Part shown: in pieces, positions 1 through 64,000 of the stretch
Layout of the letters: each line of letters starts with the position of its first letter
Numbering within the stretch: position 1 is the first letter of the stretch
Origin: Prosthecobacter sp.
Lineage (GTDB): Bacteria; Verrucomicrobiota; Verrucomicrobiia; Verrucomicrobiales; Verrucomicrobiaceae
Assembly: GCA_044355075.1 (NCBI GenBank)
Contig: JBIKYV010000003.1
Location: 7,324-71,323 of the forward strand
Direction of reading: 5' to 3'
Length of the DNA: 64,000 nucleotides
Notes under the pieces: generated by a model
Databases searched by the model: none
Told to the model about the DNA's origin: nothing
What the model saw: the letters and a program-made list of their open reading frames with translations, nothing else
Translations under genes and position numbers: made by a program

Positions 1-483
1 TTCGAAAAAGTCGTCGTGCAATCAGCAGGCCTGATGCGGATGGAGGGCGATCTGACCATCCAAGACAGCCGCCTCGATGGGCGCTTTTTTTTCGGGGTCA
101 CTCCCGAGGCCTTGCGCTGGATTCCGGGCGCAGAGCAGCATGTTTTCACGGCCAGTCGTGCTGGCTCACCTGCAGGTATGGTCTGGACGCCGCTGCGTAT
201 CTCAGGCACGGTGGATGCACCGGAGGAAGATCTCTCTGAACGGCTCCTCAGTGCTGCGGGAAAAGCGATCCTTAATGCACCTGCCGACCTAGCTGGCAAG
301 ACCGGGGAGACTTTGCTCAAGCCACTGCTGGGCGAGAACTTGGCCAAGAAGCCCGGCGAGGTGTTAAAAGGAGCCTCGGAGGCTGTGACTCAGCCGGGAG
401 AGGCGCTGAAAAAGGCCGGGCATGCCGCCGAAAAGGGGCTCGACCTGCTGAAGGGCATTGGCGGTGGATTGCTCGGCAAATGA
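1..483 (+). CDS. C-terminal part of an AsmA-like/envelope hypothetical protein (5' truncated by window)
   Basis: Frame 1 is open from base 1 (FEKVVVQSAG...) to TGA at 481-483. VWTPLRISGTVDAPEEDLSERL and the helical Lys/Gly/Leu tail resemble verrucomicrobial AsmA-like C-termini. Confidence 0.45.
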   Translation, partial: FEKVVVQSAGLMRMEGDLTIQDSRLDGRFFFGVTPEALRWIPGAEQHVFTASRAGSPAGMVWTPLRISGTVDAPEEDLSERLLSAAGKAILNAPADLAGKTGETLLKPLLGENLAKKPGEVLKGASEAVTQPGEALKKAGHAAEKGLDLLKGIGGGLLGK

Positions 484-504
484 AGTCATGAGAGCTTGCA
501 GCCT

Positions 505-924
505 ATGAATTTGAACGATCGTCAGACTCAGTTGATCGAGGACTTGAATCTCATCGACACCCCGCATGAGCGCCTCGCCGCGCTCATCAGCTATGTGCCA
601 CGGGTGCTGCTGCCCGAAGCGGAGCGCGTCGAGGCTCTGCTCGTGCCCGGCTGTGTGTCCCGAGTTTGGGTCCATGGCTCACTGCTCGCAGGTAGGGCGC
701 ATTTTCGTTGTGCGGCCGATAGCCCGATGGTGGGCGGGCTGGTAGCGATTCTCTGTTACCTTTACAGTGAGGCTTTGCCTGCTGAGATCGCTGCCGTGGA
801 GCCAGAGCTTTGGGAAAAATGCGGGCTGCTGAAAGTGCTTTCTCCGACACGTCTCAATGGACTGGCTGCGGTGCGTCAGCGACTGCGGGAGATAGCGGAG
901 ACTTGGCGGATCAATGGCCGCTGA
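505..924 (+). CDS. sufE: SufE family Fe-S cluster assembly sulfur acceptor
   Basis: VPGCVSRVWV (conserved Cys), ADSPMVGGLVAIL and LSPTRLNGL motifs. ATG at 505 chosen as start. Confidence 0.85.
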   Translation: MNLNDRQTQLIEDLNLIDTPHERLAALISYVPRVLLPEAERVEALLVPGCVSRVWVHGSLLAGRAHFRCAADSPMVGGLVAILCYLYSEALPAEIAAVEPELWEKCGLLKVLSPTRLNGLAAVRQRLREIAETWRINGR

Positions 925-978
925 GCTTGCGCGTGTTTCCTGTCAGTTTCGCCTCCAGGCAGCGTTTCTCGTTTCCTC

Positions 979-2337
979 ATGTTGCTGCGCACGCTTCTTC
1001 TCGCCCTGGTTTCCGTATGGCTGCATGCTACCGCCGAGCGACCGAATGTCATTTTCATCCTTTGTGATGACCTCGCTCAGGGCGATCTAGGCTGCTACGG
1101 CCAGAAGCTGATTCAGACACCACACCTGGATCGCATGGCGGCGGAAGGCACCCGTTTTCCCCAGCTTTACTCTGGCACCAGTGTCTGTGCGCCTTCGCGC
1201 TCCAGCTTGATGACAGGCCTGCATACCGGTCACTGTCCCATCCGTGCCAATCGTGAGGTTCAGCCCGAGGGCCAAAAGCCCCTGCCTGCCGAGACACTCA
1301 CGGTGGCACAGGTGATGAAGTCCGCCGGCTATGCCACGGCCTGTTATGGGAAATGGGGCATGGGTATGTTCGACACCTCTGGCAGTCCATTGAAGAAGGG
1401 CTTCGACCGATTCTTCGGCTACAACTGCCAGCGCCATGCCCACAGCTACTTCCCTAGCTATCTTTGGGACAATGATCGCCGTCTCGACTTGGATGGTAAA
1501 ACTTACGCACAGGACTTGATCCAGCGTGAGATGGAAACCTGGGTGCGTGCGCAAGCAAGCGGGCCTTTTTTCCTCTATTACGCGATCACACTACCGCATG
1601 GAAAGTTCGAGATTGATGACCTTAATCCCTACCGTGACAAGCCCTGGACGCCGCTCCAAAAGACCTACGCCGCCATGGTCAGTCGGCTGGATCGCGATGT
1701 CGGACGTCTGTTGGAGCTACTCAAGGAACAGAAGATCGACGATCAGACGCTAGTGCTCTTTTCGGGGGACAACGGTGCTTCCTTCGATCCGAAGTCTGAG
1801 GTTGGCCAACTCTTTGACCAAAGCATGGGCAGTCGCCTGCGGGGCTATAAACGCAGCCTCTATGAAGGCGGGTTGAGGCAGGCCGGTATCGCCCGCTGGC
1901 CTGGTACCGTGCCTGCGGGGCGGGTGAGCGAGCAGCCCTGGGCATTTTGGGATTTCCTACCCACCGCTGCCGAGCTGGCTGGGGCCACACTACCTGCTGG
2001 CTTTCAGCCGGATGGGATTTCAGTGTTGCCATTGCTCCAGGGACAGCCAATGCCGCCACGCCAGCTATTTTACTGGGAATTGCATGAAGGCACCTCGCTT
2101 CAGGCGGTGCGTTTTGATGGACATTGGAAGGCGGTGCGAAATGGTCCCGAGAGCCCTGTTGAATTGTATGATCTATCTCAGGATGCCGCCGAAAGCCAAA
2201 ATCTAGCAGCAGCCAAGCCTGAGCAAGTCGCACGGGCAGAGGCGTTGCTGCGTAGCTCAAGACAGGATCATGAGGATTGGCCGCTGATTCAGCAACGAAA
2301 GGCGAGGGGCAAGGATAAAGCAAAAATTAAGAAATAG
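979..2337 (+). CDS. Secreted arylsulfatase (formylglycine-dependent sulfatase)
   Basis: Signal peptide, [21 protein letters not shown] (CxPxR), GKWG and [10 protein letters not shown]. Confidence 0.92.
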
Positions 2338-2503
2338 CCCAAGTGCCATTGTAATTTGTAAAATTACAATAAAAAAACAAAAGTCTTTGTCGTTGGGCGC
2401 CAATTCTGGTTTTTGGTTTGGGATGAGGTTGCATAACCTTGATCATCAAAACTATGGGAATTATTTAGCGGTGAATTCCCTGAAAGTGGTAAGCAAGTCC
2501 ATA

Positions 2504-2532
2504 TTGACGCCTTGTGGTTTATATTTTACCAT
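2504..2532 (+). promoter_or_regulatory. Candidate sigma70 promoter of the NtrC-like gene
   Basis: TTGACG (2504-2509), 17 bp spacer, TACCAT (2527-2532), about 40 bp upstream of ATG 2573. Confidence 0.5.
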
Positions 2533-2572
2533 ATTTAATAGTCAAATTTGATACTCAAATTCACAAGATGTT

Positions 2573-3943
2573 ATGGCAAAGCTAGTAATCATAGATGATG
2601 AGGCTGCGATCCTTGAACTGATGAGCAAGCTCTGTCGTACGGCCGGGCACACGGTTTTCGGCTGTACATCGGGGAAGGATGGCATCAACACCCTTCACGC
2701 GCAGAAGCCCGATCTGGTGATTGTGGATCTGAGAATCGGTGATGTGAATGGACTCGACCTGGTTAGCCTGTGTCGAGAGCATTTTCCTCAAACTGCTGTT
2801 ATCATGGTGACTGGCCACGGTAGTGTCGAGACGGCGGTAGAGGCCATGCGCCTCGGTGCGTTCGATTACCTCACCAAGCCGTTTGATTTGGGAGATCTAA
2901 TCAAAACAGTGAATCATGCCTTGGCGCAGCAAGGCAAGGCTCAGACTAAGCCTGTGACGCCCACGGCTGTGTCTGCCCTGCGCAGCAGCTTCGCCTCAAA
3001 ATTGATTGGTCACAGCGATGCTATCCAGCGCATCTTTGAGATTGTGCGACGCGTCGCTGACAATGACAGCCCCGTGTTACTCGAAGGGGAATTCGGCGTG
3101 GGGAAACACATGGTGGCCAGGGCGCTGCATGAGGCTAGCCGCCGGAGCCACGCCCCCTTCAAAGAATTGCAGTGCAGTGCGCTACCGGAGGAGAATCTAG
3201 AAGGCGAGCTCTTTGGTCATGCTGGCAGTCCGCAGTCTGGCATCTTCAGCCGAGCAGGTGGCGGCACCGTGCATTTGGCCGAGATCCATGTGTTGCCGCC
3301 ACGCATCCAGGCACAGCTCAGCACTTTCCTCGAAGAGACCATGGCACGTCGCAGTGCCTGGAACCCGAACGCGGGTGATTTCAGGCTCGTGGTTAGCACG
3401 ACCATTTGCTTGGAGGAAGCCTCGAAAAAAGGCCTCTTTCGCGAGGACTTGTACTACAAGCTCTCCGTGGTCCCACTGAAAATTCCACCCCTGCGCGACC
3501 GTTGTGTAGACATCAAGCCGCTGGTGGAGCACTTCCTTAAAGACCTTGCGGAGAGGACCGATAGCAAGCCCAAGGGCATCGATAGCTATGCACAGGAGTT
3601 CTTGGAAAAGTATCCCTGGCCTGGCAATATTTCCGAACTCCGCAATGCCGTGGAGCGCGCTTGCGCCTTTGCTGAGGGTGACCGCATCCGTCCGAGCGAT
3701 CTGCCGACCAAGGTCACACAGCAGGTGGAGGTAGCATCCTCTCATGGAAATGGGGCCACAACGCAGTTGCCCATCGGCTCCACGTTGGACGATTTCATCC
3801 GTGGCCAAGAGCGTCTTTTCATCAACGAAACCTTGAAGTACAACAACGGCTCTCGGGAAAAGACAGCCTCAATGCTAGGCGTCAGCATCGCCACGCTGTA
3901 TCGTAAAATGGGACTGAGTCAGGAGCGCAAAACCATGGCCTGA
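2573..3943 (+). CDS. NtrC-like response regulator (receiver + degenerate AAA+ + Fis HTH)
   Basis: Receiver motifs IIDDE / VIVDL / TGH / TKPF. AAA+ remnants GEFGVGK, FREDLYY, WPGN. C-terminal HTH TASMLGVSIATLYRKM. GAFTGA is absent. Confidence 0.9.
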   Translation: MAKLVIIDDEAAILELMSKLCRTAGHTVFGCTSGKDGINTLHAQKPDLVIVDLRIGDVNGLDLVSLCREHFPQTAVIMVTGHGSVETAVEAMRLGAFDYLTKPFDLGDLIKTVNHALAQQGKAQTKPVTPTAVSALRSSFASKLIGHSDAIQRIFEIVRRVADNDSPVLLEGEFGVGKHMVARALHEASRRSHAPFKELQCSALPEENLEGELFGHAGSPQSGIFSRAGGGTVHLAEIHVLPPRIQAQLSTFLEETMARRSAWNPNAGDFRLVVSTTICLEEASKKGLFREDLYYKLSVVPLKIPPLRDRCVDIKPLVEHFLKDLAERTDSKPKGIDSYAQEFLEKYPWPGNISELRNAVERACAFAEGDRIRPSDLPTKVTQQVEVASSHGNGATTQLPIGSTLDDFIRGQERLFINETLKYNNGSREKTASMLGVSIATLYRKMGLSQERKTMA

Positions 3944-3963
3944 AGCGGACTCGGCGTCCCGTG

Positions 3964-4965
3964 TCAGGTTACTAAAGGTAGGTTCGGGTCCACATCTGCT
4001 TCCAGCGCGGACGTTTGACCGCGCCGGAAACGCTGCGCTGCTGTATAGGCTATCATTGCGGCATTGTCCGTGCTGAGGTCTGGTCGTGCCAGCAGCAGCG
4101 TCAATCCTTCCTCCGCGCAGCGTTGCTGTAGCTTCGCACGTAGGCCCCGATTGCAGCTCACACCGCCACTCACAGTCACCAGTGTCTCGCCGGTCAACCG
4201 CGCTGCCAGCACCAGCTTTTCCACCAGCACCTCACAAATTGCCTCCTGCACGCTCGCGCAGATATCCGCCAGTGTCTTTGGATCATTGAGGTTCAGCTTG
4301 GGTAGCTCATACAGCACTGCCGTCTTCAGGCCGCTGAAGCTGAACTCCAAACTTCGCCCATCCAGAAAGCTGCGTGGAAAGCCGTGCGCATCTGGCCTGC
4401 CCAGTGCGGCGCGTTGGTCAATCTCCGGCCCACCAGGGTAGGGTAGGCCGATCATCTTGGCGATTTTGTCAAAAGCCTCTCCCGCCGCGTCATCGCGCGT
4501 GCGTCCCAGCAGGCGGTAGGCTCCCACCTCGGTCATATGGACCAGCATCGTGTGCCCACCGCTCACGATCAGTGCCACACTGGGGCGTGGAGGTCCATTT
4601 CCTGCCATGAAAGGGGACAGCAAGTGGCCTTCCATATGGTTCACCGCCAGAAAGGGTTTTTTTTCTGCTACTGCCAGCGCCTTCGCCATGCTGGTGCCGA
4701 TGAGCAGACTGCTGACCAAACCAGGCCCACTGGTCGCGGCAAAGGCCTCCACCTCTGCCAGTCGTACGCCCGCCTTTGTCAGCACCTCTTCCACCAGCGC
4801 TCGCACGTGCAGGATGTGATTCCGAGAGGCCACCTCAGGAACCACCCCGCCATAGCGTCGGTGGATGTCGATTTGTGAGGCCACCGTCGCTGCCATGACC
4901 TCGCCCTCCGCCGTGCACAGGGCAGCTGCGGTTTCATCGCAAGAAGATTCGAGAGCGAGGATCAT
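3964..4965 (-). CDS. tsaD: tRNA N6-threonylcarbamoyladenosine synthesis protein TsaD
   Basis: ILALESSCDETAAA, GGVVPEVASRNH, VNHMEGH, SGGHT, TRDDAAGEAFDK, FSFSGLKT, TDNAAMI. Confidence 0.96.
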   Translation of the reverse strand: MILALESSCDETAAALCTAEGEVMAATVASQIDIHRRYGGVVPEVASRNHILHVRALVEEVLTKAGVRLAEVEAFAATSGPGLVSSLLIGTSMAKALAVAEKKPFLAVNHMEGHLLSPFMAGNGPPRPSVALIVSGGHTMLVHMTEVGAYRLLGRTRDDAAGEAFDKIAKMIGLPYPGGPEIDQRAALGRPDAHGFPRSFLDGRSLEFSFSGLKTAVLYELPKLNLNDPKTLADICASVQEAICEVLVEKLVLAARLTGETLVTVSGGVSCNRGLRAKLQQRCAEEGLTLLLARPDLSTDNAAMIAYTAAQRFRRGQTSALEADVDPNLPLVT

Positions 4966-5038
4966 GACGGGAAATGCAGAATACAGAAAAAGGCCTGAAT
5001 AACGAGGAACCAAGAACAAATAACCAAGAATTCTCCCC

Positions 5039-6043
5039 CTACATCCCCGCCATCAGTTGCACAAAGCGCAGACCCTCCACGGTCAGCTTGCCATTGTTGC
5101 TCACAAGGCCTCGGGTGCGGTAATACATCGGTATCTTGCTTTTTTCCAGCCAGCTCAGCTCTGCGCCGCTCGTCACCATCGTGCCGGGCGTGACCGCTAG
5201 CGGCAGGCCCCAGGCATTGCAGCGTATCTTCCAGCTTGGCGGGCGACCCGCCGTCGTATCAGTCAACAGCCAGGGATAGTGCACTAGCAGTTCCATCTGC
5301 GCCGAGCCTGGAACTGTTACCTCAAACTGGGCCGCACTCTGCTGCACCCAGCCCGCCACGGAAAGCTTCGGTTGCCTCTTGTGGGTTAAGTACAGCGCTT
5401 GGAGGTCTAGGCCCAGCAGGTTCATTCCATTGTACATACCGTGATGGTTCGGTGTGCGAAAACCTAGCTGATACCACGCCTCAAAGTTGTGCGACAGCAT
5501 CATATTCAGCTCCACATGCAGGTGTGCGCGGCGTTGGTCGATGCCACTGCCCGTGTAACCCATGAGTGCGATGGTCTCGCCGGCGGCTACCTTTTGCCCC
5601 AAAGTCACTCGATAGGCCCGCAGATGTGCGTAGAGGGAAAAAAACGGCCCCTCGCCCCAATCGTGGCGCAGAACCAAATAGCTGCCGTAATTACTCTTCC
5701 CTGGCGGAGCCGTGTGGACCACCTCACCAGGTAGAATCGCCCGCACCTCGTCTAGCGGATCACCGTGCTCATCGCGCAGCAGCGGTTTCACATCCATGCC
5801 CTCATGAAAACGTGCGTAGGCGATCCCAGTGCCCGTGCGACGCGGATCGCGCCAGAAGCCAAACTGCCCCCCTTGCCATGGATAGCTTACCTGGCCCTCA
5901 AAGTTTCGGTCCACAAACTGGAAGTAGCCCGGACCATCTTCCCGGAGCAGTGCTTCATTGTCTGTCGGTAGGCGCAGGTCCAGCGCCACGACGGAGGTTT
6001 GCAGCAGGGTGAGGGCAGAAAAAAGAAGGCGCATGGCGAGCAT
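5039..6043 (-). CDS. M23 family metallopeptidase
   Basis: Signal peptide, FHEGMD (HxxxD), YAHL, MGYTG and HLHVE (HxH). Confidence 0.85.
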   Translation of the reverse strand: MLAMRLLFSALTLLQTSVVALDLRLPTDNEALLREDGPGYFQFVDRNFEGQVSYPWQGGQFGFWRDPRRTGTGIAYARFHEGMDVKPLLRDEHGDPLDEVRAILPGEVVHTAPPGKSNYGSYLVLRHDWGEGPFFSLYAHLRAYRVTLGQKVAAGETIALMGYTGSGIDQRRAHLHVELNMMLSHNFEAWYQLGFRTPNHHGMYNGMNLLGLDLQALYLTHKRQPKLSVAGWVQQSAAQFEVTVPGSAQMELLVHYPWLLTDTTAGRPPSWKIRCNAWGLPLAVTPGTMVTSGAELSWLEKSKIPMYYRTRGLVSNNGKLTVEGLRFVQLMAGM

Positions 6044-6074
6044 GCTCCCGCGATACCTGTGGCCCACGCTGGAC

Positions 6075-6896
6075 TCAAGGGCGCGATTTACCCCCCTCTG
6101 GGACATCAACTTGCAGACTCGTGAAGTCCGCGTAGCAGGCCCGCTGCGGTGCCCAGGATAGATCATTACCGCCGTGAAAAGTCTCAAAATACAGACCATC
6201 TACGCCAAAGGTCGCCACCGAGCGCCATTCTAGGTCATCGTGCCTCACTACTTGGCGTTCCGACTGGCCCGGTAGCGTGATCCACACCCGGAGTCTTCCA
6301 TCGCGCCGACCCGGCGCATTCATCCAGACCGCGATGCGTACCCCGATGGGCTCTCCTCTTGGAAAGCGAAAATCTGGAGGAAAGGCAAAGCTTTCCCCAT
6401 ACTTTTCTGGCTGATGTTTATGATACACATAGGCCTCGCCTCGTCCCTCACGCCGCCACATCAGACGTGCGGAAAATCCATTCGTCCCATCCGCCGGGCG
6501 CCCCCCGCTCACATTCTCCGGACCCCCGCACAGCCCTGGCAGCTTACCACCTTTCACAAAGTCAAAGTCCGGGCTAAAGCGCAGCATATAGCGTAACTCC
6601 GCTGCCTCCTGCGTGCCGATCGGCCATCGCCAGCCAGCTCCACCCTTCTCCGGCCCAATTTGCCCTGGCACATAGCCCACACGCAGCCAAGGCACCCCCG
6701 CCTGTTTCAGTAGGCTCACATGCCCCTCCTTCACCCCATCCTCAAACGCACAGCCTGGCCAGTCTCGCTTCCAATCCGCCACTGCATATGCACCCGGACT
6801 GCCCCCTAGAGTCACACGCACCGGCAGATCGAGTCCCTGCAGGGGAGAGACCACAACCAACCACAAACAAATCAGAGAAACAGTGAATCGAGTCAT
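6075..6896 (-). CDS. Polysaccharide lyase, PL14-like
   Basis: Signal peptide, FDFVKGGKLPGLCGG, GFSARLMWR and FETFHGG, typical of PL14 alginate/glucuronan lyases. Confidence 0.75.
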   Translation of the reverse strand: MTRFTVSLICLWLVVVSPLQGLDLPVRVTLGGSPGAYAVADWKRDWPGCAFEDGVKEGHVSLLKQAGVPWLRVGYVPGQIGPEKGGAGWRWPIGTQEAAELRYMLRFSPDFDFVKGGKLPGLCGGPENVSGGRPADGTNGFSARLMWRREGRGEAYVYHKHQPEKYGESFAFPPDFRFPRGEPIGVRIAVWMNAPGRRDGRLRVWITLPGQSERQVVRHDDLEWRSVATFGVDGLYFETFHGGNDLSWAPQRACYADFTSLQVDVPEGGKSRP

Positions 6897-7558
6897 GACA
6901 AGCAAGCGCGCACGCAGCTCGATTCTTGTGCGCGATTCAACCCCGCGCAGTGACTTTCTCTGAACCCTTTGTGACTTCACTCTTATCCCCACGTGCCCTG
7001 AACTAGACTCATCATAAGGAAGTCTGTATAGACCAGCCCTTATCTTCCATATCATTTCCTGATTTGGTGAGTAAAAGCTGCATGGTCCGCCAATCTGGGC
7101 CGAATCTCAGGCTAGGCCTACACCGCCTACCCGGTGGCCACCCATCGAGCTACAAATCGCCAACGGTATACAAAGATGCTAATTCCAGGTACGAAATGCC
7201 CTTTGGAGGTTAATAAATCTAGCGTTGGCAACAACGCCCAAACGGGCAAGTCCGATCAATGCCTCCTTAATTCAAAGGTGTGAGTGTGGCGTAGCCATGA
7301 TGCAGGAATGAGTATGATTGATGCTCGTGTTTGTGATAAGATAGGTTAGGTATGATTTTTAGTGGCATTGATTTTCCTAAATAAGGAGTCATGGATCGTT
7401 GAGACGATGGATGCTGTAGCTGTGCAATCAGCAAAGTATCGGCAACACAGAGTTAGGCTAGCGCCAGGAAAATGCGGGTGAAGATTGTGTTCGTGGAGTG
7501 AGTGCTTGCGAACTGGGGGAAAAGCCGCAGACTCGCCCCCCTTCCAACCTTTCTGCCC

Positions 7559-8512
7559 ATGTCTGCCAAAAAAACTGCTGTCGTCACCGGAGCTGCCGGT
7601 TTCCTCGGATCACATCTGACCGACCGCCTGCTGACAGAAGGCTATCGGGTGATCGGCATGGACAATCTAGTGACAGGCAATGTGCGCAACATTGAGCACC
7701 TGGCGGGCAATGCAGACTTTGATTTCATCAATCATGACGTCACGAAGTTCATCTACTTGCCCGGCCGTGTGGATTTGATCTTCCACTTTGCCTCACCAGC
7801 CTCGCCCATCGACTACCTGCAAATCCCGATCCAGACGCTGAAGGTGAGCTCCCTGGGGACTCACAATGCATTAGGTTTGGCTAAGGAAAAGGGCGCAACC
7901 TTTCTGATCGCTTCGACCAGCGAATGTTATGGTGATCCGCTGGAGCATCCGCAAAAAGAGACCTACTGGGGAAATGTGAATCCCATCGGTCCCCGTGGCT
8001 GCTACGATGAGGCCAAGCGCTTCGCCGAAGCAATGACCATGGCCTATCATCGGGCGCACGGGCTGGATACGAAGATCGTGCGCATTTTCAACACCTATGG
8101 CCCACGCATGAGACTAGAAGATGGACGTGTGGTGCCTGCCTTCATCGGCCAGGCATTGCAGGGGAACCCGCTGACAGTCTTTGGTGATGGCTCGCAAACA
8201 CGCAGTTTTTGTTATGTCTCTGACCTGATCGATGGCATCTACCGCCTTTCGCAAAGCAACTACCACGAGCCTGTGAACATCGGCAATCCACGGGAAATGA
8301 CCGTGCTCCAGTTCGCACAGGAGATTCTGAAGCATACCGGCACAGATTTGCCGATCATCCATAAAGAGCTGCCCACAGATGATCCAAAGGTTCGTCAGCC
8401 CGATATTGGACTTGCCCGCAAGCTACTCGGCTGGGAGCCTAAAATCGCCTTTGAGGAGGGTATCAGCCGAACGGTCGCTTATTTTCGTGACTTTCTTGCA
8501 ATCAAATCTTGA
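7559..8512 (+). CDS. UDP-glucuronate decarboxylase (UDP-xylose synthase) family SDR
   Basis: [67 protein letters not shown]. Confidence 0.92.
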
Positions 8513-8609
8513 TGCCAGAGCTGGTTTGAGAATAAAAAGATAATTAATCACGTGCGCTCACGTGCCAACAACCCACCGTGCCGAAGCTGTGACTCCCCCC
8601 CGTCCCACC

Positions 8610-9224
8610 ATGAAGTCGTCTCTCTCTATCCTCGCCGTATTGTGCTGCGTTGCTTCTTACCTTCAGGCGCAGTCAGGTGGCCCTGCTGCCAGGGTGAAGA
8701 TCAGCTCGCCTAAGGTGTCTAGCATTCAAACCCCCATGTTTGAGGCGGCAAATACACCGAACCGCAATTGGCGCCCGAAAGAATGGCTCGAATTCGATAC
8801 TGAGCTCGCCGTGACTCTGCCAGCAGCTGAGGGTGGACGGAAAGGCAGCCTTTCTTCAATGACGATCAATTACTTTGTCGCAATGAACACGCAGACAAAG
8901 GATGGCAAGTATCCGATGCTGAAGGGCTCCATCAATTATCTGGATATTCCAGCGGGGGAGCGTTGCCATGCTCTCGCATATATCAATCCCGCAACACTGC
9001 GCCGAGTTCTGGGCAAAGATGGCTTCACCAACTCCGATGTGAAAGCTGCCGCGGTCGAGGTGGTTGTTGATGGCACTGTCGTGGCTGGAGAAACGACTAT
9101 CCCAGGACGTTGGTGGGAAAAGACCGATAGCTTTGAGGTGACAGAGAATGCCGTTCTTAGCCGCAAAGAAACGCCTTTCGACATTCTTTGGGGCGACTAC
9201 GACCTGCCCACGAAAGCTAAATAA
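8610..9224 (+). CDS. Amuc_1102 family pilus-associated secreted protein
   Basis: Signal peptide, QTPMF...NWRPKEWLEFD and ETPFDILWGDYD. First gene of a locus matching Akkermansia Amuc_1102-1098. Confidence 0.75.
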   Translation: MKSSLSILAVLCCVASYLQAQSGGPAARVKISSPKVSSIQTPMFEAANTPNRNWRPKEWLEFDTELAVTLPAAEGGRKGSLSSMTINYFVAMNTQTKDGKYPMLKGSINYLDIPAGERCHALAYINPATLRRVLGKDGFTNSDVKAAAVEVVVDGTVVAGETTIPGRWWEKTDSFEVTENAVLSRKETPFDILWGDYDLPTKAK

Positions 9225-9288
9225 GTCCTGGGTGCTATAGCAAGACCTCAGCGGCTCCACCGATAGCTTAGAATCAATCAATAACAGC

Positions 9289-11022
9289 ATGGCAGACAGC
9301 AAAAGCATTGCAGTCCTGAACCTGGGTTCCCAGCGGCTTTCAGGAGCTTTATTCTCCAAGTCCGGAGGCGACTTGGTGCTCAAGAAATACGAATTTGTGG
9401 AGATGGCTGGTGATCCGACCGTGGATGCCACTCGGATTCCACAGCTAAAAATAGGCATTCAAGAGCTGGCCACTCGCCTCAAGCTGAAGTCCTCTGCTGT
9501 CTGGTACGCAGTGGCGGGTCACACGGTGTTTAGTCGTTTTGTCAAACTGCCACCCGTGCAGGAAGATCGTGTTGCCCAAATCGTTGAATTTGAGGCGCGT
9601 CAGAATGTGCCATTCCCGATCAATGAAGTGGTCTGGGACTACGAATTTGCCTCTGAGGGCGGCATTGAAACGGAAGTCGTGCTAGTCGCCATGAAGTCCG
9701 ATGCTTTGGATGAGATCGACGATCAAGTCGCCCTAGCTAAACTCGCCACGAGTGGAGTAGATGTCGCGCCTCTCGCGCTCTACAACGCTTTTCGTTACAG
9801 CTACCCAGATGTTGATGAGCCTGCGGTGCTCATTGACCTAGGTGCTCGGTCCACGAACATGCTTTTTGTCGAAAACGGTCGTTTCTTCATCCGCAACTTC
9901 TTGGTGGGGGGAGCCTCCATTACCTCGGCAATTGCCAAGGAATTCAGCATCGGTTTTGCCGAGGCGGAAACCCAGAAAATCCATCGTGGTTTTGTTGCTC
10001 CTGGCGGCGCTGTGCAGGATCACGATGACCCTGAAATTGCAGCCTTGTCGAAGGTGATCCGTAATGCAGCCTCGAATCTGCATACGCAGGTCATGCGCAC
10101 GATCACTTTCTACCGCAGTCAACAGGGTGGATCTCAGCCCAAGCGCGTTTTCATCAGTGGTGGTGGTGCATTGCTTGGCAACATGGTTGCCTTCCTGGAA
10201 GAAAAGTTGAAGCTGCCTGTGGAGATCTTCAATCCTCTTCGCGGTGTGCAGGTTGATCGCGGCCTGAATGCGGATGCCGCCGCTGCAGACGCCCCTTTTC
10301 TCGGAGAGTTGGTCGGACTCGCTCTCCGCTCTTCCAGTGGTGTTCCATGTGAGGTAGAGCTTGTGCCCACCAAGGTGGCGAATGCGCGAGATGCAGCCCG
10401 CCGCATGCCGATTTTGATGGTGGGAATGCTGCTCTTCTGGGCAGCTCTTGGCACTGGCATCTTCTATTTCCAGAACACGGAAAGAGCCGTGCGTGACAAG
10501 CTCGCGGGCATGAGTGCCGAAAATGCACGTTTGAAGAACCTCGCCGGCCAGATTTCTGCTCTGGAACAACGTCAAGGCCAGTATGCCTCGTTGAGTGAGC
10601 AGCTCGAACAGGCGGTCGCTGAACGTTCGTTTTGGGTTCGGTTGCTGACGGATTTGAACGCTAAGTTTGAGAACGACATGATCTGGCTCACCTTAGTTGA
10701 ACCGCTCAAAAATGGCAATTCCATCACCCCAGCGCTGCTAGGTCAGGAGTCCTCGGGTGAAAAGAAAGAGGAGGCGGCTGCTGGTGGCGCGACGGCTTAT
10801 AGCGTTCGCCTCCAAGGCCTCTATCGCAAGAACGACGAGGGTGAACAAATCGTTTACAAATTTGCATCAGCCTTGGCGAAGTTGCCTTGGTTTGAGATCG
10901 CTGACTTCGAAGAGAAACGCGCCCAATACGTTAGCGCGCAAAGTGGTGTCGAGGAAGACCGCTATGCCTACACATTCAAAATTGAGCTGCCCCTCAAGCA
11001 GAGCATGAACTTCAAAGACTGA
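9289..11022 (+). CDS. Amuc_1101 family PilM-like actin-fold ATPase fused to a PilN-like domain
   Basis: IAVLNLGSQR, FEARQNVPFP, LIDLGARST, GGASIT and ISGGGA, followed by a TM helix, coiled coil and PilN-like IWLT/VRLQG segment. Confidence 0.88.
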   Translation: MADSKSIAVLNLGSQRLSGALFSKSGGDLVLKKYEFVEMAGDPTVDATRIPQLKIGIQELATRLKLKSSAVWYAVAGHTVFSRFVKLPPVQEDRVAQIVEFEARQNVPFPINEVVWDYEFASEGGIETEVVLVAMKSDALDEIDDQVALAKLATSGVDVAPLALYNAFRYSYPDVDEPAVLIDLGARSTNMLFVENGRFFIRNFLVGGASITSAIAKEFSIGFAEAETQKIHRGFVAPGGAVQDHDDPEIAALSKVIRNAASNLHTQVMRTITFYRSQQGGSQPKRVFISGGGALLGNMVAFLEEKLKLPVEIFNPLRGVQVDRGLNADAAAADAPFLGELVGLALRSSSGVPCEVELVPTKVANARDAARRMPILMVGMLLFWAALGTGIFYFQNTERAVRDKLAGMSAENARLKNLAGQISALEQRQGQYASLSEQLEQAVAERSFWVRLLTDLNAKFENDMIWLTLVEPLKNGNSITPALLGQESSGEKKEEAAAGGATAYSVRLQGLYRKNDEGEQIVYKFASALAKLPWFEIADFEEKRAQYVSAQSGVEEDRYAYTFKIELPLKQSMNFKD

Positions 11023-12020
11023 TGAGCTGGATACAAGACAACAAAGGGCCCGCAGCAGTTCTCGGACTGACTGGGGCAGGTGTGATCGGACTCGGCGTCA
11101 TGCTTTTCAATGCATGGTCGGGAGCTACGGCGGCGCAGGAAGAGTTTGATATGGTGAACATCAGTCTTTCCCGACTGAAATCGACCGCTCTTGCTCCTAC
11201 GGAAGATAATCTTGCCCAAAAACAACAACTCGTTCAGGCGTATGAATCTGCGGTCGGCAAACTCTCGCTGGTGCTCTACAAGCTTCAGCCCGAGGATAAG
11301 CCGACCACCAACACAGAATTTCAGGCCAAGCTGAAGAGTCGTATCGCAGAAATCAAAAAGCTGGGCGGCGGCAAGCTGCCTGCGGAGTTCAACCTCGCAT
11401 TCGACCAATATACCAGCGAGTTGCCTAAATCCGATCAGGTGGCGGCCGAGCTCTCGAGTTATTTGGATGCCGTTGAAGAGATTGTGAAACTCGTGCTCAA
11501 GAGTGGAGCGCAGTCACTCATCATGCTGGAGCGCTCGCCTTTGACGGCAGAAAAAAGTGAATCTGAAAAGCCGCGTTCCTCTTCCTCAAAAAGTAAAGCT
11601 AAAGGTGGCGTTGCTAAACCTTCTGCGGCTCAGACCGTCAGTATCACTGAGCGCAAGCAAGTGAGACTGGCTGTGCGTGCGGATCAGTCAGCAATTCAGA
11701 CACTGCTCAGTTCTCTCGCCAGCCCTTCGGAGATGCCATTTTTCACGGTGGCAAAGCTCGTCCGCATCGAAAACGAATCCCAGATAGGTCCAGCTCGCCT
11801 TGCACAGGGCAGTGCGCCATCCGATGCAACCGAGCCTGCAGTTAGTAATGAATCTTCAGCTCCTTCAGCCCCTAGTGGCGAGACTGACGCCAAGCCTGGA
11901 CTTGCTCCTGCTGCCCCTGATTCACAAGTGGTGCTCGGTCGCGAGTACCTGAGAGCATTCCTCGAAATTGATCTTGTGAAGTTCCTCAACCCACAAACCG
12001 CTGCTGCAGCTCAACGCTGA
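11022..12020 (+). CDS. Amuc_1100 family pilus-associated membrane protein (PilO-like position)
   Basis: MSWIQDNKGPAA plus TM helix, TTNTEFQAKL, LAFDQYTSELP, FFTV...VRIENE and VVLGREYL...IDLVKF parallel the Amuc_1100 sequence as I recall it. Start overlaps the upstream stop (TGATG). Confidence 0.82.
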   Translation: MSWIQDNKGPAAVLGLTGAGVIGLGVMLFNAWSGATAAQEEFDMVNISLSRLKSTALAPTEDNLAQKQQLVQAYESAVGKLSLVLYKLQPEDKPTTNTEFQAKLKSRIAEIKKLGGGKLPAEFNLAFDQYTSELPKSDQVAAELSSYLDAVEEIVKLVLKSGAQSLIMLERSPLTAEKSESEKPRSSSSKSKAKGGVAKPSAAQTVSITERKQVRLAVRADQSAIQTLLSSLASPSEMPFFTVAKLVRIENESQIGPARLAQGSAPSDATEPAVSNESSAPSAPSGETDAKPGLAPAAPDSQVVLGREYLRAFLEIDLVKFLNPQTAAAAQR

Positions 12021-12060
12021 GTGGTTCGCCTTCAGCTGACACGCACCCCAATCCATCTCC

Positions 12061-13029
12061 ATGCAGAAGAAAAACGGCAACTACGAGAAGAACCTGCTCA
12101 TTATCGCAGCGGTTCTTGCGGCCGGCATGATTGCCTTCACCATCATCGACGGTCCCAAATTGCAGGAAAGATTAGCCCTCCAACCAGGCGCTTCTCCCAA
12201 CAACCTGAATCCTCCACCCACTGAGCGAGTAAACTCTGTCTTGCAAAGGCTGATGGAGAAAGCCAGCTGGGTTTCTCCAGTTATCAATGGCAAGCCTGTG
12301 CCGCTGAATAAATCGATTCTGTTGCTTCAAAAAGGAGATCAGCTTTTTGACCTTCAGGTCACAGAGCCTGTGTTGCGTCCCCCGATGAGCAATGAGTTCT
12401 TGGTGAAGAACGACTTGCCCAACATTGAGTCGCCCAACGTAGGTGCTTTAGATCCAGACAATGATGGATTTAGCAACGAGGAGGAATTCGAAGCAAAGAC
12501 CAATCCCAAAGACGAGCGCGAGCACCCTCCAGTGACCCGTAAATTGTTCCTGAAGCAACGCATCAGTCACGATTACATCATCAAGCTCAATAGCAGCACG
12601 CCGCCTTATCAAGTGCAGCGTATCGCCCCCGAGCCACGGGCCAGCAAGTTCGTCTCACCGGGTGATGAATATGGCTTCGATAAAGGTGTGATTCGGTTCA
12701 AGGCATTGGTTTTTGCCCAAAAAGTCATGAAGAACCCAACCACTCAGCTCGAGACTGATGTTTCCGAGTTGAAGTGCTTGGATATCTCAACCCAAAAAGA
12801 GTTTGTGTTGGTTCGTGGACAAGAAACCAATCTTGCTGATTACGAAGCAGAATTCGAATTCAGAATTGGAACCCCCGAACAGAGAAAAGTTCGTGAAGGA
12901 GAAACCTTCCAACTGCCAGGCCTTGGTGTGACCTTTAAACTATTGTCTGTCAGTGAACAAGATGCTGTGATCGTACCAGTGAAGGGTGGGGTGCCAGATG
13001 GTGAAACCATCACGATCAAAAAAGGCTGA
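12061..13029 (+). CDS. Amuc_1099 family protein with a TSP3-like Ca-binding repeat
   Basis: N-terminal TM helix, DPDNDGFSNEEEFEAKTNP motif and position between the Amuc_1100-like gene and the secretin. Confidence 0.75.
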   Translation: MQKKNGNYEKNLLIIAAVLAAGMIAFTIIDGPKLQERLALQPGASPNNLNPPPTERVNSVLQRLMEKASWVSPVINGKPVPLNKSILLLQKGDQLFDLQVTEPVLRPPMSNEFLVKNDLPNIESPNVGALDPDNDGFSNEEEFEAKTNPKDEREHPPVTRKLFLKQRISHDYIIKLNSSTPPYQVQRIAPEPRASKFVSPGDEYGFDKGVIRFKALVFAQKVMKNPTTQLETDVSELKCLDISTQKEFVLVRGQETNLADYEAEFEFRIGTPEQRKVREGETFQLPGLGVTFKLLSVSEQDAVIVPVKGGVPDGETITIKKG

Positions 13030-13115
13030 CTAAAAAAAACAAAAAACATCTCGCCAAAACCTTCGGCTTCTTGCTAAACAATCCAACTTCTTGCCAATTT
13101 TTTCAGACTGTGTCC

Positions 13116-15659
13116 ATGATCACCATCTCCCGAATGAAAAGAAAAAAAACCTCTCTCGCTTGGATTATCGCCGCTGCGATGCCTGTGGCATATCAAACGA
13201 ATGCTCTTGCGGGCGAAGGTGCTAGTGATGCTTCCAGCGTTCCAGGTATTGCAGAACGTGAGATCTCGAGGCGGCTTGCACGTATTCAGGATGCGCAGAA
13301 AGCCATGCAACGTGGTGATGAACTCTTTGCTCAAGGCGATCTCGATGGTGCGCTTTCTCAGTATCGCTCAGCCAAGGAAATTTTCGACCAGTTGCCCAAC
13401 GCGCCTTTCATCCAAGACTGGCGAGATCTCGCTAATCTGAAGTTTGCAGACTGCTCTGTAGCGGTGGGTCGTCAGAAAGTTGCTGCTGGCGATTACGTGG
13501 CTGCCAGAAAACTCATAGACGAGGCTTTTGCTGCCGTGCCTGGTCACAAAAAAGCACAGCTTCTTGTGAGTCAGTTGGATGATCCTGATCGCTGGCCTCA
13601 AGCACTGACTCCTGAGCATGTTGAAAACGTGGGTAAAGTTCAGAAGGGTCTTGTGACTGCCAACAGCTCAGTTGAGATTGGTAACTATGACAAGGCGCTT
13701 GAGGAATATGAAGATGTGCTTCGCATAGACCCCTATAACACGGCGGCTCGCCGTGGAATGGAAAACGCAGAGCGTAAGCGCGCTGACTACCTCAAGACGG
13801 CTTATGATCACAATCGCATTCGCATGATCAACATGGTGACTGAAGCTTGGGAGCACAAGCCACCAGTCAAAGGATTCCAGGTTGAAGGAACATCGGGCGG
13901 CAGCAAAGCTCCCACAGTTTACTTGAGCCAGAAGATGCAAAAGATCGTCTTCCCTCAGGTTCAATTCTCAGGTGCTAGCATCGATGAAGCAGTCGAGTTC
14001 CTTCGTGTCAAAAGCCGCGACTTGGATACCTTTGAGACCGACCCAGCTCGTAAGGGTGTCAACATCATCCTCAAGGCAGGTGAAAATGCCCCGACAGCCT
14101 CCATCAGTCTTGATCTGAAGGATGTGCCAATGATGGAAGCTCTTCGCTATGTTACCGAACTAGCTGGCATGAAGTTCAAAGTGGAGCCCTTCGCAGTATT
14201 GATTGTGCCCGTCACAGAAACCACCACAGAGCAATTCACACGCATTTACAAAGTTCCACCTGACTTCGAAACCATGACCAGTGGTGGTGGTGATGCAGCG
14301 GCTCCTGCGGCAGCAGCTGATCCCTTCGCAGCAGGCGGCGCTGCCCCTGCCGCAGCTTCTGGTTTAATTAAGCGCCAAAACGCTAAAGAGATCCTAACGA
14401 GCCAAGGTATTGCCTTCCCCGAGGGCGCTACTGCGGTCTTCAACAAGGTGACTTCGCAGCTGATCGTCAAAAACACCCAGCCCAACTTGGATCTGGTCGA
14501 AGCGTTTGTGGACTCGATCATTGGCCGAATCACCAAGCAGGTTTACGTGACCACAAAATTTGTCGAAGTGACCCAGAAAAACACAGATGAACTGGGTTTT
14601 GACTGGTTGCTTGGCGGCCTTGGCGTCAATGCTGACAATCTTCAAGTCGGTGGTGGCACCAATGGTAACTGGGGTGGCCGCGTCAATTACACAGGTTCGA
14701 TCGCCGATCTTGTCACCAATGGACAGATTTCCCCTGTAACCCGTGGCCTCAGAAGTGGCTCTCGTGCGATCCGTGGTGATAGCATCGACTCTTTGTTCAA
14801 TTCGCTGGATGCAACATCTGATACCGTTTCTCCCGGAGTCCTTTCCCTCGCGGGTATTTTTACTGATCCTCAGTTCGGTGTTGTGATGCGTGCTTTGTCG
14901 CAGCGCAAAGGAGTTGACCTCATGAGTGCTCCAAGCGTCACCACCAAAGGCGGTCAGCCTGCCACGGTCGAAGTTGTTCGCGAATTCATCTATCCTACCG
15001 AATTTGATCCTCCACAGATCCCCACCAACGTCGGTGGTGGTGGTGGCGGCGGTGGTGGTGGTGGCGGCGGAACAACGATTGTTTCGATTCCAGTGACTCC
15101 AACAACACCAACAGCCTTCGAGATGCGTCCAGTCGGTGTGCGCATGGAAGTTGACCCTGTGATTGGTGAGAATGGTTCCATTGATTTGAATCTCGCCCCT
15201 GAAGTCACGGAGTTTGATGGTTACATCAACTATGGCAGTCCGATCTACAGCGTGTCTCCGAACGTGCCGATCCTCGACATTTTCGGCAACCTTCTTGGCA
15301 CGATTCCCTCAAGCCGTCTCGAACTGACCCCGAACATCATCAACCAGCCGATTTTCTCTACACGTAAAGTCAAGACATCGGTTACGGTTTGGGATGGTCA
15401 AACGGTGGCCTTGGGTGGTTTGATTCGTGAGGACGTGCAAGATGTTGAGGACAAAGTTCCTGTGCTTGGCGACCTTCCTTTTGTCGGTCGTGCCTTCCGC
15501 TCGGAAGTTGAAGATCACTTCAAGCGCAATCTTATGATCTTCGTGACAGCAAGCCTCATCGATCCAGCTGGACAGCGCATCAAGCTTCAGGGCTCAGGTG
15601 GCTCTAGCGAAGAGGGAGCCGATCAGGCCAATCCTCTTCTGCCAGCTGTTGGCAACTAA
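13116..15659 (+). CDS. Amuc_1098 family secretin (PilQ/GspD-like) with N-terminal TPR region
   Basis: Secretin core motifs DLMSAPSVTTKGGQPATVEVVREFIYP, VTVWDGQTVALGGLI and KVPVLGDLPFVGRAFR, N-domain FSGASIDEAVEFL, and TPR-like helices. Confidence 0.92.
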   Translation: MITISRMKRKKTSLAWIIAAAMPVAYQTNALAGEGASDASSVPGIAEREISRRLARIQDAQKAMQRGDELFAQGDLDGALSQYRSAKEIFDQLPNAPFIQDWRDLANLKFADCSVAVGRQKVAAGDYVAARKLIDEAFAAVPGHKKAQLLVSQLDDPDRWPQALTPEHVENVGKVQKGLVTANSSVEIGNYDKALEEYEDVLRIDPYNTAARRGMENAERKRADYLKTAYDHNRIRMINMVTEAWEHKPPVKGFQVEGTSGGSKAPTVYLSQKMQKIVFPQVQFSGASIDEAVEFLRVKSRDLDTFETDPARKGVNIILKAGENAPTASISLDLKDVPMMEALRYVTELAGMKFKVEPFAVLIVPVTETTTEQFTRIYKVPPDFETMTSGGGDAAAPAAAADPFAAGGAAPAAASGLIKRQNAKEILTSQGIAFPEGATAVFNKVTSQLIVKNTQPNLDLVEAFVDSIIGRITKQVYVTTKFVEVTQKNTDELGFDWLLGGLGVNADNLQVGGGTNGNWGGRVNYTGSIADLVTNGQISPVTRGLRSGSRAIRGDSIDSLFNSLDATSDTVSPGVLSLAGIFTDPQFGVVMRALSQRKGVDLMSAPSVTTKGGQPATVEVVREFIYPTEFDPPQIPTNVGGGGGGGGGGGGGTTIVSIPVTPTTPTAFEMRPVGVRMEVDPVIGENGSIDLNLAPEVTEFDGYINYGSPIYSVSPNVPILDIFGNLLGTIPSSRLELTPNIINQPIFSTRKVKTSVTVWDGQTVALGGLIREDVQDVEDKVPVLGDLPFVGRAFRSEVEDHFKRNLMIFVTASLIDPAGQRIKLQGSGGSSEEGADQANPLLPAVGN
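15033..15071 (+). repeat. In-frame poly-Gly trinucleotide repeat, [(GGT)4(GGC)2]x2 GGA
   Basis: 13 consecutive Gly codons inside the secretin core. Confidence 0.9.
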
Positions 15660-15680
15660 CACACTTTGATTCATGTTAAG

Positions 15681-15713
15681 ACAGGAGGCTAAACCGGCCT
15701 CCTGTTTTTTTTT
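15681..15713 (+). terminator. Intrinsic terminator after the pilus locus
   Basis: ACAGGAGGC-taaaccg-GCCTCCTGT 9 bp stem followed by a T run ending at 15713. Confidence 0.85.
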
Positions 15714-16316
15714 ATGAAATCATGGATCGTCACTGGAGGAGCTGCTTGCGGGAAAAGCATCTTCATTCAGACGCTCGCTTCGCATTTGGGAAGCGCGTTG
15801 CACATTTTTTCCTGTGATCGAGAGGTCGCCAATCTAATGGCCGATCGGGAAACCCAGGTCGTTTTGGTTCAAGCTTTTGGAACTCAGATTTTGAATCCTG
15901 ATGGAACGATCTCTAAAAGCGCGCTTCGAGACCTTGTGTTCAAGGATGCACGAAAAAGACAAGACCTTGAAGCGATCCTCCACCCTCCTGTGCTACGATC
16001 GCTGGAAAGATCGAGGTTAGAGGCTAAGGCGCAGGGTGCCGAAGTTTTCCTTGCGGAAGTGCCGCTCTACTATGAGATTGGCTCTACAGTAGAAGCGGAT
16101 CTGATCATCGTAGTGGCTGCCAGCCAAACGGTGCAGATTAGGCGCTTGATGGAAATTCGGGGACTCGACCAAGATACCGCTCACGGGCTGCTTGGTTCCC
16201 AATGGACCATTGAGGCCAAGATTGAAAAAGCGGACGTGGTCATCTGGAATGATGGTGACCTCAGAGCTTTTTTGGATCAGGCGCTGACGCTGGGAAAACA
16301 GATTCGGCCAGCATGA
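15714..16316 (+). CDS. coaE: Dephospho-CoA kinase
   Basis: IVTGGAACGKS P-loop, LEAILHP, EVPLYYE and ADVVIWNDG. Confidence 0.9.
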   Translation: MKSWIVTGGAACGKSIFIQTLASHLGSALHIFSCDREVANLMADRETQVVLVQAFGTQILNPDGTISKSALRDLVFKDARKRQDLEAILHPPVLRSLERSRLEAKAQGAEVFLAEVPLYYEIGSTVEADLIIVVAASQTVQIRRLMEIRGLDQDTAHGLLGSQWTIEAKIEKADVVIWNDGDLRAFLDQALTLGKQIRPA

Positions 16317-17788
16317 ACTTAACCGCCCCCCCTGAAGCACTTTCTGATTCGATGGAAAAGCCACTTGTGGCTCCTTCGGTCGAACTCTCCGAGCCAGCAC
16401 CCGTTGCGGTGAGAGAGATGATTCGCACGGAACCTGCGAATGAATCCTCCGACAGCGCTCAAGAAGTGACAGAGCGTCCCTCTTTCGCCGAAAGAACATC
16501 AGCGCCTCAAGCGGAGCCACCTTTCCCAATAGAGATCTCCCTAAACGACCTTCATACCAAGAGTTTGGCCGATCTTCATGACTTGGCCAATCTCGTCGGC
16601 TATCGAATCAATGCTGCCAGAACAAAGCACCAGTTGATCTATGATCTGCTGTCGTGGATGGCCGAGCATCGAACCCGTGTTCTGGTGGACGGCATCCTCG
16701 AAGTAGGCAGTGAGAATTTTGGTTTAATCAAATACTCCTCCTTCAGCTTCGCACCCTTACCTGAAGATGTGTTTGTGCCACTTTTCTTGGTCAGGAAGTT
16801 CAACCTCCGCGCGGGCAATCGCATCTCCGGGGTGGTCAGAGCTCCCAAAGACAAGGACAAATACTTGGCCATCGATCGGATCACACATGTCGATGGTATC
16901 GAAATTGACTCGTACGAAGCACCTTTGCATTTTGACAAACTGACCGCGACTTTCCCGAAGCAACGCATCATTCTGGAAACCGCTAAGCCTTGTCCCGTCT
17001 CGGCAAGAATCATGGACTTGATCGCGCCGCTTGGTAAAGGTCAGCGTGGTTTGATCAATGCTTCGCCTCGTTCCGGCAAGACGATGATGCTCAAGGATAT
17101 TGCACGGTGCATTGTTCAAAATCACAAAGAGATCACGCTGATCATCTTGTTGCTCGATGAGCGCCCTGAAGAAGTTACCGATTTTGAGGAATCCGTCAGT
17201 GGTTGTGAAATCTACAGTAGCACCTTCGACGAAAGCCCCAAGCGTCACTGTCAGTTAGCTGAGTTAGTGCGTGAGCGTGCTTGTCGTCTGGTGGAGCAAC
17301 GCAAAGATGTGGTTATCTTGCTTGACTCTCTGACACGTCTAGCTCGGGGTTACAATTCACTCATGGGTGGCAAGGGAAGAACCATGTCCGGCGGTATTGA
17401 CGCCAAAGCATTGGTGAAACCAAAGAAATTTTTCGGGGCAGCCCGTAATGTGGAGGAAGGTGGTAGCCTAACCATCATCGCTTCAGCGCTCATTGAGACG
17501 GAAAGCAAAATGGATGAGGTGATTTTCGAAGAATTCAAAGGCACCGGCAACATGGAAGCGACGCTGGATCGTGAGATCAGCGAACGGCGTATTTTCCCTG
17601 CGCTTCATCTACTCAAGTCGGGAACCCGTAAGGATGACCTTCTGTATCATCCGGATGAGTTTCGCCGCATTATGGCCATTCGGCGCCAATTGGCTCAGGT
17701 GCCCGCCGTGGAGGCTTTGGAATTATTGATTCGGAACATTCACCGCACCAACAACAACGCGGAGATCTTGCTCACTGGCCTGAAATAA
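16313..17788 (+). CDS. rho: Transcription termination factor Rho
   Basis: [57 protein letters not shown] and RRIFPA. Confidence 0.96.
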
Positions 17789-18960
17789 TGGATAAACCCA
17801 TGAGCGAGGCTGCCACTCTAGAGAATACGGAGACGAAGTCGCTTTCACGAGACTTTGAGTTCATCGACACCCTCGAGCACTTGCAGCGCTGGGTGAAGGA
17901 AAGCGCTGAGCATCTGCAAGCCACTCAGGAGACACGTGTTTGCCTCGATACAGAGGCAGATTCACTACATCATTACAATGAGAAGCTGTGCCTGCTCCAA
18001 GTTGCCTGTGGGGGCCGCTTTGCCCTGATTGATCCGCTGGCTGTTCAGGATGTGAGCGCACTGCTGGAATTGCTGGATACCTATGAACTCTGGTTTCACG
18101 GGGCCGACTACGATCTCACCTTGCTGAAGCGCACCTACGCCTGGGAGCCGCGCTTGGTTCGAGATACACAGATTGCCGCGAGGCTAGTAGGCGCACGTCA
18201 ATTTGGTCTGGCCGCGCTGCTACAAAACGTGCTTGGCATCACCATCTGCAAGGCTTCTCAAAAAGCTGATTGGAGCCGTCGTCCCTTGCCTGAGCACATG
18301 CTTTCCTACGCGGTGGATGACGTGCGTTATCTGCTCAAGATCGCAGATCACTTCTTGGCGCTGCTGCGTGAAAAAGGTCGAGTCTCTTGGTTCGAGCAAA
18401 GCTGCCGTGCGCTTCAGCAAGAGGTCGCTCTTCGCAGCGCTGCTCCACGGGAAGACCCTTGGCGCGTTCAAGGTAGCGGCCGTTTGCATGCGAAAGGCTT
18501 GGCCATTCTAAAAGCCATGTGGGAGTGGCGTGAAGGCATCGCTCAGGAAAGAGATATCCCCTGCTACCGTGTCATGTCGAACAAGCAGATGGTCGCCTTT
18601 GCGGAAATCTTTGAGCAGGGCGGAGTCATGCAGCCACCTGCGGGCTGGAGACCTCGCTGGAAAAAAGAATTCCATGACTTGATCGCGACGGTGTTTCGTC
18701 AGGGACAGCCCGCATGGCCCCAGCGGCTTAAGCGCGAGAAAAGCAGGATGAGCGAAGGGCAGCGTGATGCTGTGGATCGGCTGTGTGCTCGACGCGATGA
18801 ATTGGCTTTGGGCATGGATCTGGAGGGCAGCCTGCTAGGCTCACGCAGTGATTTGGAGCAGATGGTCGTCGAACCCGAAGCCAGCAGCCCTCTTATGCCT
18901 TGGCAGGAAGAAATTCTTCGGCCCGTTTTAGCCGACATCACCACTCCTTTGGTGAACTGA
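17788..18960 (+). CDS. rnd: Ribonuclease D (DEDDy exonuclease + HRDC)
   Basis: CLDTEADS, LCLLQV, FHGADYD, DTQIAA, ADWSRRPL, YAVDDV and HRDC WREGIAQERD. Confidence 0.88.
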   Translation: MDKPMSEAATLENTETKSLSRDFEFIDTLEHLQRWVKESAEHLQATQETRVCLDTEADSLHHYNEKLCLLQVACGGRFALIDPLAVQDVSALLELLDTYELWFHGADYDLTLLKRTYAWEPRLVRDTQIAARLVGARQFGLAALLQNVLGITICKASQKADWSRRPLPEHMLSYAVDDVRYLLKIADHFLALLREKGRVSWFEQSCRALQQEVALRSAAPREDPWRVQGSGRLHAKGLAILKAMWEWREGIAQERDIPCYRVMSNKQMVAFAEIFEQGGVMQPPAGWRPRWKKEFHDLIATVFRQGQPAWPQRLKREKSRMSEGQRDAVDRLCARRDELALGMDLEGSLLGSRSDLEQMVVEPEASSPLMPWQEEILRPVLADITTPLVN

Positions 18961-18991
18961 GGTCTGCCAACTCTTTCCTTGCGCCACCCCG

Positions 18992-20272
18992 GTGAAAGCC
19001 ACTGATGATCCACCCGAACCCAATGTGCGTCATTCAGGGGCAGAGTCATTGTGGGTAAAGCTCGACCCAGTTCTCGCTGCCGCAGCCAGCTCAGGCTTTT
19101 ATGGCCAAAAATTAGCCAGAGCAGGCATCTCGCCTTCAGCGATTCAATCGGCGCAGGACTACATTGAGCGTGTTCCTTTCACGACCAAAGCTGAGCTTTT
19201 GGCGGATCATCTGGCCTATCCACCTTTTGGTTCAAATCTCACCGAGCCGCTCACTCATTACACGCGATTTTGTCAGACCAGTGGCACCAGCAGTGGCCAG
19301 CCGATGGCCTGGATCGATACACCAGAGAGCTGGTCTGCTATGCTGCGCTGCTGGCGGCAGGTGTTTCATGCGGCGGGGCTTCAGCCAGGTCTAGACCGGG
19401 TTTTCTTTGCCTTTTCCTTCGGGCCATTCTTGGGCTTCTGGACTGCCTTTGAGGCAGCGGCAGCCGAGTTCTTGGCGCTTCCTGGGGGTGGCCTTTCCAG
19501 TCAGGCTCGGTTGCAAATGATGGTCCGCTATGGCGTCACGGCCATTTGCTGCACGCCGACGTATGCCCTGCGACTTGGTGAGCTCTTGGGTACCGAGGGA
19601 GCCCCCGTAGCCTCACACTTGAAGGTGCGCAAGATCATCGTCGCAGGCGAGCCAGGCGGCAGTATTCCCGGTGTTCGTTCACGCATTGAGCAGCTTTGGG
19701 GAGCCCGCGTTTTCGATCACCACGGCATGACAGAGGTCGGCCCGGTTAGCTATGAAAGCCTTGAACATCCAGGCCATCTTAGCCTCGTGGAGTCATCTTA
19801 TTTTGCAGAGATCATCGATCCCACCACAGGCATGGAAGTCGTGGATGGGCAGTGCGGCGAACTGGTCTTGACCACCCTGGAGCGTCGTTCATGCCCTTTG
19901 CTCCGCTATCGCACGGGCGATTGGGTGCGCAAACATACAGCTTCAGGCCGACTTCTGCTCCAGGGCGGTATCCTGGGTCGAGTCGATGATATGGTCGTCG
20001 TGCGTGGGGTGAATCTCTATCCTAGCGCCATTGAGGCTATCGTTCGCCAGTTCCCCGAGGTCGTGGAGTTTCTCGTCGAGCAGAAAAAGGTCGATGCCAT
20101 GGATGAGATCGAACTGCTCGTGGAGGTTTCTGCGCCAGAGGTCTCTGCCGTCATCGCCGCTTTGACGAGCCGATTGCGGGATACCTTTTCTCTCCGCATC
20201 CCCGTTCGTGCTGCACCAGCGGGCAGTTTACCCCGTCATGAGTTCAAGTCCCGCCGCTGGCGGCGTGCTTGA
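18992..20272 (+). CDS. Phenylacetate-CoA ligase family adenylate-forming enzyme
   Basis: PFTTKAEL, TSGTSSG, DHHGMTEVG, LLRYRTGD, GRVDDMVVVRGVNLYPS. Confidence 0.85.
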   Translation: MKATDDPPEPNVRHSGAESLWVKLDPVLAAAASSGFYGQKLARAGISPSAIQSAQDYIERVPFTTKAELLADHLAYPPFGSNLTEPLTHYTRFCQTSGTSSGQPMAWIDTPESWSAMLRCWRQVFHAAGLQPGLDRVFFAFSFGPFLGFWTAFEAAAAEFLALPGGGLSSQARLQMMVRYGVTAICCTPTYALRLGELLGTEGAPVASHLKVRKIIVAGEPGGSIPGVRSRIEQLWGARVFDHHGMTEVGPVSYESLEHPGHLSLVESSYFAEIIDPTTGMEVVDGQCGELVLTTLERRSCPLLRYRTGDWVRKHTASGRLLLQGGILGRVDDMVVVRGVNLYPSAIEAIVRQFPEVVEFLVEQKKVDAMDEIELLVEVSAPEVSAVIAALTSRLRDTFSLRIPVRAAPAGSLPRHEFKSRRWRRA

Positions 20273-20344
20273 CGCTTGATTCTTCCGCCACGGCTCGTTC
20301 ATATCCCCAGCGTGCAGTTGTCTGCACCTCGCGTCTCCCCAGCC

Positions 20345-21022
20345 ATGCCCCTCCTTACCCTTTCCCAAGTATCCAAGTCGTATCGGGAGCCCGGTGGCGG
20401 GCCACCAGTGCCGGTCCTTCGCGACATCAGCCTCCAGGTTCAGGCAGGGGAATCCCTCGCCATCATCGGGCCCTCGGGTTGTGGCAAAAGCACCCTACTG
20501 AACATCCTCGGCACGCTCGATCGTCCTGATTCCGGCACCTATGAGTTCGAGGGTGCCTCCCTCTCTGATCTGAGCGCGCCGCAGCTCGCCGCACTGCGTA
20601 GCCAAAAGATTGGCTTCATCTTCCAGCTTCATCATCTCATGCCCCAGTGCAGCGTTTTGGAAAATGTGCTGCTACCCACGCTCGCCCTACCGCAGTCTGA
20701 TCGGACCGCGCGCGACCGCGCCCAGGCTTTGCTGCACAGCGTCGGCCTCCAGGACCGGCTTACCTGGCGTCCAGCCCAGCTTTCGGGGGGGGAAAGGCAG
20801 CGCGTCGCTGTCGTGCGTGCGCTCATCAATCAGCCGCGCTTGATCCTGGCCGATGAGCCCACGGGCGCGCTGGATGAGGCCAATGCCGAGCGCCTGACCG
20901 CCTTGTTGATTCAGCTTCAGCAAACCACCGGCGTCAGCCTCATCCTCGTCACCCACCAGACGGCTCAGGCCGAGCGCATGGGGCGCGTTTTGCGCATCCA
21001 ATCCGGAGCCCTTGTCGAGTGA
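20345..21022 (+). CDS. ABC transporter ATP-binding protein (LolD-like)
   Basis: GPSGCGKST, IGFIFQLHHL, LSGGERQRVAVVRAL and LADEPTGALD. Confidence 0.9.
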   Translation: MPLLTLSQVSKSYREPGGGPPVPVLRDISLQVQAGESLAIIGPSGCGKSTLLNILGTLDRPDSGTYEFEGASLSDLSAPQLAALRSQKIGFIFQLHHLMPQCSVLENVLLPTLALPQSDRTARDRAQALLHSVGLQDRLTWRPAQLSGGERQRVAVVRALINQPRLILADEPTGALDEANAERLTALLIQLQQTTGVSLILVTHQTAQAERMGRVLRIQSGALVE

Positions 21023-21162
21023 CGGATCAAGCCATACCATCGCTCCGCTGCCGCAGCCGCCCCCCACTCGATCCGCCAGTCAGCCGCGAAAAAAAATTCC
21101 TTCCGCATCGGGAATGATCTTGTCCACGCTCTCGGATGCGTGAGATAGTCAGGCCTTCTCCC

Positions 21163-21744
21163 ATGAAAGAGTACGCCTATATTCATGACGACGGGGCCAT
21201 CCTGCCTCCGCTGAAGGCTGTGCCGTTCCTTAACAGCTTCACCGATGAGCAACTTGATGAAGTGCTCAATTCCTCCTCCCTCCTCCAGTGTGATCCTGGA
21301 GACTTTATCATTCAGGAGGGCAGCATCGACACCCGCATCTACGTCCTGCTCAGTGGTGAGCTCGAAGTCCGTGTCGGTGGCAAAAAAGTCGCCGCCATCG
21401 TGCGTCCAGGCGATGTCTTTGGTGAGCTCGCTCTCGTGAACCAGGACAAGCGCGCCGCTTCTGTCATTGCTGGGGGGCGTGCGCTCTGTCTTGCCGTGGA
21501 TCAAAAATTCCTCCAGGACATGCATCCGCGCGAGGAAGATCCCGCCTTTCACGCCGCCCTGTTTGAGTTCGTTGCCCGCCTCGTCGCGAAAAAGCTAGAT
21601 GCCACCTCGCGTCGTCTCGCAGAGGTCGAAAAAGAACTCCGTGCCTTGAAAGAAGCCACTGCCTCCGAAGCAACCTCTGCCCCAGTCTCTGAAGCGGAAG
21701 ACGACGGCAGCAGTCGCTCCAGTCGGCGAAAGCAGTTGGCTTGA
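21163..21744 (+). CDS. Cyclic-nucleotide-binding domain protein without an HTH
   Basis: IIQEG, YVLLSGELEV, GDVFGELAL and RAASV, followed by a coiled-coil tail. Confidence 0.82.
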   Translation: MKEYAYIHDDGAILPPLKAVPFLNSFTDEQLDEVLNSSSLLQCDPGDFIIQEGSIDTRIYVLLSGELEVRVGGKKVAAIVRPGDVFGELALVNQDKRAASVIAGGRALCLAVDQKFLQDMHPREEDPAFHAALFEFVARLVAKKLDATSRRLAEVEKELRALKEATASEATSAPVSEAEDDGSSRSSRRKQLA

Positions 21745-22288
21745 GCGTGCGGTGCCCTAGCCGCGTTTTCCCCAGGGCGCAGCCTTCCTGACGGTAAAGT
21801 TTTCTGCGTTGAGGATCTGAAACCCCAAGCTTCACCTCATGGCAATCACCATGCCATTCGGCTCTTCCCTTTGCGTTTTGCAGGCAACACGCCGCCGATT
21901 TTCAGGAGCTTAGATCTTCAAAAAAGCGCCTCGCTGAAAAAGACAGAAGGGCCGTTCTGGAAAGCCCTCTTGGCCACTCCATCGCGATTCATTCTTCCAT
22001 CCAGGCCATCCTAAGCGCACCCGGCATCCTCAGGTTTCTGATGGGAAAACAGGGTTCGCCTAACCTTCAGTGACGCATCTCTCTTCTGCTTTGAAGAAAA
22101 CAAAACCCAATGCTTAAACCTCTTACCGTTAGGTTTTCGTTTTTCGAGAAAGGCGATTTTGGGGTCTTGGTTTAGCTTGTTGAGTAGGAAGCGTTGTCGC
22201 AGTGGTTGGGGGTGTTTTAGGATCGCGGTCTGACGTAGATCGTTTCCCTGGTTCGTTTCTGAGCTGGCGACACACAAAGACCTCCTCC

Positions 22289-22744
22289 AAGACTCCTGCT
22301 GATCTCGAATCTGCCCTGACGCGGGTGAGGCAGGAGCCTGACCTGAGTGCGAAATCGTTGCTGCTCGCCGGGGTCGTCTCGGAGTTGTTCCGTGAGCGCG
22401 AGTTCGAGCCGGTGGTGGTCGGCGGTTCAGCCATCGCGTTTTACACGGATGGAGCCTACATGTCCGGTGATACGAACATCTGCTAGGCTGGCTGGCCCCA
22501 GCCCACGATGGAGCAGCGGGAGGAGATCATGCGGCAGATTCCCGGCATCCAATGCCGTGGTAGTGCCAAGAGCTGGTGCATCGAAGGTCTGTGGATCGAT
22601 TGGCTCGGCCAGATTGATTATCGAGCGGATAAGGAATTGGTGAAGTTTAACACGCCTGTCGGGGCTGTTGTGGTGATCCCGGTGGAAGATATTTTGGTCG
22701 GGCGGAAAGGCGCAGGGTGGGCAACTTGGTGGCTCCGGCGGTGA
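22289..22744 (+). pseudogene. Disrupted nucleotidyltransferase-like (DUF6036/AbiEii-like) gene
   Basis: PVVVGGSAIAFYTDGAYMSGDTNIC, then in-frame TAG at 22484-22486, after which the same frame continues (AGWPQPTMEQREE...IPVEDILVGR). Confidence 0.65.
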
Positions 22745-22863
22745 TCCGTCGTGACAAGAGTGGGGGCGATGAATACCTGCGCGAGACTTACGGCGGCGAG
22801 CGCGGTCCTCCCTTCAACAAGCCTTTCGATCCCTCGGCGGATGAGAAGCGCTAAGGCGCGGTC

Positions 22864-23676
22864 TCAAGGCACGCGCTTGAACTTCTTGAAGTTGGGCTTC
22901 CTTTTTTCGACGAAGGCGGTTTTGCCTTCCTTGGCTTCTTCGCTCATGTAGTAGAGCAGGGTAGCGTTGCCGGCGAGGTCGAGAAGGCCCATCTGACCGT
23001 CGCAGTCGGCATTCAGGGAGGCTTTGAGGCAGCGGAGGGCCAGCGGGCTGTGCTGGAGCATTTCGCGGCACCATTGGAGGGTTTCTTCCTCCAGCTTTTC
23101 TAGGGGTACGACGGTGTTTACAAGGCCCATGTCGAGCGCTTCCTGGGCGTTGTATTGGCGGCAGAGATACCAAATCTCACGCGCTTTTTTCTGGCCGACG
23201 ATGCGGGCGAGGTAGCTGCTGCCGAGGCCGCCATCGAAGCTGCCGACCTTTGGGCCAGTCTGGCCGAAGCGGGCGTTGTCCGCAGCGATGGTGAGATCGC
23301 ACACGACATGAAGCACATGGCCGCCGCCGATGGCGTAACCAGCGACCATGGCGACGACGGGCTTGGGTAGAGTGCGGATCTTGCGCTGGACGTCGAGGAT
23401 GTTCAGGCGGGGGACGCCATCGTCACCGATGTAGCCAGCGTCACCGCGCACCTTTTGATCGCCGCCGGAGCAGAAAGCGAGGGGTCCCTCGCCACAGAGG
23501 ATGATGACGCCGACGTCGGGATCTTCATGCAGAATTTCGAGGGCGATGAGCATCTCCTTCACCGTCTGCGGGCGGAAGGCGTTGCGCACTTCGGGCCGGT
23601 TGATGGTGAGCTTGCCGATGCCGTCTTCGGTTTTCTCGAGCTTGATATCCTGGAAGGTTTTGATCGTGGTCCACAT
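22864..23676 (-). CDS. menB: 1,4-dihydroxy-2-naphthoyl-CoA synthase
   Basis: [57 protein letters not shown] and [10 protein letters not shown]. Confidence 0.96.
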
Positions 23677-23720
23677 GGTCGCTGCGCTCCGATGGGAGGG
23701 GGTGAGAGAAGATGGAGAGC

Positions 23721-24641
23721 TTACGCCACGAAGCTGGTGTAGCGCTGCAATTCTGTGAGGCGGCTGGCGATATCGGCCTGGGTGACCTTTTGCAGCTTGT
23801 GGGTGCTGAAGGCTTCACAGGTGTAGCTGGCGGTGACGCTGCCGTGCACGACGGCTTGGCGGAGGTCGTCGAAGGTGGGCTTGGTCTTGCCCTGGCTGCT
23901 GAGCCAGCCGGCCATGCCGCCGAGGAAGCTATCACCCGCGCCGGTGGGGTCGAAGACGGAATCGAGCGGATAGGCGGAGCAAGAGAAGAAGGCATCGGGC
24001 GTCTCGCCAAAGAGGTAACTACCGTGCTCGCCGCGCTTCACGACGACGTAGCGGGGGCCCTTGGCCTGCAGCTTGCGGCCTGCTTCGACGAGATTGGTGG
24101 TGCGGGCGAATTCCTTGGCCTCGCCGTCGTTGATGACGAGCAGGTCGATCTTTTTCAGCACGTCATGCAGGCGCTCGTTGGCGATGCTGATCCAGAGGTC
24201 CATGGTGTCGGCGATGACAAAATCAGCGCCGGAGCATTGGTCGAGGGTTTGTAGCTGGTTGTCGGGGCTCATGTTGGCCAGCACGGCGATTTTGGCCGCA
24301 GCGGCATTTGTCGGCACCTTGGGAGTCCAGCTTTCCAGCACATTGATGCCCACCGCATGGGTGGTGCGGTTGTTCATGTCTTCGTGGTATTCGCCGCTCC
24401 AGGTGAAAGAGGCACCGCTGCTGCGCTCTAGGCCTTCCAGCGTGATGCCCTTGCCGCTGAGCAGGTTCAGGTGGGCTTCCGGGAAGTCGTGCCCGATGAT
24501 GCCCACGAGGTGCACTGGCTGGGTGAAAATGCTAGCCGCGAGAGCTGCATAAGCGGCGGAGCCGCCCAGCAGGTTGTCCTGGGAGTCCTGCGGGGTTTTG
24601 ACATTGTCGAGGGCGACGGTTCCGGCGATGACGACTGACAT
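23721..24641 (-). CDS. PfkB family sugar/nucleoside kinase
   Basis: [22 protein letters not shown] and [12 protein letters not shown] anion-hole motif. Confidence 0.88.
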
Positions 24642-24741
24642 GAGGCGTGGTGGCTTGGCTGATGGTTTGGAGATGTGAAGGAAGGATTGCCTTCTTGCCT
24701 CCGGGGCGTCTTGTGTAGCAGATTCCAGCCGGAGGGCGCGG

Positions 24742-24769
24742 AGTATCCGTGGTCGCCCCGGTGTGTCAA
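24742..24769 (-). promoter_or_regulatory. Candidate sigma70 promoter for pfkB
   Basis: On the minus strand TTGACA (24769-24764), 16 bp spacer, GATACT (24747-24742). Confidence 0.4.
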
Positions 24770-25043
24770 TCGCTCATCCCTACCTCTCTTCCATGCGCTT
24801 CATGGGATAGGTCTTCTTTATCGAGCTTGTATCGGTGAGGATGTTGGCCCAAGGTCGAGTCTCAGGAGCCGCAGGTGCTGACTCCGCTGGCCTGCCCGCA
24901 GGTCTCGTTTTTGATCGAGCGGGTTGCTGCTTGGGTAGAAATTCTTCCGGTCTCCTTTGATCCTGTGCTCCTTAGCGTTAAACATGTGCCTGCTTAAACC
25001 CTGAGTGTCGAAATCTTGATTCCATGATTCCCGTGCCCGTGTT

Positions 25044-26255
25044 ATGAAGATCGAGCTGCCATCCCTCGATTCGGAAACCATCCAGTCCTTCCTGCAGCAC
25101 AATCATGTCATTGTGGGGGGCATTGGGCTGTTGTTTTTCATCCTCGGCGTCTGCATCGGCGCTGTGCTCTGGGGTAGGTACAAGAAGCAGCTCGCCTTGG
25201 CGCGGCTAGAGATTCATGGGCAGCGGGAAAAGCTGACCCAGGTGAAGCAGCGGCTCACCGAGCCGACGGTCAGTCCTGCCGCCATGCCCAGGATCGCATC
25301 ACCGCCGGTGTCAGACGCTGGGGCCCCTGCGCCTGAAGCGTCCACTCCCATGCCTGCGGAAATGGCGGCACCTGCTGCGGTGGCTGAGACGACGCCGACA
25401 AGCGCACCTTCATGGCCTGAACTTCCGGTCAGCAGCTTGCCCACATTCCCAGTGGTCGAAAATGTAGCTCCAGCCCCAGCGACAACCCGTTGGGAACTTC
25501 CCGCGTTAGAGGCTCCGCCGCGCATCAATGCGCCCGTGCCTGCTTCTCCCGTGGGATTGCAACATGGAGAGCTTTCCCCCAAGCGTCGTCCCATCGTCTT
25601 AGCGCACCGACACAAGTCTCCCGCATCTCTTCCGCCTGCTGCAGATTTATCTGCATTCGAGTTGCCCGCTGTTGCGCCCGATCCTGAGACTGAAGTCGAG
25701 GCGTTCGGATTCCTGATGGGGGACGATGTGCAAGAGGACGAACCCAAGGTGTCGATCTCTGCCCTTGCAGCCATCGTGCAAGGCCATGCGCCAGCGCCCG
25801 ATTTGCCCAAACCACTATCTCCAGTCAACGCATCAAGCCTGTCGAGTTCAGCGGCGAGCTTGCCGATGGCTGCAAGTCCTGTGACTTCGCCTTTACCTCA
25901 GGCTGCCGAGATGATCCCGCCGATCGAGCCAATCCTGCCGGTGGCCATCGAGTTCGATCGTCATCTTGGTCTGATCTACCGCCAGCCACCGATCGTTCCT
26001 GATGACTTGACCCAGATTCGCGGGGTCTCTGCGGCTCTGTCGGCACGCCTGAATGAACTGGGGGTTTACACCTACCGTCAAATCGCTGCCTGGGATGAAA
26101 ACCAAGTTCGTGAATTTTCTCAACGCCTCGCTTTTAAAGACCGAATCACACGCGAGCAATGGATCCAGCAAGCCCGCGGTCTGAATGAGGCACGAAATCA
26201 GACCCTGGACCTCGCCGCTCACCCCCAGCAGCATTTGAGCGATGGTGCCTCATGA
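25044..26255 (+). CDS. Membrane-anchored Pro/Ala-rich protein with C-terminal helix-hairpin-helix domain
   Basis: Single N-terminal TM helix, long low-complexity linker and DDLTQIRGVSAALSARLNELGVYTYRQIAAW...W motif. Confidence 0.75.
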   Translation: MKIELPSLDSETIQSFLQHNHVIVGGIGLLFFILGVCIGAVLWGRYKKQLALARLEIHGQREKLTQVKQRLTEPTVSPAAMPRIASPPVSDAGAPAPEASTPMPAEMAAPAAVAETTPTSAPSWPELPVSSLPTFPVVENVAPAPATTRWELPALEAPPRINAPVPASPVGLQHGELSPKRRPIVLAHRHKSPASLPPAADLSAFELPAVAPDPETEVEAFGFLMGDDVQEDEPKVSISALAAIVQGHAPAPDLPKPLSPVNASSLSSSAASLPMAASPVTSPLPQAAEMIPPIEPILPVAIEFDRHLGLIYRQPPIVPDDLTQIRGVSAALSARLNELGVYTYRQIAAWDENQVREFSQRLAFKDRITREQWIQQARGLNEARNQTLDLAAHPQQHLSDGAS

Positions 26256-26331
26256 GGATGCATTTCGAAGCGTTCCAGCGTGGGCCTATGCTGGCCTGCG
26301 CGGCTGCGTTTGGGGAGAGAAGTGGCTTTTG

Positions 26332-29300
26332 ATGAAAAGGCTCGGCCTTGTGCTTGGGTTATTCGGATGGATGGGATGGTGTCCCTCGCTGGTGGCTCAG
26401 GAGGCAGCGCGGCCTTGGTCCGAGCGTGAGACACGGCTGGCGAACGAGTATCTTTCTCTGTTGGTGACGCAGCCTGAGTATGGCCGCGTGGTGGATTTGG
26501 TCTGGGCACTTTACGAGAAACATGAGGCGACGGCGCTGCTGATGCAGAGTGTGGCGGCGCAAGTGCAGTCCCAGCGGCATCCGGCGCTGGTGTTGGTGCT
26601 CGGGCACCTTCAGCGAAAGGCGGGTGATCTGAAGAAGGCAGCCACTTCTTACGAGCAGGCGCTCAGCAGTGTTGAGCACGAGCCGCTGGCCTTGCTCGCG
26701 CTGGCGGACGTGGCCCAGGAGCAGGGCGATCCGACCAAGGGTTTTCAGTGGATGGGCCGACTGAATGCGCTGCTGCCGGACACGGATAGGCGTAAGGTGG
26801 ACGTGTTGTTGCGGCTAGGCACGCTAGCTTTGGCGGCGCAAAAGAATGAAGATGCCGTGCGTGCCTGGGAGCAGGCGGCGCGGCTGCGTACGGGAGATTT
26901 CGCCCTGACGCGTCAGGTCGCAGAGCTCATCTTACGGGCAGGTTTTCCCGAGCGTGCGGCTGCGTTTTACACGGCGCTGGCGGATCAAAGTGATCCGCAG
27001 AAGCGGTTGGATGCGCTCTACGATCTGGCCCGTATTCATGAGCATGCGGATCAGTTTGAAAAAGCCGACGCTGCGCTGAAGAAGGGGCTGACGTTGCTGG
27101 ATTTTCGTGATGGCCGCTATGCCGATTTTTTCCGCCGCCGCGTGCGTCTGCACGAGCGCTTTGGTTTCTTGGATGACCTGCGCCAGCAGTTGCAAAAAGG
27201 CACAGGGGAGCAGGCTCTGCGGGATCTGGCGCGCTTTCATGAGATGACCGCTGACGCCGACGCGAGGGTGGAGACGATGCGTCAGTTGGTGAAAGTGGCA
27301 CCAGACGTCGATGATTACCGCTGGGAATTGGTGCGGCTACTGCTAGATCACGAGGGGACGGCTGAAGCCTCGAAGCTACTGGACGAGCGTCTGAAAGGGG
27401 ATGTGAGCGATTTGCCAGCCCTCGTTTTTTTGCGATGCGAGGCTGATCTGCGCGCAGGACATCAGGTCAAAGCGGTGGCGAGGCTACGCAAGCTGCTGGA
27501 GATGACGGGCAAGCCTGAGGTGGAGAAATTGGCGCTGACCTTTGCCCAGCAGCGAGCTTTGGATGAGATCATCGAGTTCATTTTGCAGGCCAGAGTCGCA
27601 CGGGAGCCTGATGGTGCAGAGGCTGTGTTCGAGCTCGCGGCTTATTATCGCGTCCGCAAGGACATGGCAGCGGCTGATGCGCTGCTGCGCCGCTTTACCG
27701 CAGGTGCGTCGGATGATGTGGAGCGGCAGCGTCGGCTGAATGAAGCGGCGTCCTTTATGGCTGCAGGCAGCGACTTGGACACGGCCATCATTTTAGCACG
27801 TGAGGCTGTGGCCAAAGCGGGTGCTGGACGTGAGGAATTTCTGCGACTCGCCGATTTACTGGCCGAGCACGCTGAGCCTGAGGAGGCGCTGGATTGGCTA
27901 GAACGGGCCTGGAAGGTCTCGGAAAATGAAGAAGACAGCGTGGATGTCGATGAGCGCATTTTTTCGCTGCTGCTGGGAGAAAAGAAGAAGGAGCAGGCGA
28001 AGCCGCGTGGCACGGGCGGAGATTTCCAACTGCCGGATGTGTTTACGGGAAAAGGTTTTGGCACGACCGACACGTCTGCTGCTGTCGAACCTGAAGTGCA
28101 GGTGAGTGAGTTACTGCTGGAGCGAGCGCGGCAGCTTTTTTCTAAAGCGCTGCCGTCTGGTTCGGATCAGGCAGTCGCCACGTCTCGTGTGGCTCGGCTC
28201 GAACTCTTCCGCGCGGCGTGGTGGTCAGTGCGCACGGGTCTGCACGATGAGGCCTATGCGGTTTTTCGTCAGCTCGAGCAGGCTGCGCCTGGGCAGAGTC
28301 TGCCGCTGGAGGCGGAGAAGCTACTGCTGGAGCTAACGCTTGAGGACAAAAACACGGGGCTAGCGCTGCGGGTGCTGCGTCGATTGATCGCCAAGGATGC
28401 CTCGAATCCCATCCGCTACACGTTACGCCTTGCGGAGTTGTTGCTGGAGGATGAGCAAGCCGCCTCTGCGGCCATCAATGTGGGGCTTTCCCATGAACGT
28501 ACGGGCTGGCGTCTAGCGAATGAGCCGCCTCCGCCGGGTCGTGCAGCCACGATGTTGCTGGAGCGTGCCTATCGTCAGGCACCAGACTCGGAGCAGTTGC
28601 TGAATGCGTTGACGCAATGCTACACGCTGCAGCAGCGGCCGGATCATGCGCTGAAGCTTTGGCAGCAGGCGATCGAGCGCGCCACGGGCAGCACAGCCAT
28701 CATGCTCTTGCAGCGTTACGCGGAGATGTTGCTGCAACGGGGTAAGCTGCCGGAGCATGTGGCCGCACAGTTGCGTATCGTGGAAATGGAGACGGAGGTG
28801 AAACGCCGCCGCGAGACCTTCAAGCGTTTCTTGGATCGCCTGCTCTGGGCTGGGGAGAGTGGCGGTGAGTTGCCAGAGGAAGTGCTGCGAGATCGTTTGA
28901 AGCTGATTCGCGATTCGCTCTTGGCCTTGGTGAAAAAACATCCGTTTGATGGCTTTTACCACGAAGCATTGGCGGGTGTGCATGAGCGCTCGGGAGATGC
29001 GGCACAGGCCTTTCAGTCGATGAAGCTGGCCTACTACACCGCGCCAGATACGCCCTTTTCGCTAGATCAGCTGCGCGAAGCGGCCTTGAAGGCGGGCGAC
29101 CTGAAGGCGGCGATTTATTTCCAAAAGCAAATCGCCGCGAGTGCCGCTCCGGCCCAAGCGGCGGCAGAGTCTCGACGTCTGGTCGAGATGCTGGAGCAGA
29201 CCTTTCAGATCGCTGAGGCGGATCGCGTGCGGCGGCGGCTGGAGAGCCGGTTTTCACAGGACGCTCCAGCCCTGGAGGCGCTGGCTGAGCATTACCGCAC

Positions 29301-32300
29301 GACGGGACAGGATGAGGCCGAGCGCCGAGTCTATGAGCAGATCGCTCGTGTGCGACCGTGGGATGCGAAGTCCGAACTGCGGCTGGCCCTCAAGTGCTTG
29401 CGCCTAGCGGATGAGGATGCGGCAAGGCGCTACCTGAAGGAAATCCTGCGTCGCACCCAGCCGCAGGCGCTGATGCCATCGGCAGGCCAGAGTCCAGTGC
29501 GTCTGCCGTTGCCACTGGCGGAGCAGAGAAAGTCGGGTGTGCCGGGACCGGTGACGGAGATTTTAGCGGATTTGGACACGGTGCCTGGGCTCACCAGCGC
29601 GGAGGTGTCCACGCTACGCGCCTTTCTCAGCCTGCCACGGCCTGAATTTGCGGAGCTGCCTGCTGAGGTGCCGCAGATCCGCCTGCGCGCCATTGAAGAG
29701 CTGGCTCGGCTGCATGAGCGTGCGGGCACGGTGCAGGCTTGGCAGGCCGAGATTACGAGCCTGAAATCGCCCGTGGATCGTCTCTGGGCTTTGTATTTTG
29801 CGAAGTTAGGGGTGCCTTTCCGCCAGGAGCTAGATGGGTTGATGAGTGGTAAGGGCACAGGTCGCCTGGGCTTAGAGGAGCGTTTTTGCCACACGTGGTT
29901 GACGATTCGCACGGGAGGCATGGAGCAGGCGCTGGCTTGGGCGACGCAGCCCGCCCTGCGGAGCGAGCTGCAGGAGCTGCGCCAGAGGATGCTGCTCGCC
30001 GTGGCGGCGACGCTGGCTGACATGGCAGACTACCGATTCCTTAAAGGGGAACTGGAGCGTTTGGGTACGCTGCGCAGTGTCTCGCTGCTAGATATTCTGC
30101 GGCGCTTGCAGGATCAGCAGCGCTACCCTGAGGCGCTAGAGTTGGGCGAAAGTCTGAGCCGACACAATCCTGCACTGGGCAGTGCTTTTGTTTTCTCGCT
30201 GGCCCGCATCGCGGAGGCGGCGGAGCGTTGGGATCTGGCGCGCGATTATCTGGGGCGCGTGGTGCGTGGCACCGTGCAGCCTGAGGCTTACCGTGGTACT
30301 TACGATCCCTACCTCTTCAGCCTGAGCGCAGCGAACCGACTGGCCACGAGTGCGGAGGAGCGGGAAAAGAATCTGAACTCAGCCTGGCGTCACCTCCAGG
30401 CCACGCCTGCCTCGGCGATGACCAGCCTGCGCAAGGCGGCAGTCGTCGGTCTAGCGGGTGCGCCGGAGAAGGCTGCACAGGAGATGGAAGCGCTGCTGAC
30501 GGGAGATTTTCTGCACGCCCGGCAGATCGGGGAGCCGCGAGGGATGCTGATGCCTCAGGGCTCGCCACGCTGGGAGGAACCCATGCACCTGCGCACGCTT
30601 TGGGAGGAGACGCGCGAGATTCAGGCGCGCTTCACCCACGAAGGTCTGGGTGAGGTGGTGCGCCAGGTGAATGACCGGCTTTCTTCCCGATGGGGCAGCA
30701 TCGCGCTCAGTTCGCGCTCAGGGTTAGAGTTTGGTGAATGGCGTCTGGGACACCTAATCCGCCGGATGCGCACTGTGGACTATCCAACTCGCCTGCGGAT
30801 GCTGCGTGAGCATCTGGCCAGCGTGGATATGCGCCAGGAGGTGTCGGTGGACACATTGAGCGAGCTTGGGGGCCGTTTAGAGGCTGCGGGCATGTCGCGC
30901 GAGGCTATCGAGGTCTATGGCATGTTGCCCAGTCGTGCGCCTGCAAATCCCGAGTATGCGCAGCTGCTGATCCGCGTGGCGGAGGCCTCGCTAGACACGC
31001 GCACGGGGTTGAAGTTCACCCTACAACTGCTGGAGGCTGAGCCGCCCTACAAACCTCCGCAACCGGGGGACGAGGTGCTGCGCGAGAAGCACGCCCATTT
31101 TCTAGCGCTGGAGCATGATCTGACGGAACTGCGGCAGCGCGGCTATTTGCCCGCGCCTACGAAGGTGCTGCAGGGGCGCATCCCGCATGAGGTGCCCTAC
31201 CTGCGTGAGCTGGCACTGCTGTGTGAAAAAAGAGGCTTGGATGAACAAGCGTTGGAGGCATGGACGCGCCTGCACGCAGCCTTTGAGGCTAACCAAGAGC
31301 GTGGCATCCAGCCCGATGCGGAAAGCTGTGTGCATCTGGCCCGCCTATGGGTGAAGCAAAAGCAGGTGCCGCAGGCGCTGGAAGCACTGCGTCGGGTGCC
31401 CCTGCTGGAAAAGACAGGTGAGCAGGGTAGGGAGGCCCTGAAGCTGCGTGCCCAGCTCGCGGCTGAGTCGGCTCTTTGGGATGAATTTCGTCAAATGATG
31501 ACCATGGCGGTGAAGCTCAGGGCGCTGGATGCCATCACCCACATCGCGGATCTGTGCCGTCGCCACGCACGGCAGCAGGACGGGCTGGATTTTCTTACCC
31601 AGGCGGAGCGCACCTTGAAGGAGGACGCGGAGCGTTTCACCCTGCGCTTGGAGTTTTTGCGGCTGCTGGCGGCTGATCCGGCTTGGACGCCCACGGTAGG
31701 TCGTGCGCAGGTGGCGGCGCTGTTTCGTGTGCGGCATCGTGGACGTGAGGTGTTGGCGCGCGTGTTGGAATGGATGACTGCGGAGGCTGCGGGTAGGAAT
31801 CGGGCGGCTTGGCTGCCGATCCTGCGTGCGGAGGCTCACGCGGGCACAGATCGCCCGCTGGCGGCACTTGCGCTCAGTGCCTTTGCCGCTGAGCCCGTGC
31901 CACATTTGGCAGACGACCTCGCGATTGGCTGGCAGGGGCTGAGTGACAGTGATCGTGCCTGTGTCGAACTGGCCGCCGAGCGCTTGCTGAAATTAGGGCG
32001 TGCAGATCTGGCCTGGCAGGCCTGCCAGGTGCTGCAGGAGCTACCCTCCATGCGCCTAGATAGTCGCAAGCAACCGCTGATGCTGCGTGTGGCGCATGCT
32101 CAGGGGGATCGTGTGCGCGTGCAGGAGCTGTTTGCTGAAGTTGTGCGCATGCCGGTGCCAGGTGGCAGCCGGACGGTGGAGTGGGCGCAGGCGCTGCGTG
32201 AGTGCGGTGAGCTGGGCCTGGCTCGTGAGCTTTACCAGACGGCGCTTGAACGCTTGGAAGCCACGGCGGGGTCTCAGCCTGAGATGGTGGCCGCTTGGGC

Positions 32301-32532
32301 GCGATTCCTGATGGGGGAAAAGCACCATGAAGCGGCAGAGGCCTTTTTGCTGCGTGAGATCTGGCAACTCCCAGATCAGGCGGCAGCGCTGCTCTTTGAC
32401 CTCTATCATGCATGGGGCCGATTGGCGCAGATCGACCGCGAGCTGCCCAAGTTTCACCTGACGCAGGGCATTGAAAAAGAGGTGCTCTATCGCGCCTCAG
32501 AAGCACGCGCCAAGGCGGCCACGCTGCCCTGA
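26332..32532 (+). CDS. Giant (~2070 aa) secreted TPR-repeat protein
   Basis: Uninterrupted 6.2 kb ORF with a signal peptide at MKRLGLVLGL and Ala/Leu/Glu/Arg-rich helical repeats throughout. Confidence 0.82.
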   Translation: MKRLGLVLGLFGWMGWCPSLVAQEAARPWSERETRLANEYLSLLVTQPEYGRVVDLVWALYEKHEATALLMQSVAAQVQSQRHPALVLVLGHLQRKAGDLKKAATSYEQALSSVEHEPLALLALADVAQEQGDPTKGFQWMGRLNALLPDTDRRKVDVLLRLGTLALAAQKNEDAVRAWEQAARLRTGDFALTRQVAELILRAGFPERAAAFYTALADQSDPQKRLDALYDLARIHEHADQFEKADAALKKGLTLLDFRDGRYADFFRRRVRLHERFGFLDDLRQQLQKGTGEQALRDLARFHEMTADADARVETMRQLVKVAPDVDDYRWELVRLLLDHEGTAEASKLLDERLKGDVSDLPALVFLRCEADLRAGHQVKAVARLRKLLEMTGKPEVEKLALTFAQQRALDEIIEFILQARVAREPDGAEAVFELAAYYRVRKDMAAADALLRRFTAGASDDVERQRRLNEAASFMAAGSDLDTAIILAREAVAKAGAGREEFLRLADLLAEHAEPEEALDWLERAWKVSENEEDSVDVDERIFSLLLGEKKKEQAKPRGTGGDFQLPDVFTGKGFGTTDTSAAVEPEVQVSELLLERARQLFSKALPSGSDQAVATSRVARLELFRAAWWSVRTGLHDEAYAVFRQLEQAAPGQSLPLEAEKLLLELTLEDKNTGLALRVLRRLIAKDASNPIRYTLRLAELLLEDEQAASAAINVGLSHERTGWRLANEPPPPGRAATMLLERAYRQAPDSEQLLNALTQCYTLQQRPDHALKLWQQAIERATGSTAIMLLQRYAEMLLQRGKLPEHVAAQLRIVEMETEVKRRRETFKRFLDRLLWAGESGGELPEEVLRDRLKLIRDSLLALVKKHPFDGFYHEALAGVHERSGDAAQAFQSMKLAYYTAPDTPFSLDQLREAALKAGDLKAAIYFQKQIAASAAPAQAAAESRRLVEMLEQTFQIAEADRVRRRLESRFSQDAPALEALAEHYRTTGQDEAERRVYEQIARVRPWDAKSELRLALKCLRLADEDAARRYLKEILRRTQPQALMPSAGQSPVRLPLPLAEQRKSGVPGPVTEILADLDTVPGLTSAEVSTLRAFLSLPRPEFAELPAEVPQIRLRAIEELARLHERAGTVQAWQAEITSLKSPVDRLWALYFAKLGVPFRQELDGLMSGKGTGRLGLEERFCHTWLTIRTGGMEQALAWATQPALRSELQELRQRMLLAVAATLADMADYRFLKGELERLGTLRSVSLLDILRRLQDQQRYPEALELGESLSRHNPALGSAFVFSLARIAEAAERWDLARDYLGRVVRGTVQPEAYRGTYDPYLFSLSAANRLATSAEEREKNLNSAWRHLQATPASAMTSLRKAAVVGLAGAPEKAAQEMEALLTGDFLHARQIGEPRGMLMPQGSPRWEEPMHLRTLWEETREIQARFTHEGLGEVVRQVNDRLSSRWGSIALSSRSGLEFGEWRLGHLIRRMRTVDYPTRLRMLREHLASVDMRQEVSVDTLSELGGRLEAAGMSREAIEVYGMLPSRAPANPEYAQLLIRVAEASLDTRTGLKFTLQLLEAEPPYKPPQPGDEVLREKHAHFLALEHDLTELRQRGYLPAPTKVLQGRIPHEVPYLRELALLCEKRGLDEQALEAWTRLHAAFEANQERGIQPDAESCVHLARLWVKQKQVPQALEALRRVPLLEKTGEQGREALKLRAQLAAESALWDEFRQMMTMAVKLRALDAITHIADLCRRHARQQDGLDFLTQAERTLKEDAERFTLRLEFLRLLAADPAWTPTVGRAQVAALFRVRHRGREVLARVLEWMTAEAAGRNRAAWLPILRAEAHAGTDRPLAALALSAFAAEPVPHLADDLAIGWQGLSDSDRACVELAAERLLKLGRADLAWQACQVLQELPSMRLDSRKQPLMLRVAHAQGDRVRVQELFAEVVRMPVPGGSRTVEWAQALRECGELGLARELYQTALERLEATAGSQPEMVAAWARFLMGEKHHEAAEAFLLREIWQLPDQAAALLFDLYHAWGRLAQIDRELPKFHLTQGIEKEVLYRASEARAKAATLP

Positions 32533-32535
32533 GCC

Positions 32536-32868
32536 TCAGCTCTGGGAATCACGAGACTTGGGGGTGAAGTCGAAGGAGCGCACTCGCTCTGTCCGCAGCG
32601 GGGTGCGTCCGCCTTTTTTCTGCCTGAAGCCATCAAAGGCCATGTCGGACCCGTCCACCTTCATCTGGTGAACCATTTTCAGCAGGGTGCCGAGTCGGCC
32701 TTTGGGAAAACCAGCTTTGTTTGCAAACCAAGCCAAGTATTCCACCGGTAGATCGTAGATCGGCACGCCATGAGGTGGATGGAATTGAGGGCCAAATTTG
32801 CCAAAAGGCATGTGTGTGCGGCCGACCTCGGCGAGATCGCGCTGCATCTGGGCGGCAAGGTCGTCCAT
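32536..32868 (-). CDS. DUF3820 family protein
   Basis: MPFGKF...IYDLPVEYLAWF...GFPKGRLGTLL...KVDG. Confidence 0.82.
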   Translation of the reverse strand: MDDLAAQMQRDLAEVGRTHMPFGKFGPQFHPPHGVPIYDLPVEYLAWFANKAGFPKGRLGTLLKMVHQMKVDGSDMAFDGFRQKKGGRTPLRTERVRSFDFTPKSRDSQS

Positions 32869-32880
32869 CCTGCGCGTGGA

Positions 32881-34176
32881 TCAGGGGACGGGGGTGGACT
32901 TGCTGCCGATGCACCAGAGCGATTTCTCCGTGCGGACGTAGAGGCGGCCTTCACCAATGGCAGGGCTGGCATTGATCGGGGCGTCCAGCTTTGTTGCGCT
33001 GAGTTGCTCAAACTTAGGTCCTGCCTTCAGGACAATGAGGTCGCCCTGCTGGCTGCCGGCGAAGACCTTGCCGTCTCCCGCCACCGGACTGCTGAAGAAT
33101 TTGCTGCTGCCTGCGCTGCCATTGACACGCTCTTCGTAAAGCATCTTGCTGGATTTAAAGTCTGCGACTTTCAGAATGCCGCCATCACCCAGCAGGTAGA
33201 GAAGGCCATCCATGACGAGTGGAGAGGGGACATAAGGTAGGCCCTTGCTGAACTCGAAGGGCGCTGGCTTCGGCTCTGATCCACTGAGGTCAATGGCGGC
33301 GAATTCTTTTACCCCACCGCCAGTGCCAAAGGTGCAAAAGTAGCGCTCACCATCGAGCACGCCAGAGCCTAGGCTGCGCTGGCTAAAGCCGGGATTGTAC
33401 TGCCAGTTCTTTTTTCCCGTGCTGGGGTCGATGCCCATGACGCCGCTGGCGTTGTTCGTGCAGATGACTTCCTTTTTGCCATCGGCCCGTGAATGCAATA
33501 CGGGGGTTGAGAAGGTGTTTAGGCAGTTTGGCAGTTCCGTTTTCCAGAGCTGTTTGCCAGTCTTGGCGTCCAAGCCGACAATGCAGGCTTTCCACGCCTG
33601 CTGCACGGGATCTTCGGTGTAAACTTTACCATCGCGCTGCCAATCAAACTCACTGCGCACGATCATGATGCCATCGACCACAATCGGGGAAATGCCGGTG
33701 CCGTGCTCGTGGATGTAGTCGGCCACATGATCATTGCGCCACACCAGCTTGCCCGCATGATCGAGGGCCAGAGCCTGGATGGTCGTGCCGGTGCACCAGT
33801 TGATGTAAATGCGCTCGTCATCCACAAAGGGTGAGCTGCTCGTGAAGCTGTTGAAGTTGTGTTTCTTATGCTCGGTAAAGCTCTCCTCGTGCCGCCAGAT
33901 TTCTGATCCATCTTTGGCTGAGAGTAGGATGACGGCGCGCTTGCCGGGTCCTGTTTCGGCGGTCACCACCACTTTGTCTTGCCACAGGACCGGAGAGGAC
34001 CAGCCTTTTCCCAACTCTACCTGCCAGACTGTGGTTTCAGGCGTTACCTTCTCCGGCAGTCCCGTTGTTCTAGCGACTCCACTGCCATTGGGTCCGCGGA
34101 AGCGATTCCAGTCAGTCGCGGCCTGCGTGGCGAAACAGGAGAAGAGGAGGAGGACGGCAAGGAGGCGAATTTTCAT
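32881..34176 (-). CDS. PQQ-binding-like beta-propeller protein (BamB-like, PVC type)
   Basis: Signal peptide, DWNRFRGPNGSG, GWSSPV, SSPFVD, YVPSPLV, FFSSPV and ASPAIGEGRLYVRT. Confidence 0.88.
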   Translation of the reverse strand: MKIRLLAVLLLFSCFATQAATDWNRFRGPNGSGVARTTGLPEKVTPETTVWQVELGKGWSSPVLWQDKVVVTAETGPGKRAVILLSAKDGSEIWRHEESFTEHKKHNFNSFTSSSPFVDDERIYINWCTGTTIQALALDHAGKLVWRNDHVADYIHEHGTGISPIVVDGIMIVRSEFDWQRDGKVYTEDPVQQAWKACIVGLDAKTGKQLWKTELPNCLNTFSTPVLHSRADGKKEVICTNNASGVMGIDPSTGKKNWQYNPGFSQRSLGSGVLDGERYFCTFGTGGGVKEFAAIDLSGSEPKPAPFEFSKGLPYVPSPLVMDGLLYLLGDGGILKVADFKSSKMLYEERVNGSAGSSKFFSSPVAGDGKVFAGSQQGDLIVLKAGPKFEQLSATKLDAPINASPAIGEGRLYVRTEKSLWCIGSKSTPVP

Positions 34177-34343
34177 GAAGTGACAGAATGACAGTCGGCT
34201 CAATCGTAGGCGAGCAGATCTTTCTTGCGTTTCATTTCCGTGTTGGGAGGTGTCCTTGTGGGAAGTTGGCATTCTTTTCAGCTCAAACTTGCCAAAGTAT
34301 GCGTTCACGCGAAGTCTGGGGGGCTAAGATCCGTAAACTCATC

Positions 34344-35300
34344 ATGGCACGTCCTTCCTCCGCCAGCCTTGTCGTCGTCGGGTCCCTCAATGTGGATTTC
34401 ATCGCCAGCGTGAGCCTTTTGCCCAAGCCTGGGGATACGGTGGTGGCGAACCAACTGAGCAAGCGCTTTGGCGGCAAAGGCGGCAATCAAGCTCTCTCTG
34501 CGGCGCGTCATGGAGCTCAGGTGATGATGCTAGGCTGCCTGGGTGATGACCCCGATGGTCGCGACTACCGCAATCATCTCCGCCGGGAGGGGGTAAACTG
34601 CAGTGCCCTCAATACCACGCGCTCAGTCACTGGCTGCGCGCACATCACGGTGGATGCAAAAGGGGAAAATCAGATCGTCGTCATCCCTGGTGCCAATGGC
34701 ACGCTGACAGGGCCTTCGATCAAAATGCAGCGCGCGCGCATTGCCGTTGCTGGGGCGCTGCTGGTGCAGTTGGAAATCCCCATGGAGTCGGCGGTGGAGG
34801 CCATCAAAATCGCCAATGAATCGAAAGTGTCGGTCATTTTGAATGCCTCTCCGGTGACCCCGAACTTCCCCTGGAACGAGGTGCGACTCGATGCAGTGAT
34901 CGTGAATGAAAATGAAGCGCGTGAGATTTTTGGTCTGACTCCTGGAGCCGCCGCGCAGCATCATGAGTCCTGGAAAGAGCGACTCACCACAAAGCGAATC
35001 CGCCATCTAGTCATCACCCGTGGTGCCAACCCAACGCTGCTCATCAGCAAAAGCGGTGTGACGGAGGTGCCTGCGCATCCTGTGGAGCCGGTGGATACCG
35101 TCGGGGCTGGCGATACCTTCGCGGGTGTCTTTGCCACCCAAATGGCCGAAGGTGCGGAATTGCCGGAAGTCATCCGTTGGGCGAATGCAGCCGCCGCACT
35201 TTCCACACTGAAGCACGGAGCCCAGGAGGGCATTCCTTACCGTGGGGACGTCCAGAGCGCTCTGCTGGAGACGAAATCGTCGAGTCGAGCTCGGGCCTAA
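34344..35300 (+). CDS. rbsK: Ribokinase
   Basis: VVVGSLNVD, FGGKGGNQA, GENQIVVIPGAN, LVQLEIP, VNENEA and VDTVGAGDTF. Confidence 0.9.
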   Translation: MARPSSASLVVVGSLNVDFIASVSLLPKPGDTVVANQLSKRFGGKGGNQALSAARHGAQVMMLGCLGDDPDGRDYRNHLRREGVNCSALNTTRSVTGCAHITVDAKGENQIVVIPGANGTLTGPSIKMQRARIAVAGALLVQLEIPMESAVEAIKIANESKVSVILNASPVTPNFPWNEVRLDAVIVNENEAREIFGLTPGAAAQHHESWKERLTTKRIRHLVITRGANPTLLISKSGVTEVPAHPVEPVDTVGAGDTFAGVFATQMAEGAELPEVIRWANAAAALSTLKHGAQEGIPYRGDVQSALLETKSSSRARA

Positions 35301-35372
35301 GATCATCGCAGGGAAAGGGGTTGCCTCCTGAGAAGCGACATGCTAGCAAGCGCGCCCCTGAACCCAATCGTT

Positions 35373-35867
35373 ATGAACGCCCAGCAACTTTTTGAAGCCG
35401 TCGGACCTGAACTGCGTGCCCTGATTCTGGGCTATCTCCAAACCGACGAGCGGCCTGCCTACCGCGCCATGATCCAGTCACTGGCAGCAGCACGCAAGCT
35501 GCGTCCCCAGTTCATCTTGGACAAATCTCGCGCTCAGCAGCAGGAGTGGGTTCATGCTCAGTTGAAGCTGAAGGGCAATGGCCCGGTGCTTGAGCAGTTG
35601 ATCCAGATCTGGCTTCTGAAGTCACAGAGCGCTATGCTCATCACCTTCCTTGATGCTTTGGGCATTGAGCACGATGACAAAGGTCAGGTGGAGGATCTGC
35701 CTGCCGATATTTCTGAAGATAAAGCCACTGCTGGCATCCAGGCTCTGCTGGCCGCTTATCCTGCCCAGCACGCCGCGCTCTACCTACATATGTTCCAGTT
35801 GCAGCGTCCCGGAGGCTGGGAAGGTCTCGCGAAGGCCATAGAAGCAACAGAAGCTTTAAAGCTCTAA
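35373..35867 (+). CDS. Conserved hypothetical helical protein
   Basis: Coding-like composition and MLITFLDALGIEHDDKGQVEDLP motif. No function recognised. Confidence 0.7.
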   Translation: MNAQQLFEAVGPELRALILGYLQTDERPAYRAMIQSLAAARKLRPQFILDKSRAQQQEWVHAQLKLKGNGPVLEQLIQIWLLKSQSAMLITFLDALGIEHDDKGQVEDLPADISEDKATAGIQALLAAYPAQHAALYLHMFQLQRPGGWEGLAKAIEATEALKL

Positions 35868-36128
35868 CTTGAGGAAAATGGCACGCAGAATGGCTCGCTG
35901 GGGCGCTTTCGAGATCGCCATTTGACTGTAGTGCAGCTCAGTTTCTGTCACGATGAGGGATGTTCATCAGGCTGGCTCTATGCCAATGAGACTGAGCAGG
36001 GTTAAAAAGACACACTTCACGAGTAAGCCCCGAGGTCCATCCAGATCGGATGGCTCCACTCTGAGCACATCTGTTGCCCAAGAAGAGACTTTCGAAGATG
36101 GGGTTAAGCCACTTTTCCTGCACAAAGA

Positions 36129-36156
36129 TTGACACTGCAAAATCTTCACGCGTAAT
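36129..36156 (+). promoter_or_regulatory. Candidate sigma70 promoter for kamA-proA
   Basis: TTGACA (36129-36134), 16 bp spacer, CGTAAT (36151-36156), 26 bp before ATG 36183. Confidence 0.45.
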
Positions 36157-36182
36157 CCGTCATCTCCCTGTTAGACCCATCC

Positions 36183-37346
36183 ATGCGCACGACGCCCTCT
36201 CTGCTACCCGAGAAAGCTTTTGTCTCTTATGCTCCAGGTTTTTGGAAGGATAAAGGTGTGTCTGCTGAGGATTGGAATCAAGCCGCCTGGCAGATGCGCA
36301 ATCGCATCACTACATTGGCGCAGCTGGAAGAACACCTCGTCCTGACTGAAGAAGAGCGTGCGGGCGTATTGCTCAGTGGCAAGAAGCTAGCCATGGCGAT
36401 TACGCCACATTACTTTAATCTCATCGATCCCGAAGATCCTGATTGTCCGATTCGCCGCCAAGTCATCCCTAGAATTGAGGAAACCTGGGACGACCCTGAT
36501 GAAATGGCCGATCCTTGCGGGGAAGACAGCCACATGCCAGTGCCTGGCTTGGTGCATCGCTACCCAGACCGTGTGCTATTCCTCGTTACGGATCGCTGCG
36601 CCAGCTACTGCCGCTACTGCACGCGCAGCCGCGTCGTCAGTGGGGCGGGAGATCAGGAGCTGCACACCGATTACGAGGCTGCGTTTCGCTATCTGGAACG
36701 GCACGATGAGGTTCGAGACGTGTTGCTCAGCGGCGGTGATCCACTGCTGTTCAGTGATGCGAAGCTCGAAGGTATCCTGAAGCGTCTGCGCTCCATCCCG
36801 CACATTGAATTCATCCGCATCGGCAGCCGTGTGCCGATCTTTTTGCCGCAGCGTATCACCCCAGAGCTCTGCCAGATGCTGGCCAAGTATCATCCCTTGT
36901 GGATGAGCGTTCATACGAATCATCCGCGTGAATTGACCGCAGAGGTGCGCGCGGGGCTGGAGCGCCTCGCCAACCATGGCATCCCTCTGGGAAATCAGAG
37001 TGTGCTGCTGCGCGGAGTCAATGACGATGCCGAAGTGATGAAAAGCCTCGTGCAAAAGCTGTTGATGTGCCGTGTGCGGCCCTACTACCTCTATCAGTGC
37101 GATTTGATCCAAGGCTCAAGCCACCTGCGCACCAGCGTGGCCACAGGGGTGGAGATTATTGAGCAACTGCGCGGACACACCACGGGCTACGGTGTGCCGC
37201 AGTTCGTCATCGATGCACCAGGCGGTGGTGGCAAGGTGCCCGTGAACCCTGACTACGTCTTGTTGCGTGATGAACAACGCACGTTGATCCGCAACTTCGA
37301 AGGGCGTAGCTTTGAATATCCGGAGCCTGCCCTAGTCAGCGCCTGA
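36183..37346 (+). CDS. kamA: KamA family radical SAM enzyme, probable lysine 2,3-aminomutase
   Basis: GLVHRYPDRVL, CASYCRYC (CxxxCxxC), LSGGDPL, NQSVLLRGVND, YYLYQCD and VIDAPGGGGKVP with the PLP Lys. Confidence 0.88.
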   Translation: MRTTPSLLPEKAFVSYAPGFWKDKGVSAEDWNQAAWQMRNRITTLAQLEEHLVLTEEERAGVLLSGKKLAMAITPHYFNLIDPEDPDCPIRRQVIPRIEETWDDPDEMADPCGEDSHMPVPGLVHRYPDRVLFLVTDRCASYCRYCTRSRVVSGAGDQELHTDYEAAFRYLERHDEVRDVLLSGGDPLLFSDAKLEGILKRLRSIPHIEFIRIGSRVPIFLPQRITPELCQMLAKYHPLWMSVHTNHPRELTAEVRAGLERLANHGIPLGNQSVLLRGVNDDAEVMKSLVQKLLMCRVRPYYLYQCDLIQGSSHLRTSVATGVEIIEQLRGHTTGYGVPQFVIDAPGGGGKVPVNPDYVLLRDEQRTLIRNFEGRSFEYPEPALVSA

Positions 37347-37443
37347 ACAGGCTTCCGTCTTATCGTTCCGTCATCGGCCTCACCCAGGCTGTTTTCCATT
37401 TGCGCTCCACCAGCCTGGACGGCATGTCCTGATTCAACTTTCC

Positions 37444-38709
37444 ATGAACGACGCTGAAATTCAGTCTGCTATCCTCGAAATGGGCCGCAAGGCCCGCGCT
37501 GCCTCGCATGAACTGGTCAAGCTGGGAACTGAACAGAAAAACGCCATCCTTTTGGCGATGGCCGATGAGATCGATGCCCGCGCCGCCAGCATTCTCGCGG
37601 CGAATGCAGAAGACTTGTCCGGTGCGCGTGAGCGTGGACTTTCCAGTGCGATGATTGACCGCCTGACGCTGGATACGAAGGGCCTTGCCGCTATTTCTGC
37701 GGCGGTGCGTGAGGTCGCTGCCCTGCCTGATCCAGTGGGTGAGGAGCTCGCCGCATGGACACGACCCAACGGCCTGCACATGATCAAAAAGCGTGTCCCC
37801 ATCGGGGTCATTGGCATCATCTTCGAATCGCGGCCCAACGTCACCACGGACGCAGCTAGCCTTTGCTTCAAGACCGGTAATGCCACGCTTCTGCGCGGAG
37901 GGAGCGAGGCGATTCACTCCAATGTCGCCCTGGCCTCAGCGCTGCAAGCCGGCGGTGAGCGCGCAGGTCTGCCCGCGAATAGTATTCAGCTCATTCCCTT
38001 CACGGATCGCTCCAGCGTCGATCATATGGCGCGTATGGATCAATACATGGATTTGATCATCCCCCGTGGTGGCAAGGGACTAATCGAAAAGGTAGTGTCC
38101 ACGGCACGCATGCCGGTCATCAAGCACTATGATGGTGTCTGTCACATTTACGTGGCCCCTTCTGCGGATCAGGCTATGGCCATCCAGGTCATTTTGAATT
38201 CCAAAACCCAGAAGCCAGGGGTCTGTAATGCGCTGGAGACCTTGCTGGTGCATGAGCAGATCGCGGCGGAGTTTTATCCGAAGCTCGCTGAAGCTCTGCG
38301 TGCAGCCAGCGTGGAAATGCGAGCGGATGAAACCGCGTTGCGGCTGCTAGGGGCAGGTGCACTTGCCGCCACAGAAGAAGATTGGCACACGGAATACCTG
38401 GAGAGGATTCTTTCCATCAAGACCGTGGCTTCGCTGCAAGAAGCCATTCGGCACATCAATCACTACGGCTCGCATCACACCGACAGCATCCTGACTCAAG
38501 ATGAGACGGAAGCTGCATGCTTTATGCATGAGGTGGATAGCGCCGTCGTGCTGCACAATGCGAGCACGCGCTTCAATGATGGTGGTGAGTTTGGTTTTGG
38601 TGCTGAGATCGGTATCAGTACGGACAAGCTTCATGCCCGTGGTCCGATGGGACTCGCTGAGCTTTGTAGTTACAAATACCTCGTCCATGGGCAGGGCCAG
38701 GTACGCTGA
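37444..38709 (+). CDS. proA: Gamma-glutamyl phosphate reductase
   Basis: VPIGVIGIIFESRPNVT, LRGGSEA, IPRGGKGLI, CNALETLLVH, NASTRFNDG and GPMGL. Confidence 0.96.
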   Translation: MNDAEIQSAILEMGRKARAASHELVKLGTEQKNAILLAMADEIDARAASILAANAEDLSGARERGLSSAMIDRLTLDTKGLAAISAAVREVAALPDPVGEELAAWTRPNGLHMIKKRVPIGVIGIIFESRPNVTTDAASLCFKTGNATLLRGGSEAIHSNVALASALQAGGERAGLPANSIQLIPFTDRSSVDHMARMDQYMDLIIPRGGKGLIEKVVSTARMPVIKHYDGVCHIYVAPSADQAMAIQVILNSKTQKPGVCNALETLLVHEQIAAEFYPKLAEALRAASVEMRADETALRLLGAGALAATEEDWHTEYLERILSIKTVASLQEAIRHINHYGSHHTDSILTQDETEAACFMHEVDSAVVLHNASTRFNDGGEFGFGAEIGISTDKLHARGPMGLAELCSYKYLVHGQGQVR

Positions 38710-38714
38710 TCTTT

Positions 38715-38915
38715 ATGAGCATGAACTGGCTACAAGATTTCCTGCCGCTGATGCGCTGCCCGGACACGCATCAGCCCCTGCGTTTCGCTACGGCGGCAGA
38801 CCTACTGCAGCATGGTCTGCCTGCGGACCAGCAAGCGCTGGCTCGTCAGGATGGCACTCGTCTATTTCCCATCGACCAAGGTATTCCGATTCTACTTCCT
38901 GAAGAAAAACCTTGA
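38715..38915 (+). CDS. Trm112-like small protein
   Basis: LMRCPDTHQPL...FPIDQGIPILLPEE. Confidence 0.75.
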   Translation: MSMNWLQDFLPLMRCPDTHQPLRFATAADLLQHGLPADQQALARQDGTRLFPIDQGIPILLPEEKP

Positions 38916-38954
38916 TCGGTTGCGTGCGCCAGTCGTGCCTCTTTTTGTTGTCTC

Positions 38955-40109
38955 ATGGCTGATATTCCTCAGGTCGCTGTTCTTGTGGATACCTCACGCA
39001 CTTATGGGCGTGACATCGTGCGCGGTATTCGCCGTTACGTGGCGGAAAAAGGCCCTTGGTCGCTTTACCTGGAGCCGCGTGATCTGCGTTCTCGCTTTCC
39101 GCTTTGGCTAAAAAAATGGCCTGGTGATGGCATCCTGGCCCGCACGGTGGATGCTGAATTGTTGCGCCACCTGAAGGCGACGCGTCTGCCTGTCATCGAG
39201 CTGCGCAGCACCATCCTGAAGCATTCCTTTCCCTTTGTCGGCATCGATAATCAAATTGTCGGGCGCAAAGTCGCTGAGCATGTGCTGGAGCGTGGTTTTC
39301 GGCGCTTTGCCTGTTACCTAGACCCCTCGGAACGCTTTCTCCAAGAGCGCAGCCGAAGTTACATCGACATGCTGGCGGCAGCCGGTTATGCCTGTTCGGT
39401 GTTGGAGACGCAGCCCGGTGGCGAGCATGGCATGAGCTGGGATCGGCATCAGCAAAAGTTAGCCGACTGGCTGACCAGTTTGGAAAAGCCCTGTGCGGTC
39501 TTTTCCTGTCATGATCAGATTGGCTTTTGGCTGTTGGATGCTGCCCGCCGGGCTGGCATTTCCGTGCCTGAGCAGATCTGTGTGGTGAGTGTGGAAAATG
39601 ACAAAACGCTGTGTGAAACGGCCTGGCCTCCGCTTTCCAGCTTGCAGCTGCGTGGTTCTCAGGTCGGTTTCATGGCCGCTCAGCTTCTCGATACCTGGAT
39701 GCGCGAGGGAAAGTCACCGCCAGCTCAGACCTTGCTGCCACCCGGAGAGGTCGTCGTGCGTCAGTCCTCGGACATTGTGGCGGTGGATGATGTCCGCATT
39801 GCCCGGGCGTTGCAGTTTATCCGTCAGCGCGCCTCGCTGGGCATCGGGGTGAATGAGGTGGCGCGTGAGGTGGCCCTCTCTCGCAGTATGCTGGAGCGGC
39901 GGATGAAGGCCATCATCGGCCGCAGTCCAGGCGAAGAAATCATCCGCATCCGCTTCAGTCAGGTGGAGCAACTCTTGGCTCAGACAGATCTCACGCTAGA
40001 TGCCATTGCGGAAAAAGCAGGATTCAAGCACCCGCAATACATGGCCGAGGCCTTTCGCAAGCGTCTCGGTGTCACACCCGGTGAATTTCGCCGAAGGAAC
40101 AAGCCTTAA
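38955..40109 (+). CDS. XylR family regulator (periplasmic-binding-like sensor + AraC HTH)
   Basis: VAVLVDTSRTYGRDIVRG, GDGILAR, VPEQICVVSVEND, PLSS, AGFKHPQYMAEAFRK and TPGEFR. Confidence 0.9.
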   Translation: MADIPQVAVLVDTSRTYGRDIVRGIRRYVAEKGPWSLYLEPRDLRSRFPLWLKKWPGDGILARTVDAELLRHLKATRLPVIELRSTILKHSFPFVGIDNQIVGRKVAEHVLERGFRRFACYLDPSERFLQERSRSYIDMLAAAGYACSVLETQPGGEHGMSWDRHQQKLADWLTSLEKPCAVFSCHDQIGFWLLDAARRAGISVPEQICVVSVENDKTLCETAWPPLSSLQLRGSQVGFMAAQLLDTWMREGKSPPAQTLLPPGEVVVRQSSDIVAVDDVRIARALQFIRQRASLGIGVNEVAREVALSRSMLERRMKAIIGRSPGEEIIRIRFSQVEQLLAQTDLTLDAIAEKAGFKHPQYMAEAFRKRLGVTPGEFRRRNKP

Positions 40110-40147
40110 TGTCGAGAACTCGACTTGGCCGAACGTAATCGCAGACT

Positions 40148-41242
40148 GTGATCGCCCTTTTTTTCTCACGCTGCTGCCTCGCTCGCGTCTTTGGCATGCT
40201 CCCATTCGGGCTAGCCACGGTCTGTGCCGAGGAGACGAACGTGCCGCGCGTGCATTGTGTTTATGAGGCAGCGACGCGTCAGCTCCAGGTGACCACGGTG
40301 CAGGGGCGGCGCTTTCGTTTTGGCTTCAATCCTGGTGGGGCGATCTGCTCGGTGCGCGATCTTGATCTCGCCCCAGAGGTCGAAATCATCGGTGATGCTT
40401 TCCAAGGCGAAACCACGGACCGTGTCATCCAGTGGACCTACTGGAATGGTCGCTACCTTGCACAGGCCCATCAGGCCGGTGATGGAGACCGCCGTGCCAA
40501 TGTGACGATGGAAGGATGCTACCACGGGCGTGAGGTTTGTGAGGTGCTGGAAACTCCAGCGAGTGGTGATGCGATGGAGCTGACCTTTCGCTCGCGCATC
40601 ACACACTGGTTTTATGCTGAGCTGGATCGCCATGGACGGCCTGACTTTGAGACGATCTCCCGCTATCAAGTCCTGGCAGATGGCAGTCTGCGATTGGAGC
40701 GCTCAGTCGTGCGTCGTCCTTGGGTCTTGAAAAACGTCACTGCTCGAACATGGCAGCCACGTTTGCAGAGCTGGCTAGATGGAGTTCAGGATGAAGTCCG
40801 ATTGGAAGCCCGGCATTTGTGGCCAGCTTCGATGACCTCTTACTTCGAGGCATGGACGCCGCTGCGTCGGAGTGCGCTACCTGAGGTCAGGCATGAGAAG
40901 GGCGTTTTGGAAAAAGGCGGCTACCTCTTCTGGCTGCCGCAGGACATGGGCGGCTGGGCCATGGCCTACGGGGAAACATTGGCCTTTGGGGTGATTTTCG
41001 GCACGGTTCAGCCTGCCTGCCCACCCCATGCCCTGCGGTCGGTTTTCAACACGATGCATTTGCCCGAGCATAACCTGACCCTACTGCTTCCAGGCATTGA
41101 ATTGGATTGGCCGGATGATGCGACACTGGTGCAGACGCTAGTCTTTGCCGTGGGCAGTCCCCCAGAAGTCGAAGCACGTGCACGTCGTCTCGCGCCTGAG
41201 GTTCCCGCTGCGCAACTGCGTGTGAAGCTACCATCGAAGTGA
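40148..41242 (+). CDS. Secreted hypothetical beta-rich protein (possibly mutarotase-like fold)
   Basis: GTG start, signal-like N-terminus, aromatic beta-strand-rich sequence. No family recognised. Confidence 0.6.
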   Translation: MIALFFSRCCLARVFGMLPFGLATVCAEETNVPRVHCVYEAATRQLQVTTVQGRRFRFGFNPGGAICSVRDLDLAPEVEIIGDAFQGETTDRVIQWTYWNGRYLAQAHQAGDGDRRANVTMEGCYHGREVCEVLETPASGDAMELTFRSRITHWFYAELDRHGRPDFETISRYQVLADGSLRLERSVVRRPWVLKNVTARTWQPRLQSWLDGVQDEVRLEARHLWPASMTSYFEAWTPLRRSALPEVRHEKGVLEKGGYLFWLPQDMGGWAMAYGETLAFGVIFGTVQPACPPHALRSVFNTMHLPEHNLTLLLPGIELDWPDDATLVQTLVFAVGSPPEVEARARRLAPEVPAAQLRVKLPSK

Positions 41243-41249
41243 AGTCGCG

Positions 41250-41281
41250 AAAAAAATCTCGGGGCGATCAGGCCCCGAGAT
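41250..41281 (-). terminator. Intrinsic terminator of the pilT operon
   Basis: ATCTCGGGGC-gatcag-GCCCCGAGAT 10 bp stem preceded on + by an A run (U tract on the minus strand). Confidence 0.8.
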
Positions 41282-41328
41282 GTTGAAGCCCTCTCGCGAA
41301 ACAAGTCGGGCTGGATCGTGCAGTTGGG

Positions 41329-42438
41329 TTATTTCTTTTTGCTATCTTCGCCGCCACCGGCGTTGGCGATGGCTTGTTCTTCGGGCGGCAGGAAGGCTTT
41401 GAAGCGACCTTTGTCGATGGCTTTCATGTAGGCTTCCATCGGGCTGATGTAGCCATCGCGCAGCTTTTGCCAGATACTGTCGTCCATGAACTGCATGCCC
41501 AGAGCCTTGCCGCCGATGATGACGTCGTAGAGCTTCTGGGTGGCGCCTTCACGGATGATGGCACCCACGGCTGGGGTGGAAATCATGATTTCATTCACGG
41601 CTGCGCGGCCCTTGCCGTCTGCCTTTTTCATGAGCAACTGGGCCACTACGCCCTTCAGCGAGGCGGCGAGCATGGTGCGCACTTGGCTTTGCTGCTCGGC
41701 AGGGAAAACGTCGATGATACGGTCCACTGTCTTGCGCGCGTTGTTCGTGTGCAGAGTGCCAAAGACGAGCAGGCCCGTTTCGGCAGCGGTGAGGGCGAGC
41801 GAGATGGTCTCGAGGTCACGCATTTCCCCCACGAGCACGATGTCGGCGTCCTGCCGCAGGGCAGCGCGTAGACCATCGGCGAAAGAGGGCGTCTGGATCG
41901 GCACCTCGCGCTGAGTAATGATGCTCTTTTTGTTACGGTGAACGAATTCGATCGGTTCCTCGACGGTAATGATGTGACGTCGGAAGTTGGTGTTGATGTA
42001 ATCCAGCAGGGCCGCGAGCGTGGTCGACTTGCCTGAACCTGTGGGGCCAGTGACGAGTACGAGACCGCTGCGCAAGTGGCCAAATTCCTTGACCACCTGG
42101 GGAATTCCGAGCTGCTCTAGGCTGGCGATTTTGGTGGGAATGATACGGAAGACGCAGGCATAGCCGTTTTGCTGCTTGAGGTAATTGCAGCGGAAGCGGT
42201 GCTCGGCATCCATCTCGTAGGCAAAGTCGAGGTCGCCCTTCTGCACATAGCGTTCCCAGCTCTTGGGGTCGCAGATTTCCTGCATCATGAGCTCCATGGT
42301 TTCGGCGGTCAGGATGTCGGAGGAGATGGGCTTGATGCTGCCGTGGACGCGGACTTTGGCCGGCTGCCCCTGGCTGAGGTGGAGGTCAGAGCCGCCGAGG
42401 TCGATGAGGGTCTGGAAAAGCTGGTCGATGACTGGCAT
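41329..42438 (-). CDS. pilT: PilT/PilU family retraction ATPase (copy 2)
   Basis: GSDLHL, GPTGSGKST, ITVEEPIEF, ALRQDADIVLVGEMRDLETI, AETGLLVFGTLHT. Confidence 0.92.
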   Translation of the reverse strand: MPVIDQLFQTLIDLGGSDLHLSQGQPAKVRVHGSIKPISSDILTAETMELMMQEICDPKSWERYVQKGDLDFAYEMDAEHRFRCNYLKQQNGYACVFRIIPTKIASLEQLGIPQVVKEFGHLRSGLVLVTGPTGSGKSTTLAALLDYINTNFRRHIITVEEPIEFVHRNKKSIITQREVPIQTPSFADGLRAALRQDADIVLVGEMRDLETISLALTAAETGLLVFGTLHTNNARKTVDRIIDVFPAEQQSQVRTMLAASLKGVVAQLLMKKADGKGRAAVNEIMISTPAVGAIIREGATQKLYDVIIGGKALGMQFMDDSIWQKLRDGYISPMEAYMKAIDKGRFKAFLPPEEQAIANAGGGEDSKKK

Positions 42439-42492
42439 GATCGTGAAAGACGGGGTTAGCGCGTTGGGGTAGTGGGCTGCGGCTTGCCTAGA

Positions 42493-43605
42493 TTACTTCA
42501 GGCTATCAAAGAAGAGCTTCATCTGCTGCTTGTCCTCCGCGCGGGACTCGCATTCCTCACGGGTGATGAGGCCTTTGGTGTAAAGATTGCGCAGGGAATC
42601 GTCCATGGTGATCATGCCAACGTTTTTGCCGGTTTGCATGACGCCATTCAGCATGAAGGTCTTGCCATCGCGAATACAGGCTGCGACGGCGGGTGTGTTC
42701 ACCAATAGTTCCAGTGCCATCGCGCGGCCATTGCCATCGGCTTTTGGCACGAGCTGCTGGGAAAGGATGCCGCGCAGGGATTCCGAGACCATGATGCGGA
42801 TCTGATCACGCTGGTCGGGCGGGAACACGTCGAGCACACGGTCCAGGGTTCTTGCGGAGTTGCCAGTGTGCAACGTGCCAAGCACCAAGTGACCCGTTTC
42901 CGCAGCGGTAATGGCGAGCGAGATGGTCTCCAGGTCGCGCATTTCCCCCACCATGATGACGTCCGGGTCTTCACGCAGAGCTCCGCGCAAGGCGGCGGCG
43001 AAGGACTGGGTATGTGTGCCAACTTCGCGCTGGTTCACATGGCAGCCTTTCGGCTCGATGACGTATTCGATCGGCTCCTCTAGGGTAATGATATGATCTT
43101 GTCGCTCCTTATTGATCGCATCCACGAGTGCGGCGAGCGTGGTGGACTTGCCACAACCCACGGGGCCGGTCACAAGGACGAGGCCGTTGTGATAGCGAAT
43201 CAGGGTGCGGACGGTGTCAGGCAGGTCCAGCTCCTCGATCGTGCGGACGTGGGTGCTGATGATGCGGAAGGTAATGTCAATGCCGAGGCGCTGATGAACG
43301 ACCGACGCGCGGAAGCGTCCGAAATCGGTGGAGTAGGCAAAGTCCACGTCGCCTTTTTCCTCTAGGCGCTTGATTTTGTCTTCACTGAGGAAGCCGTAGG
43401 CAAGGCGGCGTGTGTCCTCAGCGGTGAGCGCAGCGCCATTGTGCCAAATGGGGCCTAGCTGGCCGTAGCGCCGCCAGATGGGCTGGCAGGCGGTGGCCAG
43501 ATGCAGGTCGGAGGCGTCATACTGCATGCAGAAGCGCAGGTAGTCATCGACGGAGCCCAGGACGGGCACGAGGTCTTCGGCAGGGGCGGCGGCTTGGTCA
43601 GACAT
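42493..43605 (-). CDS. pilT: PilT family retraction ATPase (copy 1)
   Basis: ASDLHL, GPVGCGKST, ITLEEPIEY, ALREDPDVIMVGEMRDLETI, AETGHLVLGTLHT. Confidence 0.93.
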   Translation of the reverse strand: MSDQAAAPAEDLVPVLGSVDDYLRFCMQYDASDLHLATACQPIWRRYGQLGPIWHNGAALTAEDTRRLAYGFLSEDKIKRLEEKGDVDFAYSTDFGRFRASVVHQRLGIDITFRIISTHVRTIEELDLPDTVRTLIRYHNGLVLVTGPVGCGKSTTLAALVDAINKERQDHIITLEEPIEYVIEPKGCHVNQREVGTHTQSFAAALRGALREDPDVIMVGEMRDLETISLAITAAETGHLVLGTLHTGNSARTLDRVLDVFPPDQRDQIRIMVSESLRGILSQQLVPKADGNGRAMALELLVNTPAVAACIRDGKTFMLNGVMQTGKNVGMITMDDSLRNLYTKGLITREECESRAEDKQQMKLFFDSLK

Positions 43606-44029
43606 GGGCTGGAGGGTCTTCGGACGTGGGAGGCACAGGGGCCACGTGCTTGGAGAATTGCTGGGTCAGGTATGTTTTCAGGAACTGGGAGCCATATTTC
43701 AGCGCGGCTTGGCGGGCGAAGCCGGCCATGGGTGCGAAGAGCAGGGCTATAAATCCATTTTTTCTATCGGATGCACTGGCGATGTCACGATCAAATTTCC
43801 CAGGCCGTGATGGCAATAGCAGCTTCAGCAGTAAGAGCCCGCCCACTCCAGCTGCTGCGGTCCAGGCCCAGACATGTTTTTGCACAGAGTGCCGCAACAG
43901 GGTGCGGGGGTTCCACGCCTCTGAGGCGAGTTGAACGTGAGCCCCGATAAGGACGCGTGCCTCATCGAGGTCACGCAGCGCCTGTTGTTTGGGGGTCAGT
44001 GGGGTGGGGGTGGATTGCTTCCTAGCCAT
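43598..44029 (-). CDS. YqjK-like hypothetical membrane-associated protein
   Basis: Third gene of a DUF883/YqjE-type cluster with one hydrophobic segment. Its stop overlaps the pilT start. Confidence 0.6.
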   Translation of the reverse strand: MARKQSTPTPLTPKQQALRDLDEARVLIGAHVQLASEAWNPRTLLRHSVQKHVWAWTAAAGVGGLLLLKLLLPSRPGKFDRDIASASDRKNGFIALLFAPMAGFARQAALKYGSQFLKTYLTQQFSKHVAPVPPTSEDPPAHV

Positions 44030-44385
44030 TCACGGTCGCGCTGAAATTGTTTGAAGGTCTCTTCAAAAACCTGAAGCCTGCATGCCAGATGGCGCAGGCG
44101 TAATAGGAAGATGAAGCCAAAGAAAAGATGCAGGCCTGCCGCACCGAGGGCTACTTTCCACCAAGCCCAGCCCTGAGTGTGAGCGACCAGCCAGACTAGG
44201 GCAGGGGCGGCAAACAGCCAGCCACAGAGCAGGCAACCTGCTGTGATGCAGGTCAGCACGATCAGGCTGGTGAACTTCACCCCGGCCTCCTGTGCCTCAA
44301 TTTGCAGTAGGCGTCCACGCGCCTCTCCATAAAGCGCCAGTGCGCGCAGCAGAGACTTCAGGCGTGAGACTTCCAGGTCCATCAT
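43996..44385 (-). CDS. YqjE-like / phage holin superfamily membrane protein
   Basis: RGRLLQIEAQE, two TM helices and FEETFKQFQRDREWL tail. Confidence 0.78.
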   Translation of the reverse strand: MMDLEVSRLKSLLRALALYGEARGRLLQIEAQEAGVKFTSLIVLTCITAGCLLCGWLFAAPALVWLVAHTQGWAWWKVALGAAGLHLFFGFIFLLRLRHLACRLQVFEETFKQFQRDREWLGSNPPPPH

Positions 44386-44468
44386 GGTATTTGAAGGGGA
44401 AAGCGAGCAGTTGCGAACAAGAGGGGAAGGCGTTGGCCATGCATGGCGCTATGCTCTGAACCAAAGGC

Positions 44469-44858
44469 TCAGCGCCGTAGCAATAGGCCGACGACGAGAC
44501 CGACTCCGAAGGCGGTGATGAGGGCTTGGCGGGGCTTTTCCCGAGCTAGCTTTTCTGCCTCGGTCATCAGGCTTTCGTATTGCTGCTGGGCATGACCTAG
44601 GGCTTCGTCGGCAAAGGCGCGCAAGTCATCGGACTTGTCTTGCAGCTCGGTTTTCAGCTCAGAGGCCTTTTGTTCGGCAGAGCTTTTTAGGGTCTGTGCC
44701 CGTGCTTCGGCCGCTTGGCGCAGTTCGCTAGCCTTTTGGGCGGCAGCGGCGCGCAGCTCCTCAGCAGCTTTCAGTGCGCTAGCCTTGGCCGTTTGAAAGG
44801 AATCGTTCGAGGGGGTAGCACTGAAGCTCGATGGATGCACTGAGGAAGTTTCGTTCAT
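44469..44858 (-). CDS. DUF883 (ElaB/YqjD) family tail-anchored protein
   Basis: Ala/Lys/Glu coiled coil ending REKPRQALITAFGVGLVVGLLLRR. Confidence 0.85.
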   Translation of the reverse strand: MNETSSVHPSSFSATPSNDSFQTAKASALKAAEELRAAAAQKASELRQAAEARAQTLKSSAEQKASELKTELQDKSDDLRAFADEALGHAQQQYESLMTEAEKLAREKPRQALITAFGVGLVVGLLLRR

Positions 44859-45032
44859 GATGCAGAAAGGAATTTGGCTAGCGCGCATCTAAATCCTACG
44901 GCTTCTTCTGGCGAGGGAAAAAACAGTGGCCTGGCGCGGTCCAGGCTTGGCAAAAGCCCCGATGGCTGATGATACTCGATAAATACGACGGTTGCAGTCC
45001 GTCTCCCTCAAAACCCCACCTCCGAAAACGCC

Positions 45033-45971
45033 ATGGCCCGCAAACTTAGCCACATCGCCCCCGACTGGTGGGACTACACCACCCTCGATCATTCTCTGAT
45101 CAATGATGCCGCCCGTCTGACGGAGCGTGATCTTCGGCAGCTTTCGCGGCCTGGTTTCAAAGTGGTCATGTATGACACCCTGGAGGAGTTTTACCTCGCT
45201 GAGGCGTTGGAATACATTCACGCTTGGCGCCAAGCCACGCCGGACAATCCAGCCGGTATCTGCGGCCCCATCGGCCCTACGGAGCAGCTGCCGCTCGTGG
45301 CACGTCTGGTGAATGAACTCGGCCTGTCTATCAAGGACGGCCACTTCTGGGGCATGGACGAGTGGTATGATCCTGACACGAAAAAGGAAGTCAGCATGGA
45401 TCACCCGCTGTCCTTTGAGAAAGCGGACCGCGAGCTGTGCTTTGATCGCATCCAGAAAAAGCTGGTCATGCCCGACAGCCAACTGCACTTCCCCAAGGCC
45501 GATACCAGCGCCTACATCAAAAGCTGGAGCAGCGGCGTGCGCTGCATCGTCATGCAGGGTGGCCAGGGAGACATCAAGCACTGGGCCTTCAATGACCCCC
45601 TGAAGCGGACGGGGAAGTGGAAAAATGAACCGCCACCTGCGGCCGAATACCGCAAGCTCGGCACTCGCATCGTCGATTTGCACCCCATCACTTTGGCGCA
45701 AAACGCACGCACGTCTGGCGGCGGAAACATCACCATGGTGCCGCAGATGGCTATCACCGTCGGCCCGAAGGAGACCTGGATGGCGGAAAAAGTCAGCATC
45801 TGGCACGCAGGCATGCACGATAACCCGCTAGGCCAGCGCCTGACCGCGCTGATGATCTCCAAGCGCATTGTGGATAGCAGCGTGCCCATGTCGCTCCTGG
45901 CCGACCATCAAAACGTGCAGTTCAACTACTACCGCAAGGGCCTCGGTGAGGTGGCGGTGGAGATGCACTAA
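45033..45971 (+). CDS. Glucosamine-6-phosphate deaminase/isomerase family protein
   Basis: [33 protein letters not shown] and AITVGPKE (NagB-like, PVC type). Confidence 0.8.
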
Positions 45972-46061
45972 AGATGCTCGCATCTCCTCCTGCATTGCAG
46001 CCGTTTTCTCAGGAAAGCGGTAGCTAAAGGTTGAGCATCGGCATGCATGGGCTATGCGTAA

Positions 46062-46077
46062 GCGTTCGTTTGAACGC
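46062..46077. promoter_or_regulatory. Putative LexA (SOS) box
   Basis: Perfect dyad GCGTTC-gttt-GAACGC directly before ATG 46078. It fits the GTTC-N4-GAAC core reported for Verrucomicrobia LexA. Confidence 0.75.
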
Positions 46078-47385
46078 ATGGAGCTAACCCGCAAACTTGA
46101 AATCTTGGCTGACGCCGCCAAATACGATGCCTCGTGTGCCAGCTCTGGCGCGGCACGGAAAGATTCGCGAGACGGCAAAGGCATTGGCTCCACCGGCGGC
46201 ATGGGCATCTGCCACAGTTACACGCCGGATGGACGTTGTGTGTCTCTGCTGAAGGTGCTGCTCACCAACGCCTGCCTTTACGACTGCCACTACTGCATTA
46301 ACCGCCGCTCCAGCAATGTGCAGCGTGCTCGCTTCACCCCCGAGGAGGTCGTGCAGCTCACGCTGGATTTCTACAAGCGGAACTACATCGAAGGCCTCTT
46401 TCTTAGCAGCGGCATCGTGCGCAGCGCGGACTTCACCATGGAGCAGGTCATCGAGGTCGCCCGCCAGCTGCGCGAGGTTCATCACTTCCGGGGTTACATC
46501 CACCTGAAGACCATCCCGGAAGCCTCGCAGGAACTCATCGAAAAAGCCGGGCGCTACGCTGACCGCATCAGCATCAATGTCGAGCTGCCCACCCAGGAGG
46601 GCTTGGATAAGCTGGCCCCGGAGAAAAACCTCGCCAACACCAAGCAGGCCATGGGCGGCATCCGCGCGAAGATCGAGGAAACCGTCTTCGCGCGCCAGGA
46701 GGCCAGGAAGATCAAAAACACCCCGCGCGCCAAAGCTCCTGTCTTTGCCACCGGCCAAAGTACCCAGATGATCGTGGGAGCCGATGAATCCAGCGACGCG
46801 CTGGTGCTCGCCCGAGCGGATGAGCTTTACCGCGATTACCGCCTGCGCCGCGTCTATTACAGCGGCTTCAGCCCCATCCCCGAGCCCAGCGTGCTGCTGC
46901 CCATCAAGCCGCCGCCGCTTGTCCGCGAGCACCGCCTCTACCAGGCCGACTGGCTTCTGCGCTTCTATGGCTTTGACGTCGGTGAACTGCTGCCCAAGGA
47001 AGATCCGAACCTCGATCTGGAGCTCGATCCCAAGCTCGCCTGGGCGCTGAGGAACCGGCATCTCTTCCCTGTCGATATCAACCGTGCGCCGCGTGAGCTG
47101 CTCTGGCGCATCCCAGGTCTCGGTACGGTGAATGTGGAACGCATCATCTCGGCCCGTCGTCATGCACGTCTCAGGTTGATTGACCTGCAACGCATGAGGG
47201 TCAGTTTGAAAAAAGTCCTGCCTTTCATGATCGCAGCGGATCACTCCCCGCGCGTCGCTGTGCTGGAAGATACAAACCTGCGTCATCGCTTTCTCCCCGC
47301 ACCGCGTCAGCTTGAACTTAACTTCGACGTGCCGCCTCCTGCCACCCGACAGGATGCACTCATGGCTCTGAGCGGTCAGCTATGA
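46078..47385 (+). CDS. Putative DNA modification/repair radical SAM protein (TIGR03916-type)
   Basis: KLEILADAAKYDASC, ICHSYTPDGRC, CLYDCHYC, NYIEGLFLSSG, REHRLYQADWLLRFYGF and HhH LLWRIPGLG. Confidence 0.92.
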   Translation: MELTRKLEILADAAKYDASCASSGAARKDSRDGKGIGSTGGMGICHSYTPDGRCVSLLKVLLTNACLYDCHYCINRRSSNVQRARFTPEEVVQLTLDFYKRNYIEGLFLSSGIVRSADFTMEQVIEVARQLREVHHFRGYIHLKTIPEASQELIEKAGRYADRISINVELPTQEGLDKLAPEKNLANTKQAMGGIRAKIEETVFARQEARKIKNTPRAKAPVFATGQSTQMIVGADESSDALVLARADELYRDYRLRRVYYSGFSPIPEPSVLLPIKPPPLVREHRLYQADWLLRFYGFDVGELLPKEDPNLDLELDPKLAWALRNRHLFPVDINRAPRELLWRIPGLGTVNVERIISARRHARLRLIDLQRMRVSLKKVLPFMIAADHSPRVAVLEDTNLRHRFLPAPRQLELNFDVPPPATRQDALMALSGQL

Positions 47386-48248
47386 TCACGGCCACCATCC
47401 AGCCAACCTTTTCCGCCTGGCGCAGCCAAGCCCGCGAGCTGCTCCAGCGCGGCATTCGCCCCGAGGATGTGGATTGGTGCGATGCCACCCTGACCCCAGC
47501 ACTGCTCATGGAGGAGCCCGCCGTTTACGCCGCCCGGCCGCCCACGGATATCAAGGTGCCTGCTGAGTTCCTGAACCTGGCCACCAGTGTCTGCGCGCAC
47601 ACGGACGCACGCCGCTTCGCCATCCTTTACCGGCTGCTCTACCGGCTCACCTGGGGTGGCGAGCGCCATCTGCTCAGCCATCCCGCCGACCTCGACACGC
47701 GCCAGTGCCAAGTCTGGGCCAAGGCGATCGGGCGCGACATCCATAAAATGCATGCCTTTGTCCGCTTCCGGCTCATCGGGGTCGATGAAGCCACGCAACG
47801 CGAGCAGTTCGTCGCTTGGTTTGAGCCCGAATACCGCATTGTCCAGCTCGCCACCCCATTTTTCCGCAAGCGCTTCGCCAGCATGGTCTGGTCCATTTTG
47901 ACCCCGCATGAATGCGCCCATTGGGATGGCGAGGCGTTGACTTTCAGCCCCGGCGTTTCGAAAAGCGAAGTGCCCGACGCCGACGCGCACGACGACCTCT
48001 GGCGCACCTACTACCGCAGCATCTTCAATCCCGCGCGGCTGAAGGTGCAGGCCATGCAGTCCGAGATGCCACAGAAGTATTGGAAAAACCTGCCCGAGGC
48101 CCAGATCATCCACGAACTGATCTCCAGCAGCGGCGAGCGCATGAAACAAATGATTGCCACACCCGAACGCCCTGTGAAGCCCATGCCAGACAACGCGTAT
48201 CTGAAAAAGCTGCATGACAGAAGCAGGAGTGCGGACGGGGAAGGTTGA
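47382..48248 (+). CDS. DUF4130 / TIGR03915-type putative DNA repair protein, no UDG domain
   Basis: DIHKMHAFVRF, WFEPEY, FFRKRF, WSILTP, WRTYYRSIFNPARL and EMPQKYWKNLPEA. ATGA overlap with the radical SAM stop. Confidence 0.9.
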   Translation: MITATIQPTFSAWRSQARELLQRGIRPEDVDWCDATLTPALLMEEPAVYAARPPTDIKVPAEFLNLATSVCAHTDARRFAILYRLLYRLTWGGERHLLSHPADLDTRQCQVWAKAIGRDIHKMHAFVRFRLIGVDEATQREQFVAWFEPEYRIVQLATPFFRKRFASMVWSILTPHECAHWDGEALTFSPGVSKSEVPDADAHDDLWRTYYRSIFNPARLKVQAMQSEMPQKYWKNLPEAQIIHELISSSGERMKQMIATPERPVKPMPDNAYLKKLHDRSRSADGEG

Positions 48249-48308
48249 GCGTTGGGTGTTTTCCTCGCTGACAGATGGAGGATTCAGCGGTTGTTATGTC
48301 TTCTTACC

Positions 48309-50948
48309 ATGCGCCTGATCGCACTTGCCAGCCTCATTCTTGCTTACCTGCTCACCTGTCTTCCTGTAGCGGCGCAGACCGTTCATCGGGATGCCAAGGG
48401 GCAGCCTTCGCTGTGGGGGGAGTGGGTGGAGCCGGATTTTCCCTTCTTCAGCAGTGTGTTGGACTGTCGCGAACTTGGTGAAGGCTTCCTGCAGGACAAC
48501 CTCACCCCGCGTGGCCTCATCCTGAACCTCGGCCACAACCTTTGGGCCTGCTTTGACACCGAGCTGTTGCGCATCGCTTGCATCTGGGAGAGCGAGCCTG
48601 GCAAACCGCCCATCAGCGCCGCCGCCCTGGCTCCAGGGTCGTATCACATCGCCGGGCAGAAGACGAAAGATGGCCAGGAAAACCTGCCGAAGCCGCTGGG
48701 GAAGATCTGGCTGGCGAACGGGATCTACCCCGGCTGGCAGGTGGGGGACAAACCGAGCTTCACCGACCCTCGTGAGCCTGCGCCGGACAAGGAGGAGGTG
48801 GGGCGGGGGCCATTAGGCCAGTTTCATGCCATTTCTTCTCAAAGGTCTGTTGGCACCGATTTAGAGTATTCGATTGGCAATGTGAGGATCACGGAGTGGC
48901 TGGCGCGAGGTGGGTCTGATAGGAGACATGTGACTCGCTGGTTCCGAATCCCGCCTCATCAAGAAGCTCTGATTGTATATGCAGGTCACTGCGATGAATC
49001 TCTGGACGTGCTTTGTGCGAGTTCCGCTGGCCTGAAGATGCAGCGTGTGAACGGCTTCCAGTTCGTAGCGTTAAGCCCTTCGAGTTCTGATTTTGAATTC
49101 GGCATCAGCATCGGAAAGCACATCGAAGATGGAGAAAGCACTTCTCATCCACACTCAGGGGAAAAGGATCTTTTGTGGCCCCAAACCATCCCCACCCAAG
49201 CCACACTCTCTGCCTCCCCCGAGGGCTACGTCCTCGACTCCATCCCGCTGCCGGTGCCGAATCCTTGGAAGCGGAATGTGCGGCTGGCGGACATCACTTT
49301 CCTCAATGATCATGGCGAGGCGGCAGGTGTGACCTTCGATGGCGATGTCTGGCTCATCTCCGGCCTGAAGGGCGATCTGGAAAACGTGACCTGGAAGCGC
49401 TTTGCGAGTGGTCTGCATGAGCCGATGAGCATTGTCGCGCGAAAGGACGGACTCTTCGTCTTTGACCGCAACGGCATCTGGAAGCTGGTGGACTCCAACA
49501 ACGACCGCGAGTGCGACCGCTATGAGATGTTCTGCAATCTCCCGGCTCAGACGGCGGAGACGCGGGAGTTTCCGAACTCGATGAAGCTGGGGCCGGATGG
49601 GGCGCTCTACATTTCCAAAGGTGGGCAGGAAGGCACCACGCGTGGCAAGCACAACGGCACGGTCATCAAGGTCGCGCCGGATGGGAAATCCTTCGAGGTC
49701 ATCGGCTACGGTCTCCGGCAGCCGTTCATCGGCGTGCATCCGCAGACCGGACTCGTGACAGCGAGCGATCAGCAGGGGCATTACGTGCCCTCCACACCGC
49801 TGCACCTCATCGGCGGACATCGCTTTTACGGCCACCTGCCCACCGTCGCGGAGAAGGAAAAGTATCCCGAAGCCATCGCCGATCCGCTGACCTGGATTCC
49901 GCATCCGGTGAACCCCAGCGGCGTCACGCAGACTTGGCTCGTCGGAGCCAAAATGGGACCGATCAATGACGAGTTGATCCACATCGGCTACAACCGGCCG
50001 GAGCTGTTCCGAGTGCTCATGAACTCACGCTTTAAGAAGCCACAAGCCGCCGTGATGAGCTTCTGGCGTGACTTTGATTTCCCCACGCTGAATGCCCATG
50101 TGAACCCAGCAGACGGACAGCTCTACGTCGTCGGTTTCCAAGTCTGGGGCACCATCGCGCCGAAGCTCAGCGGCCTCGCCCGTCTGCGCTACATGGACAA
50201 ACCGCGAGTGCTGCTGAAGGAGCTTACACCCACCGACAAAGGCGTGCTGTTGCGCTTCAATGCCAAGCTCGATACCAAGCTCGCCACCGATCCCGCCAGC
50301 TACAGCGCCGAGCGTTGGAACTACAAACGCACGCCGGAATACGGCAGCCCGCATCTGAAGCTGGATGGCAGCGCCGGACAGGAATTCATGACCGCCAGCA
50401 GCGCTTACCTGAGTGAGGACGGCCTGAGCGTGCTCGTCGGATTCCCCGACATGAAAGGCGGCGTCAGCCAGATGCGCCTCGGTTGGGGCCTGAAGAGCAC
50501 TGACGGCCTGAAAGCGGAAAACACGGCCTATTTCACCCCCTGGGAACTCGCCAGCTTCGACTCGGTGAAGGAAGGCTTTGGCAAAATCAGCGTCGATCTC
50601 ACCCCACGTGCCGCTGTTGCCGCAGCCACCATGAAACCGACCGCCGAAGAAGGCGCGAGGCTATACCAAATGTTCGGCTGCATGGCTTGTCACAGCACAG
50701 ATGGCAGCCTCGTCGGTAAGGTGGGCCCGAGTTGGAAGGGGCTGTATGGCAGCACGCGCGAGATCGCCAAAGGCATGAAGGGCAAGGTTAAGGCAGATTC
50801 CACATACCTGCGCGAATCTATCGTGAATCCAGGAGCGAAGGTGGTGAAGGGTTTTGAGAAGTTTGACACCGGTATGCCGATTTATGCTGGCATTCTCAAT
50901 GACTCGCAGATTGACAGCCTTATCCTCTTCATTGGGACGCTGAAGTGA
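48309..50948 (+). CDS. DUF6797-type secreted dehydrogenase-like propeller protein with C-terminal cytochrome c
   Basis: Signal peptide, GDVW...WKRFASGLHEP, REFPN...GPDG and GLRQP, plus heme motif CMACH and YLRESIVNPGAKVVKGF...MP. Confidence 0.8.
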   Translation: MRLIALASLILAYLLTCLPVAAQTVHRDAKGQPSLWGEWVEPDFPFFSSVLDCRELGEGFLQDNLTPRGLILNLGHNLWACFDTELLRIACIWESEPGKPPISAAALAPGSYHIAGQKTKDGQENLPKPLGKIWLANGIYPGWQVGDKPSFTDPREPAPDKEEVGRGPLGQFHAISSQRSVGTDLEYSIGNVRITEWLARGGSDRRHVTRWFRIPPHQEALIVYAGHCDESLDVLCASSAGLKMQRVNGFQFVALSPSSSDFEFGISIGKHIEDGESTSHPHSGEKDLLWPQTIPTQATLSASPEGYVLDSIPLPVPNPWKRNVRLADITFLNDHGEAAGVTFDGDVWLISGLKGDLENVTWKRFASGLHEPMSIVARKDGLFVFDRNGIWKLVDSNNDRECDRYEMFCNLPAQTAETREFPNSMKLGPDGALYISKGGQEGTTRGKHNGTVIKVAPDGKSFEVIGYGLRQPFIGVHPQTGLVTASDQQGHYVPSTPLHLIGGHRFYGHLPTVAEKEKYPEAIADPLTWIPHPVNPSGVTQTWLVGAKMGPINDELIHIGYNRPELFRVLMNSRFKKPQAAVMSFWRDFDFPTLNAHVNPADGQLYVVGFQVWGTIAPKLSGLARLRYMDKPRVLLKELTPTDKGVLLRFNAKLDTKLATDPASYSAERWNYKRTPEYGSPHLKLDGSAGQEFMTASSAYLSEDGLSVLVGFPDMKGGVSQMRLGWGLKSTDGLKAENTAYFTPWELASFDSVKEGFGKISVDLTPRAAVAAATMKPTAEEGARLYQMFGCMACHSTDGSLVGKVGPSWKGLYGSTREIAKGMKGKVKADSTYLRESIVNPGAKVVKGFEKFDTGMPIYAGILNDSQIDSLILFIGTLK

Positions 50949-50962
50949 GTCAGAACGCGCGA

Positions 50963-52357
50963 TTAAACCTCCTGCAATTGCAGGCTAAATGCTGTCCAGC
51001 CTAGCAGCAGCCACATTAAGACCTGATAGCCATGAATCAAAAGGCGACTGGCACCTCTTCGGCGCGCGCGGCTGATGAGTGCCTCTGCAGCCCAGGCAAG
51101 GCTGAGGGCGATGGGTAAAATCAGTGCCCGCGCATAGCGCACAGGTAGCACCTGGGCATCCCAGCATGCTGTGATCAAGCAAGCTATGAGTGCTGTAAGG
51201 CTAAAAAGGACCACGGTCGCGGTCTCTGGGTGAAGCTTTTGCCCCGCATGAGTGGCTACGGCGATTCGCGTCTGGAGTAGGATCGTCAATAGGAGCACCA
51301 GCGCCAACATGCCCGCTAGAGGCGGCAGAACGCCTGCCATGGGCCGTGTGAGTAGCCAAGCGCCACGACGTAGGCGCTCAAGGATGCGAGGTAGGCTCTC
51401 GGTCGATAGCGTGTTCGCCATGCTCGGGCGATCCAGCACCGGTATACGCTTTAGGCTCTCGGCATCTTGATGGGTGGCGATCCAGTTTTGCGCAGCTTTG
51501 GCGTCTGAGAGCCAGCGTGCATGGTCAGCGTGGCTGAAGAAAGCCTCGCCAAAGCGCTGATGAGCATCCGCCAATCGCGGTCCAGTCACGACGAGAAAAC
51601 TGGCGATGAGCATTAGCGAGCCTAGCCAATGATTCCGCCACAGCCAGAGTGAGCGACGTGGCTGCACGACAAAATGCGCTGCTGCCCAGCCCCAGATGGA
51701 ACGCATCGTGGCCACGAGTAAAAATACGATGATGATCGGTAAGACCAGCCGCGCCTCGCTGAGCCAAGCAACCGCACCGATGCCACCGATAGCGGCATAG
51801 ACCCATAATGAGTTTTGCCGCATGGCCTGGAGGCAGGCGAGCCAGAGAATGACCAGCGTGATCTGGTGCAGACTCTCTCCGGTGAAGTAAGGCAGCACAG
51901 GCAGCAGCCCATGAATAGCCCCTATCAGCACAATCCAAAGGGCTGCAGGTAGTGAAAAATGCCGCGCGCAGATGATGCCGAGCAGTAGCAAGAATCCGCC
52001 CGCCATGCCGAGCCTGAACAAGGCAGTGCCTTGCATTACGTTCACCAGATCCGTGCCATCTCCCATCCAGGCCGCCATCCATGGCCACAGCGGCTGCACT
52101 AGGCCGTCTGTGCGGTGGGGAATCATGCGTCGGAGTGGTTCGGAAAAGCTCAGGGTGAAGTCTGGGTCCAGATCGGCCTGCGTCATCGACATCAGTTCCA
52201 GATTCTGCATTTCCACCTGGGTTAACTGCGCAGGGTTGCGATGCTGAATCTGAGGAATCGCACGCGCAGCGAAAACACCGAGGATGATTCCCAGCGAGGC
52301 CACCACTGCCAGGCTGCGTAGCCAGGGCAAGCGATGGATTGGGAGTGCAAGAGCCAT
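50963..52357 (-). CDS. Polytopic membrane protein, possibly a GT-C glycosyltransferase-like fold
   Basis: About 11 hydrophobic segments and a periplasmic loop with RTDGLVQPLWPW. Confidence 0.55.
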   Translation of the reverse strand: MALALPIHRLPWLRSLAVVASLGIILGVFAARAIPQIQHRNPAQLTQVEMQNLELMSMTQADLDPDFTLSFSEPLRRMIPHRTDGLVQPLWPWMAAWMGDGTDLVNVMQGTALFRLGMAGGFLLLLGIICARHFSLPAALWIVLIGAIHGLLPVLPYFTGESLHQITLVILWLACLQAMRQNSLWVYAAIGGIGAVAWLSEARLVLPIIIVFLLVATMRSIWGWAAAHFVVQPRRSLWLWRNHWLGSLMLIASFLVVTGPRLADAHQRFGEAFFSHADHARWLSDAKAAQNWIATHQDAESLKRIPVLDRPSMANTLSTESLPRILERLRRGAWLLTRPMAGVLPPLAGMLALVLLLTILLQTRIAVATHAGQKLHPETATVVLFSLTALIACLITACWDAQVLPVRYARALILPIALSLAWAAEALISRARRRGASRLLIHGYQVLMWLLLGWTAFSLQLQEV

Positions 52358-52488
52358 AGGAAGTTGATCTGCCTGAAAGGCGAGTTTTCAGGATACTTCA
52401 ACCCGAATTCTTGAGTTCAATTCGAGGAAAAGAACCTGTGCTGCTTATTGTCAAAGACATGGCGGTTAAGGCAATCACTTTGCTCGCC

Positions 52489-53943
52489 CTACTGGCGCAT
52501 TTGGGCGAAGGCCTCTCCGCCGCGCCGCGCTCCTTCCAGGTAACGTGAAAGGGCCATGAGCTGCTTGGTGATCAGGCTGGCGTCGATTTCATGGCCCTCA
52601 ATCCAGATGCCTTCTGGGGTTTGGCTTTTCAAAGCGCTATGTGCTTTCGCTGCGACACTCTTAGCTTGGCTAGCCCAGCTCTTTTCATTGCTCGGCGCGT
52701 TGCGTTTTTGAAGCAGCTTTTCGCGCGGCTGCTGTAGTTGTTCTTTGAGTTTGGCGAGATCACGGCCGATGTGATCCAACTTGAAGCCATAATGTGTTGG
52801 CAGGTTGTCATCCGCATAGGTGAGTTCGTAGCTGTCCTTCACGAAATAGAGCGGGCGGTTCGTTCGCAGTTCATAAAAGCGAGCGTAGAGTTCTCCAGGC
52901 AGTTTGGAGCGCTCATACCAAGCCAACGCAGCTGTCAGAGGTTTGAGGTATTTTTCATCGCCAGTGACGACCTGTAGCAGGTGCAAGGTCTCCATGGCAC
53001 CCAGGCTTTCGCCACCAGTCACGCAGGGTGGTTCAAACTTGCGTGCCCAGACGGGTTCCATCTCGGTATTGTATTGCTGAGCCCAGACTGGCTGAGGCTC
53101 GGGCATTTGCGCTAGGATGAGAAAGTCGCCGCCTTTTTTCGCGCTAGCGAGGTAGCGCTCGTCTCTCGTCAGTTCATGGGCGCGTAGCAGCAGTTCCACC
53201 GCGCGCTGGTGGTTGCCATCGTTTAGCGTGTAGTAGCTTGTATACTTTTCTTTGGGCCACTGGCGTGACCAATTGGAGGGATAGTGCGCCGCTTGAACGG
53301 GGGTGCTGGGGTCTGCTGGGCCGCTGAATTGCTGGGGCCACGCTCCGTTCGGGTATTGTGCGGCGATCAGGCTATCGAGCCCGAACTTCACGGCCTCCTG
53401 GAGCACGGTATCGTTTTTGCATTCAGGCAGGTAAGCTAGCTCCAGCAAAAAAAGCAGTGCAGATTGGGTTTTGTTGTCATCCAGCGTGCTGGTGTTTTGG
53501 CGTTTCCCGGGGTCGCGATCACCCGACATCTGGGCCTGATGCAGCCAATGGCGAGATGCTTTTGCTTCGGCAAAATCGAAATCATCGGTCCAGCCACCAC
53601 TGGCTAGTTGGCAGGCGATCAGTGCTTTGCCTGCGGCTTTCGCGGCCTCCAAGAATTGGCTATCGCCGCTCGCCTGCCAGGATTTGACCATGGCTAGGCC
53701 GATGGTGGTGGTGCCTGGGGGCTGGATGGAGATGACGGTTTTGGATTGGCTGTGCTCTGTGATGCCATGGGCAAGGTCGCGCGGCCAAGCGGAGGCATAC
53801 CCGCCGTGCACCGCGAGCTTGCTCGTGCAGTAGGTAGCGGCCTTTTTCATCGCATTCAGCACGGCGAAGGGATCGGGCAGAGAATCTTCCGCAATGGCGG
53901 TCAGGGGAGCAGCGATGAGCAGCAGGGTCGGTAGGGTTTTCAT
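52489..53943 (-). CDS. Pectate lyase, PL10 (PelA/Pel-15E) family
   Basis: Signal peptide, TLDDNKT, QYPNGAWPQ, YTLND, WAQQYN and PVWARKFEP. Confidence 0.85.
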   Translation of the reverse strand: MKTLPTLLLIAAPLTAIAEDSLPDPFAVLNAMKKAATYCTSKLAVHGGYASAWPRDLAHGITEHSQSKTVISIQPPGTTTIGLAMVKSWQASGDSQFLEAAKAAGKALIACQLASGGWTDDFDFAEAKASRHWLHQAQMSGDRDPGKRQNTSTLDDNKTQSALLFLLELAYLPECKNDTVLQEAVKFGLDSLIAAQYPNGAWPQQFSGPADPSTPVQAAHYPSNWSRQWPKEKYTSYYTLNDGNHQRAVELLLRAHELTRDERYLASAKKGGDFLILAQMPEPQPVWAQQYNTEMEPVWARKFEPPCVTGGESLGAMETLHLLQVVTGDEKYLKPLTAALAWYERSKLPGELYARFYELRTNRPLYFVKDSYELTYADDNLPTHYGFKLDHIGRDLAKLKEQLQQPREKLLQKRNAPSNEKSWASQAKSVAAKAHSALKSQTPEGIWIEGHEIDASLITKQLMALSRYLEGARRGGEAFAQMRQ

Positions 53944-54009
53944 GAGAAAAAAGCGACGCGCTGGCTAACGCAAGGTGGCTGGGTTTGCTTTCGCCGGAAC
54001 AGAAAGACC

Positions 54010-55200
54010 TCAGCCGTCTTCCTTGCCCTGGGAAGAAGCGCTGCGGCTGCCGGCGCCGATGGTGATGCGCTTCTCAGGGATGGGAGATTCAATGATGCCC
54101 TCGGAGGTTTCTTGCTTCAGCCGCAGTTGTCCGCAAGCCGCCGCGATGTCGTGCCCTTTTTCCAAACGCAGGGTCGCGGTGACACCGCCCGCCCCGAGCG
54201 TGTCGCGAAAGGCGATGCACTGGGCCTCGCTAGGCCGCACCCACGGCAGTCCATCGACTGTGTTGTAGGGGATCAGATTCACGCGTGCATCGATGGCGCG
54301 TGCGCGTTTGGCGAGCAGCCTGGCCTGCTCCAACATGTCGTTTACACCTTGGATCAAAATGTATTCCAGCGTGATCCGCTGCTTCCTTTTGGAGCGCCAG
54401 TATTGCAGGGCTTCGAAGAGCTCTGCGATGTTGTGCTTGTGATTCACCGGCATGATTTGGCTGCGCACTTCATCGCTGGCTCCGTGTAAGGAGATGGCGA
54501 GCCGGATCTGTAGAGGGAAGTCGGCGAGTTTTTTGATCTGCGGGGCTAGTCCACTGGTGCTGATGGTCATGTGACGTGCACCGATGCCGATGCCCCACTC
54601 GGCATTTAGGATTTCGATCGCTTTGACCAAATGGCTGAAATTGGCCAGCGGTTCGCCCATGCCCATGAACACCAGATTGTCCACCCGGTCCTGGGCATGT
54701 GCCTCGGCCTGCACGATCTGCTCGACGATTTCTCCAGCGGTGAGGTTGCGCGTGAATCCGGCCAGGCCGCTGGCGCAAAACTTACAGTCGTAGGCACAGC
54801 CTACCTGACTAGATACGCAGAGAGTTAGGCGATCTGAGCGCCCGCCGTAGAGGGCAGGGTTGGCCGGGATCAGCACTGTCTCTACGTAGCGCCCATCCTG
54901 CAACTTTAGCAGGAGCTTGCGTGTGGTGTCAGTCGAGCCTGTGCTGCTTGCCAAGACCATGCTGCGAATTAGGAAGCGCTCACTCAGCGCTTGGCGCAGT
55001 GGCTTGGATAGGCTGGACATGGATTCCACATCCGGGGCACGTTTTTTGAAGGTCCACTCGACAATCTGCTTGGCCCGAAAGGCAGGCTCGCCCAGGCTGC
55101 GAACGATCTCAGCCACTTCCTCAGGGGTGACGCCGAGCAGGGAGTGGCGGTCCAGAGTCGGGCGGGACGGACTAGGCTGGCTCATCGGCGGCAGGATCAC
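54010..55200 (-). CDS. rlmN: 23S rRNA m2A2503 / tRNA m2A37 methyltransferase RlmN
   Basis: CVSSQVGCAYDCKFC, VFMGMGEP, ISLHG, EYILI, VNLIPYN and DIAAACGQL. Confidence 0.95.
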   Translation of the reverse strand: MILPPMSQPSPSRPTLDRHSLLGVTPEEVAEIVRSLGEPAFRAKQIVEWTFKKRAPDVESMSSLSKPLRQALSERFLIRSMVLASSTGSTDTTRKLLLKLQDGRYVETVLIPANPALYGGRSDRLTLCVSSQVGCAYDCKFCASGLAGFTRNLTAGEIVEQIVQAEAHAQDRVDNLVFMGMGEPLANFSHLVKAIEILNAEWGIGIGARHMTISTSGLAPQIKKLADFPLQIRLAISLHGASDEVRSQIMPVNHKHNIAELFEALQYWRSKRKQRITLEYILIQGVNDMLEQARLLAKRARAIDARVNLIPYNTVDGLPWVRPSEAQCIAFRDTLGAGGVTATLRLEKGHDIAAACGQLRLKQETSEGIIESPIPEKRITIGAGSRSASSQGKEDG

Positions 55201-55580
55201 TCAGCGTGGAAGGCTCGGATGACTTCTTTGACTCTGGGGATGCCCTTGGCGTCCTTGGCGAAGATGATTTTACGCTCGTGATAAAACTGGGTCAGACCCT
55301 TCGGCAGTGCATAGAGCCACTCGGTGTCGTTGTTGCGGCGCTCAAAGGGCACGCCGAGGTGCTGAAAGACTTCTTGGCCTCCCATGCCTGGTTTCACGAG
55401 CGCGAAGTGTCGGTCCGTATACTTCATGGCATAGCGTGTGCCTGATTGGAGAAAGTGGCGGGTGGCCTCCACGGCCTCATTCACCGGATAGCCGTAGCTG
55501 AGGATGTAATAGCCGAGGATCAATGCGGGCATGCCGATGATCGCCAGCGGGGTGAAAAGATACCAGTTTTTACGGAACAT
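55197..55580 (-). CDS. Small membrane-anchored protein with an SmpA/BamE-like domain
   Basis: N-terminal TM helix and VKPGMGGQEVFQHLGVP...WLY. 4 nt GTGA overlap with rlmN. Confidence 0.55.
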   Translation of the reverse strand: MFRKNWYLFTPLAIIGMPALILGYYILSYGYPVNEAVEATRHFLQSGTRYAMKYTDRHFALVKPGMGGQEVFQHLGVPFERRNNDTEWLYALPKGLTQFYHERKIIFAKDAKGIPRVKEVIRAFHAE

Positions 55581-55819
55581 AGTCGATACGATGGGTCTGG
55601 AGAGTCCCGCAGTCGCTGCCTGCCTGCAAGAAGCAAATCCATCCAGAGCAGCAGTTCCGAGCTTCCATGGCTAGAGCCGAGTTTCTCTCATTGAAGGGTA
55701 GGATTGGCGGCAAAATCCGCCATTTTAACCCAGAAAACCTCATTTGAACGCGCAGTATTCGTGCGGGTCTGGCCAAGACTGTGATTGTCGCACCCGCAAG
55801 GCGTGCCTAGATTACGCTA

Positions 55820-56281
55820 ATGAAACTTCATTTCTCAGCCATCGGCCTTGTGGTTCTGATCGTCGGATGTGCTGCTCCTGACCAGGGGGGCGAGACGAGA
55901 CTGCCTGGGCGTAATGTTTTGTCCGAAGCGCAATTGCGTGCAGCTTCTGCGGGAAAGGTGAGTTTTTCAGATCATGTGAAGCCCATTTTGGAGGCCAAAT
56001 GCGCTATGTGCCATAATGCAGTAGCCCAACCCGGTCGAATGAGTCTCGCCAACCAAGCTGAGGCCATCCAAACCGGCACCTTGGGAGCCTGGATCATCCC
56101 AGGCAAGCCCGAGCAGAGCCGATTTATCCATCAACTGGAGTCAGCCCATGCTGAGGTAAAGGCCATGCCGCCTGTCGGGGAAGCATTGACGCATGAAGAG
56201 CGGCTTTTGCTACGCCGATGGATTGCCCAAGGTGCTTTTTGGCCGGCAGGAAAGATGGGCCGACTGATTACAATGCCTTGA
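55820..56281 (+). CDS. Lipoprotein with a planctomycete-type (PSCyt1-like) cytochrome c domain
   Basis: Lipobox IVGC, VSFSDHVKPILEAKCAMCH, IIPGKPEQS, MPP and LRRWIAQGA. Confidence 0.82.
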   Translation: MKLHFSAIGLVVLIVGCAAPDQGGETRLPGRNVLSEAQLRAASAGKVSFSDHVKPILEAKCAMCHNAVAQPGRMSLANQAEAIQTGTLGAWIIPGKPEQSRFIHQLESAHAEVKAMPPVGEALTHEERLLLRRWIAQGAFWPAGKMGRLITMP

Positions 56282-56314
56282 TGCCTTTGCGCCACGTCAT
56301 CTTCCTCGCATTTC

Positions 56315-57913
56315 ATGGGCTGTTCTCTTCCACTTTTGGTTCTCCAGGTTGGGTTGTGCCTATGTACGTTACTGGGCTTGGTCTCGTGCGAGCCGGAGCG
56401 ACACCGAGCAGACTTGGTGTTTTTGCAAAGTGCGGAGCCTGAAACGATCGACCCAGCATTGGCCTCCGATCAGGTTTCGATGCGCATAGCGACGTCTCTT
56501 TTCGAAGGCCTGTGTCGTGTCACGGAGGATGGTCGCCCTGAACCAGGAATGGCAGAACGTTGGGATATTTCCGAGGATCAGCGCACTTATATCTTTCACC
56601 TGCGCCAAGGGGTGAAGTGGTCCGATGGAGAGCCTGTGACGGCAAATGACTTTGTGCAGTCCTGGCGGCGTGCTCTTCTCCCAGAAACGGGATCAGACTA
56701 CGCCACGCTGATGCATGTGATCCAAGGAGCGCGCGCGTTTTCGGAAGCGCCGAGCAAGGATTTTACAACCGTCGGTGTTCGTGCTCTCGATTCGCGCACG
56801 CTACGAGTGGAGTTGGAAAATCCCACCCCTTACTTCATCGACCTGTGTGCGTTTGTGACCTTTTCTCCAGTGCCAAACCGCTGTCTGGAGCGATACGGCA
56901 GCGCCTGGATGAAGCCTGCCAACATCGTGACCAATGGTTCTTACCGACTTGAGGATTGGCGACTGGATGATCGCATTTTGCTGCATAAAAACGCTGACTA
57001 CTGGGATGCGTCCAATGTGCGCATGAGGACGGTCGAAGTGCGCCCTGTACAAGACGCAAATACCGCGCTGAGCTACTTTTACACCGGGCAGTGTGATCTG
57101 ATGATGGACAAGGGCATGGTTTCGCCTTCACTCACACAGCGATTGAAAAAGGAGCCCTGGTTTCACACAGGTCCGTTTCTGGGGAGTTGGTTTATCCGGG
57201 TGAATGTGACGCAGGCTCCGTTTGATGACGCACGGGTGAGACAAGCGTTTGCCTATGCGGTCGATCGTCGCAGAATCGTCGAAAAGATCACACAGCTCGG
57301 TGAGCCCGTGGCCACTAGCATGACTCCGCCAGGAACGGGCCGAGGCTTTCAGCCGCCGTCCGGGTTGCCAGATTACCAACCTGAGAAAGCTCGCCAACTC
57401 ATGGCCGATGCTGGATACCCAAGTGGTAGGGGCTTCCCACGAGTCGAATATCTCTACATCCCACTGCCTATCGAGCGTAGCATTGCCATCGAGCTTCAGA
57501 GCATGTGGCAAGAGGCATTGGGCGTCACCGTCAGCCTTGTGAAGCAAGAGCAAAAAGTCTGGCTGAAGTCGATGCGTGAACTCAGCTACCAGCTGTGCCG
57601 CTCGAGTTGGGTGGGCGACTACAATGACCCGAGTACCTTTCTTGATTTATTCACCAGTGCGAATGGCCAAAACCGAACTGGTTTCAAAAACAACGATTAT
57701 GATGCGCTGATGACCAGCGCGGCAGCGGAACGTGAGACACAGTCGCGCTTGCGCTTTTTCCAACAAGCCGAGTCCTTACTTGTGGGGGCGCAGGCGGCTG
57801 TGATTCCTGTCTATCATTACGTCGGGGTTCAGTTTTATCACCACGACCGCCTGGCAGGTCTTCGCCCTAATCTGATTGATGACCATCCCTTTCGCTGCAT
57901 GAGGTGGCGTTGA
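56315..57913 (+). CDS. Oligopeptide ABC transporter substrate-binding lipoprotein (OppA family)
   Basis: EPETIDPA, LFEGL, YIFHLR...KWSDG, NGSYRL, DARVRQA, SSWVGDYNDPSTFL and AVIPVYHY. Confidence 0.9.
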   Translation: MGCSLPLLVLQVGLCLCTLLGLVSCEPERHRADLVFLQSAEPETIDPALASDQVSMRIATSLFEGLCRVTEDGRPEPGMAERWDISEDQRTYIFHLRQGVKWSDGEPVTANDFVQSWRRALLPETGSDYATLMHVIQGARAFSEAPSKDFTTVGVRALDSRTLRVELENPTPYFIDLCAFVTFSPVPNRCLERYGSAWMKPANIVTNGSYRLEDWRLDDRILLHKNADYWDASNVRMRTVEVRPVQDANTALSYFYTGQCDLMMDKGMVSPSLTQRLKKEPWFHTGPFLGSWFIRVNVTQAPFDDARVRQAFAYAVDRRRIVEKITQLGEPVATSMTPPGTGRGFQPPSGLPDYQPEKARQLMADAGYPSGRGFPRVEYLYIPLPIERSIAIELQSMWQEALGVTVSLVKQEQKVWLKSMRELSYQLCRSSWVGDYNDPSTFLDLFTSANGQNRTGFKNNDYDALMTSAAAERETQSRLRFFQQAESLLVGAQAAVIPVYHYVGVQFYHHDRLAGLRPNLIDDHPFRCMRWR

Positions 57914-57922
57914 GTGTATCTC

Positions 57923-57960
57923 AAAAAACAAAACACCTCCGCGTGATCAGCGCGGAGGTG
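57923..57960 (-). terminator. Intrinsic terminator downstream of rplS
   Basis: CACCTCCGCG-tgatcag-CGCGGAGGTG 10 bp stem with an A-rich run on its left (U tract on minus). Confidence 0.8.
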
Positions 57961-58024
57961 CCTCGAACGTCAACAAACCAACCACAGCCAGCCCATCGGG
58001 CTCTGCCGCCGTCGGAAATCTGGA

Positions 58025-58384
58025 TCAAGCGTCGCTCTGGACGACGTCCTTGACCGACATAGCTTCCTTGCCCTGGCGTCCGCGAAGATAATGCAGACGT
58101 GCGCGACGAACGCGGCCAGGCTTGGTCACTTCAATCTTGGCAACTTTGGGGCTATGAAGAGGGAAGACGCGTTCTACGCCTTCACCATAGGAAATTTTAC
58201 GCACCGTGAAGGCTTCATTCAGGCTTGAGCCTTTGCGGGCGATCACAATGCCTGCGAAGATCTGAATACGCTCTTTGTCACCTTCAATGACTCGGGTATG
58301 CACTTTGACGGTATCGCCGACGTTGAAGGAAGCCACTTCCTTCTTGGTCTGCTCGGCTTCGATTTTGGAGATGATGTTGCTCAT
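58025..58384 (-). CDS. rplS: 50S ribosomal protein L19
   Basis: [10 protein letters not shown]...[29 protein letters not shown] and [10 protein letters not shown]. Confidence 0.97.
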
Positions 58385-58585
58385 GGTGACAGTCTGGTTT
58401 CCCATTCGCCACGCAGTTCCCTGGAGGGGCCGAACCGGGCGGAGGGGCGCGCATAGTGCAGGTATTGCTAGGTTTCGCAACCAGTTTTTCCATACTCATC
58501 CCGGCATCTTCAGGAAGCTGTCTTGACTCACCTCATAGCCTTGCTTTGGATGACGAGCCTTTTTTGATCTTTGATTCTACGCTCC

Positions 58586-59266
58586 ATGGAACTTTCCGCC
58601 ATCGTTGAAGCTCTCCTCTTTGCCACGCAGGAGCCCCTGCCACTGTCGCAAATGGCCGCTGCAGTTAAGGAAACTGCCAAAGACATTCAGGAAGCAGCCA
58701 ATGACCCTTCCGAAGTGCCTGCCTACATTGAGCCACTGCTCGCCGTGGATGAGCTTTCTATCCGCGAAGCCATTGATGCATTGATTGCTCATTATGAAAG
58801 AGATGGGCGTTCTTTTACTCTTGCTGAAAGGCCGCATGGGTGGCGGCTCTGTGCCAAGTCGGATTATGCCGAGTGGTGCCGTTCATTATTCCCTGGCAAG
58901 AAGGTGCAACGCCTGAGCCAACCCGCGCTCGAAACACTCGCCATCATCGCGTATCGCCAACCAATCACTAAAGCTGGGATTGAAGCCGTACGCGGCGTGA
59001 GTGTCGATGCCATGGTGCAGCAGCTCGTGGATAAAGGACTCATCAAGATCGAAGGTCGTGCTGAGCTGCCTGGCAAACCACTGCTCTATGGCACGACGGA
59101 CGCCTTCTTGGACCACTTTGCTGTCAAAACCCTAGATGAGTTGCCCAACTCCCAGGAGCTTCGCCGAGTCAAATTGCCTTCAGCGCCCGAAGAACAATCG
59201 TCCGCAGTTCCCGAAGAAAAGCAGCTCTCTCTGGAACCTCAGCCTCAGTCCGGTGATTCGGACTAA
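58586..59266 (+). CDS. scpB: SMC-Scp complex subunit ScpB
   Basis: VEALLFA, LSQPALETLAIIAYRQPIT, VRGVS, GKPLLYGTT and LDELP. Confidence 0.95.
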   Translation: MELSAIVEALLFATQEPLPLSQMAAAVKETAKDIQEAANDPSEVPAYIEPLLAVDELSIREAIDALIAHYERDGRSFTLAERPHGWRLCAKSDYAEWCRSLFPGKKVQRLSQPALETLAIIAYRQPITKAGIEAVRGVSVDAMVQQLVDKGLIKIEGRAELPGKPLLYGTTDAFLDHFAVKTLDELPNSQELRRVKLPSAPEEQSSAVPEEKQLSLEPQPQSGDSD

Positions 59267-59277
59267 CGCTTTTTTCG

Positions 59278-60423
59278 ATGCCTGAGTCTTCCCCATCTCT
59301 CCATTCAGCCGATCCCATCGAGGTTACTGCAACGCTCGATTTGAAAGCCATTCGCGATCACATCGATACCATCGACGAGCAATTGATCAGGCTTTTGAAC
59401 GAACGGGCGGAACTCGTGCTGCAAGTGGCTGAAGTCAAAAAGCAAGCAGGTCTGGATATCTATGTGCCGGGACGGGAGGAGGCGCTTCTACGTAAACTGT
59501 GCCAGATCAACACGACGCAGCATGGAAAGCTGACGGAAAAAGCGATTCGCTCGATTTTTCGCGAGATCATGAGTGCTGCCCTGGCTCTAGAAGACAGCCT
59601 CAAGATCGCCTACCTCGGTCCCGTCGGCTCATGGACACACCAAGTGGCCGTCCACAAGTTTGGCAACAGTGTAGATTATCTTCCGGTCGATGCCATTCAG
59701 GGTGCCTTCGAGGGTGTCGCCACACGGCGGGTAGATTATGCCGTTTTGCCCATCGAACACAGCACCGAAGGTGCTGTGCATCACACGCTGGATCATTTGG
59801 TCGATTCAGAATTGCAAATTTATGCCGAGATTCTTTGGAAGCTGGAGACGGTAGTGATGGCGCAAAGTGCAGAAAACTCGCTCCATGAAATCTACGGACA
59901 TCCTCAGATGTTGGCCATCTGTCGTACATGGCTCGCCCACACGTTTCCGGGAGTTCGTCTTCATGAGACAGAATCATCCAGTCTCGCGGCTACCTATGCG
60001 GAAAATCGTAGCGATTGTGCAGCGCTAGGCACTCCTCTGGGTGCAGAGCTTCATGAACTCAAGGTCATTGCCGCAAGTCCGCGTGAACTGTCCTGCCGTG
60101 CGCGCTTTATCATCCTGGGTCGTCGCAGCGGCGACCCCAGTGGGAATGACAACACCATGCTCATGGTCCATGCGCCTGACCGCGTTGGAGCCTTGCTGGA
60201 AATCCTACAGGTTTTTGCTCAGCGAAATATTAATGTGCGTCAGATCGAAAATCGCCCCGTACCTTGCGATGCGGCTAGCGCGCAGGTCAGATTTTTTCTG
60301 GAAATCAGCGGTCATCACGAAGACCTCGTTTTCCAAGCAGCGATAAAGGAACTCTCCACCCAAGGGGCAACTGTCAAAATTCTTGGTAGCTACCCCGCGC
60401 CTCGCTGGGTTGAGGAGAGGTAA
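59278..60423 (+). CDS. pheA: Bifunctional chorismate mutase / prephenate dehydratase
   Basis: IRDHIDTIDEQLIRLLNER, AYLGPVGSWT, VLPIEHSTEG, RFIILG and ACT domain GALLEIL...IENRP. Confidence 0.92.
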   Translation: MPESSPSLHSADPIEVTATLDLKAIRDHIDTIDEQLIRLLNERAELVLQVAEVKKQAGLDIYVPGREEALLRKLCQINTTQHGKLTEKAIRSIFREIMSAALALEDSLKIAYLGPVGSWTHQVAVHKFGNSVDYLPVDAIQGAFEGVATRRVDYAVLPIEHSTEGAVHHTLDHLVDSELQIYAEILWKLETVVMAQSAENSLHEIYGHPQMLAICRTWLAHTFPGVRLHETESSSLAATYAENRSDCAALGTPLGAELHELKVIAASPRELSCRARFIILGRRSGDPSGNDNTMLMVHAPDRVGALLEILQVFAQRNINVRQIENRPVPCDAASAQVRFFLEISGHHEDLVFQAAIKELSTQGATVKILGSYPAPRWVEER

Positions 60424-60730
60424 ATTCTTAAGGGGTTCAATTTCAACTAGCTAGATGCCTCGATCAATGAGCTTAATCAATGCATGGCGTTCATGCTATC
60501 TTGAAAAGTAAATGTTCGTTCAAACAATCACTCATCAATGCTAATGCATAAGTCGATCGTTATCCATGATGGGAATAGCTCTCAAAGGATTGGAATGATG
60601 CGAAAATGAGAGAGCTTGATGAGCACTTTGAAAGGTCTCTATATTTGTATTGCCATAGAAGTCTCTTTCAGTCAGAATCTAAAAAAAAGCATTTACACCG
60701 CATTTACAAAACCAAAACCCACCACCCATT

Positions 60731-63700
60731 ATGAAACTCAAAAAAGACCTTTTTGTGGTCGGCCTTTCAGCTCTAGCCGCTGCTTTGTTTTTGGGTGTCT
60801 TTTTACAGACGCCGTCTCCACAGCCTGAACATAAAACAGACTCGTCTAACTCCAAGAAAGTAACCAAAGTTGATGATCTGCAGACCCCTGAACATGTTCT
60901 AAGGTCAGAAAGCAAAACACCGAAGATTGGCCCAGCGGCTAAGAATCAAGTGGCAACACATCGATTGAGTTTCAGGCTTTTTACCGCAGATGTATCGAAA
61001 AAAGAAATATCTCAAGATAAGCAAGCGTCTCACTTAAGGAAGTTAAATAAAGCTAAACCGTTGGGTCAAAGGTTTATCGATCTTTCCTCAATTCCTAATT
61101 TAAGTCAATTTCACGAGGGTATGCGGTTAGGTATACCGACCAGTGATGGGTATTCTTATAACGCGGTCGTGAATTTAGTGAAAATAGGTAAATCAGGCTC
61201 CATTCGAGTCGGGGGTAGTCTGGAAAATAGTAAAGGCGGGTTCGCTTTGTCGCAGGGGCCAGATGGATTCCGAGGAATGGTTAGAATACCCGAAAACAAT
61301 CGGACATTCATGATTGAGCCGGGTGATGGCGACAAACTAGTCATGGTCGAATACAATCTGGGCGATTGGGAATGTCTGGGAATGCCACGTTTGCAATTGA
61401 ATGCAGGAGGCGGAGCTTTCCAAAGTGCGGCTTCATTAACAGCGCCAGTCATTCCAGAGTTTGATACAAAGCCCGATGCTACATCTGTAATTTATATCGA
61501 CTTTGATGGGGAATTGGTGACGGATTCCATTTGGAACAACGGCAATGAGATTGATGCAGCTCCAGCGATTTACGCGGGCAGACCACTTACCAATGCGCAC
61601 ATCCAAAGTGTTATCGAAAGCGTGGCGCAGGACTTCGTTAACTTTAATGTTTCCATCACGACCATTGAGTCGCGTTACACTAATGCGCCAGTAGGACAAA
61701 GAACTCGCTGCATAGTGACTCCTACAGACCCAATTACGCAGGGCACAGCTGGTGGTGTAGCCTTTCTTGATAGCTGGCATCTTGCGGGTTCAACGTATGA
61801 TGATGATGTCCCATGTTGGTGCTTTGGCATGTATGAGCCTGTGAATATGGCACAGGTGATTTCCCACGAAGTGGGACATACTTTAGGGCTAAGTCATGAC
61901 GGTCGCGGTAATAATGCCTATTATGCGGGTCATGGTAATGCAGCTTCATCGTGGGCGCCAATCATGGGTGTTTCTTATGACAGAAGGCTAACCCAATGGT
62001 CTATTGGAGATTACAATGGCGCTACTAACACAGAGGACGACATAGCGATCATTGCCAGTGAGCTTAACAAAGTTGGATTTGAGTCCGACGATATCCCTGG
62101 TGGTTTCGGAAATTGGGTTTCATTAGCCTCATCTTCGGACGGTTTGAAACTAGCCGCAGTTGCGCGTGATGGCCGTATCTACCTTTCAACCAATCGGGGT
62201 GTGTCCTGGGCACCCGCTGAGAAATCTAGGAATTGGAGTTCTATCACTTGTTCATCAGATGGAACAAAGCTTTTTGCCACTGAGTTGGCAGGAAAGATCC
62301 ATATTTCTAGCGATTCCGGACTAACATGGAACGCCGTAGAGCAAATTCGGGATTGGGTAGCCATCACCAGCTCTGCTGATGGACAGAGATTGGTTGCGGC
62401 TGTGTCTGGAGGAAACCTATTTACATCCACCGACGCTGGGCTGACTTGGACGGAGAGAACTAGTGCCTCATGGCCTGTAACACTAACCGCCCGCATTTGG
62501 AGTGGATTATCTTCTTCTGCTGATGGCACTAAAATTGTGGCTACCATCGATGGCGCACGCATTTACACTTCTTCTGACTCAGGATCTACATGGACGGCCA
62601 GAGATGCGACACGTAGATGGTCATCCGTTGCATCTTCAGCAGATGGCGTGAACCTAGTGGCTACAGTGACGAATGGTGGACTAATCTATCGTTCAGCAGA
62701 TTCAGGGGCTACATGGACGGTCATAAATAACGTTGCGAGAGATTGGTGCTCTGTAGCTTGCAGTTCAGATGGGTCCATTCTTTATGCAGCGGATTTCAAT
62801 GGTTTGATCTATAAATCCATTAACGCCGGTGTTAACTGGGCCAATCAAGAAACGGCTAGACAATGGGCAGTACTTCGGAGTTCCTCAAATGGCACTAACG
62901 TGATCGCTGCGGTGAGTAACGGCATCATTGTCACGACGGGCAATGGTGGAACTTCGTGGACACCGTCTATCATGTCTGACACAACTGCTGGTGCGACAAT
63001 CAATGGAAGCTTTAATGCCACAGGTTCACTGCACAGCATCAATGATGAAGATTGGTTCCAATTTAATCACTCCATCGGCGCTTCGAATCAAAACGGCAGT
63101 TTCAATTTTAGCGTCTCACCCAATGGATCAAATTCGAATTTGGATTTAAACCTAGCTATCTACAATAGCAATGGTGTCCTTGTCGGAGGTTCTGCATTGG
63201 CTGGACTGGTTGCTAATTCATCGCCTGTCGATAGTCGTGGCGCGAGTGTTTTCGGTAATTTGCCGAGCGGTGTTTATTACCTTGTTGTTAGGGGCGGTAG
63301 TGAGCCGTTTAACGTTGCCGGCGGAAATATAACAGCTGGATTTTCCAGTTATGGAGCGCAGGGTAACTACCGAATCACAGGCTTCTTCACACCTGTGCCT
63401 GCAATTCCTCAAATTCAGGTGCAGCCACAAAGTGTTGCTGCTGTTGATGGAAGCACGATAACTTTATCTGTTACAGCCATTGGTTCCGGAGGTATAACGT
63501 ACCAGTGGCTTAAAAATGGTAATTTGATGAATGGTGAGCGCCAACGCACGCTTCGTTTGACAAATATGGGTGCTGTTGGGAATGAGAAAAATGGCACTTA
63601 CACGGTTGTCGTTGGCAATGCGACAAATCCTAGCCTTCAGGTCATCAGTGCACCTGCTTTGGTAACGGTGAATTATCGTCCAAGGATTCTCGGGATTACA

Positions 63701-64000
63701 CCTAGGGGTCCAATTAAAATTCCAGCAGGTCAACCTCAAGACTTGGTTGTGTCTCTTGCTCCAGGCGGAACTCCTCCCTTCACCTACACCTGGGAGAGGG
63801 TAAAGAGACCCGCTAACGAAGTTTTAATCACAAGGACGAAGCCAGAAGCCACAGATACGTATACAATCGCCTCTGCTAATTTCTCCAGTATTGGAACCTA
63901 TCGTGTTACTGTGACGAACAGCACAGGAGTTGTAGTCGCGAGTTCTAACGTCGTCGTGAACGTGGATGCGCCGCCTGTCATTTTAGCTAATCCGGCTAAT
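60731..64000 (+). CDS. Large secreted metzincin Zn-metalloprotease with BNR/Asp-box propeller, PPC-like and Ig-like domains (3' truncated; not in the ORF track)
   Basis: Manually translated frame from ATG 60731 has no stop to base 64000. It contains a signal/anchor, prodomain, IYIDFDG, HEVGHTLGLSH (61865-61897), Met-turn WAPIMG, seven repeats and Ig repeats (QPQSV...ITYQWLKNG). Confidence 0.92.
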   Translation, partial: MKLKKDLFVVGLSALAAALFLGVFLQTPSPQPEHKTDSSNSKKVTKVDDLQTPEHVLRSESKTPKIGPAAKNQVATHRLSFRLFTADVSKKEISQDKQASHLRKLNKAKPLGQRFIDLSSIPNLSQFHEGMRLGIPTSDGYSYNAVVNLVKIGKSGSIRVGGSLENSKGGFALSQGPDGFRGMVRIPENNRTFMIEPGDGDKLVMVEYNLGDWECLGMPRLQLNAGGGAFQSAASLTAPVIPEFDTKPDATSVIYIDFDGELVTDSIWNNGNEIDAAPAIYAGRPLTNAHIQSVIESVAQDFVNFNVSITTIESRYTNAPVGQRTRCIVTPTDPITQGTAGGVAFLDSWHLAGSTYDDDVPCWCFGMYEPVNMAQVISHEVGHTLGLSHDGRGNNAYYAGHGNAASSWAPIMGVSYDRRLTQWSIGDYNGATNTEDDIAIIASELNKVGFESDDIPGGFGNWVSLASSSDGLKLAAVARDGRIYLSTNRGVSWAPAEKSRNWSSITCSSDGTKLFATELAGKIHISSDSGLTWNAVEQIRDWVAITSSADGQRLVAAVSGGNLFTSTDAGLTWTERTSASWPVTLTARIWSGLSSSADGTKIVATIDGARIYTSSDSGSTWTARDATRRWSSVASSADGVNLVATVTNGGLIYRSADSGATWTVINNVARDWCSVACSSDGSILYAADFNGLIYKSINAGVNWANQETARQWAVLRSSSNGTNVIAAVSNGIIVTTGNGGTSWTPSIMSDTTAGATINGSFNATGSLHSINDEDWFQFNHSIGASNQNGSFNFSVSPNGSNSNLDLNLAIYNSNGVLVGGSALAGLVANSSPVDSRGASVFGNLPSGVYYLVVRGGSEPFNVAGGNITAGFSSYGAQGNYRITGFFTPVPAIPQIQVQPQSVAAVDGSTITLSVTAIGSGGITYQWLKNGNLMNGERQRTLRLTNMGAVGNEKNGTYTVVVGNATNPSLQVISAPALVTVNYRPRILGITPRGPIKIPAGQPQDLVVSLAPGGTPPFTYTWERVKRPANEVLITRTKPEATDTYTIASANFSSIGTYRVTVTNSTGVVVASSNVVVNVDAPPVILANPAN
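62114..62959 (+). repeat. Seven ~40 aa BNR/Asp-box protein repeats
   Basis: Consensus W-x-S-[IV]-A-S-S-A-D-G...IYxSxDxGxTW recurs 7 times, consistent with a 7-bladed propeller. Confidence 0.88.

Follow-up and report, generated by a model that had tools for sequence, protein, structure and literature searches.

The response regulator described here, encoded in Prosthecobacter sp. (the window is the whole stretch of 64,000 nucleotides that was analysed), is probably a phosphorylation-controlled DNA-binding transcription factor that acts independently of sigma-54, and its residues and characterised relatives suggest that a dead AAA+ domain has been kept in it as a nucleotide-binding or oligomerisation scaffold. 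Atypical enhancer-binding proteins (EBPs) are, as a kind, already well known, and the clade to which the regulator belongs is a new, independent lineage of them. Judged by its sequence, the regulator has what defines an atypical EBP, i.e., a homologous AAA+ domain without a functional GAFTGA that is maintained by selection, and it would fall outside the canonical bEBPs by its GAFTGA, its catalytic set, and its NCBIfam bEBP equivalog scores, all of which lie far under the cut-offs (the best, AtoC, at 316 bits against 714; NtrC at 313 against 559). The clade extends atypical EBPs to the PVC group, beyond the proteobacterial examples (PMC6158489), and no paper bringing GAFTGA and Verrucomicrobia together was found in the literature searched.

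Table 1. Features of the regulator gene and its upstream region (window positions)
Feature	Position	Strand	Remarks
Sigma-70-type promoter of the gene, TTGACG-N17-TACCAT	2504..2532	+	TTGAC invariant in 8 orthologous upstream regions
Conserved leader	2533..2563	+	Contains palindrome GTCAAATTTGAT (2541-2552); alignment of orthologous upstream regions
Whole gene, orphan REC-AAA+-lid-HTH response regulator	2573..3943	+	456 aa ORF
Receiver domain, aa 1-120	2573..2932	+	Pfam Response_reg 5-113; AF2 pLDDT >90
REC-AAA+ linker, aa 121-143	2933..3001	+	Poorly conserved; predicted disordered, pLDDT ~30
AAA+ alpha/beta core, aa 144-305	3002..3487	+	Pfam Sigma54_activat 144-302, 129.7 bits
Walker A GEFGVGKH, aa 172-179	3086..3109	+	S174F, T176V, E179H vs consensus GESGTGKE
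L1 stub ELFGHAGSPQSG, aa 212-223	3206..3241	+	GAFTGA deleted
Walker B VHLAEI, aa 233-238	3269..3286	+	LDEI to LAEI (aa 235-238), Asp to Ala, Glu kept
Sensor I STTI, aa 275-278	3395..3406	+	ATN to STT (aa 275-277), Asn to Thr
FREDLYYKL, aa 289-297	3437..3463	+	YYRL to YYKL (aa 294-297), R296K; R290 kept
AAA+ lid domain, aa 306-390	3488..3742	+	Pfam AAA_lid_14 308-388
Sensor II GNISEL, aa 351-356, within lid	3623..3640	+	GNVREL to GNISEL, R354S
Fis-type HTH DNA-binding domain, aa 411-456	3803..3940	+	Pfam HTH_8 413-446

The degenerate AAA+ domain

The REC, AAA+ (Sigma54_activat), and HTH_8 layout of canonical bEBPs is present in the regulator by Pfam, and the AF2 model has an intact fold from which the L1 hairpin is absent. 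Its top structural matches by Foldseek were NtrX-ADP and NtrX-ATP, with VpsR and FleQ also among its structural neighbours, the inter-domain geometry of the model being unreliable (pTM 0.45; Foldseek TM ~0.3 for full-length matches). The sequence-only reading had called the phospho-acceptor receiver and the HTH intact, and so they are: D52 is accompanied by D8, D9, T80, and K102, with D52, T80, and K102 identical in 121/121 aligned sequences and D8 and D9 kept in all 119 of the sequences that cover them, and over long evolutionary distances no domain is better conserved than the HTH, with 80-85% identity where the whole protein has 58-62%.

Residue-level comparisons were made with Aquifex NtrC1 (1ny5/4l4u; E ~1e-72), the canonical residue frequencies being taken from 122 canonical representatives and the states of the clade from 121 aligned sequences (120 homologues at 71-93% identity). 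The supposed deletion of GAFTGA is borne out by a 7-residue gap in the regulator opposite ‘ekgaftg’ of NtrC1; GAFTGA is absent from 120/120 homologues, and the stub that stands in its place differs in length among orthologues, the sole length-variable part of the AAA+ domain. The changes read earlier in Walker B (LAEI), sensor I (STT), the second arginine finger (YYKL), and sensor II (GNISEL) are likewise seen in the NtrC1 alignment, and the loop-2 RVG is lost too, the L2 ‘RVGG’ segment having been substituted by a longer one. Across the clade the Walker B Asp position (D236A) is A, T, or S in the 121 aligned sequences and never D, sensor I is Thr (N277T) in 121/121, the second Arg finger is Lys in 118/121, and the sensor II Arg is replaced by Ser in 121/121. 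The canonical states at these positions are D, N, R, and R in 100%, 84%, 100%, and 100% of the canonical representatives, respectively, and with such conservation (84-100%) the losses in the catalytic set are not the chance drift of one sequence. In more distant members of the clade (40-54% identity), GAFTGA is missing too, as are the Asn of sensor I and the Arg of sensor II.

The description of Walker A as intact held for its skeleton and not for the residues around it. In GxxGxGK, G172, G175, G177, and K178 are invariant among close orthologues, and GExGxGK is present in every full-length distant clade member, but the bEBP consensus GESGTGKE, conserved at 85-94% in the 122 canonical representatives, is altered at S174F, T176V, and E179H, and the Mg-ligand position is thereby His here and Q, R, or G in distant members. 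Besides these Walker A residues, the changes beyond those listed in the sequence-only reading are in the glutamate-switch Asn, now Gln (N200Q), and in the KLLRVL helix, where K248Q and R251T are joined by a canonical Leu250 that is Ser here and Asn in most of the clade. Other residues are newly conserved and clade-specific (K197, E198, R227, H234, R244, and R328), and as far as an alignment can tell, they point to retooling and not to drift.

What is left of the pocket can be read in more than one way. E237 of Walker B and the first Arg, R290, are invariant among close orthologues, as are the P-loop residues, and this, with the retention of GExGxGK, suggests that the pocket still takes a ligand carrying phosphate. 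Whether ATP itself binds is in doubt, however, given the His (distantly Q, R, or G) at the Mg-ligand position, and the pocket might take another compound or stay empty. With the Lys of Walker A, the Glu of Walker B, and the first Arg still in place, slow turnover of nucleotide may be conceivable.

Precedents and likely mode of action

That the regulator works independently of sigma-54, as the sequence-only reading had proposed, is supported by the deletion of GAFTGA and by the published precedents of VpsR, NtrX, Rhodobacter NtrC, and Caulobacter NtrC. NtrX (Brucella abortus, Sinorhizobium meliloti; PDB 5m7n/5m7o/5m7p) is, like the regulator, a REC-AAA+-HTH protein without GAFTGA, has likewise lost the sensor I Asn (SST in the alignment), and has been crystallised with ATP and ADP. 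The DE of Walker B, the Arg finger, and the Arg of sensor II, all three gone from the regulator, are still present in NtrX, which is alphaproteobacterial, whereas the regulator is verrucomicrobial, an orphan at every locus examined, and not monophyletic with NtrX; a shared origin of the two is ruled out by tree position and by the NCBIfam NtrX score (NF051870; 287 bits against a cut-off of 600). The ntrX gene adjoins the kinase gene ntrY (ntrY-ntrX) (bioRxiv 10.1101/2023.06.06.543975; PMC9223101), unlike the regulator gene, which is not beside ntrY in the window or in 7 orthologous loci. DNA binding by NtrX requires phosphorylated D53, and the phosphorylated protein binds CAA-N2-5-TTG palindromes and represses where the site overlaps the transcription start (PMC9223101).

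VpsR of Vibrio cholerae (PDB 7v2b), which has neither GAFTGA nor the Walker B DE pair, is without ATPase activity and activates sigma-70 RNAP (PMC6158489), depending on c-di-GMP, with phosphorylation not required (bioRxiv 10.1101/2023.06.06.543975). The regulator differs from it in a fully canonical receiver, an independent origin, and further losses in sensor I, the Arg finger, and sensor II. Like the regulator, the NtrC proteins of Rhodobacter capsulatus and Caulobacter are missing the L1 loop; both work at sigma-70 promoters and depend on aspartyl phosphorylation. Rhodobacter NtrC requires that ATP be bound but not that it be hydrolysed, and Caulobacter NtrC, which has no GAFTGA, needs its Walker B Asp in vivo, the D235A allele being null (bioRxiv 10.1101/2023.06.06.543975). 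Both pair with NtrB and control nitrogen assimilation, while the regulator has no partner kinase beside it and no nitrogen-gene context, and Caulobacter NtrC keeps the Walker B Asp that the regulator has lost with other catalytic residues. TyrR, PhhR, HupR, and HsfA, with an AAA+ domain of the sigma-54-interaction type and a variant GAFTGA, function with sigma-70 RNAP (PMC6158489) and differ from the regulator in their N-terminal sensory domains or in lineage (NCBIfam TyrR, 202 bits against 576).

Taken with these precedents, the likeliest course is that the regulator descended from a canonical verrucomicrobial enhancer-binding protein, and that in the ancestor of its lineage the AAA+ motor would have been stripped of the GAFTGA loop, its contact with sigma-54, and of nearly all that it needs for hydrolysis: the Asp of Walker B, the Asn residues of the glutamate switch and of sensor I, the Arg finger, and the Arg of sensor II. 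Retooling would then have left a module that no longer catalyses but is retained, in all likelihood as a scaffold for nucleotide binding or oligomerisation, and through it the phosphorylation of D52 by a distantly encoded kinase would govern how the C-terminal Fis-type HTH binds DNA. Such binding would take place at sigma-70 promoters, with the regulator acting as activator or repressor and with its own promoter possibly among the targets.

It is also possible, if unlikely, that the chief signal to the regulator is c-di-GMP, (p)ppGpp, or some other nucleotide, bound in the retooled AAA+ pocket or on the surface of the domain in the manner of VpsR or FleQ, and that the receiver is secondary or vestigial; this reading overlaps with the scaffold favoured above. 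The c-di-GMP contacts of the FleQ/VpsR type are LFRS, an R/N after Walker A, and an ExxxR in the lid, and the lid segment AERTDSKPK of the regulator (aa 326-334) is without the ExxxR spacing. The invariant phospho-acceptor residues, too, argue for a working phosphorelay input. A second-messenger receptor would nonetheless suit an invariant P-loop skeleton whose Mg-ligand residue has changed, the basic residues that have become conserved in core and lid (R227, R244, R328, K334, K346, and K380), and the structural neighbours VpsR and FleQ, the latter reported, in work cited in PMC6158489, to bind c-di-GMP via its Walker A motif.

The same genome encodes rpoN and two fully canonical bEBPs, and sigma-54 activation is thus covered by other proteins. 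Their presence, with the conservation of the AAA+ fold and of R290, would allow the regulator to be a poison or adaptor subunit, an inactive AAA+ protein that enters the hexamers of the cell's two canonical bEBPs and modulates them, but this is improbable: its own highly conserved HTH and receiver fit a self-contained regulator, its similarity to the canonical paralogues is only ~220 bits, and mixed bEBP rings have no known precedent among the cited atypical EBPs (PMC6158489; bioRxiv 10.1101/2023.06.06.543975).

We think it very improbable that the regulator is a sigma-54 activator still, one in which substitute residues carry out ATP hydrolysis and a different surface meets sigma-54, even with rpoN in the genome, the Walker A Lys, Walker B Glu, and R290 retained, and a database annotation that reads sigma-54-dependent. 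The GAFTGA loop is deleted and not just mutated, and none of the Walker B Asp, sensor I Asn, Arg finger, or sensor II Arg survives; a Walker B D235A change sufficed for a null phenotype in Caulobacter NtrC (bioRxiv 10.1101/2023.06.06.543975), VpsR, more mildly changed, is without detectable ATPase (PMC6158489), and the equivalog scores speak against it as well. The names given by NCBI and JGI to named clade members, ‘sigma-54-dependent transcriptional regulator’ or ‘NtrC family response regulator’, have a bearing beyond this gene, as the sigma-54-dependent functional label is very probably wrong for the clade and would mislead reconstructions of sigma-54 regulons in Verrucomicrobiota.

Origin, distribution and selection

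The degenerate proteins are monophyletic (SH-aLRT 90) and nested among canonical verrucomicrobial bEBPs, far from NtrX in the tree. Their sister group and closest relatives there are canonical verrucomicrobial bEBPs (L017-L044) with 40-45% identity, an architecture and length as in the regulator, and, as for the regulator, often no adjacent kinase. All of these sisters retain GAFTGA, LDE, ATN, YYRL, and GNVREL, which the regulator does not, and going by those motifs they are presumably true sigma-54 activators. In the family of the host the degenerate type takes the place of the canonical sister type, a score in the range of the canonical sisters being found in only 1 family genome (G384, a 42% match, judged by score).

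A single intact copy of the gene is present in 110/121 genomes of this verrucomicrobial family, its reading frame without stops in all 110 carriers; it is missing from the other 11, and the gene is thus not essential. One of the orthologues belongs to P. dejongeii, a Prosthecobacter that can be cultured. Distant pairs were unusable for dN/dS, their synonymous sites being saturated, and closer orthologues were used instead. Against orthologue L045 (dS 0.83), dN/dS was 0.033 in the AAA+ core, 0.054 in the receiver, and 0.28 in the linker, and the ranges were 0.011-0.056 for the whole gene, 0.015-0.033 for the AAA+ core, and 0.21-0.83 for the linker where computable. In saturated pairs, pN was 0.11-0.29 in the AAA+ core vs. 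0.39-0.68 in the linker, whose amino-acid identity was 0.19-0.41. The AAA+ domain is under strong purifying selection despite its catalytic degeneration. Relaxed selection on this one copy beside canonical orthologues, which the sequence-only reading had named as the outcome that would tell against it, is not what was found, as the 120 close homologues and the distant members down to 40% identity are degenerate as well. That the gene is a decaying paralogue, a redundant bEBP copy drifting to a pseudogene with its motif losses as neutral damage, is scarcely credible and is ruled out by the selection and distribution data, for although many catalytic residues have gone at once, the L1 stub is variable in length, and 11 family genomes lack the gene, these points stand against low dN/dS in the whole gene and the AAA+ core, identical replacement residues fixed over 120 homologues, an intact frame in every carrier, new conserved residues, and a conserved promoter and leader.

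The clade is a natural example of an AAA+ motor that became a pseudo-enzyme, with the canonical lineage replaced in one family by a version short of nearly every catalytic residue and an even stronger constraint thereafter, and it is a good system for asking why a dead AAA+ ring is kept.

Leader and gene neighbourhood

The leader has stayed conserved over distances at which the synonymous sites of the gene are saturated, and its palindrome, by analogy with the CAA-N2-5-TTG sites of NtrX, is a candidate autoregulatory operator. As a signal for a regulon it was rejected, its matches being at chance level: GTCAAATTTGAC, with <=1 mismatch, has 10 matches genome-wide vs. ~9 by chance, with no enrichment, and TCAA-N1-5-TTGA has 5 in the 64 kb window, about chance, with none in the promoter region of the pilus block described below. 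With the leader palindrome not enriched in the genome, the class of the target promoters, presumably sigma-70, is drawn from precedent. The sigma-54 promoter pattern TGGCAC-N5-TTGC, with <=2 mismatches, has 91 matches in the window vs. 91.5 expected, and none upstream of the regulator. The sigma-70-type promoter of the regulator itself says nothing on the promoter class of its targets.

The genes around the regulator in the window encode SufE, a sulfatase, TsaD, an M23 peptidase, a PL14 lyase, and an epimerase, and the orphan status first noted from the window holds there and extends to 7 distinct orthologous loci, in none of which a histidine kinase adjoins the regulator. The genes flanking the regulator keep no fixed order between genomes, save for a loose linkage to a type IV pilus-like block (Amuc_1102-1098); 19 genomes from 10 genera have this block 4.4-10.4 kb away from the regulator, in either of two arrangements. 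The block was located in other genomes by searching with the Amuc_1102-like protein of the window, where the stretch upstream of the epimerase and the Amuc_1102 block is at 7056-8561. Several canonical sister bEBPs adjoin T2SS-F/PilC genes, and it is from these two neighbourhoods that a rewired pilus circuit is suggested. On this tentative and rather unlikely proposal, a PilR-type sigma-54 circuit would have been rewired to sigma-70 in the family of the host, and the retooled pseudo-ATPase pocket, with its invariant P-loop skeleton, changed Mg-ligand residue, and newly conserved Arg, Lys, and His residues, would sense a nucleotide or second messenger and, together with phosphorylation by a distant kinase, control the Amuc_1102-1098 pilus-like machine without ATP hydrolysis. 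If the hint from the neighbourhood is true, the regulator would be that of an Akkermansia-type pilus-like locus.

Motif changes and predicted structure

The regulator gene encodes a protein of 456 aa with four recognizable domains (table); among solved structures it is closest to Aquifex NtrC1 (E ~1e-72), then to Brucella NtrX (E 9e-63). Alignment to NtrC1 bore out the motif losses proposed in the sequence-only reading: a 7-residue gap falls exactly at the NtrC1 'ekgaftg', deleting GAFTGA, and Walker B LDEI has become LAEI, sensor I ATN is STT, the second Arg finger YYRL is YYKL, and sensor II GNVREL is GNISEL. The reported loss of the loop-2 RVG was also confirmed, the L2 'RVGG' segment having been replaced and lengthened. 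Beyond that list, the glutamate-switch Asn is Gln and the KLLRVL helix reads QLSTFL (in most clade members QLN[T/S]FL). In a canonical reference set of 122 representatives, selected after searching 1.84 billion proteins, the replaced residues were conserved at 100% (Walker B Asp, Arg finger and sensor II Arg) or 84% (sensor I Asn). Walker A, described earlier as intact, is so in its GxxGxGK skeleton, but reads GEFGVGKH against the consensus GESGTGKE, with a His at the Mg-ligand position.

An AlphaFold2 model (mean pLDDT 78.5, pTM 0.45, with unreliable inter-domain geometry) predicted a confident receiver (pLDDT >90), an intact AAA+ alpha/beta core and lid, and the HTH. The L1 hairpin is absent from the model, and the REC-AAA+ linker (aa 121-143), also the least conserved segment, is disordered (pLDDT ~30). 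Foldseek against the PDB placed NtrX at the top (ADP, ATP and apo crystal forms), followed by NtrC1, NtrC4, LuxO, VpsR and FleQ.

Coordinates of the regulator, its domains and associated features
Feature	Position	Remark
Regulator gene	window 2573-3943 (+)
Receiver	aa 5-113	Pfam
Sigma-54-interaction AAA+ domain	aa 144-302	Pfam, 129.7 bits
AAA+ lid	aa 308-388	Pfam
Fis-type HTH	aa 413-446	Pfam
AT-rich inverted repeat	window 2349-2369
Sigma-70-type promoter TTGAC-N17-TAGCAT	window 2504-2532	conserved in 8 orthologues
Leader palindrome	window 2541-2552	just 3' of the -10
Sigma-54-like element	window 7363-7377	intergenic
Epimerase + Amuc_1102-1098 block	window 7502-15659	regulator upstream, on the epimerase side
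Other arrangement of the block	L050 (a fetched locus):1755-13987	regulator convergent with rnd-rho-coaE-secretin-PilM-Amuc_1102
Kinase beside second degenerate regulator	L004 (a fetched locus):20-1030	HisKA/HATPase_c
Second degenerate regulator	L004:1072-2418	contig C183:10097-11440 of the window's genome (G000)
Protein in the canonical sister score range	G384 (a family genome), contig C199:15113-16429	window's genus

Selection and ancestry

The degenerate states were common to all 120 of the closest homologues (71-93% identity; those with names were labelled Prosthecobacter or Verrucomicrobiales), none of which is canonical. Across the 121 aligned sequences, including the query, Asp never occurs at the Walker B position, which is A, T or S, the sensor II Ser and sensor I Thr are universal, and the Arg finger Lys occurs in 118; the Gly and Lys residues of the P-loop do not vary, and variation is confined to the shortened L1 stub. 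The phospho-acceptor set of the receiver was likewise found to be retained, with D52, T80 and K102 invariant in the 121 sequences, and D8 and D9 in all 119 that cover them. Measured against L045, the nearest orthologue whose synonymous divergence could be used (dS 0.83), dN/dS was 0.033 for the AAA+ core, 0.016 for the lid, 0.054 for the receiver, 0.013 for the HTH and 0.28 for the REC-AAA+ linker. In more distant, saturated pairs the non-synonymous divergence of the core (0.11-0.29) was about that of the receiver and well below that of the linker (0.39-0.68). The gene is single copy and without internal stops in 110 of 121 family genomes (15 genera). Decay, which the sequence-only reading had itself named as what would overturn it, was rejected on these grounds, i.e., the fixed states, the strong selection and the distribution of an intact single copy; in a gene close to core for the family, the 'dead' domain thus ranks among the more constrained segments. 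Judging from new conserved residues specific to the clade (K197, E198, R227, H234, R244 and R328), the AAA+ domain is retooled, and not merely damaged.

Among 300 genomes sampled across the phylum, the degenerate type was limited to the family of the window's genome, and the next-best matches were fully canonical (43-45% identity in the same class, ~40% in other classes), with scores of 310-380 bits where bEBPs in general give a background of ~250 bits. A deep search produced further degenerate members at 40-54% identity, including MAG proteins labelled Verrucomicrobiaceae or Verrucomicrobiales and Sulfuriroseicoccus oceanibius; these distant members all have the GExGxGK skeleton (mostly GEFGxGK), and GAFTGA, the sensor I Asn and the sensor II Arg are lost. 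In a maximum-likelihood tree of 111 proteins, all of the degenerate proteins formed one clade (SH-aLRT 90) within an unresolved cluster with canonical verrucomicrobial groups, and NtrX lay elsewhere. Since G384 is the sole family genome with a match in the canonical sister score range, the degenerate form took the place of the canonical one and was not added to it. The G384 protein (that genome's best match, 312 bits at 42% identity), placed with the sister type by score range only, may have been kept from the ancestor or acquired by transfer, or may be MAG contamination; the degenerate orthologue is absent from that genome.

A further atypical EBP

The GAFTGA loop is required for sigma-54 engagement, and members of the bEBP family without it work at sigma-70 promoters. 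The atypical EBPs are already established as a polyphyletic group, comprising TyrR, PhhR, HupR, HsfA, NtrX, VpsR and Rhodobacter and Caulobacter NtrC (PMC6158489; bioRxiv 10.1101/2023.06.06.543975). VpsR drives sigma-70 RNAP without ATPase activity (PMC6158489), Rhodobacter NtrC requires ATP binding but not hydrolysis, and Caulobacter NtrC, which is without GAFTGA, regulates sigma-70 promoters and is null as a Walker B Asp-to-Ala allele (bioRxiv 10.1101/2023.06.06.543975). Our regulator has neither GAFTGA nor the catalytic set and falls short of the curated score cut-offs for canonical bEBPs; it is also set apart from NtrX by clade, cut-off and lack of ntrY linkage, and its catalytic residues are lost more completely than those of NtrX or VpsR. 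By its sequence it belongs with the atypical EBPs, and as these are already known and polyphyletic, it is a further one, its clade being an independent verrucomicrobial origin, always orphan, in which the canonical ancestor was replaced. Within the literature library that was searched, GAFTGA and Verrucomicrobia are not named together in any paper.

The GAFTGA loss and these precedents support the earlier proposal of a sigma-54-independent regulator; its ATP pocket may, as also proposed, serve a ligand or oligomerisation. Probably, phosphorylation would govern its DNA binding independently of sigma-54, with the AAA+ domain kept as a non-catalytic scaffold, nucleotide-binding or oligomerising. 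The narrower claim, that it neither activates sigma-54 nor has meaningful ATPase activity, is very likely correct. Some phosphate-bearing ligand is predicted to be bound still, given the invariant P-loop skeleton; with the Mg-ligand residue changed, it need not be ATP. The regulator is a neat pseudo-ATPase case, and the 'sigma-54-dependent' annotation merits correction for its clade.

Upstream region, neighbours and other bEBPs

The upstream region (window 2504-2563) is conserved in 8 orthologues although coding synonymous sites are saturated. In addition to the promoter, it contains the leader palindrome GTCAAATTTGAT, of the GTCAA-N2-TTGAC type, which looks like a candidate autoregulatory operator reminiscent of NtrX autoregulation; phosphorylated NtrX binds CAA-N2-5-TTG and represses from sites overlapping the transcription start (PMC9223101). 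The motif was not enriched genome-wide or within the 64-kb window, and so yields no regulon. The stop codon of the sulfatase gene is followed, 12 bp on, by an AT-rich, perfect inverted repeat, TTGTAATTT-GTA-AAATTACAA, and then by TAAAAAAA; the repeat may serve to bind a protein or as a weak bidirectional terminator.

The neighbourhood is kinase-free, as first noted, the regulator being flanked by SufE, sulfatase, TsaD, M23 peptidase, PL14 lyase and epimerase genes. Of 9 canonical sister genes examined in other verrucomicrobial classes, 5 directly follow a T2SS-F/PilC gene, and in 19 genomes (10 of 15 genera) the distance between the regulator and the Amuc_1102-type gene of a type IV pilus-like block is 4.4-10.4 kb. 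This linkage is loose and takes two different arrangements. As housekeeping genes intervene in the common arrangement, and within the window's genus the regulator is mostly unlinked to the block, the linkage may be inherited synteny, and direct regulation of the block seems doubtful. A weak sigma-54-like element (TGGCAT-N5-TTCC, 2 mismatches) precedes the epimerase and the block; matches of that kind occur at chance frequency within the window.

Besides rpoN and two bEBPs that are canonical throughout, the window's genome encodes a second degenerate bEBP-like response regulator of 448 aa, unrelated to the first, with Walker A GPRGSGKT, Walker B LIEEV, sensor I ATSS, the Arg finger changed to Gln (FYQL), sensor II GNVREL retained, and the L1 loop wholly absent, so that two of the genome's four bEBP-like regulators are without the sigma-54 contact loop. 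Unlike the window's regulator, this one has a kinase directly upstream, and it is conserved in 24 of 31 family genomes (12 of 15 genera), each with one copy.

Follow-up and report, generated by a model that had tools for sequence, protein, structure and literature searches.

Five genes carried between positions 8610 and 15659 of a 64,000-nucleotide stretch of DNA from Prosthecobacter sp. (the window, in what follows) are likely the ortholog of the Amuc_1102-1098 (MUL2) operon of Akkermansia muciniphila, set in a freshwater Verrucomicrobiaceae host and coding for that half of a type IVa-pilus-like machine which spans the envelope and contains no motor. MUL2 was reportedly defined by Davey in 2023. 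A sequence-only reading of the same DNA had already recognized five co-oriented genes matching Amuc_1102-1098 in order, and its interpretation holds. It is not new, being largely published (PMC13174399) and built into the NCBIfam names. Standard annotation already names the five genes, conservation of the cassette in aquatic Verrucomicrobiales has been reported (ISME J 2026), and a publication of 2026 covers its occurrence outside the gut. With families and spread thus curated or in print, the locus of the window is an ordinary further member, and the present result is confirmatory.

The locus and its neighbours

The operon and the genes that follow it are laid out as follows:

8610-9224, plus strand: Amuc_1102-family secreted protein (NCBIfam and phmmer; reading frame open from GTG 8562)
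9289-11022, plus strand: Amuc_1101-family PilM-PilN fusion (NCBIfam, AlphaFold/Foldseek, profile)
11022-12020, plus strand: Amuc_1100-family bitopic protein in the PilO position (NCBIfam, family profile)
12061-13029, plus strand: Amuc_1099-family bitopic protein in the PilP/GspC position (NCBIfam, Pfam, model)
13071-15659, plus strand: Amuc_1098-family TPR-secretin (NCBIfam; Pfam Secretin and several TPR families)
15678-15718, plus strand: intrinsic terminator (terminator scan: 13-bp stem, then a T run), 19 nt past the secretin stop, its end coinciding with the coaE start
15714-17788, plus strand: coaE (15714-16316) and rho (16313-17788), matching the NCBIfam dephospho-CoA kinase and Rho models, both above cut-off

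The models for the Amuc_1098-1102 (MUL2) proteins are NCBIfam NF042912, NF042425, NF038287, NF045709 and NF042424, with Pfam PF28028 for Amuc_1100. Searched with the Amuc families, all five proteins find their family, each above the NCBIfam equivalog cut-off and in the order foreseen: 167 bits against 55 for the first (Amuc_1102_rel), 760 against 650 for the second (Amuc_1101_fam), 288 against 180 for the third (Amuc_1100_fam), 282 against 50 for the fourth (Amuc_1099_fam) and 1022 against 750 for the fifth (Amuc_1098_fam). With spacings of 0 to 64 nt and one ATGA overlap, they are one transcription unit closed by a strong terminator; coaE and rho are a synteny marker, outside the machine. Expression of the operon in freshwater and riverine settings is possible: short contigs from three metatranscriptome runs match the 1102, 1101, 1100 and 1098 genes over part of their length at 97-100% identity, a thin RNA support that DNA carry-over could also explain.

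The components of the machine

For the first gene the start at ATG 8610, retained by the sequence-only reading, is plausible, as a Sec-type signal peptide is then present (MKSSLSILAVLCCVASYLQAQ, beginning MKSSL). Its product matches the solved Amuc_1102 structure 7DSZ over residues 38-212 (phmmer, E 5e-19), the sequence contains no class III prepilin cleavage motif, and we may picture it as a Sec-exported beta-sandwich protein.

The second protein had been described as a PilM-PilN fusion, and both halves of that description are borne out, the first by fold and the second by profile. It begins with an actin-like cytoplasmic PilM domain (aa 1-355), from which an ELVP linker motif leads to a single TM helix (aa 375-393 by hydropathy); beyond the helix come a long coiled coil and, in the periplasm, a small alpha/beta domain. 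Its AlphaFold model (pLDDT 80) has a helix at 361-459 followed by the alpha/beta domain. TIGR01175 (pilM) scores 155 bits against a cut-off of 133, Pfam PilM_2 matches the N-terminal half (E 5e-33), and the best Foldseek matches of the N-terminal 355 aa are the PilM structures 5eou, 3jc8_Ma and 2ych (E 1e-23 to 1e-27, target-normalised TM-score about 0.8). Apart from an FtsA-like frame, PilM_2 exceeds its cut-off nowhere else in the genome. While the Pfam PilN model gives no match in this protein, a profile of the C-terminal half matches PilN of Myxococcus xanthus (3jc8_Na, E 1e-11), ELVP being aligned with INLLP. The protein has the PilM of a type IVa system and also its PilN, with motif, TM helix, coiled coil and periplasmic core, and would provide a cytoplasmic PilM ring fused to PilN.

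The Amuc_1100 homolog, whose start codon overlaps the stop of the preceding gene (the ATGA just mentioned), consists of a TM helix (aa 11-29), a helical or coiled region, a low-complexity insert rich in Ala, Pro and Ser, and a conserved C-terminal block. A single-sequence phmmer search found nothing, Amuc_1100 structures included; a profile of 23 homologs does match the Amuc_1100 crystal structures 6KNY and 6LAD (E 3e-14). That this is a membrane protein in the PilO position stands as to its place in the operon and its N-terminal TM topology, to which a published structure may be added, structural similarity of Amuc_1100 to PilO and PilN having been reported (bioRxiv 10.64898/2025.12.30.696933). 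PilO of type IVa systems is itself bitopic, a PilN paralog whose periplasmic domain has a ferredoxin-like fold. As to sequence, similarity to PilO or PilN was not found: the family profile has no PilO match in the PDB, and hhalign gives a probability of 0.7% for relatedness to the PilN part of the Amuc_1101 homolog. It is presumably the partner of that PilN part.

A similar division applies to the fourth protein, read earlier as occupying the PilP position: the position and a beta-rich C-terminus are there, the lipoprotein and the PilP/GspC match are not. The Amuc_1099 homolog has no lipobox and carries a TM anchor instead (aa 11-29), followed by a poorly modelled linker, a TSP3-type Ca-binding motif at aa 131-151 (LDPDNDGFSNEEEF) and an all-beta region at aa 160-322 modelled with a pLDDT of about 85. 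Pfam TSP3_bac is found in 17 of 27 family members, and D131, D133, D135, G136, F137 and E142 are invariant in the family alignment, Kiritimatiellia and Lentisphaeria members included. In the same 27 members Pfam PilP/GspC gives no match; a search with a diverse family profile returned neither PilP nor GspC, and Foldseek against the PDB found nothing below E 0.07, hence no significant fold match to either. The protein thus departs from PilP, a lipoprotein of the inner membrane whose beta-sandwich binds the N0 domain of the secretin. With its TSP3 motif and beta domains it would nevertheless presumably connect the secretin with the platform in the inner membrane, the task of PilP or GspC in their own systems.

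The last gene probably starts at ATG 13116 or 13134, not at TTG 13071. The claim of a TPR-extended secretin agrees with the Pfam TPR and Secretin matches and with Amuc_1098_fam: a signal peptide is followed by a TPR region (about aa 60-230) and a C-terminal secretin domain, with a run of 13 glycines at aa 655-667. This would be the outer-membrane secretin of the machine. An equivalog assignment to PilQ was rejected, since the score, 109 bits against 284 for TIGR02515, lies far below cut-off and the N-terminus is made of TPRs; we see in it a member of the secretin superfamily. No AMIN or N0 domain was detected in it, and the GspD model (TIGR02517) scores slightly higher than PilQ, at 138 bits against a cut-off of 351. 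The genome encodes a second Amuc_1098-family secretin, on contig C8.

PilMNOPQ of Thermus is described as serving both type IV pili and DNA uptake (PMC6325625). One might think of a natural-competence pilus machine of the Thermus or Neisseria type, for which the weak matches of the secretin to the model of the HofQ DNA-uptake porin could be invoked; HofQ, however, reaches 86 bits against a cut-off of 554, and the phenotypes published for Akkermansia concern mucin, not DNA, which makes a competence role very improbable.

Motor and fibre genes

The sequence-only reading had remarked that no pilin, PilB or PilC lies inside the locus. This is so, and the genome search that it proposed found them elsewhere. 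In the genome, a 301-contig MAG of 4.2 Mb that is 93% complete, pilB-pilB-pilC-pilin stand together on another contig (C237/C238). Genome-wide, T2SSE has 10 matches (including three long ones and one split across contigs), T2SSF is found in four genes, and there are 12 prepilin motifs. Retraction motors are at hand in the window itself, 26 kb downstream of the operon:

41329-43605, minus strand: two tandem PilT/PilU-family ATPases, 41329-42438 and 42493-43605 (TIGR01420 pilT_fam, 441 and 433 bits against a cut-off of 319)

The genome therefore holds PilB, PilC, PilT and prepilins together, as a type IVa system does. Two further secretin clusters, C167 and C195, resemble a T2SS: both combine a GspM-like protein with a GspD-like secretin, and the C167 set opens with a gene that has a Pfam PilN-domain match as well. 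The genome also contains gspF together with pseudopilin genes in two clusters (C151 and C266). As C167 and C195 can pair with the clusters on C151 and C266, the C237/C238 genes and the pilT pair of the window are left as the partners of the operon; with pilin, PilB and PilC absent from the operon, the pairing with C237/C238 is one by elimination only. PilT is present in 14 of 20 genomes of the phylum that have no Amuc_1100-family match, so that co-occurrence does not tie it to the cassette, and the pilT pair is best called a set of candidate retraction motors. If the pairing is right, the two extension ATPases PilB, the platform PilC and the prepilin would build, and the two PilT would retract, a fibre.

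The same facts must be weighed for a scaffold and pore of the type II secretion kind, exporting soluble proteins (glycan-degrading enzymes, for example, or the Amuc_1102 protein) by means of a short pseudopilus, with no pilus at the surface. The higher GspD score of the secretin (138 over 109 bits for PilQ), an Amuc_1099 homolog that is bitopic in the inner membrane like GspC and not a lipoprotein like PilP, an operon devoid of pilin and the abundance of GspG-like pseudopilins in the genome would all fit. Yet a PilM-PilN fusion stands in place of GspL as the cytoplasmic component, the two GspM/GspD-like clusters already match the two gspF-plus-pseudopilin clusters, retraction ATPases of the PilT family are present, and the Akkermansia cluster has been linked to pili-like structures and mucin uptake (PMC5332112; bioRxiv 10.64898/2025.12.30.696933). 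We hold secretion to be an unlikely function.

Probable role of the fibre

By analogy with MUL2 of Akkermansia and with aquatic Akkermansiaceae, the most likely role of such a retractile fibre would be attachment to, and capture of, particles of polysaccharide or glycoprotein, not host signalling. A bolder proposal has large glycans enter through the secretin and platform, acting as a gate ('selfish' uptake, to the periplasm or to mucinosome-like compartments), while the pilus-like parts would do no more than pull the substrate in. To our knowledge there is no polysaccharide-importing secretin, DNA uptake via PilQ being the sole import precedent. MUL genes have been reported as necessary for intracellular mucin accumulation in A. 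muciniphila, fluorescent fucoidan builds up inside aquatic Akkermansiaceae carrying the locus (PMC13174399; PMC12418764), and nearly all polysaccharide-degrading PVC lineages carry the cassette. Against this, the sequence carries no sign of a direction of transport, and the genes fixed beside the operon are coaE and rho, not a CAZyme or transporter gene. Import by the secretin is, in our opinion, quite improbable; the preferred reading remains a pilus that attaches and captures.

Habitat, distribution and ancestry

The genome is a MAG of a free-living freshwater bacterium that falls within Verrucomicrobiaceae, close to Prosthecobacter and Brevifollis. At least 8 studies have metagenome runs (lake water, freshwater, aquatic) that contain DNA of the window, and the closest loci belong to lake and pond MAGs of Verrucomicrobiaceae, Prosthecobacter and Brevifollis; the sequence-only reading was right in presuming a non-gut organism. 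The order 1102-1101-1100-1099-1098-coaE-rho is complete in 53 of 80 related Verrucomicrobiaceae loci, and over the stretch that its contig covers none of the 80 deviates, the same synteny being drawn in PMC13174399 (Fig. 2B).

A phylum-wide spread had also been proposed, and the genomes concur. Amuc_1100_fam matches occur in 304 of 401 high-quality genomes of the phylum (150 of 183 genera); among 25 weak Amuc_1100-family matches in a sample of distant genomes, 24 have a strong Amuc_1101_fam match directly upstream, and a secretin follows downstream in all 18 distant loci fetched. The distant carriers, among them Kiritimatiella glycovorans, Oligosphaera and Victivallis, extend the reach to Kiritimatiellia and Lentisphaeria, and because the cassette is present there it must predate the gut lineage. 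From habitat we infer, as had been done before, that the ancestral function was unrelated to host signalling.

Amuc_1100 is a postbiotic effector under development. Its activation of TLR2, like the need of MUL2 for mucin acquisition, is reported only for A. muciniphila (PMC5332112; bioRxiv 10.64898/2025.12.30.696933; PMC12418764). Orthology to this TLR2 agonist (PMC5332112) is what could suggest that the locus is maintained as a means of signalling to an animal host, as in Akkermansia. This is hardly conceivable when freshwater samples (lakes, ponds and others) are the source of the organism and of its 80 nearest relatives, when the cassette is older than the gut lineage, and when conservation among the five proteins is lowest in the Amuc_1100 homolog (identity to the window's copy 39-92% in the 80 related loci, with the Amuc_1102 homolog alongside at 37-94%). 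A complete operon in free-living lake bacteria and in three classes indicates, on the contrary, that Amuc_1100 belongs to the structure of an envelope machine resembling a pilus, and that it did not arise as a signal to a host. Such a structural role helps to interpret the biology of Amuc_1100 and its disputed 'outer membrane' location, and culturable carriers (Prosthecobacter fluviatilis, Brevifollis gellanilyticus, P. dejongeii, Kiritimatiella glycovorans) might offer additional models.

We may, as a speculation that we consider doubtful, go one step further and see in the Amuc/MUL2 cassette, often fixed beside coaE-rho, a core machine that Verrucomicrobiota sensu lato (Verrucomicrobiia, Kiritimatiellia, Lentisphaeria) received from their ancestor by vertical descent: a PVC-specific 'glycan-harpoon' pilus that would capture, and possibly deliver inward via the secretin, large polysaccharides or glycoproteins, with Amuc_1099 as a Ca-dependent connector, TLR2 activation by Amuc_1100 being an accident of gut life.

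Comparison with known systems

With GspL-GspM-GspC-GspD of type II secretion the operon shares its general architecture: an actin-like cytoplasmic domain is linked to one bitopic protein, another bitopic protein is its partner, a TM-anchored connector comes third, and a secretin completes the set, with GspD as its best generic model. It differs in that its cytoplasmic domain is PilM and not GspL, that separate GspM/GspD-like clusters exist in the genome and that no pseudopilin genes are adjacent. A GspLMCD identity was rejected on the PilM domain, the lack of GspM and GspC matches, and the GspD score (138 against 351).

Likeness to the type IVa PilMNOPQ of Pseudomonas aeruginosa, Myxococcus xanthus and Thermus thermophilus lies in the PilM fold, the homologous PilN motif, TM helix and coiled coil, a bitopic protein at the PilO position, an operon closed by the secretin, and the presence of PilB, PilC, PilT and prepilins in the genome. 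In contrast to these systems, PilM and PilN are fused, the protein at the PilO position has no detectable similarity to PilN or PilO, the one at the PilP position is TM-anchored, bears a TSP3 Ca-binding motif and has no PilP match, the secretin has TPRs, no detected AMIN or N0 and a score below the PilQ cut-off, and an extra secreted protein (1102) heads the operon.

Compared with Akkermansia, a gut mucin specialist, the host of the window is free-living in freshwater with its 4.2-Mb genome, its proteins have strongly diverged, to the point that a profile is needed to reach Amuc_1100, and it has the second Amuc_1098-family secretin. The window locus nonetheless shares with Amuc_1098-1102 of A. 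muciniphila the five families, their order and orientation, the coaE-rho neighbours and the same domain plan: a secreted 1102, a PilM-PilN fusion, two bitopic proteins and a TPR-secretin.

The five-gene operon and its setting

The five genes, which we name the 1102, 1101, 1100, 1099 and 1098 homologs after Amuc_1102 to Amuc_1098 of Akkermansia muciniphila (the MUL2 cluster), had been read from sequence alone as a complete Amuc-type pilus-like locus, and this holds at the coordinates given: all five proteins exceed the cut-offs of their NCBIfam equivalog models in the profile check, far beyond chance.

Features of the operon and of the window; for each homolog, length, NCBIfam model with score against cut-off (bits), and range of identity to the window's protein among 80 related Verrucomicrobiaceae loci
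8562/8610-9224, +, 1102 homolog: 220 or 204 aa; Amuc_1102_rel, 167 against 55; 37-94%
9289-11022, +, 1101 homolog: 577 aa; Amuc_1101_fam, 760 against 650; 54-94%
11022-12020, +, 1100 homolog: 332 aa; Amuc_1100_fam, 288 against 180; 39-92%
12061-13029, +, 1099 homolog: 322 aa; Amuc_1099_fam, 282 against 50; 45-96%
13071-15659, +, 1098 homolog: 862 aa; Amuc_1098_fam, 1022 against 750; 53-98%
15678-15718, terminator (terminator scan): 13-bp stem and T run, 19 nt past the last stop, ending at the coaE start
15714-16316, +, coaE
16313-17788, +, rho
41329-43605, -, two tandem PilT/PilU-family ATPases: TIGR01420, 441 and 433 against 319

The span 8562-15659 is filled by the five + strand ORFs, with successive gaps of 64, 0 (an ATGA overlap), 40 and 41 nt; because these gaps are short and a terminator follows the last gene, the five genes look like one transcription unit. 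A promoter scan yielded no excess of sites over shuffled sequence, and an Rfam search of the window found no RNA family. Pfam recognizes PilM_2 and FtsA in the N-terminal half of the 1101 homolog, a TSP3_bac repeat in the 1099 homolog, and TPR and Secretin domains in the 1098 homolog.

Directly upstream (7502-8512, +) lies a gene of the NAD-dependent sugar-nucleotide dehydratase/epimerase family, under all NCBIfam cut-offs, which recurs there in many of those 80 Verrucomicrobiaceae loci. Elsewhere in the window, a 2096-aa ORF (26242-32532, +) sits within a stretch of 60-63% G+C with strong positive GC skew.

A probable scaffold of the type IV pilus kind

A relationship with the PilMNOPQ alignment complex shows in the 1101 homolog. 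In its AlphaFold model (pLDDT 80) the first 355 residues superpose on PilM of P. aeruginosa, M. xanthus and T. thermophilus (Foldseek E 1e-23 to 1e-27, TM-score about 0.8 on the target); an ELVP motif, a TM helix (aa 375-393), a long helix reaching residue 459 and then a small alpha/beta domain follow in this order. A profile made from the C-terminal half, with members from Kiritimatiellia and Lentisphaeria included, matches M. xanthus PilN (3jc8_Na) with E 1e-11, the alignment placing ELVP on the PilM-binding INLLP and continuing across the TM helix and the coiled coil. From the PilM superposition and the PilN profile match together it follows that the predicted protein, already taken for a PilM-PilN fusion in the sequence-only reading, is shown to be one by homology.

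In the 1100 homolog a single TM helix near the N-terminus (aa 11-29) is accompanied by helical regions, by an Ala/Pro/Ser insert of low complexity and by a C-terminal block that is conserved. While phmmer with this protein alone matched nothing in the PDB, a profile of 23 homologs retrieved the Amuc_1100 crystal structures 6KNY, 6LAD and 6LAF over nearly their full length (E 3e-14). The same family profile matched no PilO structure in the PDB, and an hhalign comparison with the PilN half of the 1101 family returned a probability of 0.7%, hence no sequence link. A PilO/PilN-like fold has been reported for Amuc_1100, as quoted in bioRxiv 10.64898/2025.12.30.696933. Topology and position fit the proposed PilO-position membrane protein, a bitopic one, while the sequence searches tie it neither to the PilN part nor to PilO structures.

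The secreted Amuc_1102-like protein is confirmed as such: the 1102 homolog matches the solved Amuc_1102 structure 7DSZ (E 5e-19) and bears an ordinary Sec signal peptide. Because of this peptide, and because its sequence lacks a prepilin motif, it is predicted not to be a substrate of the prepilin peptidase, despite the fold resemblance to archaeal pilins reported for Amuc_1102 in PMC13174399.

At the other end of the operon, the 1098 homolog is the TPR-extended secretin that had been proposed, with a signal peptide (from the ATG at 13134), a TPR region spanning roughly aa 60-230 and a secretin domain; it falls under both the GspD and the PilQ cut-offs. A run of 13 glycines made of GGT/GGC repeats lies inside the secretin (window 15033-15071, aa 655-667). 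A metatranscriptome pile-up at 15031-15070 is due to this repeat, which draws unrelated low-complexity sequences. The genome has a second TPR-secretin of the Amuc_1098 family (contig C8:4188-6593, -, locus L095; 914 bits, cut-off 750), 60 nt from the contig end and with a sulfatase-like ORF downstream; the assembly yielded no further 1101 or 1100 gene.

The 1099 homolog occupies the PilP position, as proposed, but an N-terminal TM helix stands in place of the lipobox and neither fold nor profile yields a PilP match, so that it is "PilP" by position only. Its C-terminal 160 residues are confidently all-beta (pLDDT about 85), and Foldseek with the whole, uncropped model against the PDB returned nothing below E 0.07; since only the whole model was used, a PilP- or GspC-like sub-domain may still lie within. 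A diverse 1099 profile against the PDB found designed Ig-like proteins and EF-hand-like motifs only, and no PilP or GspC. Residues 131-151 (window 12451-12513) contain LDxDxDGFxNxEE, which reads as a bacterial thrombospondin type 3 (TSP3) repeat, a putative Ca-binding motif. It is invariant or nearly so across Verrucomicrobiaceae, and even where the alignment extends to Kiritimatiellia and Lentisphaeria its core residues do not vary. Pfam detects TSP3_bac in 17 of 27 members of the family, and nothing else, PilP and GspC included, in a scan with E up to 10. The literature passages on Amuc_1099 accessible to us make no mention of such a motif.

Conservation across the phylum

The order 1102-1101-1100-1099-1098 is broken in none of the 80 related Verrucomicrobiaceae loci, and 53 of them have all five genes, coaE and rho in the same order. 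Further afield, the Amuc_1100 model (E <= 1e-3) matched 304 of 401 genomes of the GTDB phylum that were at least 90% complete, in 150 of 183 genera, with only 25 genomes above the cut-off. Thirty genomes were re-searched to test whether the weak matches are real: 24 of 25 such matches come immediately after a strong Amuc_1101_fam match of 240-517 bits on the same strand, the best 1099 match follows the 1100 match in 19 genomes, and a 1102 match precedes 1101 in 7. An Amuc_1098-type secretin is found downstream in all 18 loci fetched, with coaE-rho then in two; it is duplicated in tandem after 1101-1100-1099 in five loci (L105, L108, L110, L111, L117) from Lentisphaeria and other distant genomes. 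The phylum-wide spread first suggested from one window is thus borne out by both number and synteny.

Carriers identified by exact-sequence match include Kiritimatiella glycovorans, other Kiritimatiellia, Oligosphaera ethanolica, Victivallis, a Lentisphaerota isolate and an Opitutales MAG; their records call the 1101 homolog simply PilM. Four of the five re-searched genomes devoid of a 1100 match have a weak 1101_fam match only (E 2e-4 to 5e-9), and one such genome, G012, has none. Among these five are reduced genomes of 0.9 Mb and members of a family with genomes of about 2.4 Mb; the latter would fit the absence from Methylacidiphilales reported in PMC13174399.

Habitat and expression

The genome (4.18 Mb in 301 contigs, 55% G+C, about 93% completeness) has its nearest named-genome loci in a Verrucomicrobiaceae-labelled lake MAG (amino-acid identity of 92-98% over the five proteins) and a pond MAG, followed by Prosthecobacter and Brevifollis MAGs and isolates. 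The non-gut label given to it is right, because lake water, freshwater and aquatic metagenomes, in runs from eight studies or more, contain DNA of the window. Habitat and phylogenetic spread lead us to reject host signalling as the selected function. In the metatranscriptomes of three freshwater or riverine runs, contigs 150-380 nt long and 97-100% identical fall on the 1102, 1101, 1100 and 1098 genes and hint weakly at transcription in situ, while DNA carry-over or close strains could also explain them.

Candidate partners elsewhere in the genome

Pilin, PilB and PilC are absent from the operon, as had been noted, and a genome search, proposed at the same time, located such genes outside it. 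The PilT/PilU pair lies 26 kb downstream, in the window. Elsewhere there are four PilB/GspE-type ATPases (one split over the ends of contigs C237 and C238), three PilC/GspF genes and at least 12 prepilin-type N-termini; the genome has four secretins. Genome-wide, PilM_2 passes its cut-off only in the operon, an FtsA-like frame aside.

Two paralogous four-gene T2SS-like clusters (C167:16523-21888, L093; C195:62-5176, L094) encode in order a large protein, a GspM-like protein, an unknown protein and a GspD-like secretin. The large protein has a Pfam PilN-domain match in the C167 set, its C195 counterpart matching no family. These clusters presumably pair with two gspF-plus-pseudopilin clusters on separate contigs, C151 and C266. 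The end of C237 and the start of C238 (L097, L096) contain the split pilB, followed by another pilB, by pilC and by a GspG-like prepilin; no other PilB/PilC/pilin set is left over once the two T2SS-like systems are assigned theirs. Elimination, based on the gene numbers of an incomplete MAG, thus leaves this set and the pilT pair as likely partners for the Amuc-type scaffold.

Co-occurrence of PilT as a link with the cassette was discarded as uninformative: PilT is above the cut-off in 30 of 30 cassette-positive and 14 of 20 cassette-negative genomes. It is under the cut-off or absent in the genomes of about 2.4 Mb (f8) and of 0.9 Mb (f11).

Comparison with known systems

The Amuc_1098-1102 cluster was described as pili-like by Ottman 2017 (PMC5332112), where Amuc_1100 was shown to be a TLR2 agonist; later work named it MUL2 and tied it to mucin acquisition, as quoted in PMC13174399, bioRxiv 10.64898/2025.12.30.696933 and PMC12418764. 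According to the ISME J article of April 2026 (PMC13174399), MUL2 synteny, including secretin, coaE and rho, is conserved in aquatic Akkermansiaceae and other Verrucomicrobiales, more weakly in Chthoniobacterales, and not in Methylacidiphilales. All five proteins have NCBIfam equivalog models, each listed homolog carries Pfam family PF28028 as a precomputed annotation, and NCBI labels Prosthecobacter proteins "Amuc_1100 family pilus-like protein". The window's locus thus belongs to a curated, recently published kind.

Four points go slightly past the accessible literature: the PilN half of Amuc_1101, proven at the level of homology; the negative outcome for PilP and the invariant, putatively Ca-binding TSP3 motif in the Amuc_1099 family; the tally of gene sets, by which pilB-pilB-pilC-pilin and pilT-pilT are left as partners; and the syntenic cassette in Kiritimatiellia and Lentisphaeria. 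Our literature search found no paper naming Amuc_1100 together with either class, so that this last point, which concerns other genomes than the window's, may be unpublished. We retain the view of a real locus encoding a divergent machine of the PilMNOPQ type, which was sound from the start, with one member, the 1099 homolog, that is topologically closer to GspC of type II secretion than to PilP.

Follow-up and report, generated by a model that had tools for sequence, protein, structure and literature searches.

A coupled radical SAM–DUF4130 operon without UdgX behind a variant LexA-type dyad in Prosthecobacter

The operon analysed here, from a Prosthecobacter MAG of lake/freshwater origin (4.18 Mb assembly, 92.9% complete), consists of a radical SAM gene and a DUF4130 gene that overlap, stand behind an operator site conserved in the genus and have no UdgX partner. 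It is probable, in our view, that Prosthecobacter has here its own form of the widespread TIGR03916/TIGR03915 damage-response cassette, a coupled operon repressed by the housekeeping LexA. The features of the locus, with positions in the window (the whole 64,000-nucleotide stretch of DNA that was analysed), are listed in Table 1.

Table 1. Features of the radical SAM–DUF4130 locus and the basis on which each was assigned
Feature	Position	Strand	Basis
GGTTGAGCATCG block including the -35-like hexamer TTGAGC (46031-46036); candidate promoter element	46029..46040	+	conservation
Perfect 6+6 dyad GCGTTC-GTTT-GAACGC	46062..46077	.	sequence; position shared with ortholog boxes
Radical SAM gene (TIGR03916)	46078..47385	+	TIGR03916 and PF04055 profile matches; start backed by ortholog N-termini
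CX3CX2C [4Fe-4S]/SAM cluster motif CLYDCHYC, residues 66-73	46273..46296	+	sequence
Helix-hairpin-helix element with PGLG hairpin, putatively DNA-binding	47071..47160	+	PF12836 HHH_3, below gathering score
QLELNF, sliding-clamp-binding-like peptide near the C-terminus	47308..47325	+	conservation
ATGA start/stop overlap coupling the radical SAM and DUF4130 genes	47382..47385	+	sequence
Stand-alone DUF4130/TIGR03915 gene, 288 aa	47382..48248	+	PF13566 and TIGR03915 profile matches

The two genes and their products

The radical SAM protein matches TIGR03916 (which we take to correspond to COG4277) with 569.6 bits against a cut-off of 343.5, over model positions 1-401 of 415, and PF04055 with 39.7 bits. 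All of its other radical SAM NCBIfam matches are at or below 21 bits, and the SPL family model is absent from its NCBIfam matches at E <= 0.01. The CxxxCxxC motif reported in the earlier note is present as CLYDCHYC, and its Cys66, Cys70 and Cys73 are kept in 29 of 30 diverse homologs. Cys20, Cys45 and Cys54 are invariant among close homologs; they occur in only 13, 19 and 21, respectively, of the 30 diverse homologs, and so an auxiliary Fe-S cluster formed by them is not a feature of the family.

The helix-hairpin-helix tail also described in that note stands in part. Its PGLG hairpin is conserved, with P346 and G347 invariant and G349 conserved at 90% or more, but the match to HHH_3 (PF12836) is weak (18.6 bits, E=0.002, below the gathering score of 27); the same model is above its cut-off in the fused homolog P0246. 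Nearer the C-terminus, Q411 of the QLELNF peptide is invariant and E413, L414 and F416 are each found in at least 90% of the 31 close homologs, and about 16 of the 30 diverse homologs have QLSLF, QLELF, QLDMF or QLxLxF/L at this position. Such a clamp-binding-like peptide may point to action at the replisome.

An alternative in-frame ATG at 46054 would give a 443-aa ORF and was chosen by one gene caller (P0121); an equivalent ATG is missing from the closest ortholog. Because nearly all radical SAM homologs begin with M-[ED]-L-x-R-K-L-E-I-L, the real start of the gene is, by this comparison of N-termini, 46078. The AF2 model of the protein (pLDDT 52) is too poor for use because the underlying alignment is shallow, and a sequence search of solved structures gave no match at E <= 0.01.

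The DUF4130 protein matches TIGR03915 with 197.6 bits (cut-off 112.25) and PF13566 with 126.3 bits (cut-off 27). Its AF2 model has a pLDDT of 71, and the best Foldseek matches of that model are weak ones to DHH-family folds (8a8k, prob 0.95, E 0.03; RecJ); the sequence search of solved structures returned chance-level matches only (E >= 0.03). A search of the accessible literature for a biochemical function of either protein found none, in agreement with the earlier note.

The ATGA overlap by which the two genes were said to be coupled is seen directly in the sequence. Natural radical SAM-HhH-DUF4130 fusions that have no UDG domain also exist (P0246, P0247 and P0249), and an AlphaFold3 complex has been predicted for a stand-alone radical SAM/DUF4130 pair (bioRxiv 10.64898/2026.08.19.745780); together, the overlap, these fusions and the predicted complex argue for the radical SAM and DUF4130 proteins being one functional unit. 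One further candidate fusion, a 733-aa frame in G060, was discarded: it arises from a spurious extension that is out of frame, and the G060 radical SAM protein has an ORF of its own (438 aa) in a different frame.

The dyad upstream of the operon

The motif TGTTC-N4-GAACA, given in the earlier note as that of Verrucomicrobia, is real in this genome, where lexA, recA and uvrA each have a perfect box upstream and a Y-family polymerase gene has one with a single mismatch. The lexA box, TGTTCGAGCGAACA, is on contig C271, 8 nt upstream of the lexA ATG. The LexA motif used here was derived from the lexA promoters of the genus itself, among which TGTTC-N4-GAACA is whole in 29 of 30; T1 is present in 30/30 and A14 is invariant.

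The perfect dyad before the radical SAM gene was correctly placed in the earlier note, its last base adjoining the ATG at 46078. It matches the LexA consensus at 8 of the 10 specified positions and differs by the symmetric changes T1->C and A14->G, both at positions well conserved in the genus lexA operators. The 16-mer occurs once in the 4.18 Mb assembly, and the genome has no further GCGTTC-N4-GAACGC or CGTTC-N4-GAACG site; the GTTC-N4-GAAC core by itself is no rarity, with 44 copies where base composition predicts about 61.

The dyad occupies the same place as the ACTGTTC-N4-GAAC(A/T) boxes of the genus ortholog promoters. An NGTTC-N4-GAA[CT] dyad is found in 25 of the 30 genus radical SAM promoters. 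In 22 it has the form (T/C)GTTC-N4-GAA(C/T), with conserved arms and free spacers, and ends 0-7 nt before the ATG; in 3 it lies 45-82 nt upstream, and in the remaining five orthologs no box is present within 100 nt upstream of the start. On the strength of the lexA, recA and uvrA boxes and of the 22 of 30 ortholog dyads near the start, LexA control of the radical SAM/DUF4130 operon in the genus Prosthecobacter is well supported at the level of sequence. The DUF4130 genes of G036 and G013, which are unlinked to the radical SAM gene, have no canonical box before them. For the present genome, we infer LexA binding to the variant dyad from its position and preserved symmetry, not from its sequence match: the earlier proposal of a LexA operator holds as to position, which is that of canonical boxes in orthologs, and symmetry, but not as to the PSSM score, which is below threshold (see below).

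Could the dyad instead be a former LexA box that no longer binds LexA usefully, leaving the operon constitutive or otherwise controlled? The changes hit both of its outermost positions, at which none of the genus lexA promoters examined varies, and the five orthologs without any box indicate that some members of the genus have lost LexA control. The genome-wide PSSM scan that had been proposed as a check also went against the dyad, which scores 7.2 bits, less than every training site (minimum 15.5), with 278 genome 14-mers at least as good; when ortholog sites are added to the PSSM, the dyad scores 10.3 bits vs 11.2 and 98 genome sites are at least equal. Neutral drift would not, however, leave a 6+6 palindrome perfect. 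Comparison of the three closest genomes shows 12/12 invariant positions in the arms, whereas the figure is 2/4 for the spacer and 64% for the upstream 84 nt; moreover, the identical symmetric GCGTTC..GAACGC arose independently a second time in G026/G027, whose sisters G011/G016 keep ATGTTC..GAACAT, and this repeated change fits selection for a palindrome bound by a dimer. We therefore regard decay of the operator as unlikely, though of the alternatives weighed here it is the one with the most to be said for it.

A second alternative, which seems to us quite improbable, is that the dyad lies in a transcribed leader and acts as an RNA hairpin limiting initiation at the AUG, instead of or alongside LexA repression. 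The stem-loop is stable and stands directly 5' of the AUG, its GCGTTC forms have folding energies of -8.6 to -12.0 kcal/mol vs mostly -2 to -6 for the 4-bp canonical forms, and within a stem the T-to-C change compensates for the A-to-G change. In addition, UCCAUG and CAUGGA pair to form an outer stem in the L013-L016 clade, and L016, with a GTG start, has the matching CACG; this start-codon pairing with its compensatory change argues for a transcribed leader in that sister clade. Against a hairpin as the selected feature, the arms fit the LexA motif and show sequence conservation with no covariation, the outer pair is a T.T mismatch in most orthologs (ACTGTTC..GAACTC), and a single compensatory event is seen. 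It is less probable still that a second regulator reads the GCGTTC half-site. The assembly does encode an extra LexA (LexA2; 39% identity to LexA1) with a different putative recognition helix and no TGTTC box upstream of its gene, but the genome has no second GCGTTC-N4-GAACGC or CGTTC-N4-GAACG site for such a regulator to read. The variant operator is also carried by G010, G023, G026 and G027, none of which has LexA2; the paralog occurs in this assembly alone and was rejected as the reader of the operator.

A promoter scan found no sigma-70 consensus upstream of the operon. The GGTTGAGCATCG block does not vary among the three closest orthologous intergenic regions and, with its TTGAGC hexamer, is a possible promoter element. 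The dyad was rejected as a terminator of the upstream gene, as no terminator was called there and no T-run follows it. A leaderless mRNA, also raised in the earlier note, has little support. The sole ground for that idea is that a Shine-Dalgarno sequence would not fit before the ATG; genes of this genome show no upstream enrichment of SD-like motifs (7.3% vs 9.8% in the control, with crude gene calls), and so their absence at the operon is uninformative. The start-codon-pairing hairpin of the L013-L016 clade speaks against a leaderless mRNA there. A search for RNA runs that could give the transcription start or induction found none, the locus being contained in metagenomic DNA runs only.

UdgX and the probable working of the operon

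The DUF4130 gene stops at 48248 after 288 aa and encodes no UDG domain, and no UDG gene is adjacent to the operon, both as the earlier note had it. Aligned by eye, the tail of the protein ends within a stretch that matches the pre-UDG linker of the G040 fusion. A UdgX-type gene (TIGR03914) is likewise absent from the whole 92.9%-complete assembly, in which the UDG superfamily is represented only by a family-4 UDG, encoded on another contig, and a SMUG-like protein. The family-4 UDG is the best TIGR03914 match, with 125.8 bits, below the cut-off of 189.95; it matches TIGR00758 with 142.9 bits, has the motif GEAPG and lacks a KRRIH-type loop. None of the 37 genus genomes (this assembly and 36 congeners) has a TIGR03914 match above the cut-off. 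A udgX elsewhere in the genome could have meant that the pair is one part of a split canonical system; because neither the assembly nor the 36 congeners contain a UdgX-type gene, it is not. The stand-alone DUF4130 protein is in fact the commonest form in the phylum.

In the cassette as we envisage it, LexA most likely binds the dyad, which spans -16 to -1 counted from the start codon, and DNA damage would free the operon promoter through RecA-stimulated LexA self-cleavage. The outermost symmetric changes (TGTTC->CGTTC and GAACA->GAACG), which the host shares with its two closest relatives, probably make a lower-affinity operator, at which induction would be leakier or come earlier. Most likely the radical SAM and DUF4130 proteins form one complex, in which the radical SAM subunit would generate a 5'-deoxyadenosyl radical and use it to process a replication-blocking lesion. 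The HhH element would hold this subunit on DNA, QLELNF possibly docks it to the sliding clamp, and DUF4130, with a putative degenerate DHH/RecJ-like fold, may position the nucleic-acid substrate. UdgX would then be an optional accessory that is missing genus-wide.

We put forward only tentatively a stronger version, in which the radical SAM-DUF4130 core is an autonomous, clamp-tethered repair enzyme with no need of UdgX, and its operator has been retuned by the twice-arisen T1C/A14G change to an induction threshold of its own, possibly together with a start-proximal RNA hairpin. This version draws on the genus-wide absence of UdgX, the natural radical SAM-DUF4130 fusions and the recurrent QLxLF tail.

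Relation to known systems

SOS control of the COG4277-COG1573 operon, which pairs a radical SAM with a UDG-type protein, is reported for Verrucomicrobia (Erill 2016, Front Mol Biosci 3:33, as cited in PMC8565304) and for Alphaproteobacteria and Bacteroidetes (PMC8565304). The present operon shares with the SOS-regulated COG4277-COG1573 operon the radical SAM family, the phylum, the TGTTC-N4-GAACA motif family and a gene directly behind the box, but its partner protein is without a COG1573/UdgX domain and its operator is the symmetric C/G variant. With the DUF4130-UdgX fusion cassette (found, for example, in G040 and G058 of the same order and in the control genome of Caulobacter vibrioides) it shares the DUF4130 domain and gene order. 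The radical SAM proteins of this genome and G040 are orthologous, with 73% identity, whereas the G040 DUF4130 protein continues into a UdgX domain (GEQPG, RRRKH; 519 aa; TIGR03914 257-264 bits) and the present one stops in the linker.

The same UDG-less two-gene architecture is found in the stand-alone pairs of Lachnospiraceae bacterium 3-1 (bioRxiv 10.64898/2026.08.19.745780), the Bacteroides thetaiotaomicron control genome and Acinetobacter (PMC12392091). We also note that a heterodimer has been predicted among such pairs. The Acinetobacter radical SAM/TIGR03915 pair is controlled by the DNA-damage activator DdaA (PMC12392091). The regulators thus differ among lineages, with a WYL-type activator in Moraxellaceae, a non-canonical LexA in Bacteroidetes and, in the present case, a Verrucomicrobia-type LexA.

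A more distant analogy may be drawn with SplB (spore photoproduct lyase), the characterised, SOS-linked radical SAM enzyme of DNA repair, which is damage-regulated in several phyla and from which the idea of reversing a lesion directly by radical chemistry is taken. SplB belongs to a different family, and the present system has in addition a putative HhH element, a tail resembling a clamp motif and DUF4130 as an obligate partner.

The suggestion that the locus is novel did not survive these comparisons: SOS control of the gene pair is already published (PMC8565304), and the UDG-less layout is common. The locus is an ordinary member of a known family, both its damage control and its glycosylase-less layout being known elsewhere, and specialists in SOS regulons will find nothing surprising in it. 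The TIGR03916/TIGR03915 pair is among the most widespread damage-inducible gene sets without known chemistry, and this locus sharpens that picture and does not change it. Prosthecobacter species, which are culturable aerobes, keep the pair without any UdgX, so that the two core proteins can be studied alone, and the operator variant is a simple natural test of the positions that Verrucomicrobia LexA needs.

Organization of the operon

The operon begins with a radical SAM gene (TIGR03916) whose product matches PF04055 and, weakly, HHH_3 in profile searches, and the CX3CX2C motif attributed to it is present (Table). The longest open reading frame of this gene opens at 46054 with an in-frame ATG, which is also the start chosen in the public call P0121 (443 aa); this ATG is not conserved and lies 8 codons too early. 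The closest ortholog lacks that ATG, and the N-termini of nearly all homologs, M-[ED]-L-x-R-K-L-E-I-L-A-D-A-A-K-Y-D, fit a start at 46078; thus the start proposed in the earlier note is upheld. With the P0121 start, the stretch 46054-46077 and the LexA-like dyad in it would fall within coding sequence.

The second gene shares the bases ATGA (47382-47385) with the end of the first, as had been described, matches TIGR03915 at 197.6 bits (cut-off 112.25) and PF13566 (DUF4130) at 126 bits, and stops at 48248 without a uracil-DNA glycosylase (UDG) domain. Its predicted structure (pLDDT 71) has weak first fold matches to the DHH family, namely the PAP phosphatase 8a8k (prob 0.95, E 0.03) followed by family II pyrophosphatases and RecJ; these model-based matches agree with an AlphaFold3 complex in which DUF4130 is placed as the substrate-binding partner (bioRxiv 10.64898/2026.08.19.745780). 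The DUF4130 gene neighborhood has been remarked on previously (PMC3765255). Two congeners have their DUF4130 gene apart from the radical SAM gene (L067 and L068; G036:C12:85807-86511 and G013:C2:183853-184557), on another contig in one and ~120 kb off in the other; both lie ~25 kb from lexA, and no canonical LexA box was found upstream of either.

Table. Features of the radical SAM gene, and LexA boxes elsewhere in the source genome (G000)
Feature	Position	Context
CX3CX2C motif	46273-46296	radical SAM gene, from sequence
QLELNF peptide	47308-47325	radical SAM residues 411-416
lexA box TGTTCGAGCGAACA	contig C271	8 nt before ATG
recA box TGTTCTAGTGAACA		20 nt upstream
uvrA box TGTTCTTTTGAACA		50 nt upstream
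Y-family (DinB/ImuB-like) polymerase box TGTTCATTTGAACT		3 nt before longest-ORF start of gene G000:C123:5716-7037

The LexA-like dyad and its orthologs

The dyad GCGTTC-GTTT-GAACGC occupies 46062-46077, its final base immediately 5′ of the ATG, just as claimed. The Verrucomicrobia LexA motif given in the earlier note, TGTTC-N4-GAACA, is real here: it precedes lexA, recA, and uvrA and, with one mismatch, a Y-family polymerase gene (Table), and it occurs in 29 of 30 genus lexA promoters (T1 in 30/30, A14 invariant). The polymerase gene stands alone, with neither imuA nor dnaE2 beside it and succinate dehydrogenase genes next. A further LexA-like box with one mismatch, TGTTCGTTCAAACA, at 60513-60526 (C190:67836), 204 nt 5′ of a very long ORF starting at 60731, is probably due to chance.

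We aligned the upstream regions of 30 radical SAM orthologs (proteins 73-100% identical). An NGTTC-N4-GAA[CT] dyad precedes the gene in 25, ending 0-7 nt before the ATG in 22 of these and lying 45-82 nt upstream in the other 3, and the remaining 5 orthologs have none within 100 nt upstream. Arm bases are kept whereas the spacer varies freely, the pattern typical of a protein-binding site, and genus-wide LexA control of the operon is well supported. Most orthologs have ACTGTTC-N4-GAACT(C), and the G000 dyad reads cGTTC-N4-GAACg.

Whether this variant is itself an operator is less easily judged. A PSSM built from the genus lexA boxes and the G000 recA, uvrA, and polymerase boxes, with the radical SAM promoter left out, gives the dyad 7.2 bits, the lowest-scoring training site having 15.5; 278 14-mers in the genome score at least as high. 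Once canonical radical SAM ortholog sites are included, the dyad reaches 10.3 bits, the weakest training site 11.2, and 98 genomic sites equal or exceed the dyad. G000 shows no excess of the GTTC-N4-GAAC core (44 found, ~61 expected). By sequence alone the dyad would go uncalled as a LexA site; its position where orthologs carry canonical boxes, and its preserved arms, speak for it. Within its own clade (three genomes) none of the 12 arm bases changes; in the spacer 2 of 4 positions differ, as do 36% of the 84 nt further upstream. Neutral decay of a former box could be invoked, but it does not yield symmetric double changes that keep a perfect palindrome. Two further congeners, G026 and G027, carry the symmetric form GGCGTTC-AAAA-GAACGCC, whereas their sisters G011 and G016 keep ATGTTC-ATAA-GAACAT, so that the variant there is, on the alignment, of separate origin. 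Given this positional orthology, arm invariance, and separate symmetric form, we consider it likely that the dyad is a retained LexA operator, probably of lower affinity.

A second LexA, split over two contig ends outside the window (C11:3-518(-) and C32:5626-5892(-); 39% identical to the housekeeping LexA), was considered as the cause of the variant and rejected, since it is found only in G000 among 37 genus genomes and is thus absent from the four other variant-bearers. It has CTGT-N8-CCAG and no TGTTC box upstream, is followed by a 1052-aa protein with methyltransferase motifs DPSCGAG and NPPW, and may belong to a mobile/defense element or be contamination.

The suggestion of a leaderless mRNA is not favored. 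Our scan called no sigma-70 consensus promoter 5′ of the operon, and a TTGAGC block at -47 to -42 is conserved in its clade; were this the -35 element, the transcript would begin within the dyad and carry a leader of ~12 nt. SD-like tetramers are not enriched genome-wide (7.3% of genes upstream vs 9.8% at a control position, from crude longest-ORF calls), so the missing room for one here says little, and initiation in G000 appears to be largely SD-independent. In the clade of orthologous loci L013-L016 (alignment A1) the LexA box, immediately 5′ of the radical SAM start codon, sits within an extended inverted repeat, UCCAUG...CAUGGA, whose outer stem pairs with the start-codon region, and L016 has a GTG start with a matching upstream CACG (one compensatory event); in this clade the leader may thus be transcribed, and the repeat may form a translation-occluding hairpin.

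The missing glycosylase

No UDG gene adjoins the operon, as noted earlier, and its neighbors are unrelated: nagB-like on the upstream side and, on the downstream side, a gene for a PVC-type haem-binding protein. The G000 complement is one SMUG-like protein and one family-4 UDG (142.9 bits on TIGR00758; 125 bits on TIGR03914, cut-off 190), the latter with GEAPG, without a KRRIH-type loop, and on a contig that is free of GTTC-N4-GAAC cores. A split canonical system with udgX elsewhere is not what we find: TIGR03914 exceeds its cut-off in 0 of 37 genus genomes, and the radical SAM gene is present in 27 of 36 congeners. In G040 and G058, from another family of the order, DUF4130 is fused to UdgX in a 519-aa partner protein that has GEQPG and RRRKH motifs; the tail of the window protein aligns by eye with the fusion's linker and ends there.

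Each of the best 120 DUF4130 homologs is 260-319 aa long and has PF13566 as its sole domain, and in an even phylum sample DUF4130 occurs in 13 of 201 genomes, with open frames mostly <400 aa. In the control genome of Bacteroides thetaiotaomicron there is a match to TIGR03915 and none to TIGR03914, and a stand-alone Lachnospiraceae pair has been modeled as a complex (bioRxiv 10.64898/2026.08.19.745780). Natural single-chain radical SAM-HhH-DUF4130 fusions without UDG (P0246, P0247, and P0249; 666-729 aa), representing three distinct 50%-identity clusters, lend Rosetta-stone support to the two window proteins acting as one unit. Thus, the UDG-less form is common and self-sufficient, and not peculiar to the window.

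A candidate clamp-binding peptide and possible role

The radical SAM C-terminal region reads RFLPAPRQLELNF. The beta-clamp-binding consensus is QL[SD]LF or QLxLxL, and QLELNF resembles it and is a candidate peptide of this kind. Q411 is invariant in 31 close homologs, the corresponding position holds QLSLF, QLELF, QLDMF, or QLxLxF/L in about 16 of 30 diverse homologs, and SG[EQ]L is kept at the extreme C-terminus among close homologs.

COG4277-COG1573 is reported to be SOS-regulated in Verrucomicrobia, Alphaproteobacteria, and Bacteroidetes (PMC8565304), and expression of the Acinetobacter radical SAM/TIGR03915 pair is DdaA-dependent (PMC12392091). The searchable literature yielded no biochemical study of either protein, in keeping with the earlier note, whose observations are confirmed and whose interpretation is partly supported. 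Most likely, DNA damage would induce a radical SAM-DUF4130 complex that would dock on DNA, possibly also on the clamp, and use a 5′-deoxyadenosyl radical to process some replication-blocking lesion. In practice, Prosthecobacter provides a minimal two-protein system that occurs naturally, together with a candidate clamp motif and a naturally occurring variant of the operator. By the names of its homologs, G000 belongs to Prosthecobacter (family Verrucomicrobiaceae). The G000 assembly comprises 301 contigs (4.18 Mb, 92.9% complete), and the window sequence is found in lake and freshwater metagenome runs.
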